56,143 bases of DNA from Alphaproteobacteria bacterium. GTDB lineage: Bacteria; Pseudomonadota; Alphaproteobacteria; UBA9219. Each line of letters opens with the position of its first letter. Within the stretch, counting starts at the first letter, position 1. A program made the position numbers and the translations under genes. The notes below the pieces were generated by a model. That model saw nothing but the letters and a program-made list of their open reading frames with translations. It searched no databases and was not told where the DNA came from. Positions 1-56,143 of this stretch are shown here, piece after piece. Where the stretch lies: assembly GCA_049697595.1 (NCBI GenBank), contig JBAVWC010000438.1, positions 1-56,143 of the forward strand. Direction: 5' to 3'.

Positions 1-155
1 ATTCGGCTCGTTCTCAAGCTCTGAGAAGCCGATCTTACGAACAGAAAATGAAGCTGGCAGCATGAACGATACCGGACATGGTTTCCGGCATCATACCGCA
101 GTATTAATGGTTAATCAAGATTTAGTCCTAAAAACCGCTTTTGGAGCGATATAGG

Positions 156-476
156 CTACTGAATAATCGGCGAAGCATTAACCTTTTGCGCCTTATAGCC
201 GTTTTGAACCAGCTTGCTCTCAATCGTTTGACGGGCGGCGTTGACGCACATCTGCTGGTCGAACTGGCGTTCCTCAGACCTCTTAACGTCGATAAAGAGG
301 AAATAGGCCACATTGTCGCGCGGTATAAAAACGACATTGCCGTAATCATCCGTTTCTTCGATAGACAAATCGGCAGCTTTCATCCGATTAAACGCGAACA
401 GCGCGTCCTTGTGTTCCTTGTAGCAAAGCGACAGGTTCGAGGTCGTGTTGTTTGGGATGATGCAGACAGTGAACAT
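156..476 (-). CDS. hypothetical protein (106 aa)
   Basis: ORF track. The ATG at 474-476 lies 2 nt after the stop of the upstream small ORF, at the end of a tightly packed minus-strand gene string. No motif recognised. Confidence 0.55.
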   Translation of the reverse strand: MFTVCIIPNNTTSNLSLCYKEHKDALFAFNRMKAADLSIEETDDYGNVVFIPRDNVAYFLFIDVKRSEERQFDQQMCVNAARQTIESKLVQNGYKAQKVNASPIIQ

Positions 477-478
477 GG

Positions 479-649
479 TTATTTCTTTCTATAGAGGTTG
501 CTGGGTTTTTTGTTGAGTTTGGTTTTCGCCTTAGCTTCGTCAGCCGCTTCAAATTCCTTGCCGACATTCTCTGGCACACCGCCATAGCCGCCCTTTGTGT
601 GTGCAGCAATCCGCATAAGTTTCGCTTGAGCCGGAGTTTTGCTGGGCAT
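479..649 (-). CDS. small basic protein, DUF3008-like (56 aa)
   Basis: Hand translation (below the ORF-track size cutoff): MPSKTPAQAKLMRIAAHTKGGYGGVPENVGKEFEAADEAKAKTKLNKKPSNLYRKK. Start overlaps the upstream stop (TGATG). The N-terminal SKxxAQxKLMxxAAH pattern recalls DUF3008. Confidence 0.45.
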   Translation of the reverse strand: MPSKTPAQAKLMRIAAHTKGGYGGVPENVGKEFEAADEAKAKTKLNKKPSNLYRKK

Positions 650-828
650 CACGCCACCCCATCATTGCTGACAACTTTTAACTTCGCTCTCGTTCCAAGA
701 ATGTAATTCTCGAACAACTTGGCAGCTTCAATGGCCGTTTCTGGCGGTTTGTTTCCAGCAGACAAGCACATCGAGACAGCAAACGACAGACACATGCAGC
801 GAACATCAACTTGTTTTTCTGGGGTCAT
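649..828 (-). CDS. hypothetical protein (59 aa)
   Basis: Hand translation: MTPEKQVDVRCMCLSFAVSMCLSAGNKPPETAIEAAKLFENYILGTRAKLKVVSNDGVA. ATGA overlap with the upstream gene and TGATG overlap with the downstream gene. Confidence 0.4.
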   Translation of the reverse strand: MTPEKQVDVRCMCLSFAVSMCLSAGNKPPETAIEAAKLFENYILGTRAKLKVVSNDGVA

Positions 829-1043
829 AAATCCCTCTTTTTCAAAAGCAGTTTCTTTCCCGAAGTGTTCGGCACCAAAACCAAAAACGTCTCAACGCCG
901 CCCAATCCAGCCGCAGTATGGTCGTCCCCGCGTCCAAATTCAAACGCCACATCGCCATCGTAAGCCAGCATCACTTCTGTCTTTGGGTATTGCAGCGCGT
1001 AGGCTGTCAGTTTTGCAGCCAGGTCTTTTACGGTCACGCTCAT
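825..1043 (-). CDS. hypothetical protein (72 aa)
   Basis: ORF track. Start overlaps the stop of the upstream gene. No motif recognised. Confidence 0.55.
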   Translation of the reverse strand: MSVTVKDLAAKLTAYALQYPKTEVMLAYDGDVAFEFGRGDDHTAAGLGGVETFLVLVPNTSGKKLLLKKRDL

Positions 1044-1705
1044 GCCGCACTCCTGATTCTCTCGCGCACCCGATCACCAATCATCTGCAAATCCCCATGC
1101 TGCCATTCGGTAAATTTCTTGCGATCATCCTCAAAGCTATCCGATGCCGCCCCGTCAGTGTGTCTATCCACGCGCACGCTATCTACCAAGATATTTCCAG
1201 ACACACCAGCCCCACCAAACGCAGCCTGTGTGCATATCCATTCCCACGCACAATCAAAGCCAAAGTGATGCCAGCACTCCGGCACAGCCAAATAACCCAC
1301 AGCCCTAGCCAACTCGCCGCCGATCACGCAATAGCCCTGAAAACGCTTCCCATCGTGCCAGTTTTCATGACCATGTGCGATATTCCAGTCACCCGCAGCC
1401 GATACGATGTCATCGGGGTTGCCTTCTTCGAGAAATTCATCATCAAATATCGCACCATAAAAGGGTTCGTCAGATTTTCCCCATGAAAAAACTTTGTTGA
1501 GTGCCGCTATACATCCGATATTTTCTTTGGAATAATATACTAGAAAATTATCACCCGAAAAATCTCTCAGTGCGATTTCATATTCTTTTGCGTGCGATTC
1601 TCCATTCACAAATACAATTATTTTGCTTTTGCACCCATTCTCACGGATACGTTTAATTATTTCATGAGCATTATCGGGGCGGGACATGGTTGGAATTATC
1701 CACAT
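1040..1705 (-). CDS. putative GT-A-type glycosyltransferase-like protein (221 aa)
   Basis: ORF 1040..1777 trimmed to the ATG at 1703-1705, 3 nt after the upstream stop. MWIIPTMSRPDNAHEIIKRIRENG...IIVFVNG and a later AIFDDEF resemble the GT-A Rossmann start and a DxD-type motif. Motif recall only. Confidence 0.45.
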   Translation of the reverse strand: MWIIPTMSRPDNAHEIIKRIRENGCKSKIIVFVNGESHAKEYEIALRDFSGDNFLVYYSKENIGCIAALNKVFSWGKSDEPFYGAIFDDEFLEEGNPDDIVSAAGDWNIAHGHENWHDGKRFQGYCVIGGELARAVGYLAVPECWHHFGFDCAWEWICTQAAFGGAGVSGNILVDSVRVDRHTDGAASDSFEDDRKKFTEWQHGDLQMIGDRVRERIRSAA

Positions 1706-1707
1706 AA

Positions 1708-1992
1708 TTATCTCACACACGTCTGACAGTCCCCATACTGACTGATAAACTGCTGCGCTGGGCTTAACGAGTTCCATTGATTCTGCTGATTAATCGAATC
1801 ATTATAACGCTGCTCCTCTAACTCACGATTTTGACGCTCGTTATCCCTCTGCATTTGCTCCATCTGCATTTGCGATTGTTCGTTCGCATCCTGCTGTGCG
1901 CGTATCTGCTGCTGATAGTAGTCGTCATCGCCATAATCGGCATACGCAGGAACCGCAAACATCATCGCCAGCATGATTATAAGATATTTCAT
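1708..1992 (-). CDS. secreted Q/E/N-rich protein with signal peptide (94 aa)
   Basis: ORF track. MKYLIIMLAMMFAVPAYA looks like a signal peptide and is followed by low-complexity sequence. ATGA overlap with the upstream RHH gene. Confidence 0.6.
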   Translation of the reverse strand: MKYLIIMLAMMFAVPAYADYGDDDYYQQQIRAQQDANEQSQMQMEQMQRDNERQNRELEEQRYNDSINQQNQWNSLSPAQQFISQYGDCQTCVR

Positions 1993-2120
1993 TTTGTTTC
2001 CTTATCGCAAATCTTACGCATCCACTCGCTCACCGTGAGCATCATTTTCTTCGCAGCATTAGTGTATCTTTCCTTCTCACGCGGAGATACGCGGATTTGG
2101 ATTACTTCGTGGCGTTCCAT
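1989..2120 (-). CDS. ribbon-helix-helix (CopG/MobC-like) small protein (43 aa)
   Basis: Hand translation: MERHEVIQIRVSPREKERYTNAAKKMMLTVSEWMRKICDKETK. It has the beta-strand IQIRVS plus a two-helix RHH pattern and is a paralog of the 4912..5052 product. Overlapping start and stop codons on both sides. Confidence 0.55.
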   Translation of the reverse strand: MERHEVIQIRVSPREKERYTNAAKKMMLTVSEWMRKICDKETK

Positions 2121-2272
2121 TATGACCATCCCCGCAGTTTCCGATAAATACGCTCATACCAGCTATATACTCGCGTAGGCGGATTACGCAAAAACTCTTT
2201 CGTAATGCGCTGCAACTCGATAATGTCAGGCAGAACGTGATCGCATGGCGATTTTCCGTATTCGCGTTCCAT
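2120..2272 (-). CDS. hypothetical protein (50 aa)
   Basis: Hand translation: MEREYGKSPCDHVLPDIIELQRITKEFLRNPPTRVYSWYERIYRKLRGWS. TAATG overlaps at both ends. Confidence 0.4.
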   Translation of the reverse strand: MEREYGKSPCDHVLPDIIELQRITKEFLRNPPTRVYSWYERIYRKLRGWS

Positions 2273-2631
2273 TATTTCTTCGCCTTCTTTTTCTTCGGTG
2301 GTTTTTTCTTAACAACTTTTTTCTTCGCAGGATTGTTAGCCAACATCATTCGTTCGAGTGTTTGTATACCGCCATTCGCAACGCTGAGCTCGCCACGAAG
2401 ATTCCTGATAATCCCGTCTAGCGTAATAACAACATGACACATCTCATTATACTGCTGGTGCTGTGCCGCGAATTTCTGATCCAGATAAGTTACCAGAACG
2501 TCTCTTTCTTCGAGGTGGAGTTTTTTCAAACGATCTTCAAGACAATCGAACTTATCGGGAATACCCTTTTCGGGAACACCAGTGTTTACTTCGGGAGCAG
2601 TGTTCGCCTTTTTCCAAAACCAGTTTTTCAT
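2272..2631 (-). CDS. hypothetical protein with Lys-rich C-terminal tail (119 aa)
   Basis: ORF 2272..2643 trimmed to the ATG at 2629-2631 (MKNWFWKK...). C-terminus is KKKVVKKKPPKKKKAKK. Confidence 0.55.
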   Translation of the reverse strand: MKNWFWKKANTAPEVNTGVPEKGIPDKFDCLEDRLKKLHLEERDVLVTYLDQKFAAQHQQYNEMCHVVITLDGIIRNLRGELSVANGGIQTLERMMLANNPAKKKVVKKKPPKKKKAKK

Positions 2632-2661
2632 CTCAACCCCCAACCCGTTACGTCATTACTC

Positions 2662-2690
2662 ATATTCTCACACCCCTCATGTCATGTCAA
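2662..2690 (-). promoter_or_regulatory. candidate sigma70-type promoter just downstream of terL
   Basis: Minus strand reads TTGACA (2685-2690), a 17-nt spacer, then GAATAT (2662-2667). One ATTACTCAT iteron copy (2655-2663) overlaps the -10/+1 region. Confidence 0.35.
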
Positions 2691-2699
2691 CACAAGATT

Positions 2700-4049
2700 T
2701 TATCTTCTAGGGTCTTTAATCCCCACATCCTTCATCAACCTCCCACGATCAAACGGGTCGTAGCCAGCCTTGTAGCCAGTATCATGGGGTGACTGGACTT
2801 CCTGGGGTTTTCGGACGACGGGACTGGCGAAGGTGCAAGCGAGTGCGTCAGAGTAGTCAGATGATGGCAAGCCGCGTTTTTTAATATCATCTTTCGATTC
2901 CAAGATCATTTTGTCGCCATTGAACCAGTATGTGGGGGTCGCCAAATCCTGTTTTAGGCGAATGTGATTCGGTATTTTTCCTCCTTCACGTATCCAACTT
3001 CTCATTGCATCGTACATTTCTGTGCGTTTATTCACAAATTTTGGATTCGCGGCTTTCCCGCCGAATGGTACTTCGATAACGCTGTGACCAAGCTGGCGCA
3101 GTCTGTCGATTACGCCGCCACCGTTTCCTACATCGATGAACACAGCATCTGGTTTCCAGTCGTTGATGTGATAGGCGACTTGATCGGCGAGCGCCATATT
3201 ATCTATTCCGTGAAACGAAATGGGATCATACACCATGAAGCCTTGGCGCTTCATAATCACAGATGAGTCCGCGCCCATTCTGGCGGGATCGACGCCAATA
3301 ATTTTCGCCGAGTAGCTAAATTCCCCCATCTTGTATTCTCTATTCGCGGCGACCTCCACTTCTGCCATAGACAGTAATTGATCTTCCCCAGCCGCATCAA
3401 AATTGCACATGAACTCGCGGTCAAATGCCGAATCCGACATATCACGCTTTAGTCTGGCGACTTCCTCTGGGTCAATTGCATCCGTGTCGTAAACCGTAAA
3501 TAAATGCGCCGACCAGTTCGGAAGGGTTTTTGCCTTGTGATACTTCTCAGAAAACAAATCAATGCCGCCAGGCGTCCCGATGAAAATAGCCCATCCATTG
3601 CGATCTGATAGCGCGGGCTGAACGACGCTCTCCCACAATTCCGGTCTGATGTTTGCAACTTCGTCGATCACAACCCCATCAAGTCTAACGCCACGCAAGC
3701 TGTCGTAGTTATCACCACCATATAATTTTAACTTTGCCCCATTGTGCTGAAACGTAATAGTCAATTCAGCTTCATTCACATGCACCATGTCATGCTGTAT
3801 CATTTCCTTCAACCGAAACTTTATCATCCCCCACGCAATAGCTTTCGATTGCGATAGGAACGGCGATATGAACGCGAACAACCCAAGTTCCTGTTTGAAT
3901 TGCAGCGCGGCATCAATCAATTCCATCGTAGCGAATGTGCTTTTTCCTCCTCGCCTATGTAAAACGATAACTCGAAATCGCGCCTTATCCGCATGACAAA
4001 TAGCCTGCCACTTACGCGCTTTATAATTCAGATTTATTGTTGTTGCCAT
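2700..4049 (-). CDS. terL: terminase large subunit
   Basis: 449-aa ORF with Walker A-like HRRGGKST and Walker B-like GVVIDEV, followed by a C-terminal nuclease-like region (IIGVDPAR...). This is the typical large-terminase architecture. Confidence 0.92.
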   Translation of the reverse strand: MATTINLNYKARKWQAICHADKARFRVIVLHRRGGKSTFATMELIDAALQFKQELGLFAFISPFLSQSKAIAWGMIKFRLKEMIQHDMVHVNEAELTITFQHNGAKLKLYGGDNYDSLRGVRLDGVVIDEVANIRPELWESVVQPALSDRNGWAIFIGTPGGIDLFSEKYHKAKTLPNWSAHLFTVYDTDAIDPEEVARLKRDMSDSAFDREFMCNFDAAGEDQLLSMAEVEVAANREYKMGEFSYSAKIIGVDPARMGADSSVIMKRQGFMVYDPISFHGIDNMALADQVAYHINDWKPDAVFIDVGNGGGVIDRLRQLGHSVIEVPFGGKAANPKFVNKRTEMYDAMRSWIREGGKIPNHIRLKQDLATPTYWFNGDKMILESKDDIKKRGLPSSDYSDALACTFASPVVRKPQEVQSPHDTGYKAGYDPFDRGRLMKDVGIKDPRR

Positions 4050-4193
4050 TATTCCTCACCACCATACGACGATATATAAACCGTTTCAGCCAGCCGGGGC
4101 GACGCGCATCGTACATGCTCATAACAAACATCCAGTACGTTCTGCGCGAAGGAATTGGGTGATAGCGGCGGAACAGCCATTTTATTTTATTCA

Positions 4194-4397
4194 TCACGTC
4201 ACCACATCATGCGAGTAATTCGACGCCGCCAAATATCGAACGGCTTCATCTTCTTTAGGCAGAACTATACTGGTGGAAATACTGGACGAATAACCATCAA
4301 CCACTCGCTCAATATCAAATACAGCCTGTTCCACATCCCTGTCGTAATGCCGCGCAAGCCATCGGAAGATAATCTTGAAGTTTTCTTTGTTAGTCAC
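4194..4397 (-). CDS. hypothetical protein (67 aa)
   Basis: ORF track. Start overlaps the stop of the upstream 172-aa gene. Confidence 0.5.
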   Translation of the reverse strand: MTNKENFKIIFRWLARHYDRDVEQAVFDIERVVDGYSSSISTSIVLPKEDEAVRYLAASNYSHDVVT

Positions 4398-4912
4398 TTC
4401 TCCCCCCGCGCTTCGAGCATCGCGTCGGCTAGCTGATATGCTCGTAGTGTAACAACTCGCAGATCATAAATTTCATTATCAGGTTCAGCAGACAAAAGAC
4501 CAGTCAACGCCGCCATCGCAAAGCGATCCCTTAACTCCACGCCGCCATCAGGTCGTTTCCACAACCCCTGATGATAACCCTCCATGTACGAATCCATATC
4601 AGCAATACCTTCCGGCGGTTTCGGAGGACGCGAGAAATCACGTTCGTGGTGGATTTGTTTGTTGCGAAACTCTTCTTCCGTCACATAACCCTCCGCAGAT
4701 TTGATGGTATCAAAAAACGAACAAGCACTCAAATACCTTAGTTCAACAGGATTTGACTGCACTTCACCGGCATCAACTTCATGTACAAACTCAACACCAT
4801 CTGATCGAACAAACACGCCTCGGTATTTATTGGTTGCCAATATCAATCCCTCATCACGATGCGTAAAACCATGAGCTCTCATTAATTTCAGCAGATCGGT
4901 TTCTTCGTTCAT
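4394..4912 (-). CDS. hypothetical protein (172 aa)
   Basis: ORF track, with the start moved to the ATG at 4910-4912 because the track start is a GTG. Start shares one base with the RHH stop (TGATG). Confidence 0.6.
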   Translation of the reverse strand: MNEETDLLKLMRAHGFTHRDEGLILATNKYRGVFVRSDGVEFVHEVDAGEVQSNPVELRYLSACSFFDTIKSAEGYVTEEEFRNKQIHHERDFSRPPKPPEGIADMDSYMEGYHQGLWKRPDGGVELRDRFAMAALTGLLSAEPDNEIYDLRVVTLRAYQLADAMLEARGEK

Positions 4913-5052
4913 CACTTCTTCCCCTTCACAACATACTCCAATAAATCCCTCACAAGCTCAGCCAGAGAAATTCCACGACGCGCCGCTTCCGCAAATGCCG
5001 CATCTTTCAATCGCGTATCAATCCTAATCTGGAATACCTGCTGCTTGCTCAT
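4912..5052 (-). CDS. ribbon-helix-helix DNA-binding protein (46 aa)
   Basis: Hand translation: MSKQQVFQIRIDTRLKDAAFAEAARRGISLAELVRDLLEYVVKGKK. RHH pattern. The ATG lies 7 nt downstream of a -10 hexamer. Confidence 0.6.
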   Translation of the reverse strand: MSKQQVFQIRIDTRLKDAAFAEAARRGISLAELVRDLLEYVVKGKK

Positions 5053-5059
5053 GACCGCA

Positions 5060-5088
5060 ATTGTATGTTGTCATTACAATCCTGACAA
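5060..5088 (-). promoter_or_regulatory. sigma70-type promoter with palindromic operator
   Basis: Minus strand reads TTGTCA (5083-5088), a 17-nt spacer, then TACAAT (5060-5065). The palindrome ATTGTA-N9-TACAAT spans the spacer and -10. The RHH ATG begins 7 nt after the -10, so the mRNA is leaderless or nearly so. Confidence 0.55.
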
Positions 5089-5370
5089 GCGGGAAAAAAT
5101 GGGGGAAAAAGCAATATTCAGAGCGGTGATGTGATGTAATTACAAGTCGGTTTTCGGGAAAATACGCGGATGGGGTGTAATCGCGTCCCGACCGAAAAAT
5201 GGGGGTTTCGGGTTTTCGGACAAGCGCGATTTAGGAATTCTATTCGAGGATTGGAAGCGTTCGATCTCTGTAGTAGGTATCGAACTAAACGGATAATGCT
5301 TTGATATTGTTGGATAATCATGATGTACTAAAGTACAGTTACCCCCAAACATACCCCATATGTAATGACG

Positions 5371-5949
5371 CTAGGACGCTGGATTGTCTTTCGCCGCATC
5401 GCGCCGCTTGCGCTGATATTCCCGCACGTACGCTCGACGCGCATCCCGCTTGGCCTGTGCCTCAGCCGCTCGCGCTTCCCAACCAGGCGCGGGTTCGTGT
5501 TTTAATCGCTTGCGCGTTGGTTCTCGTGTTTCATCAACCGATGATTCATCAACCGCAGGCGCAACCACCTCCACAAACTCGGCATCGACCGCATTCACGC
5601 CAGTGATTACATTGATCTGGAGCGGCGCACCGTTCTTGCCCGTCAGCTCTGTACGCGAAACAGGCTTCCCCACAACCCGATCAAGCAAGCGTTCGCGCTC
5701 CAAGGCGTTGTCGTTGTTGTCACGAGCTGATAGCGCGTTGGCTATCTGAACAAGCACCATCGCTTTGAATGTTGGCAATTCATCCAACCTAGCGGGATCA
5801 ACGCTGATGGCTAAAATTTCGCTCGTGGTGAATTCTTCTAAAATTCTGGCTGATGTATCGGCATGTGTATGAAAAACGCTTGGCGGCCTGCCTGCGGGGT
5901 TCACAGACGGCATGCCAGCGATCATGTTGGGATTTCCTCGGTCGGCCAT
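5371..5949 (-). CDS. terS: putative terminase small subunit
   Basis: 192-aa ORF. The N-terminal GNPN...NPAGRPP motif is typical of DUF5681-type small terminases. It has an acidic centre and a basic C-tail and lies upstream of the terL string. Confidence 0.65.
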   Translation of the reverse strand: MADRGNPNMIAGMPSVNPAGRPPSVFHTHADTSARILEEFTTSEILAISVDPARLDELPTFKAMVLVQIANALSARDNNDNALERERLLDRVVGKPVSRTELTGKNGAPLQINVITGVNAVDAEFVEVVAPAVDESSVDETREPTRKRLKHEPAPGWEARAAEAQAKRDARRAYVREYQRKRRDAAKDNPAS

Positions 5950-6131
5950 TAAGATAAAATTATTAGTTTGTTGAATGTATTAATAATATGCCTAAAAAAC
6001 AGGCAATTGTAAATATTAATCTTTCTGCACAAAAAACAGGCAAATGGTTAACGTAAAACCCAAGATAGCCCCAGATAACCACAGAAAACAGACAAGCCAT
6101 TGATATTTATAATAAAGATTCTACCCACTAG

Positions 6132-6457
6132 GATTACTCATCAGATTACTCATCCGATTACTCATACCCCCGTAAGTAATTTTTCACCCATAAACCCATG
6201 ATATAGCTATATTTTTTTATAATTACTCAATTACTCATGAGAAAGTGGGGCAAAGTGTTTGGTGCCGTTTCTACTGGCTCCGGTTTTCATACTACTATCC
6301 ATTGTAGCTATCCATTTTATACTGTACTCCCTATTCTAATATATTTCTTGAATCAGAGTAAGTAGTAAGAAAAGAGCATGAAAAACCAGCTAAATTATTG
6401 ATATTGTTAACAAATACAGCTACTCATGGATTACTCATGGATTACTCATTACTCATG
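6132..6457 (+). repeat. iteron array: nine same-orientation copies of (GAT)TACTCAT
   Basis: GATTACTCAT at 6132, 6144 and 6156 (12-bp period). ATTACTCA/ATTACTCAT at 6222 and 6230. TACTCAT at 6422, 6433, 6444 and 6451. All lie in an AT-rich non-coding gap of about 630 bp between the divergent modules. Confidence 0.85.
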
Positions 6458-6555
6458 GAAATTAACGATTGGGGCAGTTTTATGTGAAATGGATATATAT
6501 CCACATGGATAGCTAGTATCCCAACTGCCTTTGTGGAGTAAATATATAAAATATA

Positions 6556-6584
6556 TGATGACAAATAATAAGAATTAGTATAAT
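6556..6584 (+). promoter_or_regulatory. candidate early promoter
   Basis: Perfect TATAAT at 6579-6584, with a weak -35 (GATGAC/ATGACA) 15-17 nt upstream in AT-rich DNA. SD-like AGAGAG precedes the ATG at 6616. Confidence 0.4.
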
Positions 6585-6615
6585 GTATAAGTTTAAACAA
6601 CTAGAGAGAAACAAA

Positions 6616-6831
6616 ATGACACAAATCGAAAAAAACATTCCGATCCCTATTCGTAAGGGAATATCTAGTTTTAAGGGAATAACCGAAGTCCTGAAAAGAA
6701 CCGAGGTAGGAGATAGTTTTTTATGGCCAACACCAACGGGGAATGGATTAAGTTCTATGGCTGGGGCAATTGGTATGGAAATAACCGTTCGTAAGGTTGA
6801 CGGCGGGATTCGCGTATGGAGGTTGTCATGA
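6616..6831 (+). CDS. hypothetical protein (71 aa)
   Basis: ORF 6583..6831 trimmed to the ATG at 6616 (MTQIEKNIPIP...), because the track ATG overlaps the TATAAT box. Confidence 0.55.
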   Translation: MTQIEKNIPIPIRKGISSFKGITEVLKRTEVGDSFLWPTPTGNGLSSMAGAIGMEITVRKVDGGIRVWRLS

Positions 6832-6989
6832 AGCAACGCGAATTTTGGTGCCAGGTTTTATTAAGGATGAAGCCTGAACTTGATGAAATGGTTAGGCTTG
6901 CCGGAGATAGAACCGGACTTAAAACGCAAGAACTGCTGCGCGAAGCCATCCGGCTAGGCTTGCCGCTGATTGAAAATAAGGTGATTTAA
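6828..6989 (+). CDS. RHH-like small DNA-binding protein (53 aa)
   Basis: Hand translation: MKQREFWCQVLLRMKPELDEMVRLAGDRTGLKTQELLREAIRLGLPLIENKVI. ATGA overlap with the upstream gene. Confidence 0.5.
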   Translation: MKQREFWCQVLLRMKPELDEMVRLAGDRTGLKTQELLREAIRLGLPLIENKVI

Positions 6990-7127
6990 GGATAGCGCGA
7001 CCAGAGCCGCACAGACGACCCGCGATATTGAAGGCTGGGCGGCCAGATGTAGCTACCGAAGCGGAATAACCCAGGCGACCGCCCGGGACGGTTTCCCGGC
7101 AATAAATAACCGCAAAGGATTAAGATT

Positions 7128-7361
7128 ATGAAAATAGCAAAAAGAGATTCCGACCTAATAACCAGAGATGAAATGTATGAGCGTTTACGCCTTATCAGGA
7201 TAAACCGCGATATTGCTAACGCTACTCCAGTTAAAACTACACACGTGGACGATATGCGAGCGAAGCATAAGAAAATCTGCAAGCTAACAGAGAGAGAGGG
7301 GAAACTATTGCAGCGAATGGGCGACTTGGCATCAGCAGAACGCAAGGACGAAACAAAATGA
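7128..7361 (+). CDS. hypothetical protein (77 aa)
   Basis: ORF track. SD-like AAGGA lies upstream and the stop overlaps the next start. Confidence 0.6.
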   Translation: MKIAKRDSDLITRDEMYERLRLIRINRDIANATPVKTTHVDDMRAKHKKICKLTEREGKLLQRMGDLASAERKDETK

Positions 7362-7696
7362 ACGACGCAGAGACGGTACGGCATTGCATAGAAGTTTTGG
7401 CGGTTCAAATTGATTCGCCAACTAAAGGACGCATAAAAGCCGAAGGGCTTTCTGCATTGGCAGACCTGGAAAACGCTGCACTTCCTAGATTGCCTGACGG
7501 TTGGCGCATAACAACTATGGATATGTCCATTAAGGGGCGTGTGGCGTGCATGATATGTCGTGATGGCAAGCCATACGATGACTGGTTCTTGCTAACAGAA
7601 GCGCAACAGGAAGAAACACAACTTTATGTTAATGGCCTTGGAAGAACTCCGCGCAGGGCTGTTCTAAATGCCATAACAAACATCGAAAAGGAATAA
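7358..7696 (+). CDS. hypothetical protein (112 aa)
   Basis: ORF track. ATGA coupling with the upstream gene. Confidence 0.6.
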   Translation: MNDAETVRHCIEVLAVQIDSPTKGRIKAEGLSALADLENAALPRLPDGWRITTMDMSIKGRVACMICRDGKPYDDWFLLTEAQQEETQLYVNGLGRTPRRAVLNAITNIEKE

Positions 7697-7699
7697 ATC

Positions 7700-7873
7700 A
7701 TGACTTGGCTAACCAACATTCCCAAAACGGCTTCCAAGCTAAACCAAGCCGATGAGGACTACGCAAGAGCAAAGCTTGCAGCCTCGTATCTGCCATTGGC
7801 TGATAAGATCGTCGCGCTAAGGGATGCTAAGGCCGCGAAGGTTAAGGCGTATGGGGCGGCTGTTAGATCATGA
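7700..7873 (+). CDS. hypothetical protein (57 aa)
   Basis: Hand translation: MTWLTNIPKTASKLNQADEDYARAKLAASYLPLADKIVALRDAKAAKVKAYGAAVRS. It fills the gap between neighbouring genes and its stop overlaps the next ATG. Confidence 0.45.
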   Translation: MTWLTNIPKTASKLNQADEDYARAKLAASYLPLADKIVALRDAKAAKVKAYGAAVRS

Positions 7874-8073
7874 AACCCCTAATCCTAATCCTCCTTTGCG
7901 CTGGCAGCTTTTACGTTGGATTGCAAGTTAGACAGCCGCCGACTGTAGAAACGCGCTGGCAGACTATTTACCAACCCGCATTCGTGCCAATTAAAACCAA
8001 CATCCGATATTACGGCGAACAGTTGGCAAAGATCGAGGCCGCTATCCCTGAAACAGCTTTGAGGAGGAAATAG
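7870..8073 (+). CDS. small membrane protein (67 aa)
   Basis: ORF track. N-terminal hydrophobic segment MKPLILILLCAGSFYVGL. Confidence 0.55.
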   Translation: MKPLILILLCAGSFYVGLQVRQPPTVETRWQTIYQPAFVPIKTNIRYYGEQLAKIEAAIPETALRRK

Positions 8074-8074
8074 G

Positions 8075-8449
8075 ATGACGACAGAAACACAAGCCACGAC
8101 AACGCCCCTGATACCTCATGCGTCAGAGGAATTTGGCAAACGGCTGCGTTCGGCGATCAAGCATAACGACTCTGACGATGGAGTTGGGAAAGAAATATAC
8201 ACTTGGGGCTTTGCTGATGCGGCTCGACTCATCGAGAGTAGAAAGACAACCACACTAGAGACCGGCTGGTTGATCGAAATGCGAGACAAGAACGGCAAAC
8301 CAAGTTGGCTGCGGATTGACGAGGCGGGATTTACTGATGACAGCATCAAAGCTACTAGGTTTTGCCGCAAACAGGACGCAGACGCGACCATCTATCACCT
8401 CGGCAGTCTCACCGGATTGACCGCCACAGAACACCAATGGGGGAACTAA
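8075..8449 (+). CDS. hypothetical protein (124 aa)
   Basis: ORF track. SD GAGGAGG lies upstream. Confidence 0.65.
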   Translation: MTTETQATTTPLIPHASEEFGKRLRSAIKHNDSDDGVGKEIYTWGFADAARLIESRKTTTLETGWLIEMRDKNGKPSWLRIDEAGFTDDSIKATRFCRKQDADATIYHLGSLTGLTATEHQWGN

Positions 8450-8640
8450 TGGGAAAAACAATAACCACACCCTCGCAGGAATATGTAGATCTCGTGGAAT
8501 CTGTTCGCACCTACCTTGAAGTGCGAGATGATCTACATTCGTTTGATGGCGACAAACGCGGCATAGCTTCGACTCTTCAAGATAAAGAAAATGTCATGCG
8601 CCGTTTGGTCGGCTTACAGGAGATTGACAGTGACTATTAA
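8449..8640 (+). CDS. hypothetical protein (63 aa)
   Basis: ORF 8362..8640 trimmed to the ATG at 8449 (TAATG overlap with the upstream stop). Confidence 0.5.
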   Translation: MGKTITTPSQEYVDLVESVRTYLEVRDDLHSFDGDKRGIASTLQDKENVMRRLVGLQEIDSDY

Positions 8641-8845
8641 ACCACAAACCACGCCCCCGAAGCATGTTTGCTGTCCTTGTGGCGCAAAGATTATGTGCAA
8701 GAACGGACTGCCAGATCACTCGCTGCTTTCAAGCGGCTGGGAGAAAGTCGGCAAGCAATGGTATTGCGAAAATTGTATGGGTGGGAGCGTGAATAAGAAA
8801 ATTATCAAACATCTGAAGGAAAGAGCGCATGTCACAGAATCCTGA
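8630..8845 (+). CDS. Cys-rich (zinc-ribbon-like) small protein
   Basis: ORF 8591..8845. The likely start is the GTG at 8630. It carries CCPCG...CENC cysteine pairs. Confidence 0.45.
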   Translation: MTIKPQTTPPKHVCCPCGAKIMCKNGLPDHSLLSSGWEKVGKQWYCENCMGGSVNKKIIKHLKERAHVTES

Positions 8846-8964
8846 ATCTAAAACGACGAAGAAAGCTGGCCGATGGATATAATAGACAGGCTTATAGCTT
8901 ATGAGAAAACCGCTAGTCGCAGGGAATTTCAGAGCGCAGTTGCCGCCATTATGGGGTTATACAG

Positions 8965-9237
8965 ATGAGTGATACATGGACTACCGAAGGCGTTGGAAAA
9001 GTCAAATTCAATGGCGACATTGAAGCGTGGTTGCGCGATCAGAATAACATGAACCTGTTTCAATCGTGCTTATCTGGAAATTATGGCGCATGGGCGCGAT
9101 TGCCTTCATGGGTTTATGACGGTCTGGCTAAATTAAAAGAGGCGATTAAGCCCGACGACCTTGGCGACAACAAACACGAATCAGACGCTCGCGGGATTAT
9201 GGCGGATTATTATTCGGCGCGAGAAGGGAAAGATTAA
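8965..9237 (+). CDS. hypothetical protein (90 aa)
   Basis: ORF track. Confidence 0.55.
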   Translation: MSDTWTTEGVGKVKFNGDIEAWLRDQNNMNLFQSCLSGNYGAWARLPSWVYDGLAKLKEAIKPDDLGDNKHESDARGIMADYYSAREGKD

Positions 9238-9238
9238 C

Positions 9239-9526
9239 ATGACAACCCCAGATTGGCGCGAAGTCCTCGCAAAGCGTAACGCAGAGCCACATAAACCGAC
9301 CGTGGACGCGATTAAACGCACTCATCCCACATGGAATCCCGACCGAATTCGCGCCCTACGCCTTCAGCTTGGCATGACACAGGCTCAACTTGCCAACGCG
9401 CTAGGCTTTACGGGCAAACATCGCAAGGAAACAATTAACCGATATGAGCATGGGGCGCGGGAGCCATCGGCTCAGACTGTGATATTGTTGGAGCAGTTGG
9501 AAAAGAAGTTGCCCATTTCAGATTAA
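9239..9526 (+). CDS. XRE-family helix-turn-helix regulator (95 aa)
   Basis: ORF 9161..9526 trimmed to the ATG at 9239. IRALRLQLGMTQAQLANALGF...TINRYEHGAREPS is a classic XRE/Cro-type HTH. Confidence 0.8.
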   Translation: MTTPDWREVLAKRNAEPHKPTVDAIKRTHPTWNPDRIRALRLQLGMTQAQLANALGFTGKHRKETINRYEHGAREPSAQTVILLEQLEKKLPISD

Positions 9527-9692
9527 CCAAATTATATTTCATTCGGCAGGTGACATATCCACATATGTCGATTTGATATTGCTCAAAACGCATACATGGA
9601 TAATATGCGTGTCGGCGTTGAGTTCGCTACTCCTAGTCTGTGGTGCTCCAGTTCCATAGAAACGCCACCCTATTTCTGGAGCTTACAATCCC

Positions 9693-12074
9693 ATGTCATC
9701 TGAACTAATTAAACAATTCATTGACGCTATGTCTGCGGCAGAATGCCAGCCAGCGAATACAGACGACATCAAGGCCGATGATAAAAGAAACTACTTCCAG
9801 ATCGCCGGAGACAAGCCGGGACGCAAGCGCGGAGCATATAAACTAAAAATAGATGAATCGTTTGGCTGTGGTTGGTTTGTTGATTACAGAAACGGCGAAG
9901 TCATAAAGTGGCACAGCAAAACTAATAGAAAATTCACGCCAGCAGAACGCGCAGACTGGAAAAAACGCATAGAAGCCGAGCGTGCGATAAAAGATAAAGA
10001 ACAGGCAGAAATTTATCGCCTTACAGCAACCAAGGCAAAACGCCTATGGGACGGAGCGACACGCACAGGAACGACTGAATATCTCACACGCAAGCAGATT
10101 AATCTTAACGGCGCAAGGATTATGCGCGGCTTGGTCGTAGTTGGGGCATTTAAGGACGGACAAGTTTCGACTTTGCAATTCATCGCGGCAGACGGCGAAA
10201 AACGGTTTCTAAAAGACGGCGAAAAATCTGGCTCATATTTTCCCCTAGCTAAAGGCGGCGAAGATTTATCTCGTCTGATCCTATGTGAGGGTTACGCCAC
10301 AGCATGCAGTATCAGGGAAGCAACTGGACTGCCTGTAGTCTGCGCGTTTGACGCTGGCAATCTTTCCCCGGTTTCTAAAATACTGCGCGATAAATACCCT
10401 GATAGTGAAATCATACTCGCAGCCGACAATGACGCATGGACGACATCACCAAAGTTCAAGCCGAAGGGCATAGATATAAAATCTTTACCGCACGATTCGC
10501 CTTTCTGGGATGAATGGGGCGAAGCAGGGCATCTGCACAACACTGGCGTAGTATCAGCACAACAGGCAGCATTAGCAATCGGGGGCGCAAGAGTTGTTAT
10601 TCCGCGTTTTCTTAATACGTCCAGCAAACCTACGGATTGGAACGACCTGTTCATTCTGGAGGGCAGCGATAAGGTTCGCGCTGCGTTTATCACGCCAGAT
10701 ACAGCCAATGCGCCGCCCGAAGATGCGGAAACGCCAACGCAAGAAGATTGGGAAAATTACTATGCAGAACTCCCTTCCGATCAGGAAACAGCCGCGCTCG
10801 TGCAACTCTATACAGCCGCGCCAGAGGTTAGGGCATCGGACGTGGATTGGAGATCAAAACTTGCATATAAAGAGAACGGCAATTTACAAGGAAACTCAAT
10901 TCAGAACTCTTTGTTGCTTATAGAAAATGATAAAGTGCTGAAAAATATCTATTGCTTCGATTCATTTTCACAAGAAATGACGGTCTATCAATGCCCACCC
11001 TGGGAAGATGCACAGAAATTTAGGCCGCATATTTTACAGGATTCGGACGTTACCTTTTTAACTGGATACATGGAAAAATTGGGGCTGAAATTAGGACAAG
11101 GACAGATACAAAAGAGCCTTCATGCTATCGTCCGAAAGAACTCTAAAAACCCCGCACAGGAGTATTTCAATAGTCTTAAATGGGATGGGGTTAGAAGACT
11201 GGACACATGGTTGCAGGATTATTGCGGCGCGATACTAGAGCCACAGGAATATGTCTCAGCAATAGGCCGCAAATGGCTTTGTGCGTCCGTACGGCGCGTT
11301 ATGGAGCCGGGAACGAAATTCGATCATATGCTTATCCTAGAGGGAGCGCAGGGCATTAGAAAATCAACCCTACTCAGGGAATTGGCGACGATCCACGGGA
11401 AAGCCTATTTTGATGATACACTAAGAATTGAACATCTAACTGACTCGAAATATGCGACCCGCTTTCAGGGAAAACTGATTATCGAAATCGCTGAATTAGC
11501 TGGAATACATCGTGCCGATGTTGAAAAATTAAAGGGCGCATTGTCTGTGCAGGATGACAGCATCACCCTGAAATACGAGAATAATACGACGAAATATCCA
11601 CGCCAGTTTATCATAGGTGGCACAGTAAACCCACAAGAAGGAAATGGTTATCTTTCAGACCCGACCGGAAACCGCCGATTTTGGCCTGTATCTACGAATA
11701 ATATAAAGATCGAGGGCATCAGGGAAATTAAAGAACAATTATGGGCAGAAGCTGCATCTGTAGCCAAGAACGAAGAATTATATTTAACCGGAAAACTTGC
11801 CGTGATGCAGTCCGAAGTCGTGGCGTTACGCTTGAATGAGCATCCGTGGTCGGGAGAAATTACCAGATTTTCTTATGGCAGGAGAATTGTCGAGAAAGAA
11901 GAAATATGGACTCTGCTGGGCGTGACTGATCGCACCAAGCGCACAACTACAGCATCTAATGAAATCGGGAAGATTATGACGAAACTTGGTTACAAAAATA
12001 AGCAGGTTATGGCTGGGGGAGATCGAGAATATAAGTGGGTGAAAGACGTGAAAGATGAGGAGATTGGGTTATGA
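9693..12074 (+). CDS. DNA primase (Toprim) fused to VirE/P4-type NTPase
   Basis: 793-aa ORF. The centre is Toprim-like (LILCEGYATA...ILAADND). The C-terminal part has Walker A GAQGIRKST, Walker B-like LIIEIAE and surrounding VirE-family sequence. Confidence 0.88.
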   Translation: MSSELIKQFIDAMSAAECQPANTDDIKADDKRNYFQIAGDKPGRKRGAYKLKIDESFGCGWFVDYRNGEVIKWHSKTNRKFTPAERADWKKRIEAERAIKDKEQAEIYRLTATKAKRLWDGATRTGTTEYLTRKQINLNGARIMRGLVVVGAFKDGQVSTLQFIAADGEKRFLKDGEKSGSYFPLAKGGEDLSRLILCEGYATACSIREATGLPVVCAFDAGNLSPVSKILRDKYPDSEIILAADNDAWTTSPKFKPKGIDIKSLPHDSPFWDEWGEAGHLHNTGVVSAQQAALAIGGARVVIPRFLNTSSKPTDWNDLFILEGSDKVRAAFITPDTANAPPEDAETPTQEDWENYYAELPSDQETAALVQLYTAAPEVRASDVDWRSKLAYKENGNLQGNSIQNSLLLIENDKVLKNIYCFDSFSQEMTVYQCPPWEDAQKFRPHILQDSDVTFLTGYMEKLGLKLGQGQIQKSLHAIVRKNSKNPAQEYFNSLKWDGVRRLDTWLQDYCGAILEPQEYVSAIGRKWLCASVRRVMEPGTKFDHMLILEGAQGIRKSTLLRELATIHGKAYFDDTLRIEHLTDSKYATRFQGKLIIEIAELAGIHRADVEKLKGALSVQDDSITLKYENNTTKYPRQFIIGGTVNPQEGNGYLSDPTGNRRFWPVSTNNIKIEGIREIKEQLWAEAASVAKNEELYLTGKLAVMQSEVVALRLNEHPWSGEITRFSYGRRIVEKEEIWTLLGVTDRTKRTTTASNEIGKIMTKLGYKNKQVMAGGDREYKWVKDVKDEEIGL

Positions 12075-13480
12075 TCCCCGTTGACTTATACCCACACCAA
12101 AAGAAAATGAACGATGAATGCCGCGAATTAATGCTGCGCGGTGTCAGACACGTCTTAATGCAGGGTGCAACAGGCATCGGCAAATCACGGATGGCTGCGG
12201 CTCAGATACAGGCAGCACAGATTAAAGGTAAGCGCGCTGCATTCGTAGTGCCGCGCCGTGAGTTAGTTCATCAAATGTCCGTTCAGTTTTCTAAATTTGA
12301 AATTGAACATAGTTTCATTTGCGCGGGATATGGGTTTAATCCCTATGGAACCGTTCATATTTGTACGGCTGGATCGTTGCTAAACAGAATGGATTTAATC
12401 AAGCCGGACGTTGTATTTTTTGATGAAGTTCACATAAGCGGCGAAGTGTTAAATAGGATAATCAGGTACTACCAAGCACAAGGAGCATATACCGTGGGAC
12501 TTTCTGCGACTCCGTGGAAAAGTTCAGGAAAGGGGCTGGGTTGTTGGTTTAATGAAATGGTAAGCGGCCCCCAAATTCGATGGTTAATTGAGAGTAAATT
12601 TCTTTCTGAATATCGCTTGTTCGCGCCGCACACCCCAGACTTATCCGGCATAAAAACTGTTGCGGGAGAATTTTCCAAGGGTGCGCTGAATGATAAGATG
12701 GAACATGATCGCGTTTTGATTGGCAATGCCGTTGAGCATTACCGGAAACACGCAATGGGGCGCATAAACCTAACATTCTGTGTGAGTCGGAAGCATGCCC
12801 AAATAACTAATCAAGCATTTTTAGACGCAGGTATTCCGTCTGCATATGTTGACGGAGAGACACCGGATGATGAACGCAGGAAGGCATTCAGAGCATTGGG
12901 CATGAGACAGATATTAAATATCTGTAGCGTAGAATTAATTTCCACCGGGTTTGATTTATCTGCCGCCGCCGATATGGATGTTACAGTAGAAAGCCTATCT
13001 GGACTAAGGCCGACACAGTCTCTTGCGCTCAACAGCCAGATAAACGGACGCGCTTTGCGGAAGAAAGATTTCCCGGCATTTTTGTTCGATCACTCTGGTA
13101 ATTGTATGCGCCACGGACTCCCAGATGCAGAGCGAGAATGGACTCTAGCAGATCAATCTAAATCCAGCCGTGATAAATCAGAAAAAATCGTCGCCGTTCG
13201 CCAATGCCCTAAATGCGACTACTGCCACGCACCATCACCAGTCTGCCCAAATTGCAATCATGTCTATGAAATCCAATCCCGTGAGATAGATGAGATCGAC
13301 GGCGAGTTGAAAGAAATAACCGAAGTCCAACTTAAGATGGATAAAAAGAAACGCCGCGCCGCATGTAAGACGATTGAAGAGTTGGTTAAGTTTGCAGAGG
13401 GTGAAGGGTACTTGCATCCCCGTCAGTGGGCCGCCCGTTGGTGGACTACCAGAGAGTATTACAAGCGAGGCAAACAATGA
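12071..13480 (+). CDS. SF2 (DEAD/DEAH-type) DNA helicase
   Basis: 469-aa ORF with motif I GATGIGKS, motif II DEVH and motif III SATP, plus a C-terminal CPKC...CPNC zinc ribbon. Start overlaps the primase stop. Confidence 0.88.
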   Translation: MIPVDLYPHQKKMNDECRELMLRGVRHVLMQGATGIGKSRMAAAQIQAAQIKGKRAAFVVPRRELVHQMSVQFSKFEIEHSFICAGYGFNPYGTVHICTAGSLLNRMDLIKPDVVFFDEVHISGEVLNRIIRYYQAQGAYTVGLSATPWKSSGKGLGCWFNEMVSGPQIRWLIESKFLSEYRLFAPHTPDLSGIKTVAGEFSKGALNDKMEHDRVLIGNAVEHYRKHAMGRINLTFCVSRKHAQITNQAFLDAGIPSAYVDGETPDDERRKAFRALGMRQILNICSVELISTGFDLSAAADMDVTVESLSGLRPTQSLALNSQINGRALRKKDFPAFLFDHSGNCMRHGLPDAEREWTLADQSKSSRDKSEKIVAVRQCPKCDYCHAPSPVCPNCNHVYEIQSREIDEIDGELKEITEVQLKMDKKKRRAACKTIEELVKFAEGEGYLHPRQWAARWWTTREYYKRGKQ

Positions 13481-13731
13481 TCCCAGACCACATCATAGAA
13501 CGTGCAGCCATTCGACAGTTCGACGCTGGCTATTCACGCGCAGAGGCCGAGAGGCTAGCTGGAATCCACCCAGCAGGAACCATCCTATTATCTATCCAGC
13601 AGACAGATGACGCAGCCATAGAATACGCAAGAGCATGGTGCAGGGAGCGTGAACTAACTGCCGAAGATGTGAGTGTCAGGAAGAATGAATTTGAGGTTTA
13701 TGTGATTGCGAAACAGGATGTGGGGTTTTAA
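13477..13731 (+). CDS. hypothetical protein (84 aa)
   Basis: ORF 13426..13731 trimmed to the ATG at 13477 (ATGA overlap with the helicase stop). Confidence 0.5.
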   Translation: MIPDHIIERAAIRQFDAGYSRAEAERLAGIHPAGTILLSIQQTDDAAIEYARAWCRERELTAEDVSVRKNEFEVYVIAKQDVGF

Positions 13732-14081
13732 TGGGTTGGCAGGAAACGGCGATTGCGAATGAGATTATGATAGCATCCTCTAAGGTCGGCGTTGTGCTGC
13801 ATAAAAATATCAGGGGGATGTTTTACACCCTTGATAAGAAGCACAAGGTTAAGGCTGGTTTATTGGCAGATGGAAGCGGAGATTTAATAGGCTATACACC
13901 GACAATCATCACGCAAGAAATGGTTGGTCAGACGATAGCTATTTATACATCTGTGGAAGTGAAAACGGAGACAGGAACGGCGAAGAAGCATCAAAAGGAT
14001 TGGCGCGATAGGGTGCTTTCACGCGGAGGAAAAGCTGGTATTGCTAGAAGTGTGGAGGATGCGTTGGAGATTTTGAAATAG
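13731..14081 (+). CDS. VRR-NUC domain nuclease
   Basis: 116-aa ORF. GSGDLIGY...IYTSVEVKTETGTAKKHQKDW matches the VRR-NUC D...EVK...Q core. The position next to an SF2 helicase is typical. Confidence 0.72.
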   Translation: MGWQETAIANEIMIASSKVGVVLHKNIRGMFYTLDKKHKVKAGLLADGSGDLIGYTPTIITQEMVGQTIAIYTSVEVKTETGTAKKHQKDWRDRVLSRGGKAGIARSVEDALEILK

Positions 14082-14210
14082 ACTCAGCCGCTAATATATA
14101 TGCACGGACAGCGGTTGTGACCATCTTAGCCGCAGAAGTATCTGGTGGGAATAACGCCTGTAGGCGACGAAACCACGGTTTTTTTAGTTCAGCGTATAGG
14201 CGACAGTTTG

Positions 14211-14363
14211 TCATTTAACGGTTACAGCCCACGCCTCGACAACATAAGCGGCCTGATTAGCCATTGTGCGTTTTTCTTTATCGCCAATTTCTTTTAACTT
14301 ATTGGCGGTATTTTCATCGACAAACACTGCGGCAAGTCTGATTTTCTTCGGGGTCTTTTTCAT
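14211..14363 (-). CDS. small antisense-oriented protein, possibly RHH-like (50 aa)
   Basis: ORF 14211..14426 trimmed to the ATG at 14361-14363 (MKKTPKKIRLAAVFVDENTANKLKEIGDKEKRTMANQAAYVVEAWAVTVK). It is the only minus-strand gene in this block. Confidence 0.45.
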   Translation of the reverse strand: MKKTPKKIRLAAVFVDENTANKLKEIGDKEKRTMANQAAYVVEAWAVTVK

Positions 14364-14386
14364 GTGAATTATTTTGAATTTTGTTG

Positions 14387-14415
14387 TTGACGAGAATAAT
14401 CTAAAAGAATATGAT
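14387..14415 (+). promoter_or_regulatory. sigma70-type promoter for the exonuclease/RecT operon
   Basis: TTGACG (14387-14392), a 17-nt spacer, then TATGAT (14410-14415), about 30 nt before the ATG at 14447. Confidence 0.6.
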
Positions 14416-14446
14416 CTAAAAATCAACTAAAAACTGGAACCGAATC

Positions 14447-15397
14447 ATGTCCTACACACACAAAATCGTCCCGATAACATCTGAAGATCAATGGCTGTCA
14501 CTCCGCAAGTCGGATTTGACTAGCACAGAAATTTCTGCACTTTTTAATCTCTGCCCGTATTTGACTAAATTTGAACTCTATCATGCGAAAAAGGACGGCC
14601 TGATTTTGCCGTTCAAAGAAAACGAGCGCATGAAGGACGGCAAGGACATGGAGGTGTTCGCCGCCAATAAGGTCGCCAAGAAGAACGGATGGACTGTTCG
14701 ACCATTGCAGGTCTATGCGCGGATTCCTGAATTACGGTTGGGGGCAAGTTTTGACTTTGAGGCTATCTGTCCGAAGCGCGGTAAAGGCATATTGGAAATC
14801 AAAGCCGTTGATTATTTCCGGCACAAACAGAAATGGTCGGAAGAAGAAATCCCGCCACATATTGAAATTCAAGCGAGACATCAAATGCTCTGCGCTAAAG
14901 AATATAATTGGTCTTGCGTGGCGGCGTTTACGTCAATTTATGACCACCACGAATATCTGTTTGACCGTGATGAGGCGTTTGAGAATGGGTTAATCGCGGC
15001 ATCTAAGAGTTTCTGGTCTGACGTTGACAATGGACACGCGCCTGAGCCTGATTTTGTTAAGGATGCTGCGGTTATATCTGCCTTGTATAAAAACGCTGGT
15101 GGTGAGGCTGTTGACCTTAGCGCGGATAATCAGTTATCGGATTTACTGGCTGAATATCTGCGCGTTAAAGAAGAGGCTAAATCTTGGGGTGATAAACAGG
15201 ACGCTTTGAAATCCGAAATACACTTCAAGATGGGCGAACGCGCTAAGGGGTTCACGCCAGAATATGCCGTTGATACGGGCTGGACTAAAGGAAGTGAGGG
15301 GACTGTTGTAACGACAGAAATGGTTGGAACGGTTATCGGAGCGAAGTCGGGATACAGGAAGTTGTTAGTTAAACCATATAAGGGAGATAAGAAATGA
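14447..15397 (+). CDS. YqaJ-type (lambda Exo-like) recombination exonuclease
   Basis: 316-aa ORF. The N-terminal SEDQWLSLRKSDLTSTEISALFNLCPYLTKFELYHAKK matches the YqaJ signature. It is paired with RecT downstream. Confidence 0.82.
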   Translation: MSYTHKIVPITSEDQWLSLRKSDLTSTEISALFNLCPYLTKFELYHAKKDGLILPFKENERMKDGKDMEVFAANKVAKKNGWTVRPLQVYARIPELRLGASFDFEAICPKRGKGILEIKAVDYFRHKQKWSEEEIPPHIEIQARHQMLCAKEYNWSCVAAFTSIYDHHEYLFDRDEAFENGLIAASKSFWSDVDNGHAPEPDFVKDAAVISALYKNAGGEAVDLSADNQLSDLLAEYLRVKEEAKSWGDKQDALKSEIHFKMGERAKGFTPEYAVDTGWTKGSEGTVVTTEMVGTVIGAKSGYRKLLVKPYKGDKK

Positions 15398-15591
15398 GTG
15401 AGCCAAGATGTTATGGCATCGTTGCCGAGTGTACGTTAGAGGCACCCCTTATCTGGGAGCAGAGACCACTTACCCGCGAGGAGGCGCACTGCAAGCTAAG
15501 GGAGTTTGCCGGGCGACCAAACATTATCCGCGCCGCGATATTCCGCATGGATTTTGTGGATGGAAATGAAACCCTAGTAGAAAAGGATTAA
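15394..15591 (+). CDS. hypothetical protein (65 aa)
   Basis: ORF track. ATGA coupling. Confidence 0.5.
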   Translation: MSEPRCYGIVAECTLEAPLIWEQRPLTREEAHCKLREFAGRPNIIRAAIFRMDFVDGNETLVEKD

Positions 15592-15595
15592 TGAA

Positions 15596-16465
15596 ATGAC
15601 CGAACCAGCACCACAATCCAAGCAATTAACCCCAGTAGGCGAACTCTGCACAGGGTTAAATAAGATCGAGGGGATGCTTGAAAAGGCACTCCCGAAAGGC
15701 GTAACCAAGGATAAATTCATGCGTACTGCCTTGCAGGGAATACAAACTCACAAAGACAAAGACAAGTTAGCAAGTGCAGATCGTGCTAGTTTCTATCTTG
15801 CGGTTCAACGTGCGGCTAGTGACGGTCTATTGCTAGACGGTCGTGAAGCTGCTCTGGTGGTTTTTGCTAATCAAGTGCAATTTATGCCAATGGTGCAGGG
15901 CTTGATTAAGTTAGCCCGTAACTCCGGCGACATTAAGAACATCGAGGCCGCAGTTGTCCACCGCCATGACCGTTTTACCTATATTATGGGTGAGGACGCA
16001 TCACCAAAGCATGAGGCTGATTGGTTTGCAGATGATCGTGGAGAGCCAATCGGAGTATGGGCGGTTGTTACCCTATCGTCTGGCGAGAAAATACCGGCGA
16101 TGCTTTCCAAGTCAAAGGTTATGCGCGTGGCTGCGAAGTCAAAGAATGGCTATCAGTATGACCCAACCAAGGGCGATGCTTGGGAGGAATGGTGGAAGAA
16201 AACAGCCGTCAAGAACGTGCTGAAATACGCGCCACGCAGCACAGAGTTGGACAGGGCATTGCAGCAGGACGAGGAAGAGCCGATTGATGTTACGCCGACA
16301 CCACCAGCAGAAGTCGTTGCAGCTATTGAACCTCCACGTAAGAGGAAGGCTGTTGAACCTCCACGTAAGAGGAAGGCTGTTGATGTTGTTACCGAAACGG
16401 CTAATCCTACCCCAGAACCACCACCGCAGACCATTGATGGGAGTTTTGAGGAAGTGCCAATATAA
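15596..16465 (+). CDS. recT: RecT-family single-strand annealing protein
   Basis: 289-aa ORF. FMRTALQGIQ...SFYLAVQRAASDGLLLDGREAALVVF...MPMVQGLIKLARNSG is typical of RecT. It follows the YqaJ exonuclease. Confidence 0.85.
   Translation: MTEPAPQSKQLTPVGELCTGLNKIEGMLEKALPKGVTKDKFMRTALQGIQTHKDKDKLASADRASFYLAVQRAASDGLLLDGREAALVVFANQVQFMPMVQGLIKLARNSGDIKNIEAAVVHRHDRFTYIMGEDASPKHEADWFADDRGEPIGVWAVVTLSSGEKIPAMLSKSKVMRVAAKSKNGYQYDPTKGDAWEEWWKKTAVKNVLKYAPRSTELDRALQQDEEEPIDVTPTPPAEVVAAIEPPRKRKAVEPPRKRKAVDVVTETANPTPEPPPQTIDGSFEEVPI
16328..16381 (+). repeat. perfect 27-bp tandem duplication inside the recT 3' end
   Basis: GAACCTCCACGTAAGAGGAAGGCTGTT occurs twice back to back, encoding EPPRKRKAV twice. 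Confidence 0.9.
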
Positions 16466-16555
16466 TGACCAAACAACAGATTGATCTAATCCTCTGGAAA
16501 TTAATAGGAACCAACCAACCCCTAACCCTCCAATACCACTATAAAAGGATGACCA

Positions 16556-16807
16556 ATGACAAACGCCGCCGAGAACTTAGACGACTTGACCATTCCGCAA
16601 TTCTTACAGAGGAAAGCAAACCCTATGCCTCATATCGAACATACACAGCCGAAAGACACGCCAGAGATCATCCAAGAGCCTCAACCGGAAATCACCATCG
16701 ACATGATTATGGAGCAGATCAAGAAGCTGTCTGCCAAGAGGGATGAAATTACCACGATGCTATCGGGCTTGAAGAAACAAGCTCAGCGCATGATCGGCCA
16801 ACTCTAA
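16556..16807 (+). CDS. small protein with FtsZ C-terminal-tail-like N-terminus (83 aa)
   Basis: ORF track. The N-terminus reads LDDLTIPQFLQRKAN. One junction-motif copy lies at 16518-16532. Confidence 0.6.
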   Translation: MTNAAENLDDLTIPQFLQRKANPMPHIEHTQPKDTPEIIQEPQPEITIDMIMEQIKKLSAKRDEITTMLSGLKKQAQRMIGQL

Positions 16808-16968
16808 TGGCAAGATACTCAGTAATGGTCAAATACACCATGCAACGCAAAATCAACGTCTATGCAGATGATGAAACAGAGGCCGAAGAAAAGGCTTGCG
16901 ATGTTGTTCTCGGCTGGAAAGACGTTGATGATGCAGAAGCCGTGAAAGGCGAAACAGAGGAAATATGA
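16807..16968 (+). CDS. hypothetical acidic protein (53 aa)
   Basis: Hand translation: MARYSVMVKYTMQRKINVYADDETEAEEKACDVVLGWKDVDDAEAVKGETEEI. TAATG and ATGA overlaps with its neighbours. Confidence 0.5.
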   Translation: MARYSVMVKYTMQRKINVYADDETEAEEKACDVVLGWKDVDDAEAVKGETEEI

Positions 16969-17459
16969 ACTACAACGAAATAGATACCGGCATATCTCAA
17001 ATCGCCATCGACATGGATAAGACGTGTCCTGAATGTGGTGAGAAGGGTGTTACCGGAAACGGCGTATGTCTTTCGTGCATGGTGAAGATTGTTAAAAATG
17101 AACGCATGAAAACAACCGAAGGCATGAAGGCACAGTTAAGAGTATTGGAAATTCAGGAAAACACGAGGAACAAAATGAGAGCAGCAATGGGACATAATAG
17201 CGATAAAGCCGATCCAGAAGAAACCGGCGGCATCTCCGGCGAACGTCTCATGTCGTTTGTCAAGCGCATCGAAAGTTTGAACGCCGACAAGGAAGCTATC
17301 TGTGATGACCTGAAAGAAGTATTTGCGGAATCCAAAGCCGTAGGATTTGAGAACAAAATCATTCGCCAAGTCGTGAAACTGCGGAAACTCGACGTTGAAA
17401 AACGCCGCGAGAACGAGGAACTCCTATCTCTGTATATGTCAGCTATTGGTATGGAATAA
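16965..17459 (+). CDS. gapR: zinc-ribbon / GapR (DUF2312) fusion protein
   Basis: 164-aa ORF. The N-terminus has CPECG...CLSC. The C-terminal GERLMSFVKRIESLNADKEAICDDLKEVFAESKAVGFENKIIRQVVKLRKLDVEKRRENEELLSLYMSAIG aligns along its length with Caulobacter GapR. Confidence 0.82.
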   Translation: MNYNEIDTGISQIAIDMDKTCPECGEKGVTGNGVCLSCMVKIVKNERMKTTEGMKAQLRVLEIQENTRNKMRAAMGHNSDKADPEETGGISGERLMSFVKRIESLNADKEAICDDLKEVFAESKAVGFENKIIRQVVKLRKLDVEKRRENEELLSLYMSAIGME

Positions 17460-17464
17460 TCAGA

Positions 17465-17527
17465 ATCCGCTCTGAGTAGAGCGCGGATACACAGGGCGGC
17501 AGATGCAATGTTTGTCGCCCTGTTTTA
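17465..17527 (+). terminator. candidate terminator (two hairpins, second followed by TTTTA)
   Basis: Hairpin 1 pairs ATCCGCTCT with AGAGCG(C)GGAT (17465-17488). Hairpin 2 pairs CAGGGCG (17492-17498) with CGCCCTG (17516-17522) and is followed by TTTTA. Confidence 0.4.
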
Positions 17528-17550
17528 CGCCCCACCAGGAACACCACCGA

Positions 17551-17991
17551 ATGCGCCACTCAAAATACTCCCCCTCCACCATCCTCCAAATCCGCAAAAA
17601 GGCTCTAACCATGACAGCCCAACAGCTTGCATTTGAATTTGGCGTATCGAAAAACGCGATCATCGGGTTATGCCATCGTGAGAAAATACCGTTGACGGCG
17701 TTTTCCAAACAGCATCCTTGGAGCATGGCGAAAGAGAAAAAGAAACCCGTGGCGTTGCGGAAGGCCATTGTGCTGCATGAGGGTAATATCAAGAATATGG
17801 ATTGCAAGCCGCTGCCGCCACAACACGGCGAGGCTGGCGGGGTGTGGGCTTCGGGAGGATGCCTAGAAGTCATAGGGAGTAGCCGTGGCAGCAATATTAT
17901 GGGCTGCTGTCGCCCTACTGTTGGCGATGGGACGTATTGCGCCGATCATGAGAGGGATAATCGGCCTAATTCGAGGGTGGTGAGGAAGTGA
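17551..17991 (+). CDS. gcrA: GcrA-like cell-cycle regulator
   Basis: ORF 17503..17991 trimmed to the ATG at 17551. ILQIRKKALTMTAQQLAFEFGVSKNAIIGLCHREKIP matches the GcrA N-terminal DNA-binding domain. The C-terminal CCRPTVGDGTYCADHE matches the GcrA C-terminal Cys motif. Confidence 0.78.
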   Translation: MRHSKYSPSTILQIRKKALTMTAQQLAFEFGVSKNAIIGLCHREKIPLTAFSKQHPWSMAKEKKKPVALRKAIVLHEGNIKNMDCKPLPPQHGEAGGVWASGGCLEVIGSSRGSNIMGCCRPTVGDGTYCADHERDNRPNSRVVRK

Positions 17992-18557
17992 TGATGCCTT
18001 GTAATGTGGTGCAATTTCCTGTGACACAACCAGAAGAAACGCGAGATGAGACTATCTGTCGCTTGTGGCGTGAGGGAATGTCATCAACAAAAATTGCCGC
18101 CAGTTTATCTATTTCTAGGGGCGTTGTGTCCGGCGTTATATGGCGCAACAAATTGACAAAGAACCCAGGAAGCCAGACACGAAAACAAGAAGTACAATCA
18201 GTGTCTTTGCAGGAAGCACCCGTTGAAGCATGGCAACAGGCTGTCTTGCCGAAACTTAGGAAAGAGGCAAAAGAATTGGGCTTCAAGAACGATGATGCTT
18301 ATATTTCTTTAATTCTTATCCTGCTTAAAGAACGCGCTGGTTGCGATTGGCTTCATCATGTCACTGGAATTGATATGGAGAAAATCAAAAAGTTTTCGGA
18401 TCGCGTTAGTAGGGCGGGAATAATATGGGAGAACGGCAAGCCGAATGTTGAGATAAATACTGATATCGACATGATTTTATGGAGTGGATTGCTTGATGGA
18501 ACGTTTTACCGTACGAGGGATGATAAGTGGGGAGCTGGGGATATTTTGGAACAGTAA
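17991..18557 (+). CDS. second GcrA-N-domain-like protein
   Basis: ORF track, start taken at the ATG at 17991 (TGATG overlap). ICRLWREGMSSTKIAASLSISRGVVSGVIWRNKL matches only the GcrA N-terminal domain. The C-terminal part is unrelated. Confidence 0.62.
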   Translation: MMPCNVVQFPVTQPEETRDETICRLWREGMSSTKIAASLSISRGVVSGVIWRNKLTKNPGSQTRKQEVQSVSLQEAPVEAWQQAVLPKLRKEAKELGFKNDDAYISLILILLKERAGCDWLHHVTGIDMEKIKKFSDRVSRAGIIWENGKPNVEINTDIDMILWSGLLDGTFYRTRDDKWGAGDILEQ

Positions 18558-18576
18558 AAATAGCAATAAAATTATG

Positions 18577-18605
18577 TTGACTATCTGGAAATAATTACCT
18601 AGGAT
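18577..18605 (+). promoter_or_regulatory. sigma70-type promoter
   Basis: TTGACT (18577-18582), a 17-nt spacer, then TAGGAT (18600-18605). SD GAGGT precedes the ATG at 18632. Confidence 0.55.
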
Positions 18606-18631
18606 ACTATTTCCGAACAACCGAGGTTAAA

Positions 18632-18814
18632 ATGTCCATCGCACAGCTAAAAAAAGAAGGCACCCGTATATGGGGCAAGAACTGGCAAACGCCAATGGCG
18701 CAGTTTCTTGATGTCACGGATAGAACGGTAAGGAACTGGGTTTCGGGCAAGTCGCCGGTTAAGGAATCCGTCATTCTCGCGCTTTCAACTCTTAAATATC
18801 CGAGGGGAAAATGA
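18632..18814 (+). CDS. Cro/HTH-like small regulator (60 aa)
   Basis: ORF track. MAQFLDVTDRTVRNWVSGKSP has an HTH pattern. It is the first gene after the promoter. Confidence 0.65.
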   Translation: MSIAQLKKEGTRIWGKNWQTPMAQFLDVTDRTVRNWVSGKSPVKESVILALSTLKYPRGK

Positions 18815-19074
18815 ACATCTTCCAACGCCTAGACGCCGAGCGTCAACCAACCCCAGAATGGCGCACCGACCCCGACGATATTCAAGGCCGCTGGCGGGAA
18901 CGCTCGACTGGACGCATCCTGCAAATCATCAGGAACTCGCCGTTCTTCGACAACATCAAGGTCTGCGATATTACCGACTCGCTGGCTGGCACCGGGCCGA
19001 CGAAGGACGCGCCGAGTGAGAATAAGATGGGGTTTCGGATTAGGTTTGAACCTTATGTGGGGGGAATGGTATGA
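18811..19074 (+). CDS. hypothetical protein (87 aa)
   Basis: ORF track. ATGA coupling. Confidence 0.55.
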   Translation: MNIFQRLDAERQPTPEWRTDPDDIQGRWRERSTGRILQIIRNSPFFDNIKVCDITDSLAGTGPTKDAPSENKMGFRIRFEPYVGGMV

Positions 19075-19205
19075 TAACACAAACGACGAAATTGTATGAG
19101 TTCCCTTTTAAAAACTTCCCGTTGATAAACGGGATGCTATTCGCGGCGTTCTGGCTATTTATCGGTACTTTAATCGGGAAGGCGCTTGTATGGCTAAATC
19201 AATAA
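19071..19205 (+). CDS. small membrane protein (44 aa)
   Basis: Hand translation: MITQTTKLYEFPFKNFPLINGMLFAAFWLFIGTLIGKALVWLNQ. ATGA overlap upstream. Confidence 0.4.
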   Translation: MITQTTKLYEFPFKNFPLINGMLFAAFWLFIGTLIGKALVWLNQ

Positions 19206-19396
19206 CCACGAAAACAAGAACAGTCCGGCACAAGAAGCGCGGCACGACTTATGAAGTCATCGGCTATGCCGAGTTGCAGATGGCGCATGATGTAGTCGAT
19301 GGAAGCTGCCTGATTATCTATCGCGGCGAAGATGGAAAACTATGGGCTAGAGAAGAAGGCGAGTTTGAAGATGGCCGTTTTGAGGATGTGACATGA
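19190..19396 (+). CDS. DUF1653-like protein (68 aa)
   Basis: ORF track. HKKRGTTYEVIGYAELQ...LIIYRGEDGKLWAREEGEFEDGRF resembles the DUF1653 pattern (from recall). Confidence 0.55.
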   Translation: MAKSITTKTRTVRHKKRGTTYEVIGYAELQMAHDVVDGSCLIIYRGEDGKLWAREEGEFEDGRFEDVT

Positions 19397-19650
19397 CTGA
19401 ATCACCAACCACGCCCGTAGCCGGAAATCCGGCCTCGGAACAAAAACAAACACTTACCACGAATGATGAAGATATTTGCGGACTGTGCGGGAAACCCGGC
19501 GCGGATAAGATGCCGCACCCATTACATTGGCCGGGTGAGCAGGAACCAGACACCGATCTTGTTCATGCAGAGTGTGAACAGGAAGAATGCGGACGCGCTC
19601 ACGCAGAACTATCAGATGAGCAACGTAGAAACTTTTTGAAGTGGTGCTGA
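19393..19650 (+). CDS. hypothetical Cys/His-containing protein (85 aa)
   Basis: ORF track. ATGA coupling. Confidence 0.55.
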   Translation: MTESPTTPVAGNPASEQKQTLTTNDEDICGLCGKPGADKMPHPLHWPGEQEPDTDLVHAECEQEECGRAHAELSDEQRRNFLKWC

Positions 19651-19677
19651 TATGACAACTGAAACCACGGTAAAAAC

Positions 19678-20427
19678 ATGACCGCATACTATAACGAATG
19701 GGAGCCATACCCAGCGCAATGGCTCCGCAACCTAATTAAAGCCGGATTGATCGCGCATGGCGATGTCGATGAACGCAGTATAAAGGATGTTAAAGCCGAT
19801 GACCTCAAAGGATATGCCCAATGCCACTTCTTCGCCGGGATCGGTGGATGGTCTTATGCTCTACGCCTTGCAGGATGGTCAGACGACAGCCCTGTTTGGA
19901 CAGGAAGCTGCCCATGTCAGCCCTACAGCATTGCCGGCAAAGAACTCGGACAAGAGGATGAACGCCATCTCTGGCCTTCCTATTGTGACCTCATCAAAGA
20001 GTGCAAGCCTTCAATCATCTTTGGAGAACAGGTTGTTGGAGCGATTAGTCATGGATGGCTCGACGATGTATGCGGCGACCTTGAAGGAGAAGGTTACGCC
20101 ACGGCGGCGGCGGTATTGCCAGCTTGTTGTGTCGGCGCAGAACATGAAAGAAAAAGGCTATGGTTCGTTGCCGACTCCGAACGCGAGGGACGGGAAAGAT
20201 TTGAGCACGACTACCGCGTATCTAGCAGCGCGAGGGAGGCATACGCCGAGTCTGGCCACCCATTTTTTATCGCTAGGCGTGCTGTGGCAAAAGATTTCTC
20301 ACATCTACGGCAGCGCGATGGGGTATCCGTCAGCGTGGAACGATCTTGCATCAAAGGATACGGCAACGCAATTGTCCCGCAAGTCGCGGCTCAATTCATA
20401 GAGGCTTTTATGGAGGTAAGACCATGA
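19678..20427 (+). CDS. DNA (cytosine-5) methyltransferase, frame-0 reading
   Basis: 249-aa ORF carrying motif I HFFAGIGG, IV SCPCQPYS, VI GEQV, VIII GAEHERKRLWFVA and X GYGNAIVPQVAAQFI. See the findings for the +1-frame anomaly between motifs VIII and X. Confidence 0.85.
   Translation: MTAYYNEWEPYPAQWLRNLIKAGLIAHGDVDERSIKDVKADDLKGYAQCHFFAGIGGWSYALRLAGWSDDSPVWTGSCPCQPYSIAGKELGQEDERHLWPSYCDLIKECKPSIIFGEQVVGAISHGWLDDVCGDLEGEGYATAAAVLPACCVGAEHERKRLWFVADSEREGRERFEHDYRVSSSAREAYAESGHPFFIARRAVAKDFSHLRQRDGVSVSVERSCIKGYGNAIVPQVAAQFIEAFMEVRP
19787..20401 (+). other. nested +1-frame ORF carrying the PTPxARDxK and MGYPxxW methyltransferase elements
   Basis: 204-codon open frame lying entirely inside the C5-MTase gene. 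LPTPNARDGKD is at 20168-20200 and MGYP at 20318-20329. Third-position-only differences from the paralog fall in this frame. Confidence 0.45.
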
Positions 20428-20744
20428 GCAAAGATTCACTAACGACGAAATGCGACATCGACAAAATCCGCGAGGGGCTGCTTTCTTTTCAGGAAGGTTC
20501 GGCTGCACCGGAGTATGAACAAGGCTTGCTTGATGCTTTAGATCGGCTTGTTGGCGATTTGGAGAGGCGGTCAAATGACGCTCTTGAGGAAGCAGCTAAC
20601 CATTTCGAGAACATAATGCATGGCGTCAATATCCCTGCTGAAATTCGTTCGCTGAAAAGGAGCAAGCTATGTCTGGTCAAACAAATAACCACGAAACCAG
20701 AAGTGCAAGAAGAACCGCTAATAACTAGGAGGAACGATGAATGA
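20424..20744 (+). CDS. hypothetical protein (106 aa)
   Basis: ORF 20346..20744 trimmed to the ATG at 20424 (ATGA overlap with the MTase stop). Confidence 0.55.
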   Translation: MSKDSLTTKCDIDKIREGLLSFQEGSAAPEYEQGLLDALDRLVGDLERRSNDALEEAANHFENIMHGVNIPAEIRSLKRSKLCLVKQITTKPEVQEEPLITRRNDE

Positions 20745-21288
20745 AGAAATAAAATACCCTGAGTTTGATAAGATTGCTCGCCTTTCCCGTGAATGCACAA
20801 TTACGGAAAAGATCGACGGCACGAATGGATTAATCCGTATCGAAGAAGATGGTGTGACCATGCGCTTCGGTTCCAGAACTCGATGGATAACCCCGGAGGA
20901 TGACAATTACGGCTTTGCCCAATGGTGTTGCAACAACCGCGATGACCTTCTGAAGCTAGGCCCCGGCGACCACTACGGCGAATGGTGGGGCAGCGGTATC
21001 CAAAAACGCTATGTCAATCAGCCAAAGCAGTTCTCGCTGTTCAACACGAAGCGTTGGAATGCGGATAACAAGCCCGCATGCTGTGAAATCGTTCCTATTC
21101 TCTATCAAGGCGTATTCAGCGGCGAAGCTATTGCTGAGACAATGGCGCATCTTGCAAAGGGTTCTGTCGCGTCACCTGGCTGCATGAGGCCGGAAGGCAT
21201 TATCGTGTGGCACACGGCGGCGCAGACCTATTTCAAAAAGACGTTCGACAAGGACGATGAATGGAAGGGAAAAGCTCATGCCGCTTAA
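20737..21288 (+). CDS. RNA ligase-family nucleotidyltransferase
   Basis: 183-aa ORF with motif I TEKIDGTN (KxDGxN), EGIIVW (motif IV-like) and FKKTFDKD (motif V-like K-x-K). This matches a small phage RNA-ligase domain. Confidence 0.75.
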   Translation: MNEEIKYPEFDKIARLSRECTITEKIDGTNGLIRIEEDGVTMRFGSRTRWITPEDDNYGFAQWCCNNRDDLLKLGPGDHYGEWWGSGIQKRYVNQPKQFSLFNTKRWNADNKPACCEIVPILYQGVFSGEAIAETMAHLAKGSVASPGCMRPEGIIVWHTAAQTYFKKTFDKDDEWKGKAHAA

Positions 21289-21460
21289 TACTAAAACGAC
21301 GAAATTGAAAAGCTGTCCTCTCTGCGGATGCCAAGAGGTTTGTGTAGAAACAAGTTTAGATAATGAAGACTATGTTGTCTGCCAAAACGAACATTGTGGT
21401 TGTTCATCAAACTTGGCTGCATGGCAAGGTTTTAAGAAGAACAGAAAGGATTCAGTATGA
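21278..21460 (+). CDS. Lar-family (restriction alleviation-like) zinc-ribbon protein
   Basis: ORF 21257..21460 trimmed to the ATG at 21278. LKSCPLCG...YVVCQNEHCGCSS...AAWQ matches the Lar-family pattern. Confidence 0.6.
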   Translation: MPLNTKTTKLKSCPLCGCQEVCVETSLDNEDYVVCQNEHCGCSSNLAAWQGFKKNRKDSV

Positions 21461-21639
21461 CAGTAACCACACCCTCGCCGGAAGCTGAAGCGCTTGTCCG
21501 CGACATTCTCTATGCGTCTGGGTCAAGTCTCGATTTCTTCAGCATGGAGAAAACGCGCAGCAAAATGTTTTCTGCTGCACAGGCTCATATTGATTTGTCA
21601 TACAAGCGCGGTCATGCTGCTTGCGACTGCGGGAGATAA
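21457..21639 (+). CDS. hypothetical protein (60 aa)
   Basis: ORF track. ATGA coupling. Confidence 0.5.
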   Translation: MTVTTPSPEAEALVRDILYASGSSLDFFSMEKTRSKMFSAAQAHIDLSYKRGHAACDCGR

Positions 21640-21640
21640 A

Positions 21641-21841
21641 ATGAAAAGCGTATATTTGTGTTCACCAACAAATAGCCAAATGTTCACTTCATGCTGTGAT
21701 GTGGCAATATGTGACTATCAATCTTTTTGTCCTCGATGCAAAGAGGAGGTTTACCCTGGAGAAAATATGACAAATCATGGTCGCCGTGTGTCTCGGTGGA
21801 CAGTGGCGTTCGGAAAACAAAGAAGGAGCAGTATGAAATGA
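21641..21841 (+). CDS. Cys-rich small protein (66 aa)
   Basis: ORF 21494..21841 trimmed to the ATG at 21641, 2 nt after the upstream stop. It carries CCDVAIC...CPRC. Confidence 0.5.
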   Translation: MKSVYLCSPTNSQMFTSCCDVAICDYQSFCPRCKEEVYPGENMTNHGRRVSRWTVAFGKQRRSSMK

Positions 21842-22197
21842 CCGCCTTTAACTTCCGTCCAATCTTTGTCCCCAAAATACTGTCCGGAGAGAAGCTATCC
21901 ACAATCCGCAGCACAAAGCGTTGCGAGGTCGGCGACACGATGCAGCTTTATACCGGACAGCGCACGAAGGCTTGCAGGAAGCTGATGGATGTTACTTGTA
22001 TTGGGGTTGCGCCGATCATCTTATCCGCAGCCGTTATGTGGCGGCTGGGCGAGATAACCGGCAATGTTCATCCGATGTCAGCCCTGTTGCTTCACGCGCA
22101 GGAAGGGTTTGCGAATATGAAAGAGATGCTCGACTTCTTCCGCGAAGAATACGGTTTGCCGTATCGCGGATTTATTCATGCTTGGAAACCGAGATGA
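21838..22197 (+). CDS. ASCH-domain protein
   Basis: ORF 21727..22197 trimmed to the ATG at 21838. FVPKILSGEKLSTIRSTKRCEVGDTMQLY fits the ASCH N-terminal signature. Confidence 0.65.
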   Translation: MTAFNFRPIFVPKILSGEKLSTIRSTKRCEVGDTMQLYTGQRTKACRKLMDVTCIGVAPIILSAAVMWRLGEITGNVHPMSALLLHAQEGFANMKEMLDFFREEYGLPYRGFIHAWKPR

Positions 22198-22391
22198 GCC
22201 GACTTGATAAAAAACCCAATCGCAAAGAGCGACAGCCAGAGCGTACGTGCGCGAAAAAGAAAGTTTATGCAACACCTTGGGATGCAGTCAAGGCTGCGGC
22301 TGTCTATTCGATGAACGGATTCAAGTGGCAATCGCCTTATGAATGCTCCGTCTGTCGCGGCATACATCTAACGAGCAGAGGAGAAAAATGA
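22194..22391 (+). CDS. hypothetical basic protein (65 aa)
   Basis: ORF 21921..22391 trimmed to the ATG at 22194 (ATGA overlap). Confidence 0.5.
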   Translation: MSRLDKKPNRKERQPERTCAKKKVYATPWDAVKAAAVYSMNGFKWQSPYECSVCRGIHLTSRGEK

Positions 22392-22522
22392 TGGAGAACC
22401 AGAAAACTGAAACCACCCACCACAAAGACGGACTTCCCCTCCGCGATTGCATCATCGGCTCTCTCGTGATCGTCGGTAGCTGGATCGCTTTATTCCTTGT
22501 CGCGGTGTTGACATGCCAATGA
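22388..22522 (+). CDS. small membrane protein (44 aa)
   Basis: Hand translation: MMENQKTETTHHKDGLPLRDCIIGSLVIVGSWIALFLVAVLTCQ. Overlaps both neighbours. Confidence 0.4.
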   Translation: MMENQKTETTHHKDGLPLRDCIIGSLVIVGSWIALFLVAVLTCQ

Positions 22523-22758
22523 AACTAAACTGCATTGTCTCCAATAGCATCCCATCTGGCACTAAATTCGTGGCATTAACCTATGATGGCAGCCATGCAG
22601 GGGTTTACATGATTGACAAAGCCGGACACCTGATAAATTATGAAGGCGAGGACATTGAGAGTTCGCCGGATTGCTACCTGACTGGCAGCGGGTTCGGGTA
22701 TTGGATTGAGTTGCCAAAGAGTTTCAAAATGTGGTTTGAACAGAGGAAACCGAGATGA
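22513..22758 (+). CDS. hypothetical protein (81 aa)
   Basis: ORF track. Confidence 0.55.
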   Translation: MPMKLNCIVSNSIPSGTKFVALTYDGSHAGVYMIDKAGHLINYEGEDIESSPDCYLTGSGFGYWIELPKSFKMWFEQRKPR

Positions 22759-23042
22759 CAGAATGGCAACCGATAGAGACTGCGCCGAAAGATGGAACTG
22801 CTATCCATGCTCGGCGAGAAGAAGAAGGTTTTTGCAAGAAGCCAAACTTAATAAAATGGTGTGACGGAAAATGGGTAAGCACTCTTCGGCCAGAGATCGA
22901 AGTTACCAACCAACCGACACATTGGGAGCATGTCGATTATCTGCGAGAGTCCGTCTTTGGCTGGTTTGAAGATTATGGCTACAAGCTCCCCGACGAAAGA
23001 GTTTTTGACAACTTAATCGAGAGGATAAGAAATGCCGCTTAA
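22755..23042 (+). CDS. DUF551-domain protein
   Basis: ORF track. MTEWQPIETAPKDGT is the characteristic DUF551 start. Confidence 0.68.
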   Translation: MTEWQPIETAPKDGTAIHARREEEGFCKKPNLIKWCDGKWVSTLRPEIEVTNQPTHWEHVDYLRESVFGWFEDYGYKLPDERVFDNLIERIRNAA

Positions 23043-23253
23043 TTCAATGCCCATAACCACCCTATCCCCACCCCTCCACGACCCCCTTCCCAAGCTCGTA
23101 CAGGCGATTCACGACATGAACCTACGCGCATTAGACCGATGCCTTGAAATCGCGTCCACGCCCCATCTAACGCGCAAATTGAGGGCATCGACGTGTTCGG
23201 GGCTGGCAGAGAGGATATTAACGGGATTAGGGGATGTGAGGGCGGTGTTATGA
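23032..23253 (+). CDS. hypothetical protein (73 aa)
   Basis: ORF track. Confidence 0.45.
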   Translation: MPLNSMPITTLSPPLHDPLPKLVQAIHDMNLRALDRCLEIASTPHLTRKLRASTCSGLAERILTGLGDVRAVL

Positions 23254-23359
23254 TCCAGCGAATCCTGAGCCTATTGTTCCCCTACCACCGACCATCGCTC
23301 ATTGGTTCTATTCTTGTCCACCAAGGAAGCGTTACGATTAACCCAACGAGGAGATAAGA

Positions 23360-23533
23360 ATGACGGCTCGGCATAAAGGAAAATTCTGCAAGATTCCAGA
23401 TGGATATATCAAGCGGTCGGAATGCCCATCTATGAAAACCCACTATCACCACTACGATCCATCGCCGTTCCATTATCATTGGGCGTGGATGTTGGTGACG
23501 TTTGCCCTTGGTGTTGTCGCTGGGTTGGTTTAG
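23360..23533 (+). CDS. small C-terminally membrane-anchored protein (57 aa)
   Basis: Hand translation: MTARHKGKFCKIPDGYIKRSECPSMKTHYHHYDPSPFHYHWAWMLVTFALGVVAGLV. SD GAGGAG lies upstream. Confidence 0.45.
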   Translation: MTARHKGKFCKIPDGYIKRSECPSMKTHYHHYDPSPFHYHWAWMLVTFALGVVAGLV

Positions 23534-23548
23534 GGAGTGGTTACTGAT

Positions 23549-23758
23549 TCAGACATGCGCCCTGCTCCTGAAATGTTCATCGTTGATGATGGCATTATCT
23601 GGGTCAAGAATTTTGACCAATTCAAACACCAAAGGCTCCGTATAATTGCCGCCTAATTGCATATTGATGGCATCACCAAGTTTGATGATAACGGACGCTC
23701 TTGTTTTCTTCGGAAGTTCACCCATGCGGAAAACTTCTATAAGTGAGTTCATGCTCAT
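23549..23758 (-). CDS. hypothetical protein (69 aa)
   Basis: ORF track. Last gene of the minus-strand methyltransferase operon. Confidence 0.5.
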   Translation of the reverse strand: MSMNSLIEVFRMGELPKKTRASVIIKLGDAINMQLGGNYTEPLVFELVKILDPDNAIINDEHFRSRAHV

Positions 23759-23779
23759 GATTGGCTCGTGGTTTGTGGA

Positions 23780-23968
23780 TTATCGGTCATGCTCTAGCTC
23801 CCATATTTTTCCTGATAACTGCTCGATGCAATCAGCCGCACTTTCCAGCAAACGAGCTTCGCCACTTCCGCTATCCAGTTTAAGCAAATGCGCCGCAAGG
23901 TTATTTAGCCCCTTGACAATATCTGCGTCAATTTTGGCTATTTTCGTCGTTACTGGTTTGTCGGTCAT
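23780..23968 (-). CDS. hypothetical protein (62 aa)
   Basis: ORF 23780..24058 trimmed to the ATG at 23966-23968 (ATGA overlap with the upstream MTase stop). Confidence 0.5.
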   Translation of the reverse strand: MTDKPVTTKIAKIDADIVKGLNNLAAHLLKLDSGSGEARLLESAADCIEQLSGKIWELEHDR

Positions 23969-24585
23969 ACTGCCCTCGGTTTCATAAAAACATACCAGTG
24001 AGTGAATCCTTGCCGTCCAGTTAGATGTCCGAAAAGCGGTTTGATGTCTGTCAGGCATAAAACCTCTTTGACTTTAATTTGAGTTTCGTTCCATTTGAAA
24101 ACCAAAGTGCCGTCTGCATCGAGAACTCGGAAGCATTCAGATAAACCTTTCTTGATGTCCTCTCGCCAATCGGCAGATAGTTTGCCATATTTCTTCGCAA
24201 GCCAACTCTTGTCGCCAGCCGTCTTTAGATGCGGCGGGTCGAACACGACTAGTTTGAAATGCCCATCAGGAAAGGGTATGTCTGTGAAGTCCATTAGAAT
24301 GTCTGGATGAATTTTCAGGCTGCGTCCGTCGCATAGGATGTGTTCTTCATCGCGGATGTCTCCAAAAACAACATCAGGATTCTTTCGGTCATTCCAGAAC
24401 ATTCTGCTTCCGCTGCAAGGGTCGAGGACTCGCCGTTTCGGCATCTTAGATTCCACCCTTGGCGTAGCTTCGCTGTTCCGTGCAGGCGCACAGCTTGAGT
24501 TCTCGCCTTGTAAGCCTCCTCCGGTAGCCGCCGCCGGAGTGCGAGATACGGTGGAATTATTCGTCGTTACTGATTTCTCACTCAT
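23965..24585 (-). CDS. amino-methyltransferase (N6-adenine or N4-cytosine type, DPPH motif)
   Basis: 206-aa ORF with motif I-like VLDPCSGS followed by motif IV VVFDPPH. The start ATG overlaps the stop of the C5-MTase (ATGA). Confidence 0.72.
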   Translation of the reverse strand: MSEKSVTTNNSTVSRTPAAATGGGLQGENSSCAPARNSEATPRVESKMPKRRVLDPCSGSRMFWNDRKNPDVVFGDIRDEEHILCDGRSLKIHPDILMDFTDIPFPDGHFKLVVFDPPHLKTAGDKSWLAKKYGKLSADWREDIKKGLSECFRVLDADGTLVFKWNETQIKVKEVLCLTDIKPLFGHLTGRQGFTHWYVFMKPRAV

Positions 24586-25223
24586 ATTAAATCTCCTTCT
24601 GCTTTGAGGATCGCTTCCCCGATGATCTGCGCGATTTGAGGAACGATGCTGTTTCCGAGAGACTTAAGGCGGTGTACTCGCAGGGGTATCCCATTAGCCA
24701 CTCGACCCACGTCGGGTTCAACGCCCCACCAGCGTGCGATGCGAGTGTCTTCGAGTTCCTTGCTAATTCTGCCGGAGAGTGTCCGTTGTCCTTCCAGTCC
24801 CTCGCGCATGGCGTTGGGTACATGTGAACTTGGTTTCTCAGTCTGCATCCGCTCGTCTGGCCGTTCTCTGTATATTTTAGCCAGCTCTCTTTGCTGCCTA
24901 TCCTTGCTGCATCCTCGACCGTTGGGGTTTGCCACGATCCAGACCCTATCTCTTTTGTGGGGAGCACCTGCCGCGGAAGCGGGGATACAATGCCATTCCG
25001 CATCATACCCGATCTCAGCGAGTGACCCGAGAACTTCTTCCAATCCGCGAGAGCGAAGGGCTGAGACGTTTTCGATGATGACGTAGTGCGGCTGCGCTTC
25101 TTTGATGATGCGGAGGTACTCGAACCAGAGGCCGCTTCGCTCCCCGGCAAGCCCTGCGCCTTTTCCCGCGAGGCTGATGTCTTGGCAGGGGAAGCCTCCG
25201 GCAATAACGCTGCTTTCCATCAA
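24582..25223 (-). CDS. DNA (cytosine-5) methyltransferase, motifs IV-X (lacks motif I in this frame)
   Basis: 213-codon ORF with motif [35 protein letters not shown] and [19 protein letters not shown] stop lies 4 codons upstream of its first TTG/ATG. Confidence 0.8.
24587..25204 (-). other. nested +1-frame ORF carrying [16 protein letters not shown] and [13 protein letters not shown] elements
   Basis: 205-codon open frame inside the C5-MTase gene, in the same relative (+1) frame as in the plus-strand paralog. PTP block is at 24788-24820 and MGYP at 24683-24694. Confidence 0.45.
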
Positions 25224-25383
25224 GTGTTGTTACGTCATCGTGGCAGGGAATATCCGGCCAGTGTTTCTTTAGAACGGCTTGGCAGAACGGTTCACGTTCG
25301 CAGAAAGCGACCGTTGTCATTCCCGCCGCTTCGAGGCCGAGCGAGAAGCCGCCTATGCCGGAGAATAGGTCAAGGACGCGCAT
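25015..25383 (-). CDS. C5-MTase N-terminal fragment (motif I), out of frame with the rest
   Basis: The ATG at 25381-25383 is preceded by SD-like [60 protein letters not shown] is MTase-like. After about 25225 the frame reads Arg/Pro-rich filler until the stop at 25015. Confidence 0.6.
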
Positions 25384-25957
25384 TTCTACGTTCCTTTCGC
25401 TTCTGTGCGGCTTGATAGTTGTACTGCGCGATAGGCCGCTTGCCGAGATGCGCCTTTGCGGTATTGAGAGAAATACCAGCCTCATTGAGCAAATCTTCTG
25501 TGCGCCACTCTTTCGACGGCAAAGGCCACCTGTCAGCAATCTTGTCTGCGGCTTCTTTCGTGAAGGCTTTTTTCTTATCGGCGGATATGCGGCCTCCAAT
25601 CTTTGCCGCGCCGGATGCCCTTGCCTCTTTCCAATGCTGCGTAATCAACTTGGCCGAGCATGTCGGAGGGTACACACCGCTTTCCAAAGACAGGATGCTT
25701 ATCTTTTTGCGGCGAATGTCAGGCAATAAGTCGCCCCACTCAGGATATGTTCTAGCAAGGACACCAAGACTGACGACCGCTAGCGTAATTTGTTCATTGC
25801 GACGTGTCGGGCGCAGGATTGCCGCCAAACCAGATTCGCCTTCGTACATCGGGATGGTGCTCCAATAGTCACCAAAATGTGTTGCGAAGGCATCGGCCTG
25901 ATACTGCGCCGTTCTCCAAGTTTTGTCTGAAATATAGGCTTTATGTGTCATTTTCAT
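25370..25957 (-). CDS. resolvase-like / HTH protein (possibly a degenerate serine recombinase)
   Basis: 195-aa [17 protein letters not shown]...[14 protein letters not shown] and the C-terminal GGR...[19 protein letters not shown] follow the order of resolvase catalytic-domain and HTH blocks, but several catalytic positions look substituted. First gene of the MTase operon. Confidence 0.45.
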
Positions 25958-25982
25958 ATTTTATGGTTGACGCACTCAGATT

Positions 25983-26029
25983 GTGCTTGACGAAGTGTAT
26001 ATCACGGGTTTATAAACAGTGTCAAGCAC
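25983..26029. promoter_or_regulatory. palindromic switch: interdigitated divergent promoters
   Basis: The inverted repeat GTGCTTGAC (25983-25991) / GTCAAGCAC (26021-26029) supplies a TTGAC -35 on each strand. Plus strand: TTGACG, 17 nt, TTATAA (26010-26015). Minus strand: TTGACA (26020-26025), 18 nt, TATACA (25996-26001). Confidence 0.5.
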
Positions 26030-26074
26030 GATGAGAAATAAAACTGAACCCTAACCCCAGAAACGGAGAATAAA

Positions 26075-26224
26075 ATGAATGACGAAAGAATGGCCGAACT
26101 GCGTGAGATGGCGAAACAGAGTCACCCATGTAGTCCTGATGAAACTTTGCGCCTAATCGCGGAGATTGAAATTCTTAAATTGAAGGTATGGCAACATGAA
26201 AATGGCCTACCTAAAGCTGTTTAA
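26075..26224 (+). CDS. hypothetical protein (49 aa)
   Basis: Hand translation: MNDERMAELREMAKQSHPCSPDETLRLIAEIEILKLKVWQHENGLPKAV. SD GGAG lies upstream. A junction-motif copy starts 28 nt before the ATG. Confidence 0.45.
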   Translation: MNDERMAELREMAKQSHPCSPDETLRLIAEIEILKLKVWQHENGLPKAV

Positions 26225-26348
26225 CCAACTAACCCCAACCTTGGACGGTACGAATATGTCGAATAAGTACAGCATTACGGAGAAACATGGGCGTGCCGCC
26301 ACGGGCGAACACCGGACATGCCGTAAAGCCTCCAGCGTCCAAGACTTT

Positions 26349-26425
26349 CTGAATGTAGCTCAGCTTGGTAGAGCATCGCGTTTGGGACGCGAGGGTCGTA
26401 GGTTCAAATCCTGCCATTCAGACCA
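26349..26425 (+). tRNA. tRNA-Pro (anticodon UGG), CCA encoded
   Basis: Hand-folded cloverleaf. Acceptor stem CTGAATG/CATTCAG, D arm GCTC-AGCTTGGTA-GAGC, anticodon arm TCGCG-TTTGGGA-CGCGA, variable loop GGGTC, T arm GTAGG-TTCAAAT-CCTGC, discriminator A, then CCA. G37 is as in Pro tRNAs. Confidence 0.9.
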
Positions 26426-26458
26426 ATTTAACCCCTAACCCCAGAATTGGACAAAAAA

Positions 26459-26827
26459 ATGAGTTTACCTTTCCTATATTTGATATTTTGTGTACTACCA
26501 TCGGCTGCTGGATGGGTTGGAACTTTTACAATTTTGGGGATCGTTACCCTCATCATTTTGGGAATCGCAATCGCCGTCATGAAATCGGTTGAATACGATG
26601 ATGACGATAAGAGGAAATCAGCCGCAGTTCTTTCCTACATGAAGAAACTTTCTGGTTTTGTCGTACTGTTAGCAATCCTTGATGTGTTTTTACCAGATCA
26701 AAGCCAGATTTACACGATTACTGGTGCCTACGCTGTGACCAACAACGCAGAGATAGCTAAACTGCCCGACAACATTCTCAAGGCTGCAAATGGTTATCTT
26801 GAGAAACTAAGCGCCAAGCAACCCTAA
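26459..26827 (+). CDS. membrane protein (122 aa)
   Basis: ORF 26447..26827 trimmed to the ATG at 26459. It has several hydrophobic segments and ends in KQP followed by a stop inside a junction motif. Confidence 0.6.
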   Translation: MSLPFLYLIFCVLPSAAGWVGTFTILGIVTLIILGIAIAVMKSVEYDDDDKRKSAAVLSYMKKLSGFVVLLAILDVFLPDQSQIYTITGAYAVTNNAEIAKLPDNILKAANGYLEKLSAKQP

Positions 26828-26848
26828 CCCCAAAATGTGAGAACGATC

Positions 26849-27091
26849 ATGTCTTTAGGAACTTGCTTCGCTTGCGATAAAAGACTTGGTGGCAACCCAT
26901 ATATGGTTGATACCCGTGACGGCCAGACGGTGTTTGTTGGCGCGGAGTGTTACAAGACAATCAAGAGTTCTGGCGAAGCTGGCTATCTGCCTCCGAAAGG
27001 TGGGCCAAGGCTCTGGACAATCCCGAAAGGTCTTAGCCAACAGGAATTAAACGATCTACACAAAGTTTCTGTGCGCAGTATGTGTGCGTAA
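26849..27091 (+). CDS. hypothetical Cys-containing protein (80 aa)
   Basis: ORF 26837..27091 trimmed to the ATG at 26849. Confidence 0.55.
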   Translation: MSLGTCFACDKRLGGNPYMVDTRDGQTVFVGAECYKTIKSSGEAGYLPPKGGPRLWTIPKGLSQQELNDLHKVSVRSMCA

Positions 27092-27114
27092 CTATGGTTA
27101 GGTGGAGAGATGAT

Positions 27115-27267
27115 ATGTCGGAACTGGAGCAAGCAGAATACAACAAACAAGTCTGGTGGACTCGTGCGGTAAATGCCACTGAGCAAAAAGATCGCATGGA
27201 TGCCATTCAGGCTGTTAATGAGCTGAATGACTATATAGTTTCTATTAAAAACCTAAAGCAACCTTAA
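27115..27267 (+). CDS. hypothetical protein (50 aa)
   Basis: ORF 27082..27267. The ATG at 27115 is preferred because of the GGAGAG SD 6 nt upstream. It ends in KQP followed by a stop inside a junction motif. Confidence 0.5.
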   Translation: MSELEQAEYNKQVWWTRAVNATEQKDRMDAIQAVNELNDYIVSIKNLKQP

Positions 27268-27287
27268 CCCAAAAAAACGGATCCAGC

Positions 27288-27506
27288 ATGTTTAAGATAC
27301 CGGAAAATTTCCTCGAAGGAATTAACGACGATGGAATCATCTCGGGCACAGGCTCTATGATAGAAACTCATTACGGGGAACTTGAAAGCCTTAAGCTTCG
27401 GAACGGCTATCTTGCCGTTATTATCGACTGGCAAGACATAGAGATTGAGACGCGCATCCCTCTAGAAATGCTTGACAAGATACTTGCAAAACACAAGCAA
27501 CCCTAA
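27288..27506 (+). CDS. hypothetical protein (72 aa)
   Basis: ORF track. It ends in KQP followed by a stop inside a junction motif. Confidence 0.55.
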   Translation: MFKIPENFLEGINDDGIISGTGSMIETHYGELESLKLRNGYLAVIIDWQDIEIETRIPLEMLDKILAKHKQP

Positions 27507-27515
27507 CCCCGAAAT

Positions 27516-27731
27516 ATGCGCAACCAACTCGACCTTTTACCGAAACCGACTAAGCCACGAAAGAAGCGGGAATGGTTGATGCACGTTTACGATGCTGGAG
27601 ATGGAAGCGATGGATTTGAAATGGCCTGTTGTTTTGAATGTACACACTGTGGGCATAAAGAAGAATGGGTGAATATGAGAACGGTCACGGAAGCCAAGCG
27701 CGGCATACCATGTCCGAAGTGCAACCATTAA
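27516..27731 (+). CDS. zinc-ribbon protein (71 aa)
   Basis: ORF track. It carries CCFECTHCG...CPKC cysteine pairs. Confidence 0.55.
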   Translation: MRNQLDLLPKPTKPRKKREWLMHVYDAGDGSDGFEMACCFECTHCGHKEEWVNMRTVTEAKRGIPCPKCNH

Positions 27732-27872
27732 CCCCAAAACAAGCATTGGCTTAACTGTTATAAGCTTCCTATTAAGTGTTATAAGGTTCCGGAAGTTTTA
27801 ACACTAGAATTGGATGCTGTGAATATGCCGAATAAGCAGTCTGCCGACAGGCATTTGTTACATCCAAGGCAG

Positions 27873-28103
27873 TTACCGGCGCATCCCCAACAACTTGCCA
27901 TATTCGAGTATCCTAGCTATCGCAGCCTTCGGGCAACCGTAGTGAGATCGACCCGGCTGCATCCACATACTTCGCGCCATTGATATGCTGCTTTCGTTCA
28001 GCCCCATGAGCTTGGCGATTTTCGTCTGCGTATAATCGCGCCGCAAATCCTCTATTATGCGCTTGGCTTTTTGGCGGTCGGAAAAAGTTATTTCCATCTG
28101 CAT
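27873..28103 (-). CDS. HTH-type small regulator (76 aa)
   Basis: ORF track. YTQTKIAKLMGLNESSISMARS has an HTH pattern. It is the last gene of the late minus-strand operon. Confidence 0.55.
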   Translation of the reverse strand: MQMEITFSDRQKAKRIIEDLRRDYTQTKIAKLMGLNESSISMARSMWMQPGRSHYGCPKAAIARILEYGKLLGMRR

Positions 28104-28152
28104 CCCATTCTATACCGCCGCATAGCCTCGCACAGGCATTTCTCGGCGTGGG

Positions 28153-28608
28153 TCATGCAAGAGTGCCACCCGCCGCCGTATAAGCCTCCGTGAGTGCGGC
28201 AATCGTGTTTGTGTGTTGTCCATATGTCGCCCCAGGCAATGAAGCCCATATATGCGCCACCTTGGACATGGCAGTTATGAAATTGCCGTTGATAACGTCG
28301 TCGGCTGCGCCGCTCTCGAATATCTGGCGTAAGGCAATCGTGTCTTGGCTGTCCGGCGAGAAGTCAGGCAGGTCTAGCATGAGTTTGTAGGCGTCGTAAT
28401 AACGCCCTAGAAGCTGGTAGCGACCCGCTGCCGTAGAATCCAACGCTGTGTTCAAGATGCGCGGATGATCGGCGTATGAGGTAAAGAGGAGGGGGTGAGT
28501 GGGGGTCGATCCGACGAGAACCATATATCCGTTGTCGCTATTGGGAATGAGGCTCGTGCCTTCGCTCCAAGCGATACTGTCAAGGAAGGCTTTCTGGTTC
28601 GGGTTCAC
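28153..28608 (-). CDS. endolysin, lambda R-type lytic transglycosylase (GH104)
   Basis: 151-aa ORF. KAFLDSIAWSEGT...HP...STAAGRYQLL...DFSPDSQD...IWASLPGATYGQ...AAGGT is collinear with lambda R. Confidence 0.9.
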   Translation of the reverse strand: MNPNQKAFLDSIAWSEGTSLIPNSDNGYMVLVGSTPTHPLLFTSYADHPRILNTALDSTAAGRYQLLGRYYDAYKLMLDLPDFSPDSQDTIALRQIFESGAADDVINGNFITAMSKVAHIWASLPGATYGQHTNTIAALTEAYTAAGGTLA

Positions 28609-28898
28609 TGAAACTTCCTCTTCATTCCGCTTTCGAGAATGTCGTCAATCCTGCGTATCAAGTCGCCTTGGTCGGTTAGCTTCTGGTTGACCGTGGCGAG
28701 GCTGGAATTAATGCGTTCGCGGTCATCATCCTGTTTTTCTTTCCACACCTTAAGAGACAAAACCTCAGTTTCGGTGGCCTGAACCTGGGAGTCTAACTTG
28801 CTGGCATACCAGATAGACGAACCGGCATTGATAAGAATGGCGACAATCACACCTATGGTGATTTTTTTATCGAGGTGCCAATCTGTCTTTTCTTGCAT
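28605..28898 (-). CDS. membrane-anchored coiled-coil lysis-cassette protein (holin/spanin-like)
   Basis: 97-aa ORF with one transmembrane segment (ITIGVIVAILINAGSSIWYA) followed by a coiled coil. It overlaps the endolysin start. Confidence 0.5.
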   Translation of the reverse strand: MQEKTDWHLDKKITIGVIVAILINAGSSIWYASKLDSQVQATETEVLSLKVWKEKQDDDRERINSSLATVNQKLTDQGDLIRRIDDILESGMKRKFQ

Positions 28899-28899
28899 C

Positions 28900-29139
28900 T
28901 CAGTCTCCCACTGGGTTTCCGTTGTTCGTCAGATTGGTCTGCACTGGAATTTGATTAACGGCATCCGGGAAATCATCGGGCTGGCTGTAGGTTTTGACGC
29001 TCTCGACGGCCTTTAGAACATGCGTTCCAGCTTTGATGCCGTCAGCCTCGACTCCGCTAATAATTCCTGTTTTTTGCAAAATAGAAATTACTAGCGGAAT
29101 CCCGTATTTAACCAGAAGTGGAACAAGCCACACTGGCAT
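28900..29139 (-). CDS. putative holin-like small membrane protein (79 aa)
   Basis: ORF track. It has an N-terminal hydrophobic segment (MPVWLVPLLVKYGIPLVISIL) and lies two genes upstream of the endolysin. Confidence 0.45.
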   Translation of the reverse strand: MPVWLVPLLVKYGIPLVISILQKTGIISGVEADGIKAGTHVLKAVESVKTYSQPDDFPDAVNQIPVQTNLTNNGNPVGD

Positions 29140-29142
29140 TTG

Positions 29143-29472
29143 TTACACCGCAGCCAAAGCAGCAGCGCCAGCAGCCGAGAGGTCAGGAGCAGCAGCGGGT
29201 TCAGCCGCGACCGCATTGGCAACCGTTCCAGCCGCCGCCGTAGCCAATCCAGCACTCACGCCGCTCGTCAGGGCGGTTGTAAGGCTCGTCAGGACGGTTT
29301 TGGCTTCAGCCGGTGCGAACGCCTTCAGAAACGCGCTAACGGCGTCTCCAAGGTCATCCTCTACCGTCTTAACAGCAGGCGATGCGCCAGAGGTCAGCGT
29401 AGATAATGCGGCTTGCAGATTGCCGGCGAAGGCTTCGTCAGCAGCTTTTACGAGAAAGAAAGTCATTTCCAT
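29143..29472 (-). CDS. Ala-rich hypothetical protein
   Basis: ORF 29143..29484. An internal ATG (29472 or 29466) after SD AAGGA is preferred. Confidence 0.5.
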   Translation of the reverse strand: MEMTFFLVKAADEAFAGNLQAALSTLTSGASPAVKTVEDDLGDAVSAFLKAFAPAEAKTVLTSLTTALTSGVSAGLATAAAGTVANAVAAEPAAAPDLSAAGAAALAAV

Positions 29473-29633
29473 TTTCCTTTGCAAAGGGTTGTAGTTATCT
29501 CAAGTGTATCATCGTATTCAGTATTTTGAAAGAGTGATTGTATTTCTTCCAAATGTCTTGAAATTCTTTCATCCGATTCACACTTATTCAATAACTCATG
29601 TTCGATGCAGCGTACTCGGCTTAGGATCGACAT
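29463..29633 (-). CDS. possible small protein (56 aa) in an AT-rich pocket
   Basis: Internal ATG of ORF 29463..29780 (MSILSRVRCIEHELLNKCESDERISRHLEEIQSLFQNTEYDDTLEITTTLCKGKWK). Local AT-rich composition differs from the flanks. Confidence 0.3.
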   Translation of the reverse strand: MSILSRVRCIEHELLNKCESDERISRHLEEIQSLFQNTEYDDTLEITTTLCKGKWK

Positions 29634-29685
29634 TTTTAGAAGGATGTGATCGTTATTCAATTTGAACCCCGCCCGTAAACGCCGG

Positions 29686-30837
29686 TTATGGAAACCCGTT
29701 AAATGTGAAAGCGTCCGGACGGCTCGGAAACACGGTCGCTGCGCCCCCGGTATTCTGAAAGTTAAGAACCTCATAAGCATCGGTAATAGACCCGGCTGTG
29801 TTGAGATTAGCCGTCACTGTCGTCGCATTTGTCAGAGTTTCGGACGGCATGATCGTGGCATGCGTGGTATTAGTCGCTGTTGAGGATCGGAATCCATTCC
29901 AATTGAGCATGCTGGACGTCGTGGCAGAACTCGTAATCGTTGCCGTATTGTTTGTGGCTGCCGACAATGCAATCGTGCCGCGCTGCGCCGACTGTTGAAG
30001 CACGCCTGAAACAAATTCGACCACGACGAAATTGTCTTGCTGCGTGTTACCGTCTGCGCTGTCGCCAATCGTGATTGTTACAGTTGTGGGCGCTGTAAGC
30101 TGTATCGTTGGCTGTTCTTCGACGGTCGTGTCGCCGTTTGGTGATCCGCCGCCTTCGAAGATGCACATAGCATTGGCTAGAGTAACAGATGTAATCGCTT
30201 GCGTCGATGTGCTACCAGAACTGTCTGTCCATGTATGAACAAATTGTTGTGTACTTGAATTAAGAGCTGCTGGATTCCAGTTGACGACCTGATAGCCACC
30301 GATTGTGGTGCCAGAACCGCCATTAATAAGAGTACCCGTAACGGTCGTGGTATTCGTAAGAGTGACGACATACGTGTTTAAATCGAAATGCTGTGAGGTA
30401 AGCGTCTGACTCATGCCCTCATAGAAAACGCTGGAATTTGCTGTCGTGACCGCTGAAATCATTGACGTGACGCCGGTACCGGTTGTCATTGAGATGGTGC
30501 CGGTTTGAACTGAACTAACGAGATTGCTCGTCGCGTCAACCACATCGAATGTGCAGTTTACCGTTGTCGTGCTGCTGACGCCGCGCGTGGCTGTAATAGT
30601 CGTTCCAGACAACGCTATGCGTGCATAAGCCTGTCCGTTTGACGCCGCCGCGCTCGTGGTGCAGCCTTGAAATACCAAAAATGGCGTGCCTACCGTTGCC
30701 GTAATAGAGGCCGTCCCCGTCAAAGAACCTGATGCAATTGTGACGCTGCCATGCTGAACGCTGTTAACGTACTGCGTAGCATGGGCAGGAAGTACCCGGC
30801 ACAATATGAGTAAAACTATAAGAGCAAAAGTTTTCAT
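29686..30837 (-). CDS. signal-peptide protein built of four tandem Thr/Ser-rich beta modules
   Basis: ORF 29686..30855 trimmed to the ATG at 30835-30837. MKTFALIVLLILCRVLPAHA resembles a signal peptide. Four modules of about 90 aa each start with (V/L)Q.G(S/T)I and end with V(V/L)(D/N)(F/W). Confidence 0.7.
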   Translation of the reverse strand: MKTFALIVLLILCRVLPAHATQYVNSVQHGSVTIASGSLTGTASITATVGTPFLVFQGCTTSAAASNGQAYARIALSGTTITATRGVSSTTTVNCTFDVVDATSNLVSSVQTGTISMTTGTGVTSMISAVTTANSSVFYEGMSQTLTSQHFDLNTYVVTLTNTTTVTGTLINGGSGTTIGGYQVVNWNPAALNSSTQQFVHTWTDSSGSTSTQAITSVTLANAMCIFEGGGSPNGDTTVEEQPTIQLTAPTTVTITIGDSADGNTQQDNFVVVEFVSGVLQQSAQRGTIALSAATNNTATITSSATTSSMLNWNGFRSSTATNTTHATIMPSETLTNATTVTANLNTAGSITDAYEVLNFQNTGGAATVFPSRPDAFTFNGFP

Positions 30838-30842
30838 GTTTC

Positions 30843-33800
30843 TCATTGCACACATATCCAGTAAATCGTTACCGCGCTAAGTGCGCTGGCCATGCTGACC
30901 GTCAGGGCAGAAGAAGTGAGCGCAGAAATATCCATGACCGCTGAGGTGTTGCTATCGCTTATCGTGCAAAATGGCGTATAGGAGAGAGTTCCAGACCAGT
31001 TGACTGTAGCCGAAGTCACGCTCGATGAACTGACCATCGAGCCACGCGCATTGGTTGACCCCGAAGTAATGGACGCGCAGCCTGTGCCGCATGTTGGTGT
31101 CCCCGAACTACCAGCTAGAGACGGATTAGCGGTTGCAGGTAAAAACGACATGCGGATATGCGTCGAGTCTTCTACATAATACGAGTAGTAATCGGTGGCA
31201 CTCGCTGTGGTGCTTAAAGTCGGCGCTCCGTTTGTGAAAACATAATCCGTTCCGTATGTCGTAATCGTATCGCTGCCCGTAGCGCTCTGGATGATTGCGA
31301 TTACCCCAGATTGCCCCGCCGTGATGCTGGACGGATTGGCAAGCGTACAAGGACAAGACGCATGCACAAGCCCAATGTCGAAGTTCGTGCTGGCTGCAAA
31401 GTTAGGCGTAAATGTTGCGGTACTGATCGCTGGCGTAGATTTTGTTACCGCCTGCCCGGCTGTCCATGATTGGGCGACATCGAGATAAGCAACATCGGCA
31501 GGAATCTTCGCTGCCAGCAAAGCCGTACCACTCCATACGCCTGTTGCAATCGTCCCGACGGCGGTGAGCGACGATGTGACAACGCTAGATGCAAGTGTCG
31601 TTCCCGTTAACCCAGATGCAGGAACGGCTGCCGCAGTGACGCTGGTGTTGCAAGAAAAGCCTGTGCCTGATGTCCATAGCAATGCGCTCGATGCTGTCGA
31701 GCATGAAGGAACGGTTTGTCCTGTCGGCGCAACTGCTGTCAGAGAGCCGAGAAGTTGATTAGCTGATAAAGCGCCGGATAGCGTAGCAGCAGTCCCCCCA
31801 ACGCTCAACGATGCCGCCGTCCCTGTTAATCCAGTTCCCGCACCCGCAAAACTTGTCGCCGTCACCGCGCCGGTTGCAAGACTACCGTAAATCGTCGTCG
31901 CAGTCGTCGTACCCGACAGCCCAATCTCCGTCGTATTACTCCCAAGCCCAACCCCGCCAATCGCAATCTCGTTCGTGTCGGCTGCGCCGTTTGTTGTGGT
32001 GGTCGCGCTCGTGCCTATTAGGATGTTATTCGAACCTGTTGTCAGAATTGTGCTACCAACCTGTGCGCCAATAATCGTATTCTGGCCGCCCGTAGTTATG
32101 GTGTATCCGGCCTTCTGCCCGAGACCCGTGTTGCTAGATGCTGCTCCTTGGACGGCATAAAGTGCCGAACTTCCCGCCGCTGTGTTGTTCGATCCTGTTA
32201 GCGCGGTAGAGAAAGCAGACACCAGCGCGTTTGCTCCAACCGCCGTATTTGTCCCACCTGACGAAACATCATAGCCAGCATTGAAGCCGAGAAAGACATT
32301 GTTTGCGCCCGATGTGTCGCTCATCCCGGCACTAGAACCCATCGCAATGTTTTGATTTCCGCTGGTCACCCCGTATAGTGCCTCAAAACCGAAAGCATCA
32401 TTATCAACAGATGCGGTCGTCTTGGTTCCATTGCCTATAGCCTGATAACCAAAAGCATTGCTCCGATAATTAGCCGCTGTTGCCGAAAGGCCGACTAAAG
32501 CACCATTGCCAACGGCAATAGTTCCCCCAGTGGTGTTGTCTTGGGACGGGTAAGACAAAGCGTTCGCCGCTCCTAGTTTGTACCCAGAACTTGCGGTTAC
32601 GCTCAGACCAGAGCTAACAGTAACAAGTGAGTTGCCGAAAGTGGTGCCGCGCCCAGCAGAACTTGTGGTGAATAAGGAAGCCCCATCATCATTATATCCG
32701 ACAACATCTAAATTTGTAGGAAGTGTGCTCCACAGGGAATTAAACTTAAAGCCTGCGTTGGACTCGTTTGTAACATAAACATCTCCCAGAGTACCAAAGG
32801 CTCCCGTACTTAAACCAGAGTCTATATAAAAAGCCGTCAAGAGATTATTGGTTCCTCCTAAAGTCGAGACAGGGTTATTAAACACAAGGAGATGATTGAA
32901 ATGAAATGCATAACTATAAAACTTCATACCATACAGGGCGGTAATAGTGCCGTCTTGGGCGTAGGTTGATGTCGAAGTTGCATACCAATTTGAAGGCGTA
33001 TCTGCAAATATATCGTCACCAATGGCACTCGTCATGAAAACAAACCCTGCTACCATTGGCCCATTAGCAGGTCGTGTCCAAGCGTGATTGTGCCCACAAT
33101 AATTTGTGTCTCCGGGGCCAGCGTTTTCAAATCCAACACGGTATCCTATGACTTCGCTATTACAGATGCGTCCATCTGTGGCGTTGTTGGAATATATGCC
33201 AATACTCGATGAACTATTTTCTAAATGTCCTGCCACGGGGGTGTAGCTTGGGTTCATATCCACAAAAATCTTGAATAGGTCATTATCAGTAATTGTGAGG
33301 CTAGCGTCAGAACCTATCTCAACGCCGTATGTTGTGCAGCGCCAGATATTGAGATCGTGTGTAGAGGTATCGTAACTGTCATAACTTTCAACACCAATAG
33401 TGGCGTTCCAATTACAATCTAAGTTTCCTTCTTTTATTTCACTAAAAGAATTAACGCCGCCGCTTATATACTTAAACATAGATGTGCCGGAAAAACCAGA
33501 CGAGGCTTTAATGGTTGCGTTATTAAAGTTCACAGTCTGTGAAGCGCCAACAGGTATGGTGGCACTGATATTATACGTAAAGCCCGGGTAGAGTGTCACA
33601 TTATTGTAAGTGGATAGTGCTGTGTTTATGTTTGCCGTGTCGTCTCCGCCAGAAGGGTAGACCCACCCCGTCCCACCATTCGCCACCGTCAGAGGTGTGC
33701 TAAGGTTAACCGCCCCCACAACATTCAATGCGCCGTTTTGTGCTGTGGTGCCAATTGCAAGCGATGTGCCAATTGCAACCGCGCCAGAGCCATACGTAAA

Positions 33801-34109
33801 CCCGCTATCACCCCCGAAGCCTGAGCCGTTGTTGAACTGTACATCGGTGGAGGAACCGCCGGGGGAGCCGCCGGAACCACCACATGCCTGAAACGTAGCT
33901 GGAGAGCCAGAACCATTGGAAGTAAAGCAATAACCCGAATGGTTTCCTGAATCCGTTACGCTAATTGGCAACTGATTGGTGGAAGAAATAGGTGCCCACT
34001 TTGCAAACCCACTCACAATCGACAGCGTACCGGGAACCGTTTGGGAAGCCGTACTTTGCGCCCAGACTGGTGGCGAAATCAGCAACAAGAGCGCAAGCAG
34101 ACGTTTCAT
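30843..34109 (-). CDS. large tail fibre / depolymerase-like protein with N-terminal signal-like segment
   Basis: ORF 30843..34160 trimmed to the ATG at 34107-34109 (MKRLLALLLLISPPVWAQSTASQ). It contains VQFNNGSGFGGDSGFTY and PLTVANGGTG fibre motifs, a beta-helix-like middle region, and a long run of GxNAxxxG head-type repeats. Confidence 0.8.
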   Translation of the reverse strand: MKRLLALLLLISPPVWAQSTASQTVPGTLSIVSGFAKWAPISSTNQLPISVTDSGNHSGYCFTSNGSGSPATFQACGGSGGSPGGSSTDVQFNNGSGFGGDSGFTYGSGAVAIGTSLAIGTTAQNGALNVVGAVNLSTPLTVANGGTGWVYPSGGDDTANINTALSTYNNVTLYPGFTYNISATIPVGASQTVNFNNATIKASSGFSGTSMFKYISGGVNSFSEIKEGNLDCNWNATIGVESYDSYDTSTHDLNIWRCTTYGVEIGSDASLTITDNDLFKIFVDMNPSYTPVAGHLENSSSSIGIYSNNATDGRICNSEVIGYRVGFENAGPGDTNYCGHNHAWTRPANGPMVAGFVFMTSAIGDDIFADTPSNWYATSTSTYAQDGTITALYGMKFYSYAFHFNHLLVFNNPVSTLGGTNNLLTAFYIDSGLSTGAFGTLGDVYVTNESNAGFKFNSLWSTLPTNLDVVGYNDDGASLFTTSSAGRGTTFGNSLVTVSSGLSVTASSGYKLGAANALSYPSQDNTTGGTIAVGNGALVGLSATAANYRSNAFGYQAIGNGTKTTASVDNDAFGFEALYGVTSGNQNIAMGSSAGMSDTSGANNVFLGFNAGYDVSSGGTNTAVGANALVSAFSTALTGSNNTAAGSSALYAVQGAASSNTGLGQKAGYTITTGGQNTIIGAQVGSTILTTGSNNILIGTSATTTTNGAADTNEIAIGGVGLGSNTTEIGLSGTTTATTIYGSLATGAVTATSFAGAGTGLTGTAASLSVGGTAATLSGALSANQLLGSLTAVAPTGQTVPSCSTASSALLWTSGTGFSCNTSVTAAAVPASGLTGTTLASSVVTSSLTAVGTIATGVWSGTALLAAKIPADVAYLDVAQSWTAGQAVTKSTPAISTATFTPNFAASTNFDIGLVHASCPCTLANPSSITAGQSGVIAIIQSATGSDTITTYGTDYVFTNGAPTLSTTASATDYYSYYVEDSTHIRMSFLPATANPSLAGSSGTPTCGTGCASITSGSTNARGSMVSSSSVTSATVNWSGTLSYTPFCTISDSNTSAVMDISALTSSALTVSMASALSAVTIYWICVQ

Positions 34110-34110
34110 C

Positions 34111-34629
34111 TTACCCAACCTGTGACGCAAAATCACGAATACTTTCAACTTTAGCCTCATAAGCAGCTTTTAGTTGAGCAGCAGTTTCATGCAACTTTGC
34201 ACTCTCCGCATCACGCTTGCTGATAAAAGCCTCGCGTTCGTCTAGTGATGCGGCTCTCTTGGCATTGGCCGTTTCTTTTTGTTCAGCGTCACGCACACGC
34301 GCAGCATGTTGAAGCTTAATTTCATTGAAAGCTTTTTCGGCTTCTTTTTGCTGCGTGTCTTTGTCAAGCCAGTGCTGTTCTTTTTTTTTCAATTCGTTTT
34401 CGCGGGCGTCTAGGTTTGCGTGACGATCAGCCGCGCCCTGTTCAACCTGTAACGCCAAAGCATGACGTTTCTCGGCTTCTTCTTTCGTGCCTTGAACGGT
34501 TGTCAGCATCTTGTCTGCCTTCACCATATCGTCGCGCAATTTGACAATGTTCTTTGCCACCATGTCGGGATTAGTGACAATGGCAAGGATGGATGATAGG
34601 TCGATTAATTGTTGGTCTATGGTGGACAT
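34111..34629 (-). CDS. coiled-coil protein (172 aa)
   Basis: ORF track. Heptad-rich and charged. Confidence 0.6.
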   Translation of the reverse strand: MSTIDQQLIDLSSILAIVTNPDMVAKNIVKLRDDMVKADKMLTTVQGTKEEAEKRHALALQVEQGAADRHANLDARENELKKKEQHWLDKDTQQKEAEKAFNEIKLQHAARVRDAEQKETANAKRAASLDEREAFISKRDAESAKLHETAAQLKAAYEAKVESIRDFASQVG

Positions 34630-34641
34630 GGGTTTCTCCTA

Positions 34642-34941
34642 TTAGGTTATGGCAGCAAGTAAGGTCGCACCGCTCGCTACATAATATCTAACCGTCTTTG
34701 CTGGCAGATAGTGATAACTCGCGGTCGCCGTTGGATTTGTGCCAAATGCGAGATAGCAGTCTGTGTCAGAACATAATTCAATCAACGTAGTGCCTGCATT
34801 AAGCGCAGAACACTGAGCCGATGAGGATGACAGAGATACGGCCTGTTCAGCCAGAATATTGCCAGCAGCAGGATAGTTCGATGGATGCGTCTTTACTGCA
34901 TACCCCGTAGAGCCATATTCGGTCAAAAATAATGTTGCCAT
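34642..34941 (-). CDS. hypothetical virion-module protein (99 aa)
   Basis: ORF track. Confidence 0.6.
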   Translation of the reverse strand: MATLFLTEYGSTGYAVKTHPSNYPAAGNILAEQAVSLSSSSAQCSALNAGTTLIELCSDTDCYLAFGTNPTATASYHYLPAKTVRYYVASGATLLAAIT

Positions 34942-35123
34942 TAGTTACCTCCAAGTAGTGCAATCGTTCCAGTCGGAACTGGTCGCTTCAAAACTATCCG
35001 CATCAAGCTAACGGATATATCGGTTATCGAACCAACATCCCAACCTTGTGCGCCCAAATCATTAAGGGCTTTTTCAGCGTCCTTGGCTGATATGTCGAGT
35101 AGGCGATATTCGTATTTTGTCAT
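34941..35123 (-). CDS. DUF4177-like small protein (60 aa)
   Basis: ORF 34941..35177 trimmed to the ATG at 35121-35123. MTKYEYRLLDISAKDAEKALNDLGAQGWDV fits DUF4177 (from recall). Confidence 0.5.
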   Translation of the reverse strand: MTKYEYRLLDISAKDAEKALNDLGAQGWDVGSITDISVSLMRIVLKRPVPTGTIALLGGN

Positions 35124-35124
35124 T

Positions 35125-35289
35125 TCAGTTACTCGATGTTGGCATTGGATTCGCAACCGTATAAGGACTCCAAACAATCTGCCCGTTCACGACAGTCTGA
35201 TAGCCAAGCAGGACTTGGCTTGCAGTAGATTGCGCATAGGCGACACCTGCGATGGTGATTAGTGCAATGATGATTAGGGTGAGTTTCAT
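35125..35289 (-). CDS. small secreted protein (54 aa) sharing the AQSTASQ site with the large fibre protein
   Basis: Hand translation: MKLTLIIIALITIAGVAYAQSTASQVLLGYQTVVNGQIVWSPYTVANPMPTSSN. ATGA overlap upstream. The next ATG lies 1 nt after its stop. Confidence 0.5.
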   Translation of the reverse strand: MKLTLIIIALITIAGVAYAQSTASQVLLGYQTVVNGQIVWSPYTVANPMPTSSN

Positions 35290-35642
35290 GTGTTTGCCGG
35301 ATACGCTGGTTGCGCTGGTAGCGATGTGCTGGTTGTGTCTGTGCCGTCAACTATTGCTCTTAACGCTTTACGGTAATGCACGAACGCCACAACGTCTGCG
35401 GTTGTCGCGGTTGTCAGTCCGAGCGTGATTGCTTCTTGGACACGAAGCATGGTTGTGTCGGTTTTGGTGAGGGCGGATTGGGCTTGTTGGGGTAAAAGAT
35501 TGGGTGGCGTGTAGGGTGTGGGCGTGTTTGGCACAGCCAACCATGCGAGATATGCTTGATAGTCAGCATTACACGAGTCAGCAGGGATTGTTGCTCCATC
35601 TGCTGTTCTGATGATCGAAGTGCCTGATGTGAGTTGGTACAT
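35286..35642 (-). CDS. tail-fibre-associated protein (118 aa)
   Basis: ORF track. IPADSCNADYQAYLAWLAVPNTPTPYTPP resembles motifs seen in fibre assembly/accessory proteins (from recall). Confidence 0.55.
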   Translation of the reverse strand: MYQLTSGTSIIRTADGATIPADSCNADYQAYLAWLAVPNTPTPYTPPNLLPQQAQSALTKTDTTMLRVQEAITLGLTTATTADVVAFVHYRKALRAIVDGTDTTSTSLPAQPAYPANT

Positions 35643-35644
35643 GA

Positions 35645-37357
35645 TTATAGCTCCGCTGATGCTGTGTAGTGGGAGAATGAATTTGCATCCGTCACGATAC
35701 CGATATACATCATAAACCCAGTCGTGGAGGTATAGGGCATTGACCCAACTATATCCACACTGTCAGTCCAGGTTCCCGCTGTTATCGAAGAGGCTTTCCC
35801 GATATTACCCGCTCCATCCCAGTCTGTAACGGTAGCCGCTGCTCTCATGGCTACAGGGAACTGGAATGTTTGGTAAGCATCTGCGGTTGCGACCCCAACT
35901 ACCCCGCCGACCAGCCCAACCCTTGTGGCTGTTCCGGGAGTTACGCCAAGGCCGTAGGTGGTTGCATAATACCTCTGACACAACGCCAACTCCAACCCAA
36001 TCGGCCTACGCTCAAACGGCGTTGCAACCGAACCGTTCTCAAGTTGAACCTTACCGATTGTCCACGTTCCTGATGTCTGCGCTCCGACCGAGAAAACAAT
36101 CTGGACGCCTTTTTCCGCACCCGCTGGCAATGCAATCTGCGTCGAATAGACCGTAGGCGTCGAATTGACCGTGAACGTGCCTGTGGCAATTTGCGTAACC
36201 GTAGGCGATGCCAAACTCCCAAATGTATCAGCGGTCGTCGTGGCGTAATAAGCCGTCCATGTTACACTCGTGAGCAAACTATTCGACAGTTCCGCCGACA
36301 GCGTAGCCGTTGAACCTTCGAGGTCGTAGATATTCGCAGCCTCGATACGCTGACCAAAGCCAATCGCCGTGACACTCGCCGCGCCCGTGAACTGATAAAC
36401 TTTCTGCGTCGGTGCGGTTCCTGCGACTTGCTGCCCTGTGACATTCGCGCCTGTGCAGTAGGCATAGAAGCGGTCAACCGTATATGCCAAAGCCGCTGCT
36501 GCCGTGATGGTCTGTGAATTTCCCGCATTGCGTTGATCGACACTCATACTGCCGTTGATGATGCGATTGCGGAGGCCAGCGAATTGGCCGCCGTTGATGG
36601 AGGATGTGGTGACTAATCCGTTGGTATTCCCCGTCACGTTGCCAGTCACGTTGCCAGTCACGTTGCCAGTCACGTTACCCGTAATAGTGCCAGAAGCATT
36701 AATAGCGGCTGTAGTCGTCGTCCCACTAACCGTCAAATTCCCCGAAACCGTCCCACCCGTCAGCGGCAAGAACGACCCCGGAGGTTGCAACGTAGCCACC
36801 GAAATAGCCAAAACCCAATCACCAGCCGCTAAATCAGCAGCCCAAACGCCAGAAGTGTTGCCTTGAGCCGCGACATAGATATTATTCGTATAAGCCCCGT
36901 TCACGCCGTCCTGAACGATGTCGCCGAAGTTATAGACGGCTCCCGTTACCCAAATGCCGCGATAGGCTCCTGTGCGAGCGGATACTTGTTGTATCTGCAT
37001 CTCCAAAGTATCGAGCGCAGCCTCAACCGCAGCAGGATAGAAATTACCCTGATTCGACAGCGACGTTAATTGCTGCAATGGCAAAATACGTTGAACCGTT
37101 AGCGATGTGCCATTGGCAATCGGCGAACCCGTGAGAGGATATTCGATTGTAAACGAATTGCTCCACAACTGCCCCGTCGCAGGAGGATTGATTGTGATCG
37201 TGTATTGCGTGGGAGAGAGCGGGGTTGCTGTGCCGGAAGCGTTTGTGTATGTCACATAAACGTAAGACGCGGCATCGGGGACGAATGAAAAGTCCCATGT
37301 AGAGACACTCCCAGACCCGAGAAGTGTAGCGATACTTTGCGACGACGAGATAGTCAA
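35645..37357 (-). CDS. tail fibre protein
   Basis: 570-aa ORF. It has an N-terminal virion-attachment-like region, a PLTGGTVSGNLTVSG fibre motif and a (GNVT)n repeat, and follows the internal virion proteins. Confidence 0.8.
   Translation of the reverse strand: MTISSSQSIATLLGSGSVSTWDFSFVPDAASYVYVTYTNASGTATPLSPTQYTITINPPATGQLWSNSFTIEYPLTGSPIANGTSLTVQRILPLQQLTSLSNQGNFYPAAVEAALDTLEMQIQQVSARTGAYRGIWVTGAVYNFGDIVQDGVNGAYTNNIYVAAQGNTSGVWAADLAAGDWVLAISVATLQPPGSFLPLTGGTVSGNLTVSGTTTTAAINASGTITGNVTGNVTGNVTGNVTGNTNGLVTTSSINGGQFAGLRNRIINGSMSVDQRNAGNSQTITAAAALAYTVDRFYAYCTGANVTGQQVAGTAPTQKVYQFTGAASVTAIGFGQRIEAANIYDLEGSTATLSAELSNSLLTSVTWTAYYATTTADTFGSLASPTVTQIATGTFTVNSTPTVYSTQIALPAGAEKGVQIVFSVGAQTSGTWTIGKVQLENGSVATPFERRPIGLELALCQRYYATTYGLGVTPGTATRVGLVGGVVGVATADAYQTFQFPVAMRAAATVTDWDGAGNIGKASSITAGTWTDSVDIVGSMPYTSTTGFMMYIGIVTDANSFSHYTASAEL
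36631..36680 (-). repeat. 12-bp tandem repeat (about 4 units) encoding GNVT repeats
   Basis: The plus strand reads GTCACGTTGCCA three times, then GTCACGTTACCC (36633-36680). Confidence 0.85.
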
Positions 37358-37458
37358 AGCTCACTCCACAAGGATTGTTTTCCCCCGCATACTACCATGC
37401 TATAGTATTGATTTCCATATCATTGTAGGTTTGTGCGTATGTGTGCGCGGGGGTGTTA

Positions 37459-40400
37459 TTATTCGGTATGAAGTTTTCTCTTTGCCGCATCAGCATCCTT
37501 CATTATTTGCGGGTATTTATGCCCAAGTTTAGATGCTGCGATGTCTCTGGATGAAGTAACAGCAGCGGCAACCTCTCTTGCTTGGTCGTAGTGTGAAAGT
37601 TTATTAAAACCAGCCGTCTGTATAAGCCCCTTACCGTTATCCTTCCACAGCAGGTTCTTTAATATAAGCCCAGAGGAAACAGCATATTCATGGTATTGAT
37701 CTGGCGTCAATTGAACACCCTTGATATTCGACGGAACAGATTTAATCCCAATATCAATCTGATTGAGTTTTTGAATGATTGGGTTATCCCTGTTTAATGA
37801 AACGCCCATATTGGTTCCGCTTGGCAATGGCGTTCCTAGCACATCGACTTTCTGATTTAGCATCAGGGATGCCAACGGAATCCTGTTGGCTATCTTGGGT
37901 GCGAGACCCCATAGATTTTCAATGCCGTTGCTCGTAGTGGATCGCGCACTCAAATCAGTTTGCTGCCGAACCATGTTCGCTGCGGCTGAATATGGGACAA
38001 ACCCAGTTGCGATATTTCCTGCGTATGTCCACGCTCTATGAGGGTCTCTGAAAGCACTAATTAAATTGGACAGCCCATTCATCCATGTATCGTTGATGAT
38101 GTTTTCGCTGAAACTCGCCGCCAATCCAGCGGCTACATGCGTTCTTTCATGTTCCGCTAGACTGTGTATTCCATCGGCAAAATCAACCGTAAGTCCAACA
38201 AGAGGTGCCATTTCACCAAGCCATTTTCTATACGGCACATAAACACCGCCGAAGTCGGCACTGTATGGACGCCATCCAGTCGCCATAAGATTTTCGCGCT
38301 CTTTATAATCACTTGGGCCACCACCAGTGAGAAACCCACTTAGACCCAACCCAAAAGCGACGGTTCCAGCACTCGCGCCCAACATCATCTTGGAGACAGC
38401 ATATTGCTTGGCTATTGCCCCGTTGCGTCCAGACAGGTCATCTCTGACGGATTGTTTGATAAACCCAAGCGGCGTTGTCTCGATTAACCCGCTATCAATC
38501 ATATTGACACCGATTTTCGCAAACGGCATCGCAAGTCCAGTGACGAGCCGAAGTCCGGGTAAACTATGGCTTGTTAGAATAGAGAGAAAACGATCAACCT
38601 CCGGCACAGATGATTTGATATAAATGTCACGCAAAGCCATTTCATGCGCGTACTGCATAACATCCAGTGGCGGCTTCTGTGTATATTGAGTGAGATAATC
38701 GTTTAATTCGTCGCCATCAAGACCTTTCTTCATTGCGCTCTGAAACGCCTTCTCTCCCACCCTCATCTCGTAATTGGTTGAGTAAGAAAGTGTGTGTATG
38801 CCCTGAATACTACGCTCGGATAGAGTGAGTGCGCGGCCAAGTTTGCCGGGCAAAGATTGTTTATATGCCTTCGTTCCAGATTCTACTGCTTCCGCTAAAT
38901 AATTATGGATAGCGGGATATTCGGCAGCTTGTTTGGCGGCAGCTTCTTTATCTGCATTTTCGAGAACAAGATTTTCATTTATGTCTGATACTTTTACATT
39001 CTTGTCTTTTACTTCTTGTTTTGCTGCATCTAAAGATGCTTGTACGGCGTCTTTTTGTGCCTTCTTTTTATCTTTAATTTCTTCATCGGTAAGCCCCTTG
39101 TAATCGTTTTTATTTTTAACTGAACGCAAGAAAGCCTTTTCATCTTTTGTCAAGTCAGATGCCTTGTTCTCGAAAATCTCATCAAACGCAACACGCACAA
39201 GCCCTTGCACAGAACCGCGCATAAATGGAACGCCAGATTTTATTGCGGCAACAGCTACCGGATAGGCGTTCATTGTAGCGTTATGGACGACACTAAGCAT
39301 ATATGGGATTTGCTTCATGGATACGCGATCTTTGTCACGCATAATCTTTCCAGCCAATGCCGCGAATGGTGTGTTCACCAGAATACGCCCATATATCTTT
39401 ACGTAGTTTGACGACAGATACGCCAAATGTGTAAGCGGATTTGACAGGATGTTGTTTCTGAAAAAGGCGAGTGTTGCGTCCTCAAATGCCGCGTATCGGC
39501 CCGTCCTCATATCGGCAGCAAATTCTGCCTTAGCGAGAGGTTTATCAATCGTGTTCATCAATTTCATTTCTTCATCAAGCTGAAGAAGTGACTTTCCGGT
39601 TATCCTTTTGGCCAAAGCAACTGGGTCTGGCACATTTAATGTGCTGACAACTTTCTGTAACTCATGTCCAGCATGTCCCCAATCAGATTGAAATTCAGCT
39701 CGGAGTCGCATAGCAATTTCGAGTTGCTGTGTGGCTCTGGTGTATTCCAGATAATCTTCGGGTGATCTCTCTTTGTTTATTAGCAACGCAACCTGTTCTG
39801 ATAATTGAGCCACCATTTGTTTGTTTGCAGCAATTAATTTCTTTTGTGTATATGCTGCCGTCCCATATCTGGCATCCAAGAAATCAGAATTTCTTGCTGC
39901 CATTTCTTTCATGGCTGCCATAGCGTCATCGCTGGTATTAAACTTATCGAACCTAAATCTACCGTCCTTGTCTAAATAGGCGGTTTGACCTGCTGCTGAT
40001 TTTGATGATTCTACGGGTTCATCAGCGGGTCGTTCTGCGGAATCCCCGCTTGGCTCTCCTGCTCCCGTTCCTCCGGCTGCATTTCTGTCTGCATCAGCGG
40101 GTTCTGTTGCTCGTAATCCGCCGCCTTGTTCCCCAAGTCCACCATTGCCTGCGCCGACCTCACTAGATTCTGGCGTAGCGGTGTGGGTGCCTTCGCCTGA
40201 AGGTTGCTCAGTGCCGACAGTATTCCCTGCGCCTGTTTCAGCTTCGCCTGACTTGATTGCATCGTAAGCCTCCTTGTCGTTGTTCTCAGCCAGTTTGCTT
40301 ATCTCGGCCTTGACATTATCCATTGCTGCCGCAGCATCTTTGGGGGCTGTCTCCTTAGCATCCTGAACATGCAAATCAGCAAATTCTTTTCCTGTTTCCT

Positions 40401-42798
40401 CTTTCGATGAGATAATTGTTTCGCTCTTCTTGCCGAGCATCCGATCAAATACTTGCCTTACATCATCGTTAATCTGTACTTTCTGATCTGGTATATTAGC
40501 AACAGATTTATAAATATCCGTGAACATTTTCTTGATTTTGGCGAATACGTCAGCCATTCCTTCGGTTGGCGCATGACCTTCTAGGAAATACCTCTCAAAA
40601 GCTCTTGCAAAAGACTCATGTTGCAACCGAGTGAACCCACTGAAATTGCCCTTGGACTTACCGAGCCATTCCCTGATTTTAGCAACATCATCAACCAGTT
40701 GCTTTGGCGCACCTTCTTCAGAAGCATATTTAACCATTATGTCAAGAAAGTGGTGTGCGCTTTCATGGATAAAGGTTGAGGCATCGGCTCTTTTCATCAA
40801 TCGTATTATCGCGCTGCCCGTATTGGATATATACGAAGGTATGTATGATCCTTTTGCCTTTTGCTCCAATGCGCCCTTTTGCGCGAGTTGCTTGGTTCTT
40901 TCGCCCTGTTTGACAACATTGGCACCTTCATTCCGATACCAATCCTCAATCGTGCCTTTCGCCCCACCGTATAAATCCGACATGGTTTGAAAGAAGCTGC
41001 TAACCACGTGTGCCTGTGCAGTCGCTTCTTCCGTGCTTCTGCCAGCCGCAGTAAGTTTCTGGACAATATCCCCGATGACATTGTTTCGCATCGTATCTTG
41101 TTGTGAAGGCTGTTCTGGCTCTTTCTCTCCTATTACTTCGCCCAAATATGGCTCTGGGTTTTCCTTGGCAACATTGAATGTAGGCTCTGGAACCGTCTTG
41201 GTTTCAGGCATCTGTTGTTGAGCATCCTGATACGCCTTATTAACATCATCGGCCAATCCGCTTTTCTCTCTTGCCAAATCGCCAATCTGGTTTCTTACCA
41301 TTGTCATATCCGGCGTATCTTCAGTCTTTTTCCCCTCAACCAGATCATTCAATGCGTCATTCGCATCAGATATTTGTGAACGCAAATCCGCAACCGTGGC
41401 GGCTTTATTCTTCGTAAGCCTATCCTCAACGCCATTAACTTTATCAAGTATCGTCTTTATCTTTTGATTATTAGTGTCTGTCAGATCATCGACTTTACCT
41501 TTTGCTTCGACAACATCAGGGTCACTCATAATGTTATCGTCGCGTTTCTGTGCCAGATCGCTAATCCATCCGTGCAATCTTTCAAGTTTCGATGAAATTG
41601 CATCCCATTTAGAAAATACTTCTGGATTATTCTGCCTGACAATATCGTGAATTGTCTGAGGCTGATTTACGCGAACCGGTGATACTTCTTGATCCGGCGC
41701 GATTGGCGTCTTATTGGCATCATAAACAATTGGTTCATTAAAGAACTGATCTTCAGTGCCGTTGGCACTCGTTTCCTTTAGTTTTGTAACCAAGTCTGGT
41801 TCAGGAATATCTTTTGATGCAGTTTCCCACATCGGCTGTCTCGTAATGGTGACATGCGGAACCTGTTCAGTCGGAACCCCTTCAGCCGCAGCCAGTATTT
41901 GCCAAGTCCCCTGACCAATATCTATCGCATCCTGTTTGCTAAACCCCATGCCTTCAGCAATCGTCTGCGTAGCGGCACCACCCCCAGATATTGCCATAAA
42001 TCCGGCTGGAATCATCGTCATGCCGCGCATGATGGCTTCAATTGGATTTTCTGTACTCACGCCACGCTCATCAACCTCTGGCTCGAAAGATTTCATGGTA
42101 GTTCCCAACTGATCTATGTAGGAACTCTGTATAAATGCCTTGGCGTATGGCGATACTATATCAGACGCGAGTGTTTCTAGGTTCTGTAGCCCATCCTTAT
42201 AATCCTGTGAATTTTTGAAGGATTTATAATCGTCGCTAATTACTTCATCATGCAATTCATCAGCAGCAGTCGGGGGCGCAATAATCGCCTTAACGGTATC
42301 AGCAACATGACCATCTAATGCGTTTCCAAGATTGCCAATGGCATCAAAAACAGTTCTGGCGAGACTTCCAGCCTGACTAACTGCCTTGTCAACATTCATC
42401 ATCGCCTTGGCATTATCAGGAGAGGATTTTAGTATTGACTGAAAAGCATCCCTATCAATGGGATTCATTGTGGAAACGTAATCATCAACCTCTTTTTGTT
42501 GCTGAATGGGAGCTTGTTCTGCCGCGTTTTTGGTTATCGCTTCAGGTGTCTGCATATATTCAGATACATCGTTCTTGAACGAAGATTCGTCGATAGTATC
42601 TTGCTCGGAAGCCTTTTGAGCCTCCGCAGCAAACGCGGCTACATCGGCATCAGATTCGTGCGATAGAACTGGTGGTGAAGGCTGTTGTTGGGGAGCAACG
42701 TCAGAGCCAACAGGCTGTTGCGCGTCCTGTACTGGTGCGGGTGCATTATCTGAGCCGCCAGTAGGCTGATCTGGTACGGGGTCAAACGGATCGGTCAT
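37459..42798 (-). CDS. giant internal virion / ejection protein with HExxH zincin motif
   Basis: 1779-aa ORF. FIHESAHHFLD is a zinc-metallopeptidase-type motif. It has acidic low-complexity linkers and C-terminal hydrophobic segments, and its position matches T7 gp16-type proteins. Confidence 0.85.
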   Translation of the reverse strand: MTDPFDPVPDQPTGGSDNAPAPVQDAQQPVGSDVAPQQQPSPPVLSHESDADVAAFAAEAQKASEQDTIDESSFKNDVSEYMQTPEAITKNAAEQAPIQQQKEVDDYVSTMNPIDRDAFQSILKSSPDNAKAMMNVDKAVSQAGSLARTVFDAIGNLGNALDGHVADTVKAIIAPPTAADELHDEVISDDYKSFKNSQDYKDGLQNLETLASDIVSPYAKAFIQSSYIDQLGTTMKSFEPEVDERGVSTENPIEAIMRGMTMIPAGFMAISGGGAATQTIAEGMGFSKQDAIDIGQGTWQILAAAEGVPTEQVPHVTITRQPMWETASKDIPEPDLVTKLKETSANGTEDQFFNEPIVYDANKTPIAPDQEVSPVRVNQPQTIHDIVRQNNPEVFSKWDAISSKLERLHGWISDLAQKRDDNIMSDPDVVEAKGKVDDLTDTNNQKIKTILDKVNGVEDRLTKNKAATVADLRSQISDANDALNDLVEGKKTEDTPDMTMVRNQIGDLAREKSGLADDVNKAYQDAQQQMPETKTVPEPTFNVAKENPEPYLGEVIGEKEPEQPSQQDTMRNNVIGDIVQKLTAAGRSTEEATAQAHVVSSFFQTMSDLYGGAKGTIEDWYRNEGANVVKQGERTKQLAQKGALEQKAKGSYIPSYISNTGSAIIRLMKRADASTFIHESAHHFLDIMVKYASEEGAPKQLVDDVAKIREWLGKSKGNFSGFTRLQHESFARAFERYFLEGHAPTEGMADVFAKIKKMFTDIYKSVANIPDQKVQINDDVRQVFDRMLGKKSETIISSKEETGKEFADLHVQDAKETAPKDAAAAMDNVKAEISKLAENNDKEAYDAIKSGEAETGAGNTVGTEQPSGEGTHTATPESSEVGAGNGGLGEQGGGLRATEPADADRNAAGGTGAGEPSGDSAERPADEPVESSKSAAGQTAYLDKDGRFRFDKFNTSDDAMAAMKEMAARNSDFLDARYGTAAYTQKKLIAANKQMVAQLSEQVALLINKERSPEDYLEYTRATQQLEIAMRLRAEFQSDWGHAGHELQKVVSTLNVPDPVALAKRITGKSLLQLDEEMKLMNTIDKPLAKAEFAADMRTGRYAAFEDATLAFFRNNILSNPLTHLAYLSSNYVKIYGRILVNTPFAALAGKIMRDKDRVSMKQIPYMLSVVHNATMNAYPVAVAAIKSGVPFMRGSVQGLVRVAFDEIFENKASDLTKDEKAFLRSVKNKNDYKGLTDEEIKDKKKAQKDAVQASLDAAKQEVKDKNVKVSDINENLVLENADKEAAAKQAAEYPAIHNYLAEAVESGTKAYKQSLPGKLGRALTLSERSIQGIHTLSYSTNYEMRVGEKAFQSAMKKGLDGDELNDYLTQYTQKPPLDVMQYAHEMALRDIYIKSSVPEVDRFLSILTSHSLPGLRLVTGLAMPFAKIGVNMIDSGLIETTPLGFIKQSVRDDLSGRNGAIAKQYAVSKMMLGASAGTVAFGLGLSGFLTGGGPSDYKERENLMATGWRPYSADFGGVYVPYRKWLGEMAPLVGLTVDFADGIHSLAEHERTHVAAGLAASFSENIINDTWMNGLSNLISAFRDPHRAWTYAGNIATGFVPYSAAANMVRQQTDLSARSTTSNGIENLWGLAPKIANRIPLASLMLNQKVDVLGTPLPSGTNMGVSLNRDNPIIQKLNQIDIGIKSVPSNIKGVQLTPDQYHEYAVSSGLILKNLLWKDNGKGLIQTAGFNKLSHYDQAREVAAAVTSSRDIAASKLGHKYPQIMKDADAAKRKLHTE

Positions 42799-45017
42799 TA
42801 TTGATTACCTGCCAACGGAACGCTTGGGCTTGGCTTCCATCCCATTGATCTTGCTTCAACCATATATGCCCGTAATTTCGCAGGGTCATTCTGTACTTTC
42901 GACGCATCATAGAGAACGTCTTGAAGATTTCTCGGCCTTGTTTCTGGCGCAGACTTAATGACTACAGATTGCGCTGTTGATGGCATTGTTTGAAGAACAT
43001 CATTGCCAATATATTCTTTATCCGTGGGTTCGAAGTATCGTGATGGCGGAATCTGTGCCGCCTCTCTCTTTTGAATAGCGGTCGTCAACACTGGAATCGC
43101 AGCATCCCAAGCCTTCTTGCCTTCAGTATCATACGAACCAGAAACCATTTGATCTTTAATTATATCGAAAGCAGCTTTCTTTCTTGTGCCGAAATCATTC
43201 TTGTCGTTCAAATCTTCTTTGATTTGCTTTAGACCAGATCGCGTCAATTGAGAGCCGTTTGCCAATGGCATAACCTGCGACAAATTCGTAATATCCCCAG
43301 ACTGTATCTTGGCAAACGTGTTCCAGTATTCACTGCCATAATCTTTGGTGTCTTTGCTTCCAAGAAGTCCTGTCGATAATTCTTTGATCGCCTTCGGATT
43401 ACTTACCTGCAATCTAGTCCACGCCGCTTGAACATCCTGACTTCCGGCGAAAAGCTGGTCTTTTGTGGTTGGCGCAACGCCCTTGGTGAAATCCCCATTT
43501 ACGCCGCGTGTCACCAAATCAAGATCGGAATCGTTTGCCTTTTGATATGACTCAATAATGGCGTCCATGTGCTGTTTTACATGGGAAACGGTTGTATCGA
43601 CAAAATCAGGGTCGTTCGGGTTTTGCTTAATGGCCTCATTCTTTGCGTTATCAAGAAGCGTGGCATAATTTGCTTTATAGTAATCAGCAATGCTTGGAAT
43701 TGCCTTTCCATCAGACGCTATTGATTGGGGCTGTGCGCCTTGTGGTTGAGAAATTGTTTTCTGCAAATCATCAAGACGACTATTCCATGTTGGAAGATAT
43801 TGCGCGTATCTTGCGGGGTCATTCGTTGCCAGACGCTGATATTCCTGACGACGCAAATCAATCAGTTTCTGTGGGTCGCCGTTAGCTTGTGCGAGAAGTG
43901 TCTGCGTTTTCGTAACGCCCATATTAACGGCGCTATCCACAGCAACAGCCGCCAACGCAGGGGACATCTTATCTGCACCAATAGCATTGGCATACTTGGT
44001 TTGAATAATACCACGCGCCTGATCTTGCGTTAAATTCTGTACATCAACACCTGGATTGGCCTCTGAATTTATACCAAAGTTTGTTGCACCCTTACCGCCA
44101 TCATTTGTGACGAAGCCACCCTCATGGTTCATCACAAAATCTATTGGCGACGATGAACCAGTTCCAGTCCCATAGACTAAATCATTATAGGCTTGTGTCG
44201 CATTGCCCAAAACATGATCTGATATATTTCTTGAATTATAGTCATTGATTTTTGGGGTAAGTTTAACCTCTAAATCACGCGCATCTTTTGGCGTTAATGA
44301 ATCTTTGTATGTGTCATAAGTTTTAATCGCAGATGGCATATCATTGTTGGCAATTGCAGATTCCACAACATTATTGACTATCTGCCCTCTGGCCTGTGCT
44401 TGAATATACGGAATTGTTGTTTGCTGATCCTGTCCTTGATCTATGCCGCGCTTTAGTGTCAGCGCATCCGATGACTGTATGCTTTGTGCGACTGCGTTGG
44501 GATTGCTGTAATTATGAGCAGCGGTATCTGAAAACGTGTCAAGCATGGCTTCATGAGATTGTTTCTCAAAATCCTCCTGTTGCTGCATCGCATACATAGA
44601 GGAATTATCAGTTTCCATCATAGCGTGACGCGCCATGAACTGACTCATAATCTGAGCCTGATATGGGCCGCCAGCATTAGAAATAAACTGATCTCTTAAA
44701 TTTTGAATGGACGCTAAATATGCCGGTTGTGCCTTAACCGCATCCATTCCTTTATTCTGCATAAAGTTGGCTTTTAATTGAGCCGCAGCCGGAACGAATT
44801 GATTGGCAAGAGTATTCTCTGCTTGGGCTTCAGACGCCTGCATCAAGAATTGTCTGCTTATATCTAAGCTGGTATCCCCAAGTTTCTGTGTAGCCTCACC
44901 AACCTGCCCACCGAAATCAGCGGCATTGGCGTGATTTTCATTGGTATCGTTAGCCACGCCTTCTGACGGCGTAACTCCTGCTGTTGGCGCGTAAGGAACA
45001 TTTGCTCCGACTGGCAT
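42798..45017 (-). CDS. internal virion protein with GH108-like muramidase domain
   Basis: 739-aa ORF. FVMNHEGGFVTNDGGKGATNFGIN...LAAVAVDSAVNMGV matches the GH108 EGG...GG.T..GI...D..vN.G pattern. Confidence 0.8.
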   Translation of the reverse strand: MPVGANVPYAPTAGVTPSEGVANDTNENHANAADFGGQVGEATQKLGDTSLDISRQFLMQASEAQAENTLANQFVPAAAQLKANFMQNKGMDAVKAQPAYLASIQNLRDQFISNAGGPYQAQIMSQFMARHAMMETDNSSMYAMQQQEDFEKQSHEAMLDTFSDTAAHNYSNPNAVAQSIQSSDALTLKRGIDQGQDQQTTIPYIQAQARGQIVNNVVESAIANNDMPSAIKTYDTYKDSLTPKDARDLEVKLTPKINDYNSRNISDHVLGNATQAYNDLVYGTGTGSSSPIDFVMNHEGGFVTNDGGKGATNFGINSEANPGVDVQNLTQDQARGIIQTKYANAIGADKMSPALAAVAVDSAVNMGVTKTQTLLAQANGDPQKLIDLRRQEYQRLATNDPARYAQYLPTWNSRLDDLQKTISQPQGAQPQSIASDGKAIPSIADYYKANYATLLDNAKNEAIKQNPNDPDFVDTTVSHVKQHMDAIIESYQKANDSDLDLVTRGVNGDFTKGVAPTTKDQLFAGSQDVQAAWTRLQVSNPKAIKELSTGLLGSKDTKDYGSEYWNTFAKIQSGDITNLSQVMPLANGSQLTRSGLKQIKEDLNDKNDFGTRKKAAFDIIKDQMVSGSYDTEGKKAWDAAIPVLTTAIQKREAAQIPPSRYFEPTDKEYIGNDVLQTMPSTAQSVVIKSAPETRPRNLQDVLYDASKVQNDPAKLRAYMVEARSMGWKPSPSVPLAGNQ

Positions 45018-45697
45018 TATCCGGTCACTCCAGAATTAAATTGTCCTTTAGTCAAACCGCTAATGAGACTATTAAAGGAAGTTGAATTTTGCGAATTTAG
45101 ATAACCAGTTGAAGCATCTTCGGCGGAAACATCTTGCGTCACCTGATCCTGCGGCGAACTTCCAGTATAATCCCCACCAACAGGCCCGCTTCCCCCCGTA
45201 AACTGCTCATACTGCGCGACGCCCTTCAACAAACCACTTGCGGCATTCGTGAACCCAGCCGCCTGATCTTGCGTGGCCTCCGATTTGTAGAGTGCCGCTT
45301 GCCCCATGTCCTGCGAGGCTTTTGTTTCAAACCCGTATGCCTGACGCGCTGCATTCGAGCGGATATTCGCCAGATTCAACATGCTCATTTCGTTCTGGCT
45401 CTTTTGCACAGCTAGCGCGGAACCCGAATTGACATCGACGCCATTGGCGGCTTGGGCAACCTTGATGTTTCCGGCTTTTTGCTGCGCTTCGAGGCCAGCC
45501 ATTCCATACTGTTGCTCGCCTTCCGCGCCCGTCCATTGTGCGTTCTGAGTGGCAAGTTGGGCGTTCTGTTGAGCAATTGCGGCGTTGTATTTCGCAGCAG
45601 CCGAGGATGCGTTGCCGGACTGAATGGAGCCGAACGCGCTCAGAATGCCACTTCCTAAACTGGCATAACCGCCTATTTCTGAACCTGAGAGAGACAT
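45017..45697 (-). CDS. internal virion protein (226 aa)
   Basis: ORF track. Gly/Ala/Gln-rich, and coupled to the downstream ejection proteins. Confidence 0.7.
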   Translation of the reverse strand: MSLSGSEIGGYASLGSGILSAFGSIQSGNASSAAAKYNAAIAQQNAQLATQNAQWTGAEGEQQYGMAGLEAQQKAGNIKVAQAANGVDVNSGSALAVQKSQNEMSMLNLANIRSNAARQAYGFETKASQDMGQAALYKSEATQDQAAGFTNAASGLLKGVAQYEQFTGGSGPVGGDYTGSSPQDQVTQDVSAEDASTGYLNSQNSTSFNSLISGLTKGQFNSGVTG

Positions 45698-45734
45698 ATT
45701 TATACCTTAACCATTTTCAGCAATTGTTTCAAGG

Positions 45735-48700
45735 CTACTTCTCATCTGGCGTATCTCCGAGGTCGCAATAGCTAACCACGGCATCGACGTTGAGCGGTAG
45801 GGGAAAACTCTGCTGAATTGCAATCTGCCCTTTTACGTTCCAGTCCCCACCGATATTCTCGAAATAATCGCCAGTAAACAACGGTATCGGTTGCCCCATA
45901 GGTACGCTCTGATTTAATTCCTTAACCGGGATCATATTAACCCACGGCACGTTCACGTTCCCCGGCGTTGTGGATGCATCTACCTGATTGCTGCCAACGC
46001 TTATGCCGCGTGTCTCATGCACCCTGATACCAGCCGATGGAATGGTTTTGCGCTTAGTCTGGATTGTGTTCCCCGGCATCGCCAGTTCAAGATATACGGC
46101 CTGTAGCTGCGGCAGAAACGCAAGCCCTACGCAAACTATGGATGCGGGAGATTGAAGCGTTATGGAGCCATTGGTGACGATCTGAGGCACAATCACGCCG
46201 CCATCAGCCAATCCGGTAACAGTCAAACCCTCCAAATGATTAAGGCCGGTAACAGCCGATATGGGGGTTGTCAAAGACCAGTTATTGGCAACGGCTGGAA
46301 TTGGCGTCAAATTAGGGTCGTTAGGAACAGTCGCCGTGATCGGCCTCGTAATGTTTGCCGTTACAGATGTGCCTGACGTATAGGTAACGATTGTCGCCGC
46401 CCCATTCCCCATGCGGATAACATCACCAACCATGCCGGAAGTAAACACGGATGTCGAAGCCGTGAACACCACGTTATTTGTGATAATGGGACTCGCAACC
46501 GCACCAGTTCCCGTGGGATCGTTAATAACTATCTGCGTTTCGCCCACAGTATATTTTGTGCCAGTAGCCACGGGTGTAATCGCGGTTATAACGCCAGCCG
46601 ATTGCGTCACCGTAAGCGTCGCACCAGTTCCCAAGCCACTCGCGTCAATGGCTTCGGCAGTTGGGGATGTATATCCAGTTCCGCCATAAATAACATCGAC
46701 ACCCGTGATGTTCTGACTACCCGTTGCAGATGCCGCAAAGAGCGTTGCTGCTGGATACGAAATAGGCGTCGATAACCCGGCATCGACAGCAAAGACGTTC
46801 TCAGACGATACCCACAAACGATTATCAAACCGTTCGTGATAATAGACCCAATTCCCGCGCACAAATCGCTGCGTTATCACATAAACCGCATCAATAGGCG
46901 GTTCTTCAATCGAGCAGACATTAACGAATAAACCATTCGTATCGTGCCGCGCCCATCCCTGTTCTTCCTGTTCGGCAATATATGTCAGCGACAACATCGT
47001 GCCGTCATTGCGAACCGTCCAAACCAGCTTGCTCGGCTTTTCGGCATACGCCCAGTTCACAACCGTATAGTTGTCAAACAAATGATTGGAATAAATCGTA
47101 ATATCTGTGCCGGTATAGATGTTGGCAAAAAAGTTATAAACCAGATCATAGATAATGCCGTTATTCTCACGCACAAAAAGAATATGATAATTGATTGGAA
47201 TAGGAGCGCATGTTGAAGAGCACCCATATCTCGTTTGCGGCTGGGCATCTTGCGTTGATGGAGAGATGCCTCCGTTCGAGCCACCACTTAACTGCCACGC
47301 ACCACCGCCCGTAAATATGACCAAACCGCCCGGCATTGGCGTCATAAACTGAACACCATTGACTTGCTGCGACCACGGCGTTCCAGTAATCGCATCAGAC
47401 GCGACGGTAGGAATCGACGAACTCATATTCGTATAGTCGCCCGGTTGACTCATATAGTAAGTGTCGGGATTATTCTGCGTTGAGGCGTAAACACGTCGTT
47501 GTTGGAAATAAGCAGTTGCCCCTGGATTATTGCCAGTCAGGGGGCTGAATGTTAATGTCGCAGTTGCACCGCTTCCACCCGATTGCGAGAACGCTATCGT
47601 ATCTCCCGTTGCATAACCTGTTCCGGCATCCTCGATATAAAAGCCGTTAAGCCCACCACTGAGAACAATCGGAACGCCAACAAAACCACTCCCGTTTGCC
47701 GTCGTTACCGTGTAAGTAATGCCAGCCTGCGTATAGCCGGTTCCAGCAGCCGTTGGCACAACATCAATAATCTGTCCCGGCGCAAACGGGGCGTCAGCTA
47801 TAGGCGGCGTCGTTGTAAAATCAGCAACGATATTGGTATCGACAAACGATGTGCCTAATGCCGTTCCGACATAACCATATGGTACACCAACCTGAACGAC
47901 GTTCGACCCTGTGGCGTAGTATGGCGTCGCCACATAAACATTATAACTGGATGCGCCCGCGACGGGCGACCATGTAATCGTGTTGCCTCCGGCGTTGACG
48001 GAAATATCATTATTTTGAACGTAGGCTATATTCGATGCGATACTTTCCGTTCCGGTCACCCCATCAATCGCCGTAACGACATAACTATACCAAGTATCAA
48101 GAGTCGTTGACGCTTGTGCTGTAACAGCGCAATTTGTGGGCGCAGTTATCGCTGCCACAAAAGATGTTTCTGTAAGCGTCCAATCAGATGCCGTAACGCG
48201 CAATAAATCATAAGGCGGATATTCCGTGAGCGTCGATTGATTCCAGCATGTCAGGCTCATTTCGTTAGCAGACTGGACATATTTCAGATAATTCAGATCA
48301 GCCGCCGCATAAGGCGTTGTCAGCGTGTAAATCCGCGCCACCGTGCCGCCAGTCGATGCCGTAGCCGATGAAATAACATCTCCGAATAGACTTTCTACCG
48401 TGAACTCAGCCGTAGTAGGAACCGTTTTAACAACCCACGTTAATCCGCTGAATCCTGTATTGTCTGGAATATAAATCCAGTCCCCAATGCTGTAACCATG
48501 AGCCGTCGCAGTCGTAAATAATCCCGCAGAACTAACAGAAGTGACCGTGACAGAAGCCTCGGTCACATAGCCACCCTGATAGATGACGCGCATGTAATAA
48601 TCGCCAAACTCAAGATCGTAAGCCTGTAGAACGCTAAACTGGAACGGGATTGGGCGCGGCGCACCTGAATTTACGGGCGTACCGTTCGATACGTTATTGA

Positions 48701-48911
48701 CGGTTGCACCACCGATATTTGGCGCAGCCTGTTTGCACATTCCGACATACGCCAAACCAGCGCGAGATGAATAGCCGCCCTGAAAGTTTACAAACCCGTT
48801 ACGCATCGTTGACGCACCGAATTTATACTTCGGATGCGTGACGCGCCCCCACATGCCGGGAGATAACTCCCCGCCAACAAAAGCCTCCTGCATGACGGTA
48901 AATTTAGTCAT
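45735..48911 (-). CDS. large tail structural protein (nozzle / tubular-B-like position)
   Basis: 1058-aa ORF between the adaptor-like gene and the internal virion proteins. No catalytic motif recognised. Confidence 0.8.
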   Translation of the reverse strand: MTKFTVMQEAFVGGELSPGMWGRVTHPKYKFGASTMRNGFVNFQGGYSSRAGLAYVGMCKQAAPNIGGATVNNVSNGTPVNSGAPRPIPFQFSVLQAYDLEFGDYYMRVIYQGGYVTEASVTVTSVSSAGLFTTATAHGYSIGDWIYIPDNTGFSGLTWVVKTVPTTAEFTVESLFGDVISSATASTGGTVARIYTLTTPYAAADLNYLKYVQSANEMSLTCWNQSTLTEYPPYDLLRVTASDWTLTETSFVAAITAPTNCAVTAQASTTLDTWYSYVVTAIDGVTGTESIASNIAYVQNNDISVNAGGNTITWSPVAGASSYNVYVATPYYATGSNVVQVGVPYGYVGTALGTSFVDTNIVADFTTTPPIADAPFAPGQIIDVVPTAAGTGYTQAGITYTVTTANGSGFVGVPIVLSGGLNGFYIEDAGTGYATGDTIAFSQSGGSGATATLTFSPLTGNNPGATAYFQQRRVYASTQNNPDTYYMSQPGDYTNMSSSIPTVASDAITGTPWSQQVNGVQFMTPMPGGLVIFTGGGAWQLSGGSNGGISPSTQDAQPQTRYGCSSTCAPIPINYHILFVRENNGIIYDLVYNFFANIYTGTDITIYSNHLFDNYTVVNWAYAEKPSKLVWTVRNDGTMLSLTYIAEQEEQGWARHDTNGLFVNVCSIEEPPIDAVYVITQRFVRGNWVYYHERFDNRLWVSSENVFAVDAGLSTPISYPAATLFAASATGSQNITGVDVIYGGTGYTSPTAEAIDASGLGTGATLTVTQSAGVITAITPVATGTKYTVGETQIVINDPTGTGAVASPIITNNVVFTASTSVFTSGMVGDVIRMGNGAATIVTYTSGTSVTANITRPITATVPNDPNLTPIPAVANNWSLTTPISAVTGLNHLEGLTVTGLADGGVIVPQIVTNGSITLQSPASIVCVGLAFLPQLQAVYLELAMPGNTIQTKRKTIPSAGIRVHETRGISVGSNQVDASTTPGNVNVPWVNMIPVKELNQSVPMGQPIPLFTGDYFENIGGDWNVKGQIAIQQSFPLPLNVDAVVSYCDLGDTPDEK

Positions 48912-48912
48912 A

Positions 48913-49677
48913 TTACATCGGCCATATCATTGAGTATTCGCTGAATGCGTTATGACCGAACGGCGTTGGGTAACCGCCTCGCGCCGCAATCCAAGACGCC
49001 TCGCGTTCCTGTGTGATAACACCCTCATTGGCATCCATCGCCCGCGCCTGAGCGATCAGCCGTTCGGCAATCGCTATCTGCATCTGCATAAGGCTCTTAT
49101 CGAGCGAAAGCGCAGGAACCAGATAAGCCGCCAACGATGCAACAAACGCCTGCTGAAACAGGCTATCCCAGAACTGTGGATTGGGCTGATTAACGGTGTA
49201 AATGCCTTGCGCTTGGCTAAGGTTTGTCAGAATAATTTCGGCTGGATTTCCAAAAGAATCCGTTCCGTAAGCAACTTCGTATTGTGCGTTAATGCCGTAT
49301 CCAGTCGGGTTATTGACGACTGGAAAAATAGGAACGCCCCCAGATTGCAGAATAGATGCTGGCGGCAATAATTGCCTAACGAATAAACTATCGCTCGGAA
49401 CCAGATACGAATAACGCCAAGGCGTCGGCGGATAAGGCGTTGTCGTTCCTTGTGGGTTTTCGGGAGTACCGGGAGCCGCAGCGATTAATGACAATGCCGC
49501 CTGTTTCTTGAGGCAGTTCCATTTTGCAGAACGACTTAGGGATTCGAGAACTGGGGTTAGAAAGATGTTGGCCGCATTACTCTCGACCGACCCCTCATTT
49601 AACGACTGAACTTGAGAGCGCGAGCCGATGGAAGCTAACGACCGATTCGTGATGTCTATGATTGACCCTGACGCCAT
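48913..49677 (-). CDS. virion protein (adaptor / tubular-A-like position)
   Basis: 254-aa ORF immediately upstream of the 1058-aa tail protein. Confidence 0.7.
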   Translation of the reverse strand: MASGSIIDITNRSLASIGSRSQVQSLNEGSVESNAANIFLTPVLESLSRSAKWNCLKKQAALSLIAAAPGTPENPQGTTTPYPPTPWRYSYLVPSDSLFVRQLLPPASILQSGGVPIFPVVNNPTGYGINAQYEVAYGTDSFGNPAEIILTNLSQAQGIYTVNQPNPQFWDSLFQQAFVASLAAYLVPALSLDKSLMQMQIAIAERLIAQARAMDANEGVITQEREASWIAARGGYPTPFGHNAFSEYSMIWPM

Positions 49678-49693
49678 CCTAGCCCCCTAAGGG

Positions 49694-49984
49694 CTATTCA
49701 GCCCCGTCCTCATCATCATCTACGGAATCTTCATCAAGGCCATGCGTGACCTGCAAATTCACCAGAACACTATCGCCCGTTTTGTGAATCCCTACGACCT
49801 CAGCCAATAGATGCAGATGAACATAATTTCCAACCTTGCAGTCGGCATCATCGCAATCCAAACCAAGAGCCTTGAGATCATCATTCTGCAACGTCAGGCT
49901 TAATCCAAAAGGATAATTGACGGGCGCATCTTTATCTGCCCCGTCCATCGGCTTTTGAGCCAGACTTTTATACCCTTTGAACAT
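49694..49984 (-). CDS. hypothetical acidic virion-module protein (96 aa)
   Basis: ORF track. Confidence 0.6.
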   Translation of the reverse strand: MFKGYKSLAQKPMDGADKDAPVNYPFGLSLTLQNDDLKALGLDCDDADCKVGNYVHLHLLAEVVGIHKTGDSVLVNLQVTHGLDEDSVDDDEDGAE

Positions 49985-49993
49985 TGATTATCC

Positions 49994-50536
49994 TTACGTT
50001 GCCGAAGTGCTAAACGGTGTCGCAGCCGTGCCGGTTGACTTCGTGATGCCGTTTACCTGCCACAAATTAGCGGCAATGTCCTGAAACTCAAGTTCATCGC
50101 CAATGAAGCCGCCAGTGGTCGTGCCGTTCATGGCAATCGAAAGATACGTTCCGGCTGGTGTGGCGTTGTAGCCGGTCACAGTCGCGGAATCTTCCGTGAA
50201 CACGTTGCCCTGAAAATAATCAGCAGCGCCGCCAGAAAGGATTTTGTGCGCGTTGCTCGTTACAGTCGTGGTGACAACAAACTTGAATTTAACGCCAGAA
50301 CCAGTTGCGCCAGGAAGCGTGACTTTGTTACCAGTAGCCGTACCAAGAAGGATTGTCTGACCGCCGTTGGCAGCTTGCGTAAGGGTAAGCGTTGCTCCAG
50401 AGGTCTTGACGCCGGGAGGGTTCGCACCAGCCAAAGCAGCAATCGCGCCAGTAGTAGTCGCTTCTTTTTCACCAGCAGCTTGGCCGCTAGCGGATATACC
50501 AAGAACCTGTAGTATTTCTGTGCCTAAAAGAGCCAT
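49994..50536 (-). CDS. hypothetical virion-module protein (180 aa)
   Basis: ORF track. Gly/Thr/Ala-rich, beta-type sequence. Confidence 0.65.
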   Translation of the reverse strand: MALLGTEILQVLGISASGQAAGEKEATTTGAIAALAGANPPGVKTSGATLTLTQAANGGQTILLGTATGNKVTLPGATGSGVKFKFVVTTTVTSNAHKILSGGAADYFQGNVFTEDSATVTGYNATPAGTYLSIAMNGTTTGGFIGDELEFQDIAANLWQVNGITKSTGTAATPFSTSAT

Positions 50537-50542
50537 GATTTA

Positions 50543-50890
50543 TTACTCCTTCACTAAACCGTTAGTGCCAGCTTCGCCGCCAGCAGCCATTTCTTTTTCG
50601 TGTGCGGTGTGCATCGACTTGCGTTCTTTTTCATGGCGAGAATGCATTTCCTTCTTGTCACCGCCCTTATGCAAGGCATGTTCGTGTTCGTGCTTGGCGT
50701 GCATAACGTGACGATCATTGCTATGACGAGCCATCATTTCATCATGAACCGGCATCGTAGCAGTTTCGCCATTTTCAGCATTCGCAGTCTTTTCAGCCTC
50801 GGTCGGGCCAGCGTTCTCAACCTTGCCGCCCTGCGCTAACTTGGGCGACTTGGCGTACATATCCTTGGAGCCTTTGCCTTTGAATGCCAT
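50543..50890 (-). CDS. His-rich protein with three MHxxHEKE-type repeats (115 aa)
   Basis: ORF track. The repeats are HVMHAKHEHEH, EMHSRHEKERK and SMHTAHEKEM. Confidence 0.6.
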   Translation of the reverse strand: MAFKGKGSKDMYAKSPKLAQGGKVENAGPTEAEKTANAENGETATMPVHDEMMARHSNDRHVMHAKHEHEHALHKGGDKKEMHSRHEKERKSMHTAHEKEMAAGGEAGTNGLVKE

Positions 50891-50893
50891 AAC

Positions 50894-51124
50894 TTATCCT
50901 TTCGAGTACATGGTGTGCAGCATGTTGCTGCCAACCCGATGTGATTTCTTGTGATGTAAACCTTCAAGTGTCTCTGCCAGATTAGCTTCTTCTCTGATTT
51001 TAGGATTCTTGGATTTGGTAGCGGCGCGTAGTTTTTCGGCAGGAATTTTTTGACCTTCAGGCACGCCAAGATGGGCATGAAGTGCGCCGGGATGTTTTAT
51101 CGCGTTGCTGATCCACTTACCCAT
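50894..51124 (-). CDS. hypothetical basic protein (76 aa)
   Basis: ORF track. Confidence 0.55.
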   Translation of the reverse strand: MGKWISNAIKHPGALHAHLGVPEGQKIPAEKLRAATKSKNPKIREEANLAETLEGLHHKKSHRVGSNMLHTMYSKG

Positions 51125-51136
51125 CTCACCCTCTAA

Positions 51137-51601
51137 TTAGACAGACGCGCCAACTTCAATCGGCATCTGCGTGGCAATCGTCGTGTCAACCAAACTGAAC
51201 ATAGGCTCTTTCGGCGTAGCAACCATGATCGGGGCGGGCATCGCGGCTGCGCGTTCAAGGGAAATACCCTTTTCAGCAGCAATCGCATTTACGCGCTTCC
51301 ATTGGTTCAAGAACTGCGGAAGTTTAGGGATATAAGCCATCCCCGTTTTATCCTGCCACTTTTTGCCGCCATCATCTTGGATTTCCAAGAAAATGACAAA
51401 ATCATCGTATGCCAGCTTATTCAGCGGAAACATTTCGATGTTAGGCTGCGCCGAAGAACGCAAAGAAATCACCGTACCGGGTTCAAGAAACCTGTCCTGA
51501 AAGTAACAAGCACTATTCAGGCGGTACACGGGCATATCCTGACGGATGTGCGTGGCGGTCTTTGCGAACTGCGGAGGAGCAGCATAAAGTTTTGTAGCCA
51601 T
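51137..51601 (-). CDS. hypothetical head-module protein (154 aa)
   Basis: ORF track. Confidence 0.65.
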   Translation of the reverse strand: MATKLYAAPPQFAKTATHIRQDMPVYRLNSACYFQDRFLEPGTVISLRSSAQPNIEMFPLNKLAYDDFVIFLEIQDDGGKKWQDKTGMAYIPKLPQFLNQWKRVNAIAAEKGISLERAAAMPAPIMVATPKEPMFSLVDTTIATQMPIEVGASV

Positions 51602-51619
51602 TGTTTCAGTCCCCTAAGA

Positions 51620-52147
51620 TTACAGGCCAGCCGGGAAGTTATTACCATACTGCGTAACCGTCCGTTGTGTCGGCACATTGACAGAAAGATTCGCGCTAAC
51701 GAGAACCGAGATCGAGCTGCCAACCGTGTATTCCAGCTTATAGAAACGCGGGAAAGCAAAGCCCGGAGGAACAGGAGGAACCGGCAGAACAATCTGCGCT
51801 CCGGCGAACAGTTCCGTTGCACCCGTAAGAGCCGCCGTCGAGGACAGCGTGTAGTACGTTCCGGGGCTATACGAGCCATTATCGGGAGCCGCTTGCAGAG
51901 CAATCGTCAGAGTACCGGTTACCGTCGTGCAAGTTCCAATGGTAATCAGAACTTCAGGACGTTCCAGACCCGCACCCGCACCAATGTCGATACCGATGGC
52001 GGTATTAACGCCACCCGCACCAATCATTGCGGGAGCATTGCCAGAACCAGCACCAGTCACATCGTAGATATTCGTCGATGCTGCGGTGGCGGTAACTGCT
52101 TGGGCTGTGCTAAAGTTGCAGCCACTTCCACTTTCAAGAAAAGCCAA
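51620..52147 (-). CDS. hypothetical head-module protein, possible decoration protein (175 aa)
   Basis: ORF track. It lies directly downstream of the capsid gene. Confidence 0.65.
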   Translation of the reverse strand: MAFLESGSGCNFSTAQAVTATAASTNIYDVTGAGSGNAPAMIGAGGVNTAIGIDIGAGAGLERPEVLITIGTCTTVTGTLTIALQAAPDNGSYSPGTYYTLSSTAALTGATELFAGAQIVLPVPPVPPGFAFPRFYKLEYTVGSSISVLVSANLSVNVPTQRTVTQYGNNFPAGL

Positions 52148-52189
52148 GGTACACCTCTTATGTTAAAGTTACGAATTTGGTTAAGTGGT

Positions 52190-53245
52190 TCAAGATACTG
52201 GACTTTCCGTATTTAGAATCGAATCGCATGCACGAACTGGAGCGCCACGCCACATCTCAGTAGGTTCTCCGGCATACTCAGTCAAGCTTATCAGCACATT
52301 CGGGTTACGAATAGCCTGAATGTCCAAACCAGCGCGACCAGTACGGTTGCAATACCAAGTTGGTGACGTGCCGGGCATTGGATCGCCGGGAGCGTCAACA
52401 TCGGTGATACCAAACATACGACGAGGAGAAGTCGTAATCTTGGATGCAAGCTGGATCATCAGCGAGTTCAGGTCGGGAGGAGTCGTGCCAGCCAAACCAG
52501 CCGTAGTCGTGTCAATGTTGCAGATACGACCAACGTAGCTCCAATTCATGAGTGCCAAGCCGAGCATCCATTCAAAGTAGCTGGTGTAGCCTTCAAAGCC
52601 ATTGCCGTATTGGTCATAAAGCTGACGGAACTCGCCCTTATCTTCATAAATCAGACCAGCCTGAGAACCCTTCGGATAGATGCCGAAGCAGGTGTGATCG
52701 CCCCAATCAACGCGCCAGATCGACGTGTTGGAATTGCCAGAACCACCCGCATTGATGACGTTCTTCGCAGTCTGCAAAGTCGCCGTTTCGAGCGAGCTAT
52801 AGAATGGCGAGAAGCCGGTGATTTGCGCGGGGGTCGTGGCTTCGTTCGAGTAGAAGATCGCCGAAGCAATCTGCTGACCGATGCCTTCGATGTGCGACTG
52901 ATCCATCGTCCAACGATATTTTTCGATGTTGCCCATCAAACGAGCCTGAGTGCGGTCAACTTGGCTGTAGTCAGTAATCTGACCGATGCCAAACTTGGCT
53001 TTACCATAGGTTCCCTTGGAAGCCGGAACACCTTGGTTGTCCTGACGCCATGTGCCTTGTGGCAACGACGTGTTGAGCGTTACTTCATGCGAAGTGGACG
53101 CATTGGCTTCCTGCCAGATCATATCCTTGAGGATAGGATTCGCCTGAGCCAACATCCATGCCACGGTTGGCACTTTGCCCTGGGGATCGAGCAGAGAAGC
53201 ATGGTCCACCAAATTTGGTAACACATTACCTGGTGCGTAGGTCAT
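52190..53245 (-). CDS. major capsid protein
   Basis: 351-aa ORF in the position after the scaffold-like gene. Size and sequence character fit HK97-fold capsid proteins. No search was run. Confidence 0.8.
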   Translation of the reverse strand: MTYAPGNVLPNLVDHASLLDPQGKVPTVAWMLAQANPILKDMIWQEANASTSHEVTLNTSLPQGTWRQDNQGVPASKGTYGKAKFGIGQITDYSQVDRTQARLMGNIEKYRWTMDQSHIEGIGQQIASAIFYSNEATTPAQITGFSPFYSSLETATLQTAKNVINAGGSGNSNTSIWRVDWGDHTCFGIYPKGSQAGLIYEDKGEFRQLYDQYGNGFEGYTSYFEWMLGLALMNWSYVGRICNIDTTTAGLAGTTPPDLNSLMIQLASKITTSPRRMFGITDVDAPGDPMPGTSPTWYCNRTGRAGLDIQAIRNPNVLISLTEYAGEPTEMWRGAPVRACDSILNTESPVS

Positions 53246-53248
53246 TTT

Positions 53249-53923
53249 TTATTCTCCTGTTCTGTGTTTGAAAGCGTAATCCATAAGCCCATCAATGATG
53301 TGCTGATGATTCTCAATTCTTCCGAGAAGCAAGTTGCAGGAATTGCATAAAAGAGCGCGAAACTTCCCAGTCTTATGACAGTGATCTGCATTGGCGCGAT
53401 CACGTCCATTCGGAACATCTAAAGAAATCTCTTTATCGCACGCCTTATTTGCACAACGACCATGCTGGGCCTGCAACGTACGAACCAAATATTCCCACGT
53501 TACACCGTACTTTCTCATGGCGAGATTCGGCCTGTCCTTTAGCCCGTGTCCACGCAAATCTGGTTTCCGTGTTGCCCTTACACATTCCCTGCATTTAGCA
53601 AATTTTCCATTATAGCCATGGGCATCATTGGAAAATTCATTCCAAGACTTGCCAACATTACAAACCAAACAAACGCGACCATTTTCGGTCAGAACAACTT
53701 TGCTGCGACCGTCATTCTCTATAAGGAATGGAACGCCTGAATCACGCTTGGCTTTCCATGTCGCCTTTTTCTTTTCTTGACGGCAAGATTGGCAGTTTTT
53801 GGAAATACCAAATTTTCCATGACGACCAATATTGTGCTGGAACTCAGACAAAGATTTTTCTTCTTTGCAAGCCCCGCACTTCTTACCATCAAACAATTGC
53901 ATTACATTCGATTGACTATTCAT
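53249..53923 (-). CDS. Endonuclease VII / HNH-type homing-endonuclease-like protein
   Basis: 224-aa ORF. YGVTWEYLVRTLQAQHGRCANKAC...ADHCHKTGKFRALLCNSCNLLLG matches the Endo VII family core. The N-terminus has two CxxC...CxxC modules. Confidence 0.82.
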   Translation of the reverse strand: MNSQSNVMQLFDGKKCGACKEEKSLSEFQHNIGRHGKFGISKNCQSCRQEKKKATWKAKRDSGVPFLIENDGRSKVVLTENGRVCLVCNVGKSWNEFSNDAHGYNGKFAKCRECVRATRKPDLRGHGLKDRPNLAMRKYGVTWEYLVRTLQAQHGRCANKACDKEISLDVPNGRDRANADHCHKTGKFRALLCNSCNLLLGRIENHQHIIDGLMDYAFKHRTGE

Positions 53924-54852
53924 CTTGCACCACCATAAAGCCTGTTAATCATGCCTTTCCCCGGAGCAGCAGGGGCGGCAATGGCAGGCTTCGTGCCGGG
54001 TAGCATTCTCGAAGATTCATTTTCGTATTTGTCGAGCCGTGATTTCAGGTTATTCAGAACGCGAACGATAGCTGGGGCGTTTTCAACACCAGCTTCGGAA
54101 ACGACTTTACGGAAAGCCGAGACTTCCTCTTTCGTTCCACCCTTCGCAGCAAGGAAATTCGCCATGCTTTGTGCGGATTGTTTTAGGAACGCTTCATCAT
54201 TCCTGCCAAGAACGGGGTCTTTCAAAAGTTCTTCGCGCCATTCTCTCTGGCGACCTTCGTAAGCGTTCTTATAATAATCATTGACCTGTTGGGCTGCGTT
54301 CTTGACGGCCTCTGCGCCCATATCAACAATTTGCTGCGCGATTGCCTGACGTTCTTGTGGCGTTGTCGCAGTCTGAAATTTCTGAAGGATCGGAGTAAAT
54401 TTCTCCATAAACTCAGGCGTAGCTTCCTGACCGTCGATGCCCTTGAATGTTTCGTATGGAACGAGTGCGCCATCATCAGCAGTTTCGGTTTTCGTTTCTG
54501 CCGTCGCATCTTCGGGTTTCGCTTCGACCTTCGCATCAACCTTGGTTTCTTCAACCACGGGAGCATCAGTTGCGGGAGCATCAACAACTGGTTCTGCGCC
54601 CTCTTCCTGAACGCCAAGGAATGATTCTGGTTTAGCCGCGACTTCAACAACGGGCTTTTCTGTGGCGGCGACTTCAGCAACGGGGGCAACGGGCGTTTCA
54701 ACAATTGGGGCAGAAGCTTCGACAACGGGAGCAACGGCAGCGGGAGCAGACGCTTCCACTACTGGCGCAGGTGCGCTTGGTTGCGATGGGATGTTTTCTG
54801 TGTCAGCCACGTTGAAAAAGCCGTAGGTTAAACCTGTCGTATAATCACACAT
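53920..54852 (-). CDS. scaffolding-like protein
   Basis: ORF 53920..54951. The start is uncertain: ATG at 54850-54852 or GTG at 54808-54810. An acidic Ala/Pro/Val/Glu-rich N-half, a helical C-half and the position upstream of the capsid gene all fit a scaffold. Confidence 0.6.
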   Translation of the reverse strand: MCDYTTGLTYGFFNVADTENIPSQPSAPAPVVEASAPAAVAPVVEASAPIVETPVAPVAEVAATEKPVVEVAAKPESFLGVQEEGAEPVVDAPATDAPVVEETKVDAKVEAKPEDATAETKTETADDGALVPYETFKGIDGQEATPEFMEKFTPILQKFQTATTPQERQAIAQQIVDMGAEAVKNAAQQVNDYYKNAYEGRQREWREELLKDPVLGRNDEAFLKQSAQSMANFLAAKGGTKEEVSAFRKVVSEAGVENAPAIVRVLNNLKSRLDKYENESSRMLPGTKPAIAAPAAPGKGMINRLYGGAR

Positions 54853-54941
54853 AACCCATCGAAAAGCAATGATAAAATGGCATATTTGACTTGTATGCGT
54901 TTGTATATTAAGACATGTATACGCATGTGTAGAGGTGCAAA

Positions 54942-55127
54942 TTGGAAACACAACAACTCAAAGAACTAATCTCAGTCCCAGAGTTTTTGGACTATTTTGG
55001 AATTAGCCGATCTACTTTCTACTCCCTCGTCAGAAATAAAAAAATCAAAACCAGAAGAGTAAATTCACGCACATTCATTCTTCGCACAGAAGCGCAGATA
55101 TGGATGAATTCGTTGGAGAACGGTTGA
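54942..55127 (+). CDS. excisionase/AlpA-type HTH protein (61 aa)
   Basis: ORF track. A TTG start is preceded by SD GAGGTG. ISVPEFLDYFGISRSTFYSLVRNKKI has the MerR/excisionase-type HTH pattern. Confidence 0.62.
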   Translation: METQQLKELISVPEFLDYFGISRSTFYSLVRNKKIKTRRVNSRTFILRTEAQIWMNSLENG

Positions 55128-55540
55128 TGTCGGATAAACCAATCATAGACGATCCTCTTGCAAGATTCCTCGGCGAAGAAGATGCGCGTTCAGCCGGAAT
55201 TAAAAACCCGCAAACCGGAATCCGCGAGAGCGTCGAAAAAGTTCAGCAACGCGCCAATCAGGAAGAATACGCAAAGCGCAAACTGGAAGTATGGAAACGC
55301 TTTATTATCTCCAACATGCACGACGACAATAACCGCGAGGCGTTATACGACCTGCTCAATACCTGTCATGTTTTCGATATTCCATTCGCGGAAATTCCTC
55401 AATTCAATAACGGGGAAATTAAAATCGGCAAACTAATCGAGGCCGACATGAAGCGTTATTCCATCAAACAGTATTGCAAGATGATTGAAGAAGGTACGGA
55501 ATTGCAGGGTATGTTTAATGCGGATGCGGCAAGTCAATGA
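55127..55540 (+). CDS. hypothetical protein (137 aa)
   Basis: ORF 55100..55540 trimmed to the ATG at 55127 (TGATG overlap). Confidence 0.55.
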   Translation: MSDKPIIDDPLARFLGEEDARSAGIKNPQTGIRESVEKVQQRANQEEYAKRKLEVWKRFIISNMHDDNNREALYDLLNTCHVFDIPFAEIPQFNNGEIKIGKLIEADMKRYSIKQYCKMIEEGTELQGMFNADAASQ

Positions 55541-55755
55541 AAAAAGTTATCCCAATTACCGGAAAGCACACAACATTTTCATCAATGGTTGCCGATGCCA
55601 TGACGCGGGAAAACGCAACAAGGGGATGCGTGATTTTCTTTGAAGAAGATGGAACCATGCACTTCGGCGAACTCGGACTTGAGCGCACAGATGTCGGCAT
55701 GATGCTGATGTATATTCAGATGATAGGCGTTCAAATGATGGAACGGCCGGATTAG
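55537..55755 (+). CDS. hypothetical protein (72 aa)
   Basis: ORF track. ATGA coupling. Confidence 0.5.
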   Translation: MKKVIPITGKHTTFSSMVADAMTRENATRGCVIFFEEDGTMHFGELGLERTDVGMMLMYIQMIGVQMMERPD

Positions 55756-56021
55756 TAACCCGTATCAGGACTAATCTTCGACAACTCGGACACTCGCGCA
55801 ATACCTTCTGCAAGTTCGCTGCGTGTCTGCGCCTTCATATCAAGCAATTTATTCGTAAGCTGAATGATGTTTCCAAATCCCTGCGTTACCGTATCCCATC
55901 CACGCTTGGGCTGTCTCGCTTCCATCTCGCGTGAGCATGAAAGCGCAAGTTTCAATCCATCACGAAAACGCTGGATAGATTCTTTTTCGTACATTTCCCT
56001 TGGAGAGGAATCTAAAATCAT
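55752..56021 (-). CDS. hypothetical protein (89 aa)
   Basis: ORF track. ATGA overlap with the partial upstream ORF. Confidence 0.55.
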   Translation of the reverse strand: MILDSSPREMYEKESIQRFRDGLKLALSCSREMEARQPKRGWDTVTQGFGNIIQLTNKLLDMKAQTRSELAEGIARVSELSKISPDTGY

Positions 56022-56143
56022 TTTGTACTCGCCAATAAAGGTTCAACCGCATCCATGCTAATCATGACTTTCGTTGCTTCGAGAATATCGCGGATATGAA
56101 ACCAGCGAGCATCACGGCGATTATGGATTAGATGCCCCGCCGC
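56018..56143 (-). CDS. 3' end of a gene running off the window (41 codons visible)
   Basis: An open frame runs from the window edge: ...HLIHNRRDARWFHIRDILEATKVMISMDAVEPLLASTK, then a stop. The stop overlaps the next ATG. Confidence 0.4.
   Translation of the reverse strand, partial: AAGHLIHNRRDARWFHIRDILEATKVMISMDAVEPLLASTK

What the first reader, a model, noticed from the sequence alone, without database searches (positions are those of the whole stretch)
26047..27738. Conserved gene-junction motif AACCCTAACCCCA at fixed distance from start codons
Six copies lie in 1.7 kb, at 26047, 26430, 26820, 27260, 27499 and 27723. A related copy at 16518 precedes the FtsZ-tail-like gene.
- Four copies begin 28-29 nt before the next ATG.
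- Three of the preceding genes end in the same K-Q-P-stop, because their last codons (AAG CAA CCC TAA) are part of the motif.
- One copy immediately follows the tRNA.
- The last copy closes the array with no gene after it.

So unrelated small genes are bracketed like cassettes by a shared element of about 20 nt. Possible roles are a phage-specific promoter or processing site (the fixed spacing favours an initiation signal), a translational operator, or a recombination boundary for cassette shuffling. The motif is C-rich, is not a hairpin, and does not resemble the sigma70 elements seen elsewhere in this window.
Basis: seen in the sequence. Interest (0 to 1): 0.6.

Follow-up and report, generated by a model that had tools for sequence, protein, structure and literature searches.

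The report
Junction motif of phage gene cassettes
A short C-rich sequence (core TAACCCC) marks nearly every boundary in a fast-changing block of small accessory genes and tRNAs in a group of uncultured phages; it most likely serves both as a stop-and-restart leader on the messenger RNA and as the seam where genes are swapped, which is a new example of a known kind of phage element.

Summary
The window is a complete-looking 56-kb podophage contig, probably with an alphaproteobacterial host. A small operon (26075-27731, + strand) holds seven copies of a 17-nt, G-free motif, aAMCMC-TAACCCC-ARAA.

A matrix built only from other phages ranks the window's copies first to sixth. The same motif, in the same orientation, punctuates equivalent arrays in at least 16 other loci from related uncultured phages, around almost entirely different genes.

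Position and likely role:
- It lies downstream of a sigma70-type promoter, in the leader of the first gene and between later genes.
- It usually supplies the upstream stop codon (22 of 29 junctions).
- It sits 3-8 nt before the next Shine-Dalgarno sequence.

Three cassettes recur at different array positions in different phages, and similarity begins and ends at the motif.

Best reading: a portable RNA-level stop/restart leader that doubles as a recombination seam. A promoter, an RNase site, or a site for the neighbouring resolvase-fold protein are less likely but not excluded.

The closest known elements are Cluster K start-associated sequences and T4 PeSLs. The scan has noted similar junction modules in other phages.

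The parts
25370..25957 (-). 195-aa protein with a small serine-recombinase (resolvase/invertase) fold plus C-terminal HTH. It is transcribed divergently from the array and is probably the regulator of the divergent promoters. Its link to the motif is not shown.
   Evidence: AF2 pLDDT 94. The top 38 Foldseek PDB hits are all serine recombinases, probability 0.93-1.00. Pfam Resolvase reaches only E=0.03. 96 homologs were found, all metagenomic.
25987..26016 (+). Sigma70-type promoter of the array: TTGACG, 18-nt spacer, TATAAA. It lies inside the inverted repeat GTGCTTGAC...GTCAAGCAC.
   Evidence: Read from the sequence. The equivalent TTGACA-17-TAnnnT with palindromic TTGACA-N2-3-TGTCAA is seen in relatives. 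The strict consensus scan does not call it because the last base of the -10 is A.
26046..26062 (+). Motif copy 1 (GAACCCTAACCCCAGAA), in the 5' leader of the first gene.
   Evidence: 22.2 bits. The same position is occupied in the leaders of L042, L044, L045, L046, L043, L013, L047, L048, L049, L051, L052, L054 and L055.
26075..26224 (+). Cassette ORF 1 (49 aa, no family match).
26224..26240 (+). The TAA of its upstream unit is the stop codon of ORF 1.
   Evidence: (17.3 bits).
26349..26425 (+). tRNA-Pro(UGG) cassette with encoded CCA.
   Evidence: ARAGORN. Rfam tRNA 67 bits.
26430..26446 (+). Motif copy 3 (AACCCCTAACCCCAGAA), 4 nt after the tRNA. It is a tandem of two TAACCCC units.
   Evidence: 24.6 bits.
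26459..26827 (+). Cassette ORF of 122 aa, a predicted membrane protein (phrog_3878). It ends K-Q-P-stop inside the motif.
   Evidence: It is the only segment with nucleotide similarity to phage L001, and the match runs motif to motif (26430-26831).
26819..26835 (+). Motif copy 4 (CAACCCTAACCCCAAAA). Its TAA is the stop codon of the 122-aa ORF.
   Evidence: (23.0 bits).
26849..27267 (+). Two-gene cassette (80 aa, 26849-27091; 50 aa, 27115-27267) with an ordinary GGTGGAGAG junction and no motif between the genes. The second ORF ends K-Q-P-stop.
27259..27275 (+). Motif copy 5, degenerate (CAACCTTAACCCAAAAA).
   Evidence: 15.1 bits.
27288..27506 (+). Cassette ORF of 72 aa. It ends K-Q-P-stop.
27498..27514 (+). 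Motif copy 6 (CAACCCTAACCCCGAAA). The next ATG is only 12 nt from the T and has no SD.
   Evidence: (20.8 bits).
27516..27731 (+). Cassette ORF of 71 aa, zinc-ribbon-like (CxxC...CxxC).
   Evidence: (weak Zn_ribbon_8 match).
27723..27739 (+). Motif copy 7 (AACCATTAACCCCAAAA). Its TAA stops the last ORF and no gene follows.
   Evidence: 24.2 bits. A terminator-like hairpin follows at 27839-27852.
14447..16465 (+). RecE-like exonuclease and RecT-like annealing protein. This is the phage's own short-homology recombination system and the inferred agent of cassette exchange.
   Evidence: phrog_434 at 2.4e-42 and phrog_148 at 2e-54.

Best explanation
The motif is the conserved core of a portable junction module, [T/C]AAC-N2-3-TAACCCC-ARAA, followed 3-8 nt later by a Shine-Dalgarno sequence and then the ATG. 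The module punctuates a hypervariable array of accessory genes, tRNAs and short non-coding stretches in a clade of uncultured phages that probably infect Alphaproteobacteria.

**How it is transcribed.** The array is read as one polycistronic RNA from an ordinary sigma70-type promoter upstream. The motif is therefore part of the mRNA: the leader of the first gene and the spacer between later ones.

**Proposed role on the RNA.** It acts as a stop-and-restart element.
- Its TAA triplets close the upstream reading frame.
- Its G-free, unstructured C/A-rich tract keeps the next ribosome-binding site open.
- It places the next start either behind an SD (ATG about 23 nt from the T) or, where there is no SD, within reinitiation distance of the stop (11-19 nt).

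**Role as a seam.** It is the only sequence shared by otherwise unrelated cassettes and is always in the same orientation. It is therefore also the seam at which cassettes are gained, lost and reordered by short-homology recombination, for which the phage carries a RecE/RecT-like pair.

**Shown:** existence, orientation, position relative to promoter, stop codon, SD and ATG, conservation across diverged phages, and reuse of the same cassettes at different array positions with similarity ending at the motif.

**Inferred:** the translational role and the recombination mechanism.
For: 1. **Real and specific.** A PWM trained only on other phages ranks the window's copies 1-6. There are 44 curated instances in 17 loci, all co-oriented with the array.
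2. **Inside the transcript, not a promoter.** The first copy lies about 8-35 nt downstream of the expected start of a TTGACA-17/18-TAnnnA/T promoter in the loci I traced by eye (window, L042, L045, L046, L048, L049, L051, L040).
3. **Tied to the stop.** The upstream ORF ends in one of the motif's TAA triplets in 22 of 29 junctions. The window's K-Q-P tail is the motif read through: AAG CAA CCC TAA here, against AAG TAA CCT in the L001 ortholog.
4. **Tied to the start.** By my hand count over about 27 junctions, the gap from motif to SD is 3-8 nt in 19. A G peak at +14 is seen in 25 of 44 instances. First genes mostly have a strong SD, while many internal junctions have none and then an ATG at 11-19 nt.
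5. **Single-stranded.** G is almost absent from -6 to +10. Predicted unpaired probability is 0.59-0.85 against a median of 0.48.
6. **Seam.**
   - The 122-aa gene is the only nucleotide-similar segment between the window and L001, and the match runs motif to motif.
   - A 62-aa gene is cassette 1 in L048 and cassette 4 in L049.
   - A two-gene block is cassette 4 in L001 and cassette 1 in L052.
   - In the L048/L049 pair, similarity starts and ends at the motif, and the 3' motif is 17/17 identical while the gene is only about 60% identical (my rough reading of the alignment).
   - The number of TAACCC units varies from 1 to 3, as expected from misaligned exchange.
7. **No common phage-encoded factor.** The window, G001 and G007 share only tail-spike and small fragments, and G007 lacks the resolvase-like gene. 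The reader of the motif is therefore likely to be host machinery, or homology alone.
8. **Recombination system.** A RecE/RecT-like pair is present.
Against:
- Some copies are not followed by a gene. The last copy in the window has none. One copy precedes a tRNA by 24 nt (L042). Two precede stretches of about 130 nt with no convincing ORF (L001, L042). A pure translation signal does not explain these copies, although a seam or processing site does.
- The strict invariance of AACCCC over phages whose neighbouring proteins are only 35-55% identical suggests sequence-specific recognition by something, which a merely unstructured leader does not require.
- The motif is not enriched in the putative host MAG (24 hits against about 27 expected by my estimate), so no host use of it is visible.
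- In a few junctions a GC-rich hairpin precedes the motif (L040, L002). That layout would also suit a terminator-promoter or processing arrangement.
Confidence: 0.45

Rival explanations
1. It is an RNA processing site. A host (or unrecognised phage) endoribonuclease cuts the polycistronic transcript at each copy. This would release individual mRNAs, tRNAs and small RNAs, as host RNase III does at the intercistronic sites of the T7 early transcript.
For: Copies sit in the leader, between all units, directly after tRNAs (window, L013, L049), before a tRNA (L042), around non-coding stretches of about 130 nt (L001, L042) and after the last gene, giving an n+1 pattern. The motif is predicted to be single-stranded. 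GC-rich hairpins that could protect a new 3' end precede some copies.
Against: From general knowledge, no known bacterial endoribonuclease recognises a C-rich, U-poor single-stranded motif: RNase E prefers AU-rich sites and RNase III needs duplex RNA. No nuclease gene is common to the motif-bearing phages. There is no enrichment in the candidate host genome. No RNA-end data are available.
Confidence: 0.15
2. It is a promoter. Each cassette would have its own promoter, read by host RNA polymerase with an alternative sigma factor or a phage-modified form, giving very short leaders that begin at about the SD.
For: It is strand-specific and upstream of genes, one tRNA and possible small RNAs. There is a roughly constant distance to the ATG, a G at +14, and the tract after CCCC often reads CAGAAT or CAAAAT. 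Hairpins precede some copies in a terminator-then-promoter layout. The core superficially resembles the T3 promoter core TAACCCTCAC, as I recall it from memory.
Against: The first copy always lies inside the leader of a good sigma70 promoter. No T7-like RNA polymerase was detected, though that search's controls did not ring either. No factor is shared by the window, G001 and G007. There is no host regulon with the motif. The last copy has no gene. No conserved -35-like partner is present, and the upstream AAC unit has variable spacing. The motif doubles as the upstream stop codon in most junctions.
Confidence: 0.12
3. It is a DNA site for a protein. One version makes it a recombination site used by the adjacent resolvase-fold protein, giving an integron-like capture system with a serine-recombinase relative. 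The other makes it a stoperator-like roadblock site for that HTH protein.
For: The layout mirrors an integron: a recombinase-fold gene divergent from a promoter, then a one-orientation cassette array with a site before the first cassette and after each one. In 13 of 15 loci carrying the protein family, the divergent leader has the motif. Ser10 and several Arg/Gln residues are nearly invariant in the family. Cluster A stoperators are likewise 13-bp asymmetric sites oriented with transcription and read by a monomeric repressor (PMC9283540).
Against: - The motif has no dyad symmetry and no hairpin.
- By my reading of the family alignment, the canonical catalytic Arg8, Asp67, Arg68 and Arg71 positions are not conserved.
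- A complete motif-bearing phage (G007) lacks the protein and has an XRE-type HTH gene in its place by my reading of the translation.
- In L042, L043 and L044 the protein also heads a co-directional small-gene array that has no motif.
- A better candidate operator, the palindrome TTGACA-N2-3-TGTCAA, sits at the promoters.
Confidence: 0.1
4. It has no expression function. The motif would be a recombination scar or microhomology that persists only because cassettes spread by copying their boundaries (gene conversion and hitch-hiking).
For: Similarity between shared cassettes starts and ends at the motif. The tandem unit number varies. An identical leader, CTAACCCCAGAATTGGACAAA, precedes different ORFs in the window/L001 and in L049. 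The motif is restricted to the one hypervariable operon.
Against: The core is invariant across phages whose flanking proteins are 35-55% identical, and across different virion backbones. There is consistent 3-8 nt spacing to the SD and use as the stop codon. Direct repeats without function would be lost through deletion in a phage that encodes RecET.
Confidence: 0.15

Closest known systems
Start-associated sequences (SAS) of Cluster K mycobacteriophages (Pope et al. 2011, PMC3203893)
   Same: Both are short asymmetric repeats (13 bp there) with 11-19 copies per genome, in one orientation and only in the non-structural part of the genome. Both lie just upstream of start codons of genes from different families, sometimes contain the upstream stop codon, and are absent from the host genome. 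Function is unknown in both, with a role in translation initiation suspected.
   Different: SAS is GGGATAGGAGCCC, contains the SD itself and lies 3-7 bp from the start. The motif here is C-rich and G-free, lies upstream of the SD (about 23 nt from the ATG), also flanks tRNAs, and occurs in unrelated podophages of Gram-negative hosts.
PeSL (promoter-early stem-loop) cassettes of T4-type phages (Arbiol et al. 2010, PMC2839356)
   Same: Both are repeated regulatory modules between small non-essential ORFs in hyperplastic regions, and recombination between copies shuffles, deletes and inserts ORFs.
   Different: A PeSL is a strong sigma70 promoter plus a terminator stem-loop. The motif here has neither, and it sits inside one transcription unit.
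Conserved boundary ('linker') sequences at gene and module junctions of lambdoid phages (Susskind-Botstein modular theory; HK97/HK620 comparisons; from my own knowledge)
   Same: Both are short conserved sequences at gene boundaries that act as crossover points between otherwise unrelated modules.
   Different: Those sequences are few and heterogeneous. They are not one reiterated oriented motif at every junction of an array.
Stoperators of Cluster A mycobacteriophages (PMC9283540, PMC6550527)
   Same: Both are 13-bp asymmetric sites in short intergenic regions, or overlapping stop/start codons, and are oriented with transcription.
   Different: Stoperators are spread over the whole genome and are bound by the immunity repressor. 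The motif here occurs in one operon only, no repressor is identified, and one motif-bearing phage lacks the neighbouring HTH protein family.
RNase III processing sites of the T7 early transcript (from my own knowledge)
   Same: Both place signals in the leader, between every early gene and after the last one within a single polycistronic RNA.
   Different: T7 sites are hairpins of about 60 nt cut by RNase III. The motif here is an unstructured 17-mer.

Membership tests
PeSL (T4-type) | Contains a strong sigma70-like early promoter | tested here: not met
   The motif has no -35/-10 hexamers. The consensus scan finds no promoter in 25300-28300, and the only good promoter is upstream of the first copy.
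PeSL (T4-type) | Contains a stem-loop that terminates transcription | tested here: not met
   The motif is predicted to be unpaired. A GC-rich hairpin precedes only a few copies in relatives.
PeSL (T4-type) | Lies between small non-essential ORFs of a hyperplastic region and mediates their shuffling | tested here: met
   Arrays differ almost completely between relatives. Three cassettes are found at different array positions, with similarity bounded by the motif.
Start-associated sequence (Cluster K) | Asymmetric repeat of about 13 bp, in one orientation, in the non-structural region, upstream of starts of unrelated genes | tested here: met
   44 instances, all co-oriented with the array. In the window they are confined to one accessory operon.
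Start-associated sequence (Cluster K) | Occupies the RBS position (contains AGGAG) 3-7 bp from the start codon | tested here: not met
   The motif is G-free and ends 3-8 nt upstream of the SD. The T-to-ATG distance has its mode at 23 nt.
Start-associated sequence (Cluster K) | Essentially absent from the host genome | tested here: inconclusive
   There is no enrichment in the MAG that holds the contig (24 hits against about 27 expected). Whether that MAG is the host is uncertain: GC is 48% against 53.5%.
Integron (attC cassette array) | attC: imperfect inverted repeats that fold as a hairpin, 57-141 nt | tested here: not met
   The conserved part is 17 nt with no dyad, and it is unpaired in folds.
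Integron (attC cassette array) | Adjacent tyrosine-recombinase integrase IntI | tested here: not met
   The neighbour has a serine-recombinase fold, not a tyrosine-recombinase fold, and it is absent from G007.
Integron (attC cassette array) | Promoter followed by a one-orientation array of promoterless cassettes, with a site before the first and after each | tested here: met
Stoperator (Cluster A) | Sites distributed across the genome in both arms, bound by the immunity repressor | tested here: not met
   Copies are confined to one operon. Binding cannot be tested with these tools.
Serine-recombinase crossover site (res site I / hix / gix) | Two inverted half-sites of about 12 bp around a central dinucleotide | tested here: not met
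   There is no inverted partner in the 65-nt alignment of 44 instances.
T7/T3-type single-subunit RNAP promoter | A phage-encoded single-subunit RNA polymerase is present | tested here: inconclusive
   PF00940 finds nothing in the whole assembly, window included, but it also rang in none of the 14 control genomes. By my reading of the ORF list and family scans, the ORFs of 700 aa or more are a primase-helicase, tail proteins and an internal virion protein.

The most novel reading that the evidence does not exclude
The oriented motif and the neighbouring, unannotated resolvase-fold protein family together form a phage-borne cassette-capture system. It would be analogous to an integron but run by a divergent serine-recombinase relative acting on a short asymmetric site. 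A less radical version is that the motif is a new sequence-specific signal read by alphaproteobacterial translation or RNA-processing machinery.
Probability: 0.08. Interest if true: 0.85.

Novelty: new variant of a known kind. Interest (0 to 1): 0.5.

Why it matters
Blocks of small early or accessory genes are where phages keep anti-defence and host-takeover functions. Related arrays here carry RtcB, tRNAs and an Acb2/Tad1-like sponge. How such blocks turn over so quickly is poorly understood.

A reiterated, oriented junction element that both formats expression and provides the crossover point would explain that turnover. It would also give a practical handle: scanning metagenomes for the motif delimits cassettes and finds new accessory genes. 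It adds an example from uncultured phages, probably of Alphaproteobacteria, to a design so far described for T4-type phages (PeSL) and Cluster K mycobacteriophages (SAS), suggesting convergent solutions.

The resolvase-fold family next to the array has no Pfam assignment and is worth study in its own right.

Tried and rejected
- **Near relatives among cultured phages.** There is no DNA match for 25000-29000 and no tblastn match for the 195-aa protein. The capsid is at most 38% identical to capsids of podophages of Proteobacteria.
- **Rfam.** Only tRNAs were found in the window and in five related loci. The 130-nt motif-flanked non-coding stretches match nothing.
- **Motif text search in papers.** It returned only primer noise.
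- **Epsilon-type pairing with 16S rRNA** (the T7 gene 10 enhancer has the same T-to-ATG distance). The MAG's partial 16S has no GGGGTTA, and the alphaproteobacterial V3 region is short. Dropped.
- **Antisense sRNA.** The three GGGGTTA sites on the + strand of the window appear to lie inside coding sequence by my reading of the ORF coordinates. Dropped.
- **Other promoter and regulator boxes,** compared from memory with the 44 instances: sigma32 -10 (CCCCATNT), ECF, SigF, CtrA (TTAA-N7-TTAAC) and the alphaproteobacterial LexA box. Only one instance fits CtrA spacing (L052). Dropped.
- **Host-wide signal.** There is no enrichment of the 10-mer in the MAG, and only a slight excess of TAACCCC upstream of ORFs (22.8% against 12-20% for control heptamers).
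- **Recent cassette gain or loss.** The two other public contigs of this phage are 100% identical to the window. The close capsid relative G003 shares no DNA in this region.
- **Pattern scan of viral contigs with a 17-mer.** It gave 27 hits, about the number I estimated by chance. Only four were real arrays: G001, G003, G007 and L037.
- **Profile scans for the resolvase-like family.** They found nothing in viral contigs and only 2 and 10 loci in genome and metagenome contigs.
Full report
**What the window is.** The window is a whole contig (C438, 56,143 bp, 48% GC) of a 510-contig MAG with 53.5% GC. It is a phage genome.
- Late genes on the minus strand include the terminase large subunit, major head protein, tail proteins and an internal virion protein.
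- Early genes on the plus strand include a primase-helicase, a helicase and a RecE-like/RecT-like pair.
- The capsid is at most 38% identical to those of epsilon15-, Ab31- and BPP-1-type podophages of Proteobacteria.
- The MAG's 16S rRNA looked alphaproteobacterial to me by eye. The phage carries a GapR-type DNA-binding gene. One homologous locus lies in a MAG labelled Alphaproteobacteria. An alphaproteobacterial host is therefore likely but not proven.

**The observation.** The seven core copies of TAACCCC (one is TAACCCA) lie at 26052, 26230, 26436, 26825, 27265, 27504 and 27729, all on the + strand.
- The 13-mer with up to 2 mismatches gives 6 hits against 0.77 expected.
- The stated spacings (28-29 nt to the ATG for four copies, 17 nt for a fifth) are correct. 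So are the three K-Q-P-stop endings, the copy 4 nt after tRNA-Pro(UGG), and the terminal copy without a gene.
- One junction inside the array (27091/27115) has an ordinary GGTGGAGAG ribosome-binding site and no motif, so that pair of genes behaves as one cassette.

**The motif in other phages.** A membrane-protein cassette led to a 58.7-kb IMG/VR phage (G001: L001, L002), which has the motif at seven junctions around different genes. Further motif-bearing loci came from four sources.
- The capsid gene led to G003 (L013): 92% capsid identity, entirely different cassettes, two tRNAs in the array.
- A pattern scan found G007 (L040) and L037.
- Homologs of the neighbouring 195-aa protein gave L042-L046.
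- Profile scans gave L047-L055.

From 44 curated instances in 17 loci the logo is aAMCMC-TAACCCC-ARAA. G is almost absent from -6 to +10, and a G peak at +14 marks the Shine-Dalgarno sequence. The upstream AAC(C) unit sits 2-3 nt from the core, and some junctions carry one to three tandem TAACCC units.

A PWM trained only on the 37 non-window instances ranks the window's copies 1-6 on both strands. Five score 20.8-24.6 bits against a best shuffle score of 18.5.

**Where the motif sits.** In the window, the array is preceded by TTGACG, an 18-nt spacer and TATAAA (25987-26016), and the first copy starts about 25 nt after the expected transcription start.
- The same holds in relatives. A TTGACA-17-TAnnnT promoter, usually embedded in a TTGACA-N2-3-TGTCAA palindrome, is followed 8-35 nt after the expected start by (T)AACCCC(A/G), then the SD and ATG. 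These distances are my own reading of the sequences. Thirteen of the 15 loci that carry the 195-aa family have the motif in that leader.
- The motif is therefore inside the mRNA.
- At internal junctions the upstream ORF ends in one of the motif's TAA triplets in 22 of 29 cases. The core TAA is used in 13, and a TAA 6-7 nt upstream in 9.
- The K-Q-P tail is the motif read through. The window has AAG CAA CCC TAA where the L001 ortholog has AAG TAA CCT.
- By my hand count of about 27 junctions, the gap to the SD is 3-8 nt in 19.
- First genes mostly have a strong SD. Many internal genes have none, and then an ATG 11-19 nt from the T. That distance is compatible with reinitiation after termination at the motif.
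- Local folding predicts the motif to be unpaired, at 0.59-0.85 against a median of 0.48.

**Cassette exchange.** Arrays are almost completely different between phages. Three cassettes recur.
- The 122-aa gene (window and L001) is the only nucleotide-similar segment between those phages, and the match runs from motif to motif, 26430-26831.
- A 62-aa gene is cassette 1 in L048 and cassette 4 in L049.
- A two-gene block (the VSKLDD protein plus a Gly/Tyr/Ser-repeat protein) is cassette 4 in L001 and cassette 1 in L052.

In the L048/L049 alignment, similarity begins at the 5' motif and ends at the 3' motif. The 3' motif is 17/17 identical while the gene is only about 60% identical by my rough reading. 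The identical leader CTAACCCCAGAATTGGACAAA precedes different ORFs in the window/L001 and in L049. A tandem duplication in G001 starts at the motif. The phage's RecE/RecT-like pair is a plausible agent, but that is an inference.

**What reads the motif.**
- No T7-type RNA polymerase was detected, although the control genomes did not ring either.
- The window, G001 and G007 share no protein apart from tail-spike and small fragments, at blastp E<1e-5 on ORFs of at least 40 aa.
- G007 is a complete genome with terminal repeats. It has a motif array but different virion genes, and an HTH gene that I read as XRE-type in place of the 195-aa protein.
- A dedicated phage factor is therefore unlikely.
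- The motif is not enriched in the MAG, with 24 hits against about 27 expected by my estimate.
- The remaining candidates are general host machinery (ribosome, RNase, polymerase) or homology alone.

**The neighbouring protein.** The 195-aa product of 25370-25957 has no Pfam family above threshold (Resolvase E=0.03). Its model is confident (pLDDT 94), and the top 38 PDB matches are all serine recombinases over catalytic domain, helix E and HTH.
- Ser10, Arg15, Gln20, Arg49, Arg53 and Ser63 are nearly invariant.
- By my reading of the alignment, the canonical Arg8/Asp67/Arg68/Arg71 positions are not conserved.
- Its position mirrors tnpR next to res, so I read it as the likely regulator of the divergent promoters through the palindrome. 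An integron-like role at the motif is possible but disfavoured, for three reasons: the site has no symmetry, G007 lacks the protein, and the protein also heads motif-free arrays in L042, L043 and L044.

**Comparison with known elements.** The nearest described elements are the following.
- Start-associated sequences of Cluster K mycobacteriophages are 13-bp, oriented, upstream of starts of unrelated genes and absent from the host. Their function is unknown (PMC3203893).
- PeSL cassettes of T4-type phages are repeated regulatory modules whose recombination shuffles small ORFs (PMC2839356).
- The motif differs from both. It holds no SD, no promoter and no stem-loop, it is C-rich and G-free, and it doubles as the stop codon.
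- Earlier notes of this scan describe comparable junction modules in other phages. One in a Bacteroidales phage has a stop motif and a TTAACCAA leader. I did not test those notes.

**Verdict.** The cassette-boundary reading is supported, and the promoter reading is not favoured. The molecular reader of the motif remains open. This is a new variant of a known kind of phage element and is of moderate interest.

Noticed in passing
window 25370-25957 (-): The 195-aa protein belongs to a family of about 100 metagenomic phage proteins with a confident serine-recombinase fold plus HTH, but no Pfam assignment and non-canonical active-site residues. Some relatives replace the N-terminal domain with T5orf172/MUG113.
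   Followed up: partly
L001 7851-7977; L042 320-440 (minus strand): Stretches of about 130 nt lie between two motif copies, with no convincing ORF and no Rfam match. In L042 the stretch follows RtcB. They may be small-RNA cassettes.
   Followed up: partly
window 26256-26438 (+): A 60-codon ORF starts 26 nt after motif copy 2, runs straight through the tRNA-Pro gene on the same strand, and stops at the TAA of motif copy 3. It is probably not a real gene, but the 119 nt between the motif and the tRNA are unexplained.
   Followed up: no
L042 1-2100 (minus strand); L044 211-438; L013 4982-5172: Related arrays carry RtcB RNA ligase next to tRNA-Pro(UGG), an Acb2/Tad1-like hairpin protein, and tRNA-Ser plus a second tRNA. 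This suggests the array is an anti-defence or tRNA-repair locus.
   Followed up: partly
window 25967-26029 and the equivalent regions of L001, L043, L045, L048, L049, L013: A palindrome TTGACA-N2-3-TGTCAA overlaps the -35 boxes of the divergent promoters and is conserved across the clade. It is a likely operator.
   Followed up: partly
window 8445-8480, 19190-19225, 20664-20700, 21457-21490 (+): Several small early ORFs begin with similar codons (M-x-K-x-I-T-T..., and ITTPSQE against VTTPSPEA), all containing ATAACCAC. This may be a second, in-frame repeat at gene starts, or the ORFs may be paralogs.
   Followed up: no
L001 8789-9110 and 9500-10400; L052; L040 5640-5950 (rc numbering): Cassette genes are built from long, near-perfect tandem repeats: Gly-Tyr-Gly-Ser, 'SSG(N/Y/D)xSTAA' and 'DAATRAAT'. 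One of these genes is duplicated in tandem in G001.
   Followed up: no
window 17370-29770: Contigs 100% identical to this part of the phage occur in two other public runs (SRR28002677, ERR11592902), so the phage is widespread and stable.
   Followed up: yes
whole contig against the MAG: The phage contig is the largest contig of the MAG and has 48% GC against 53.5%. Binning it with this alphaproteobacterial MAG may or may not reflect the true host.
   Followed up: partly
L040 6600-7030 (rc numbering), G007: A free-standing HNH plus AP2-domain homing-endonuclease-like gene sits as one cassette in the G007 array. It is followed by a GC-rich hairpin and a double motif.
   Followed up: no
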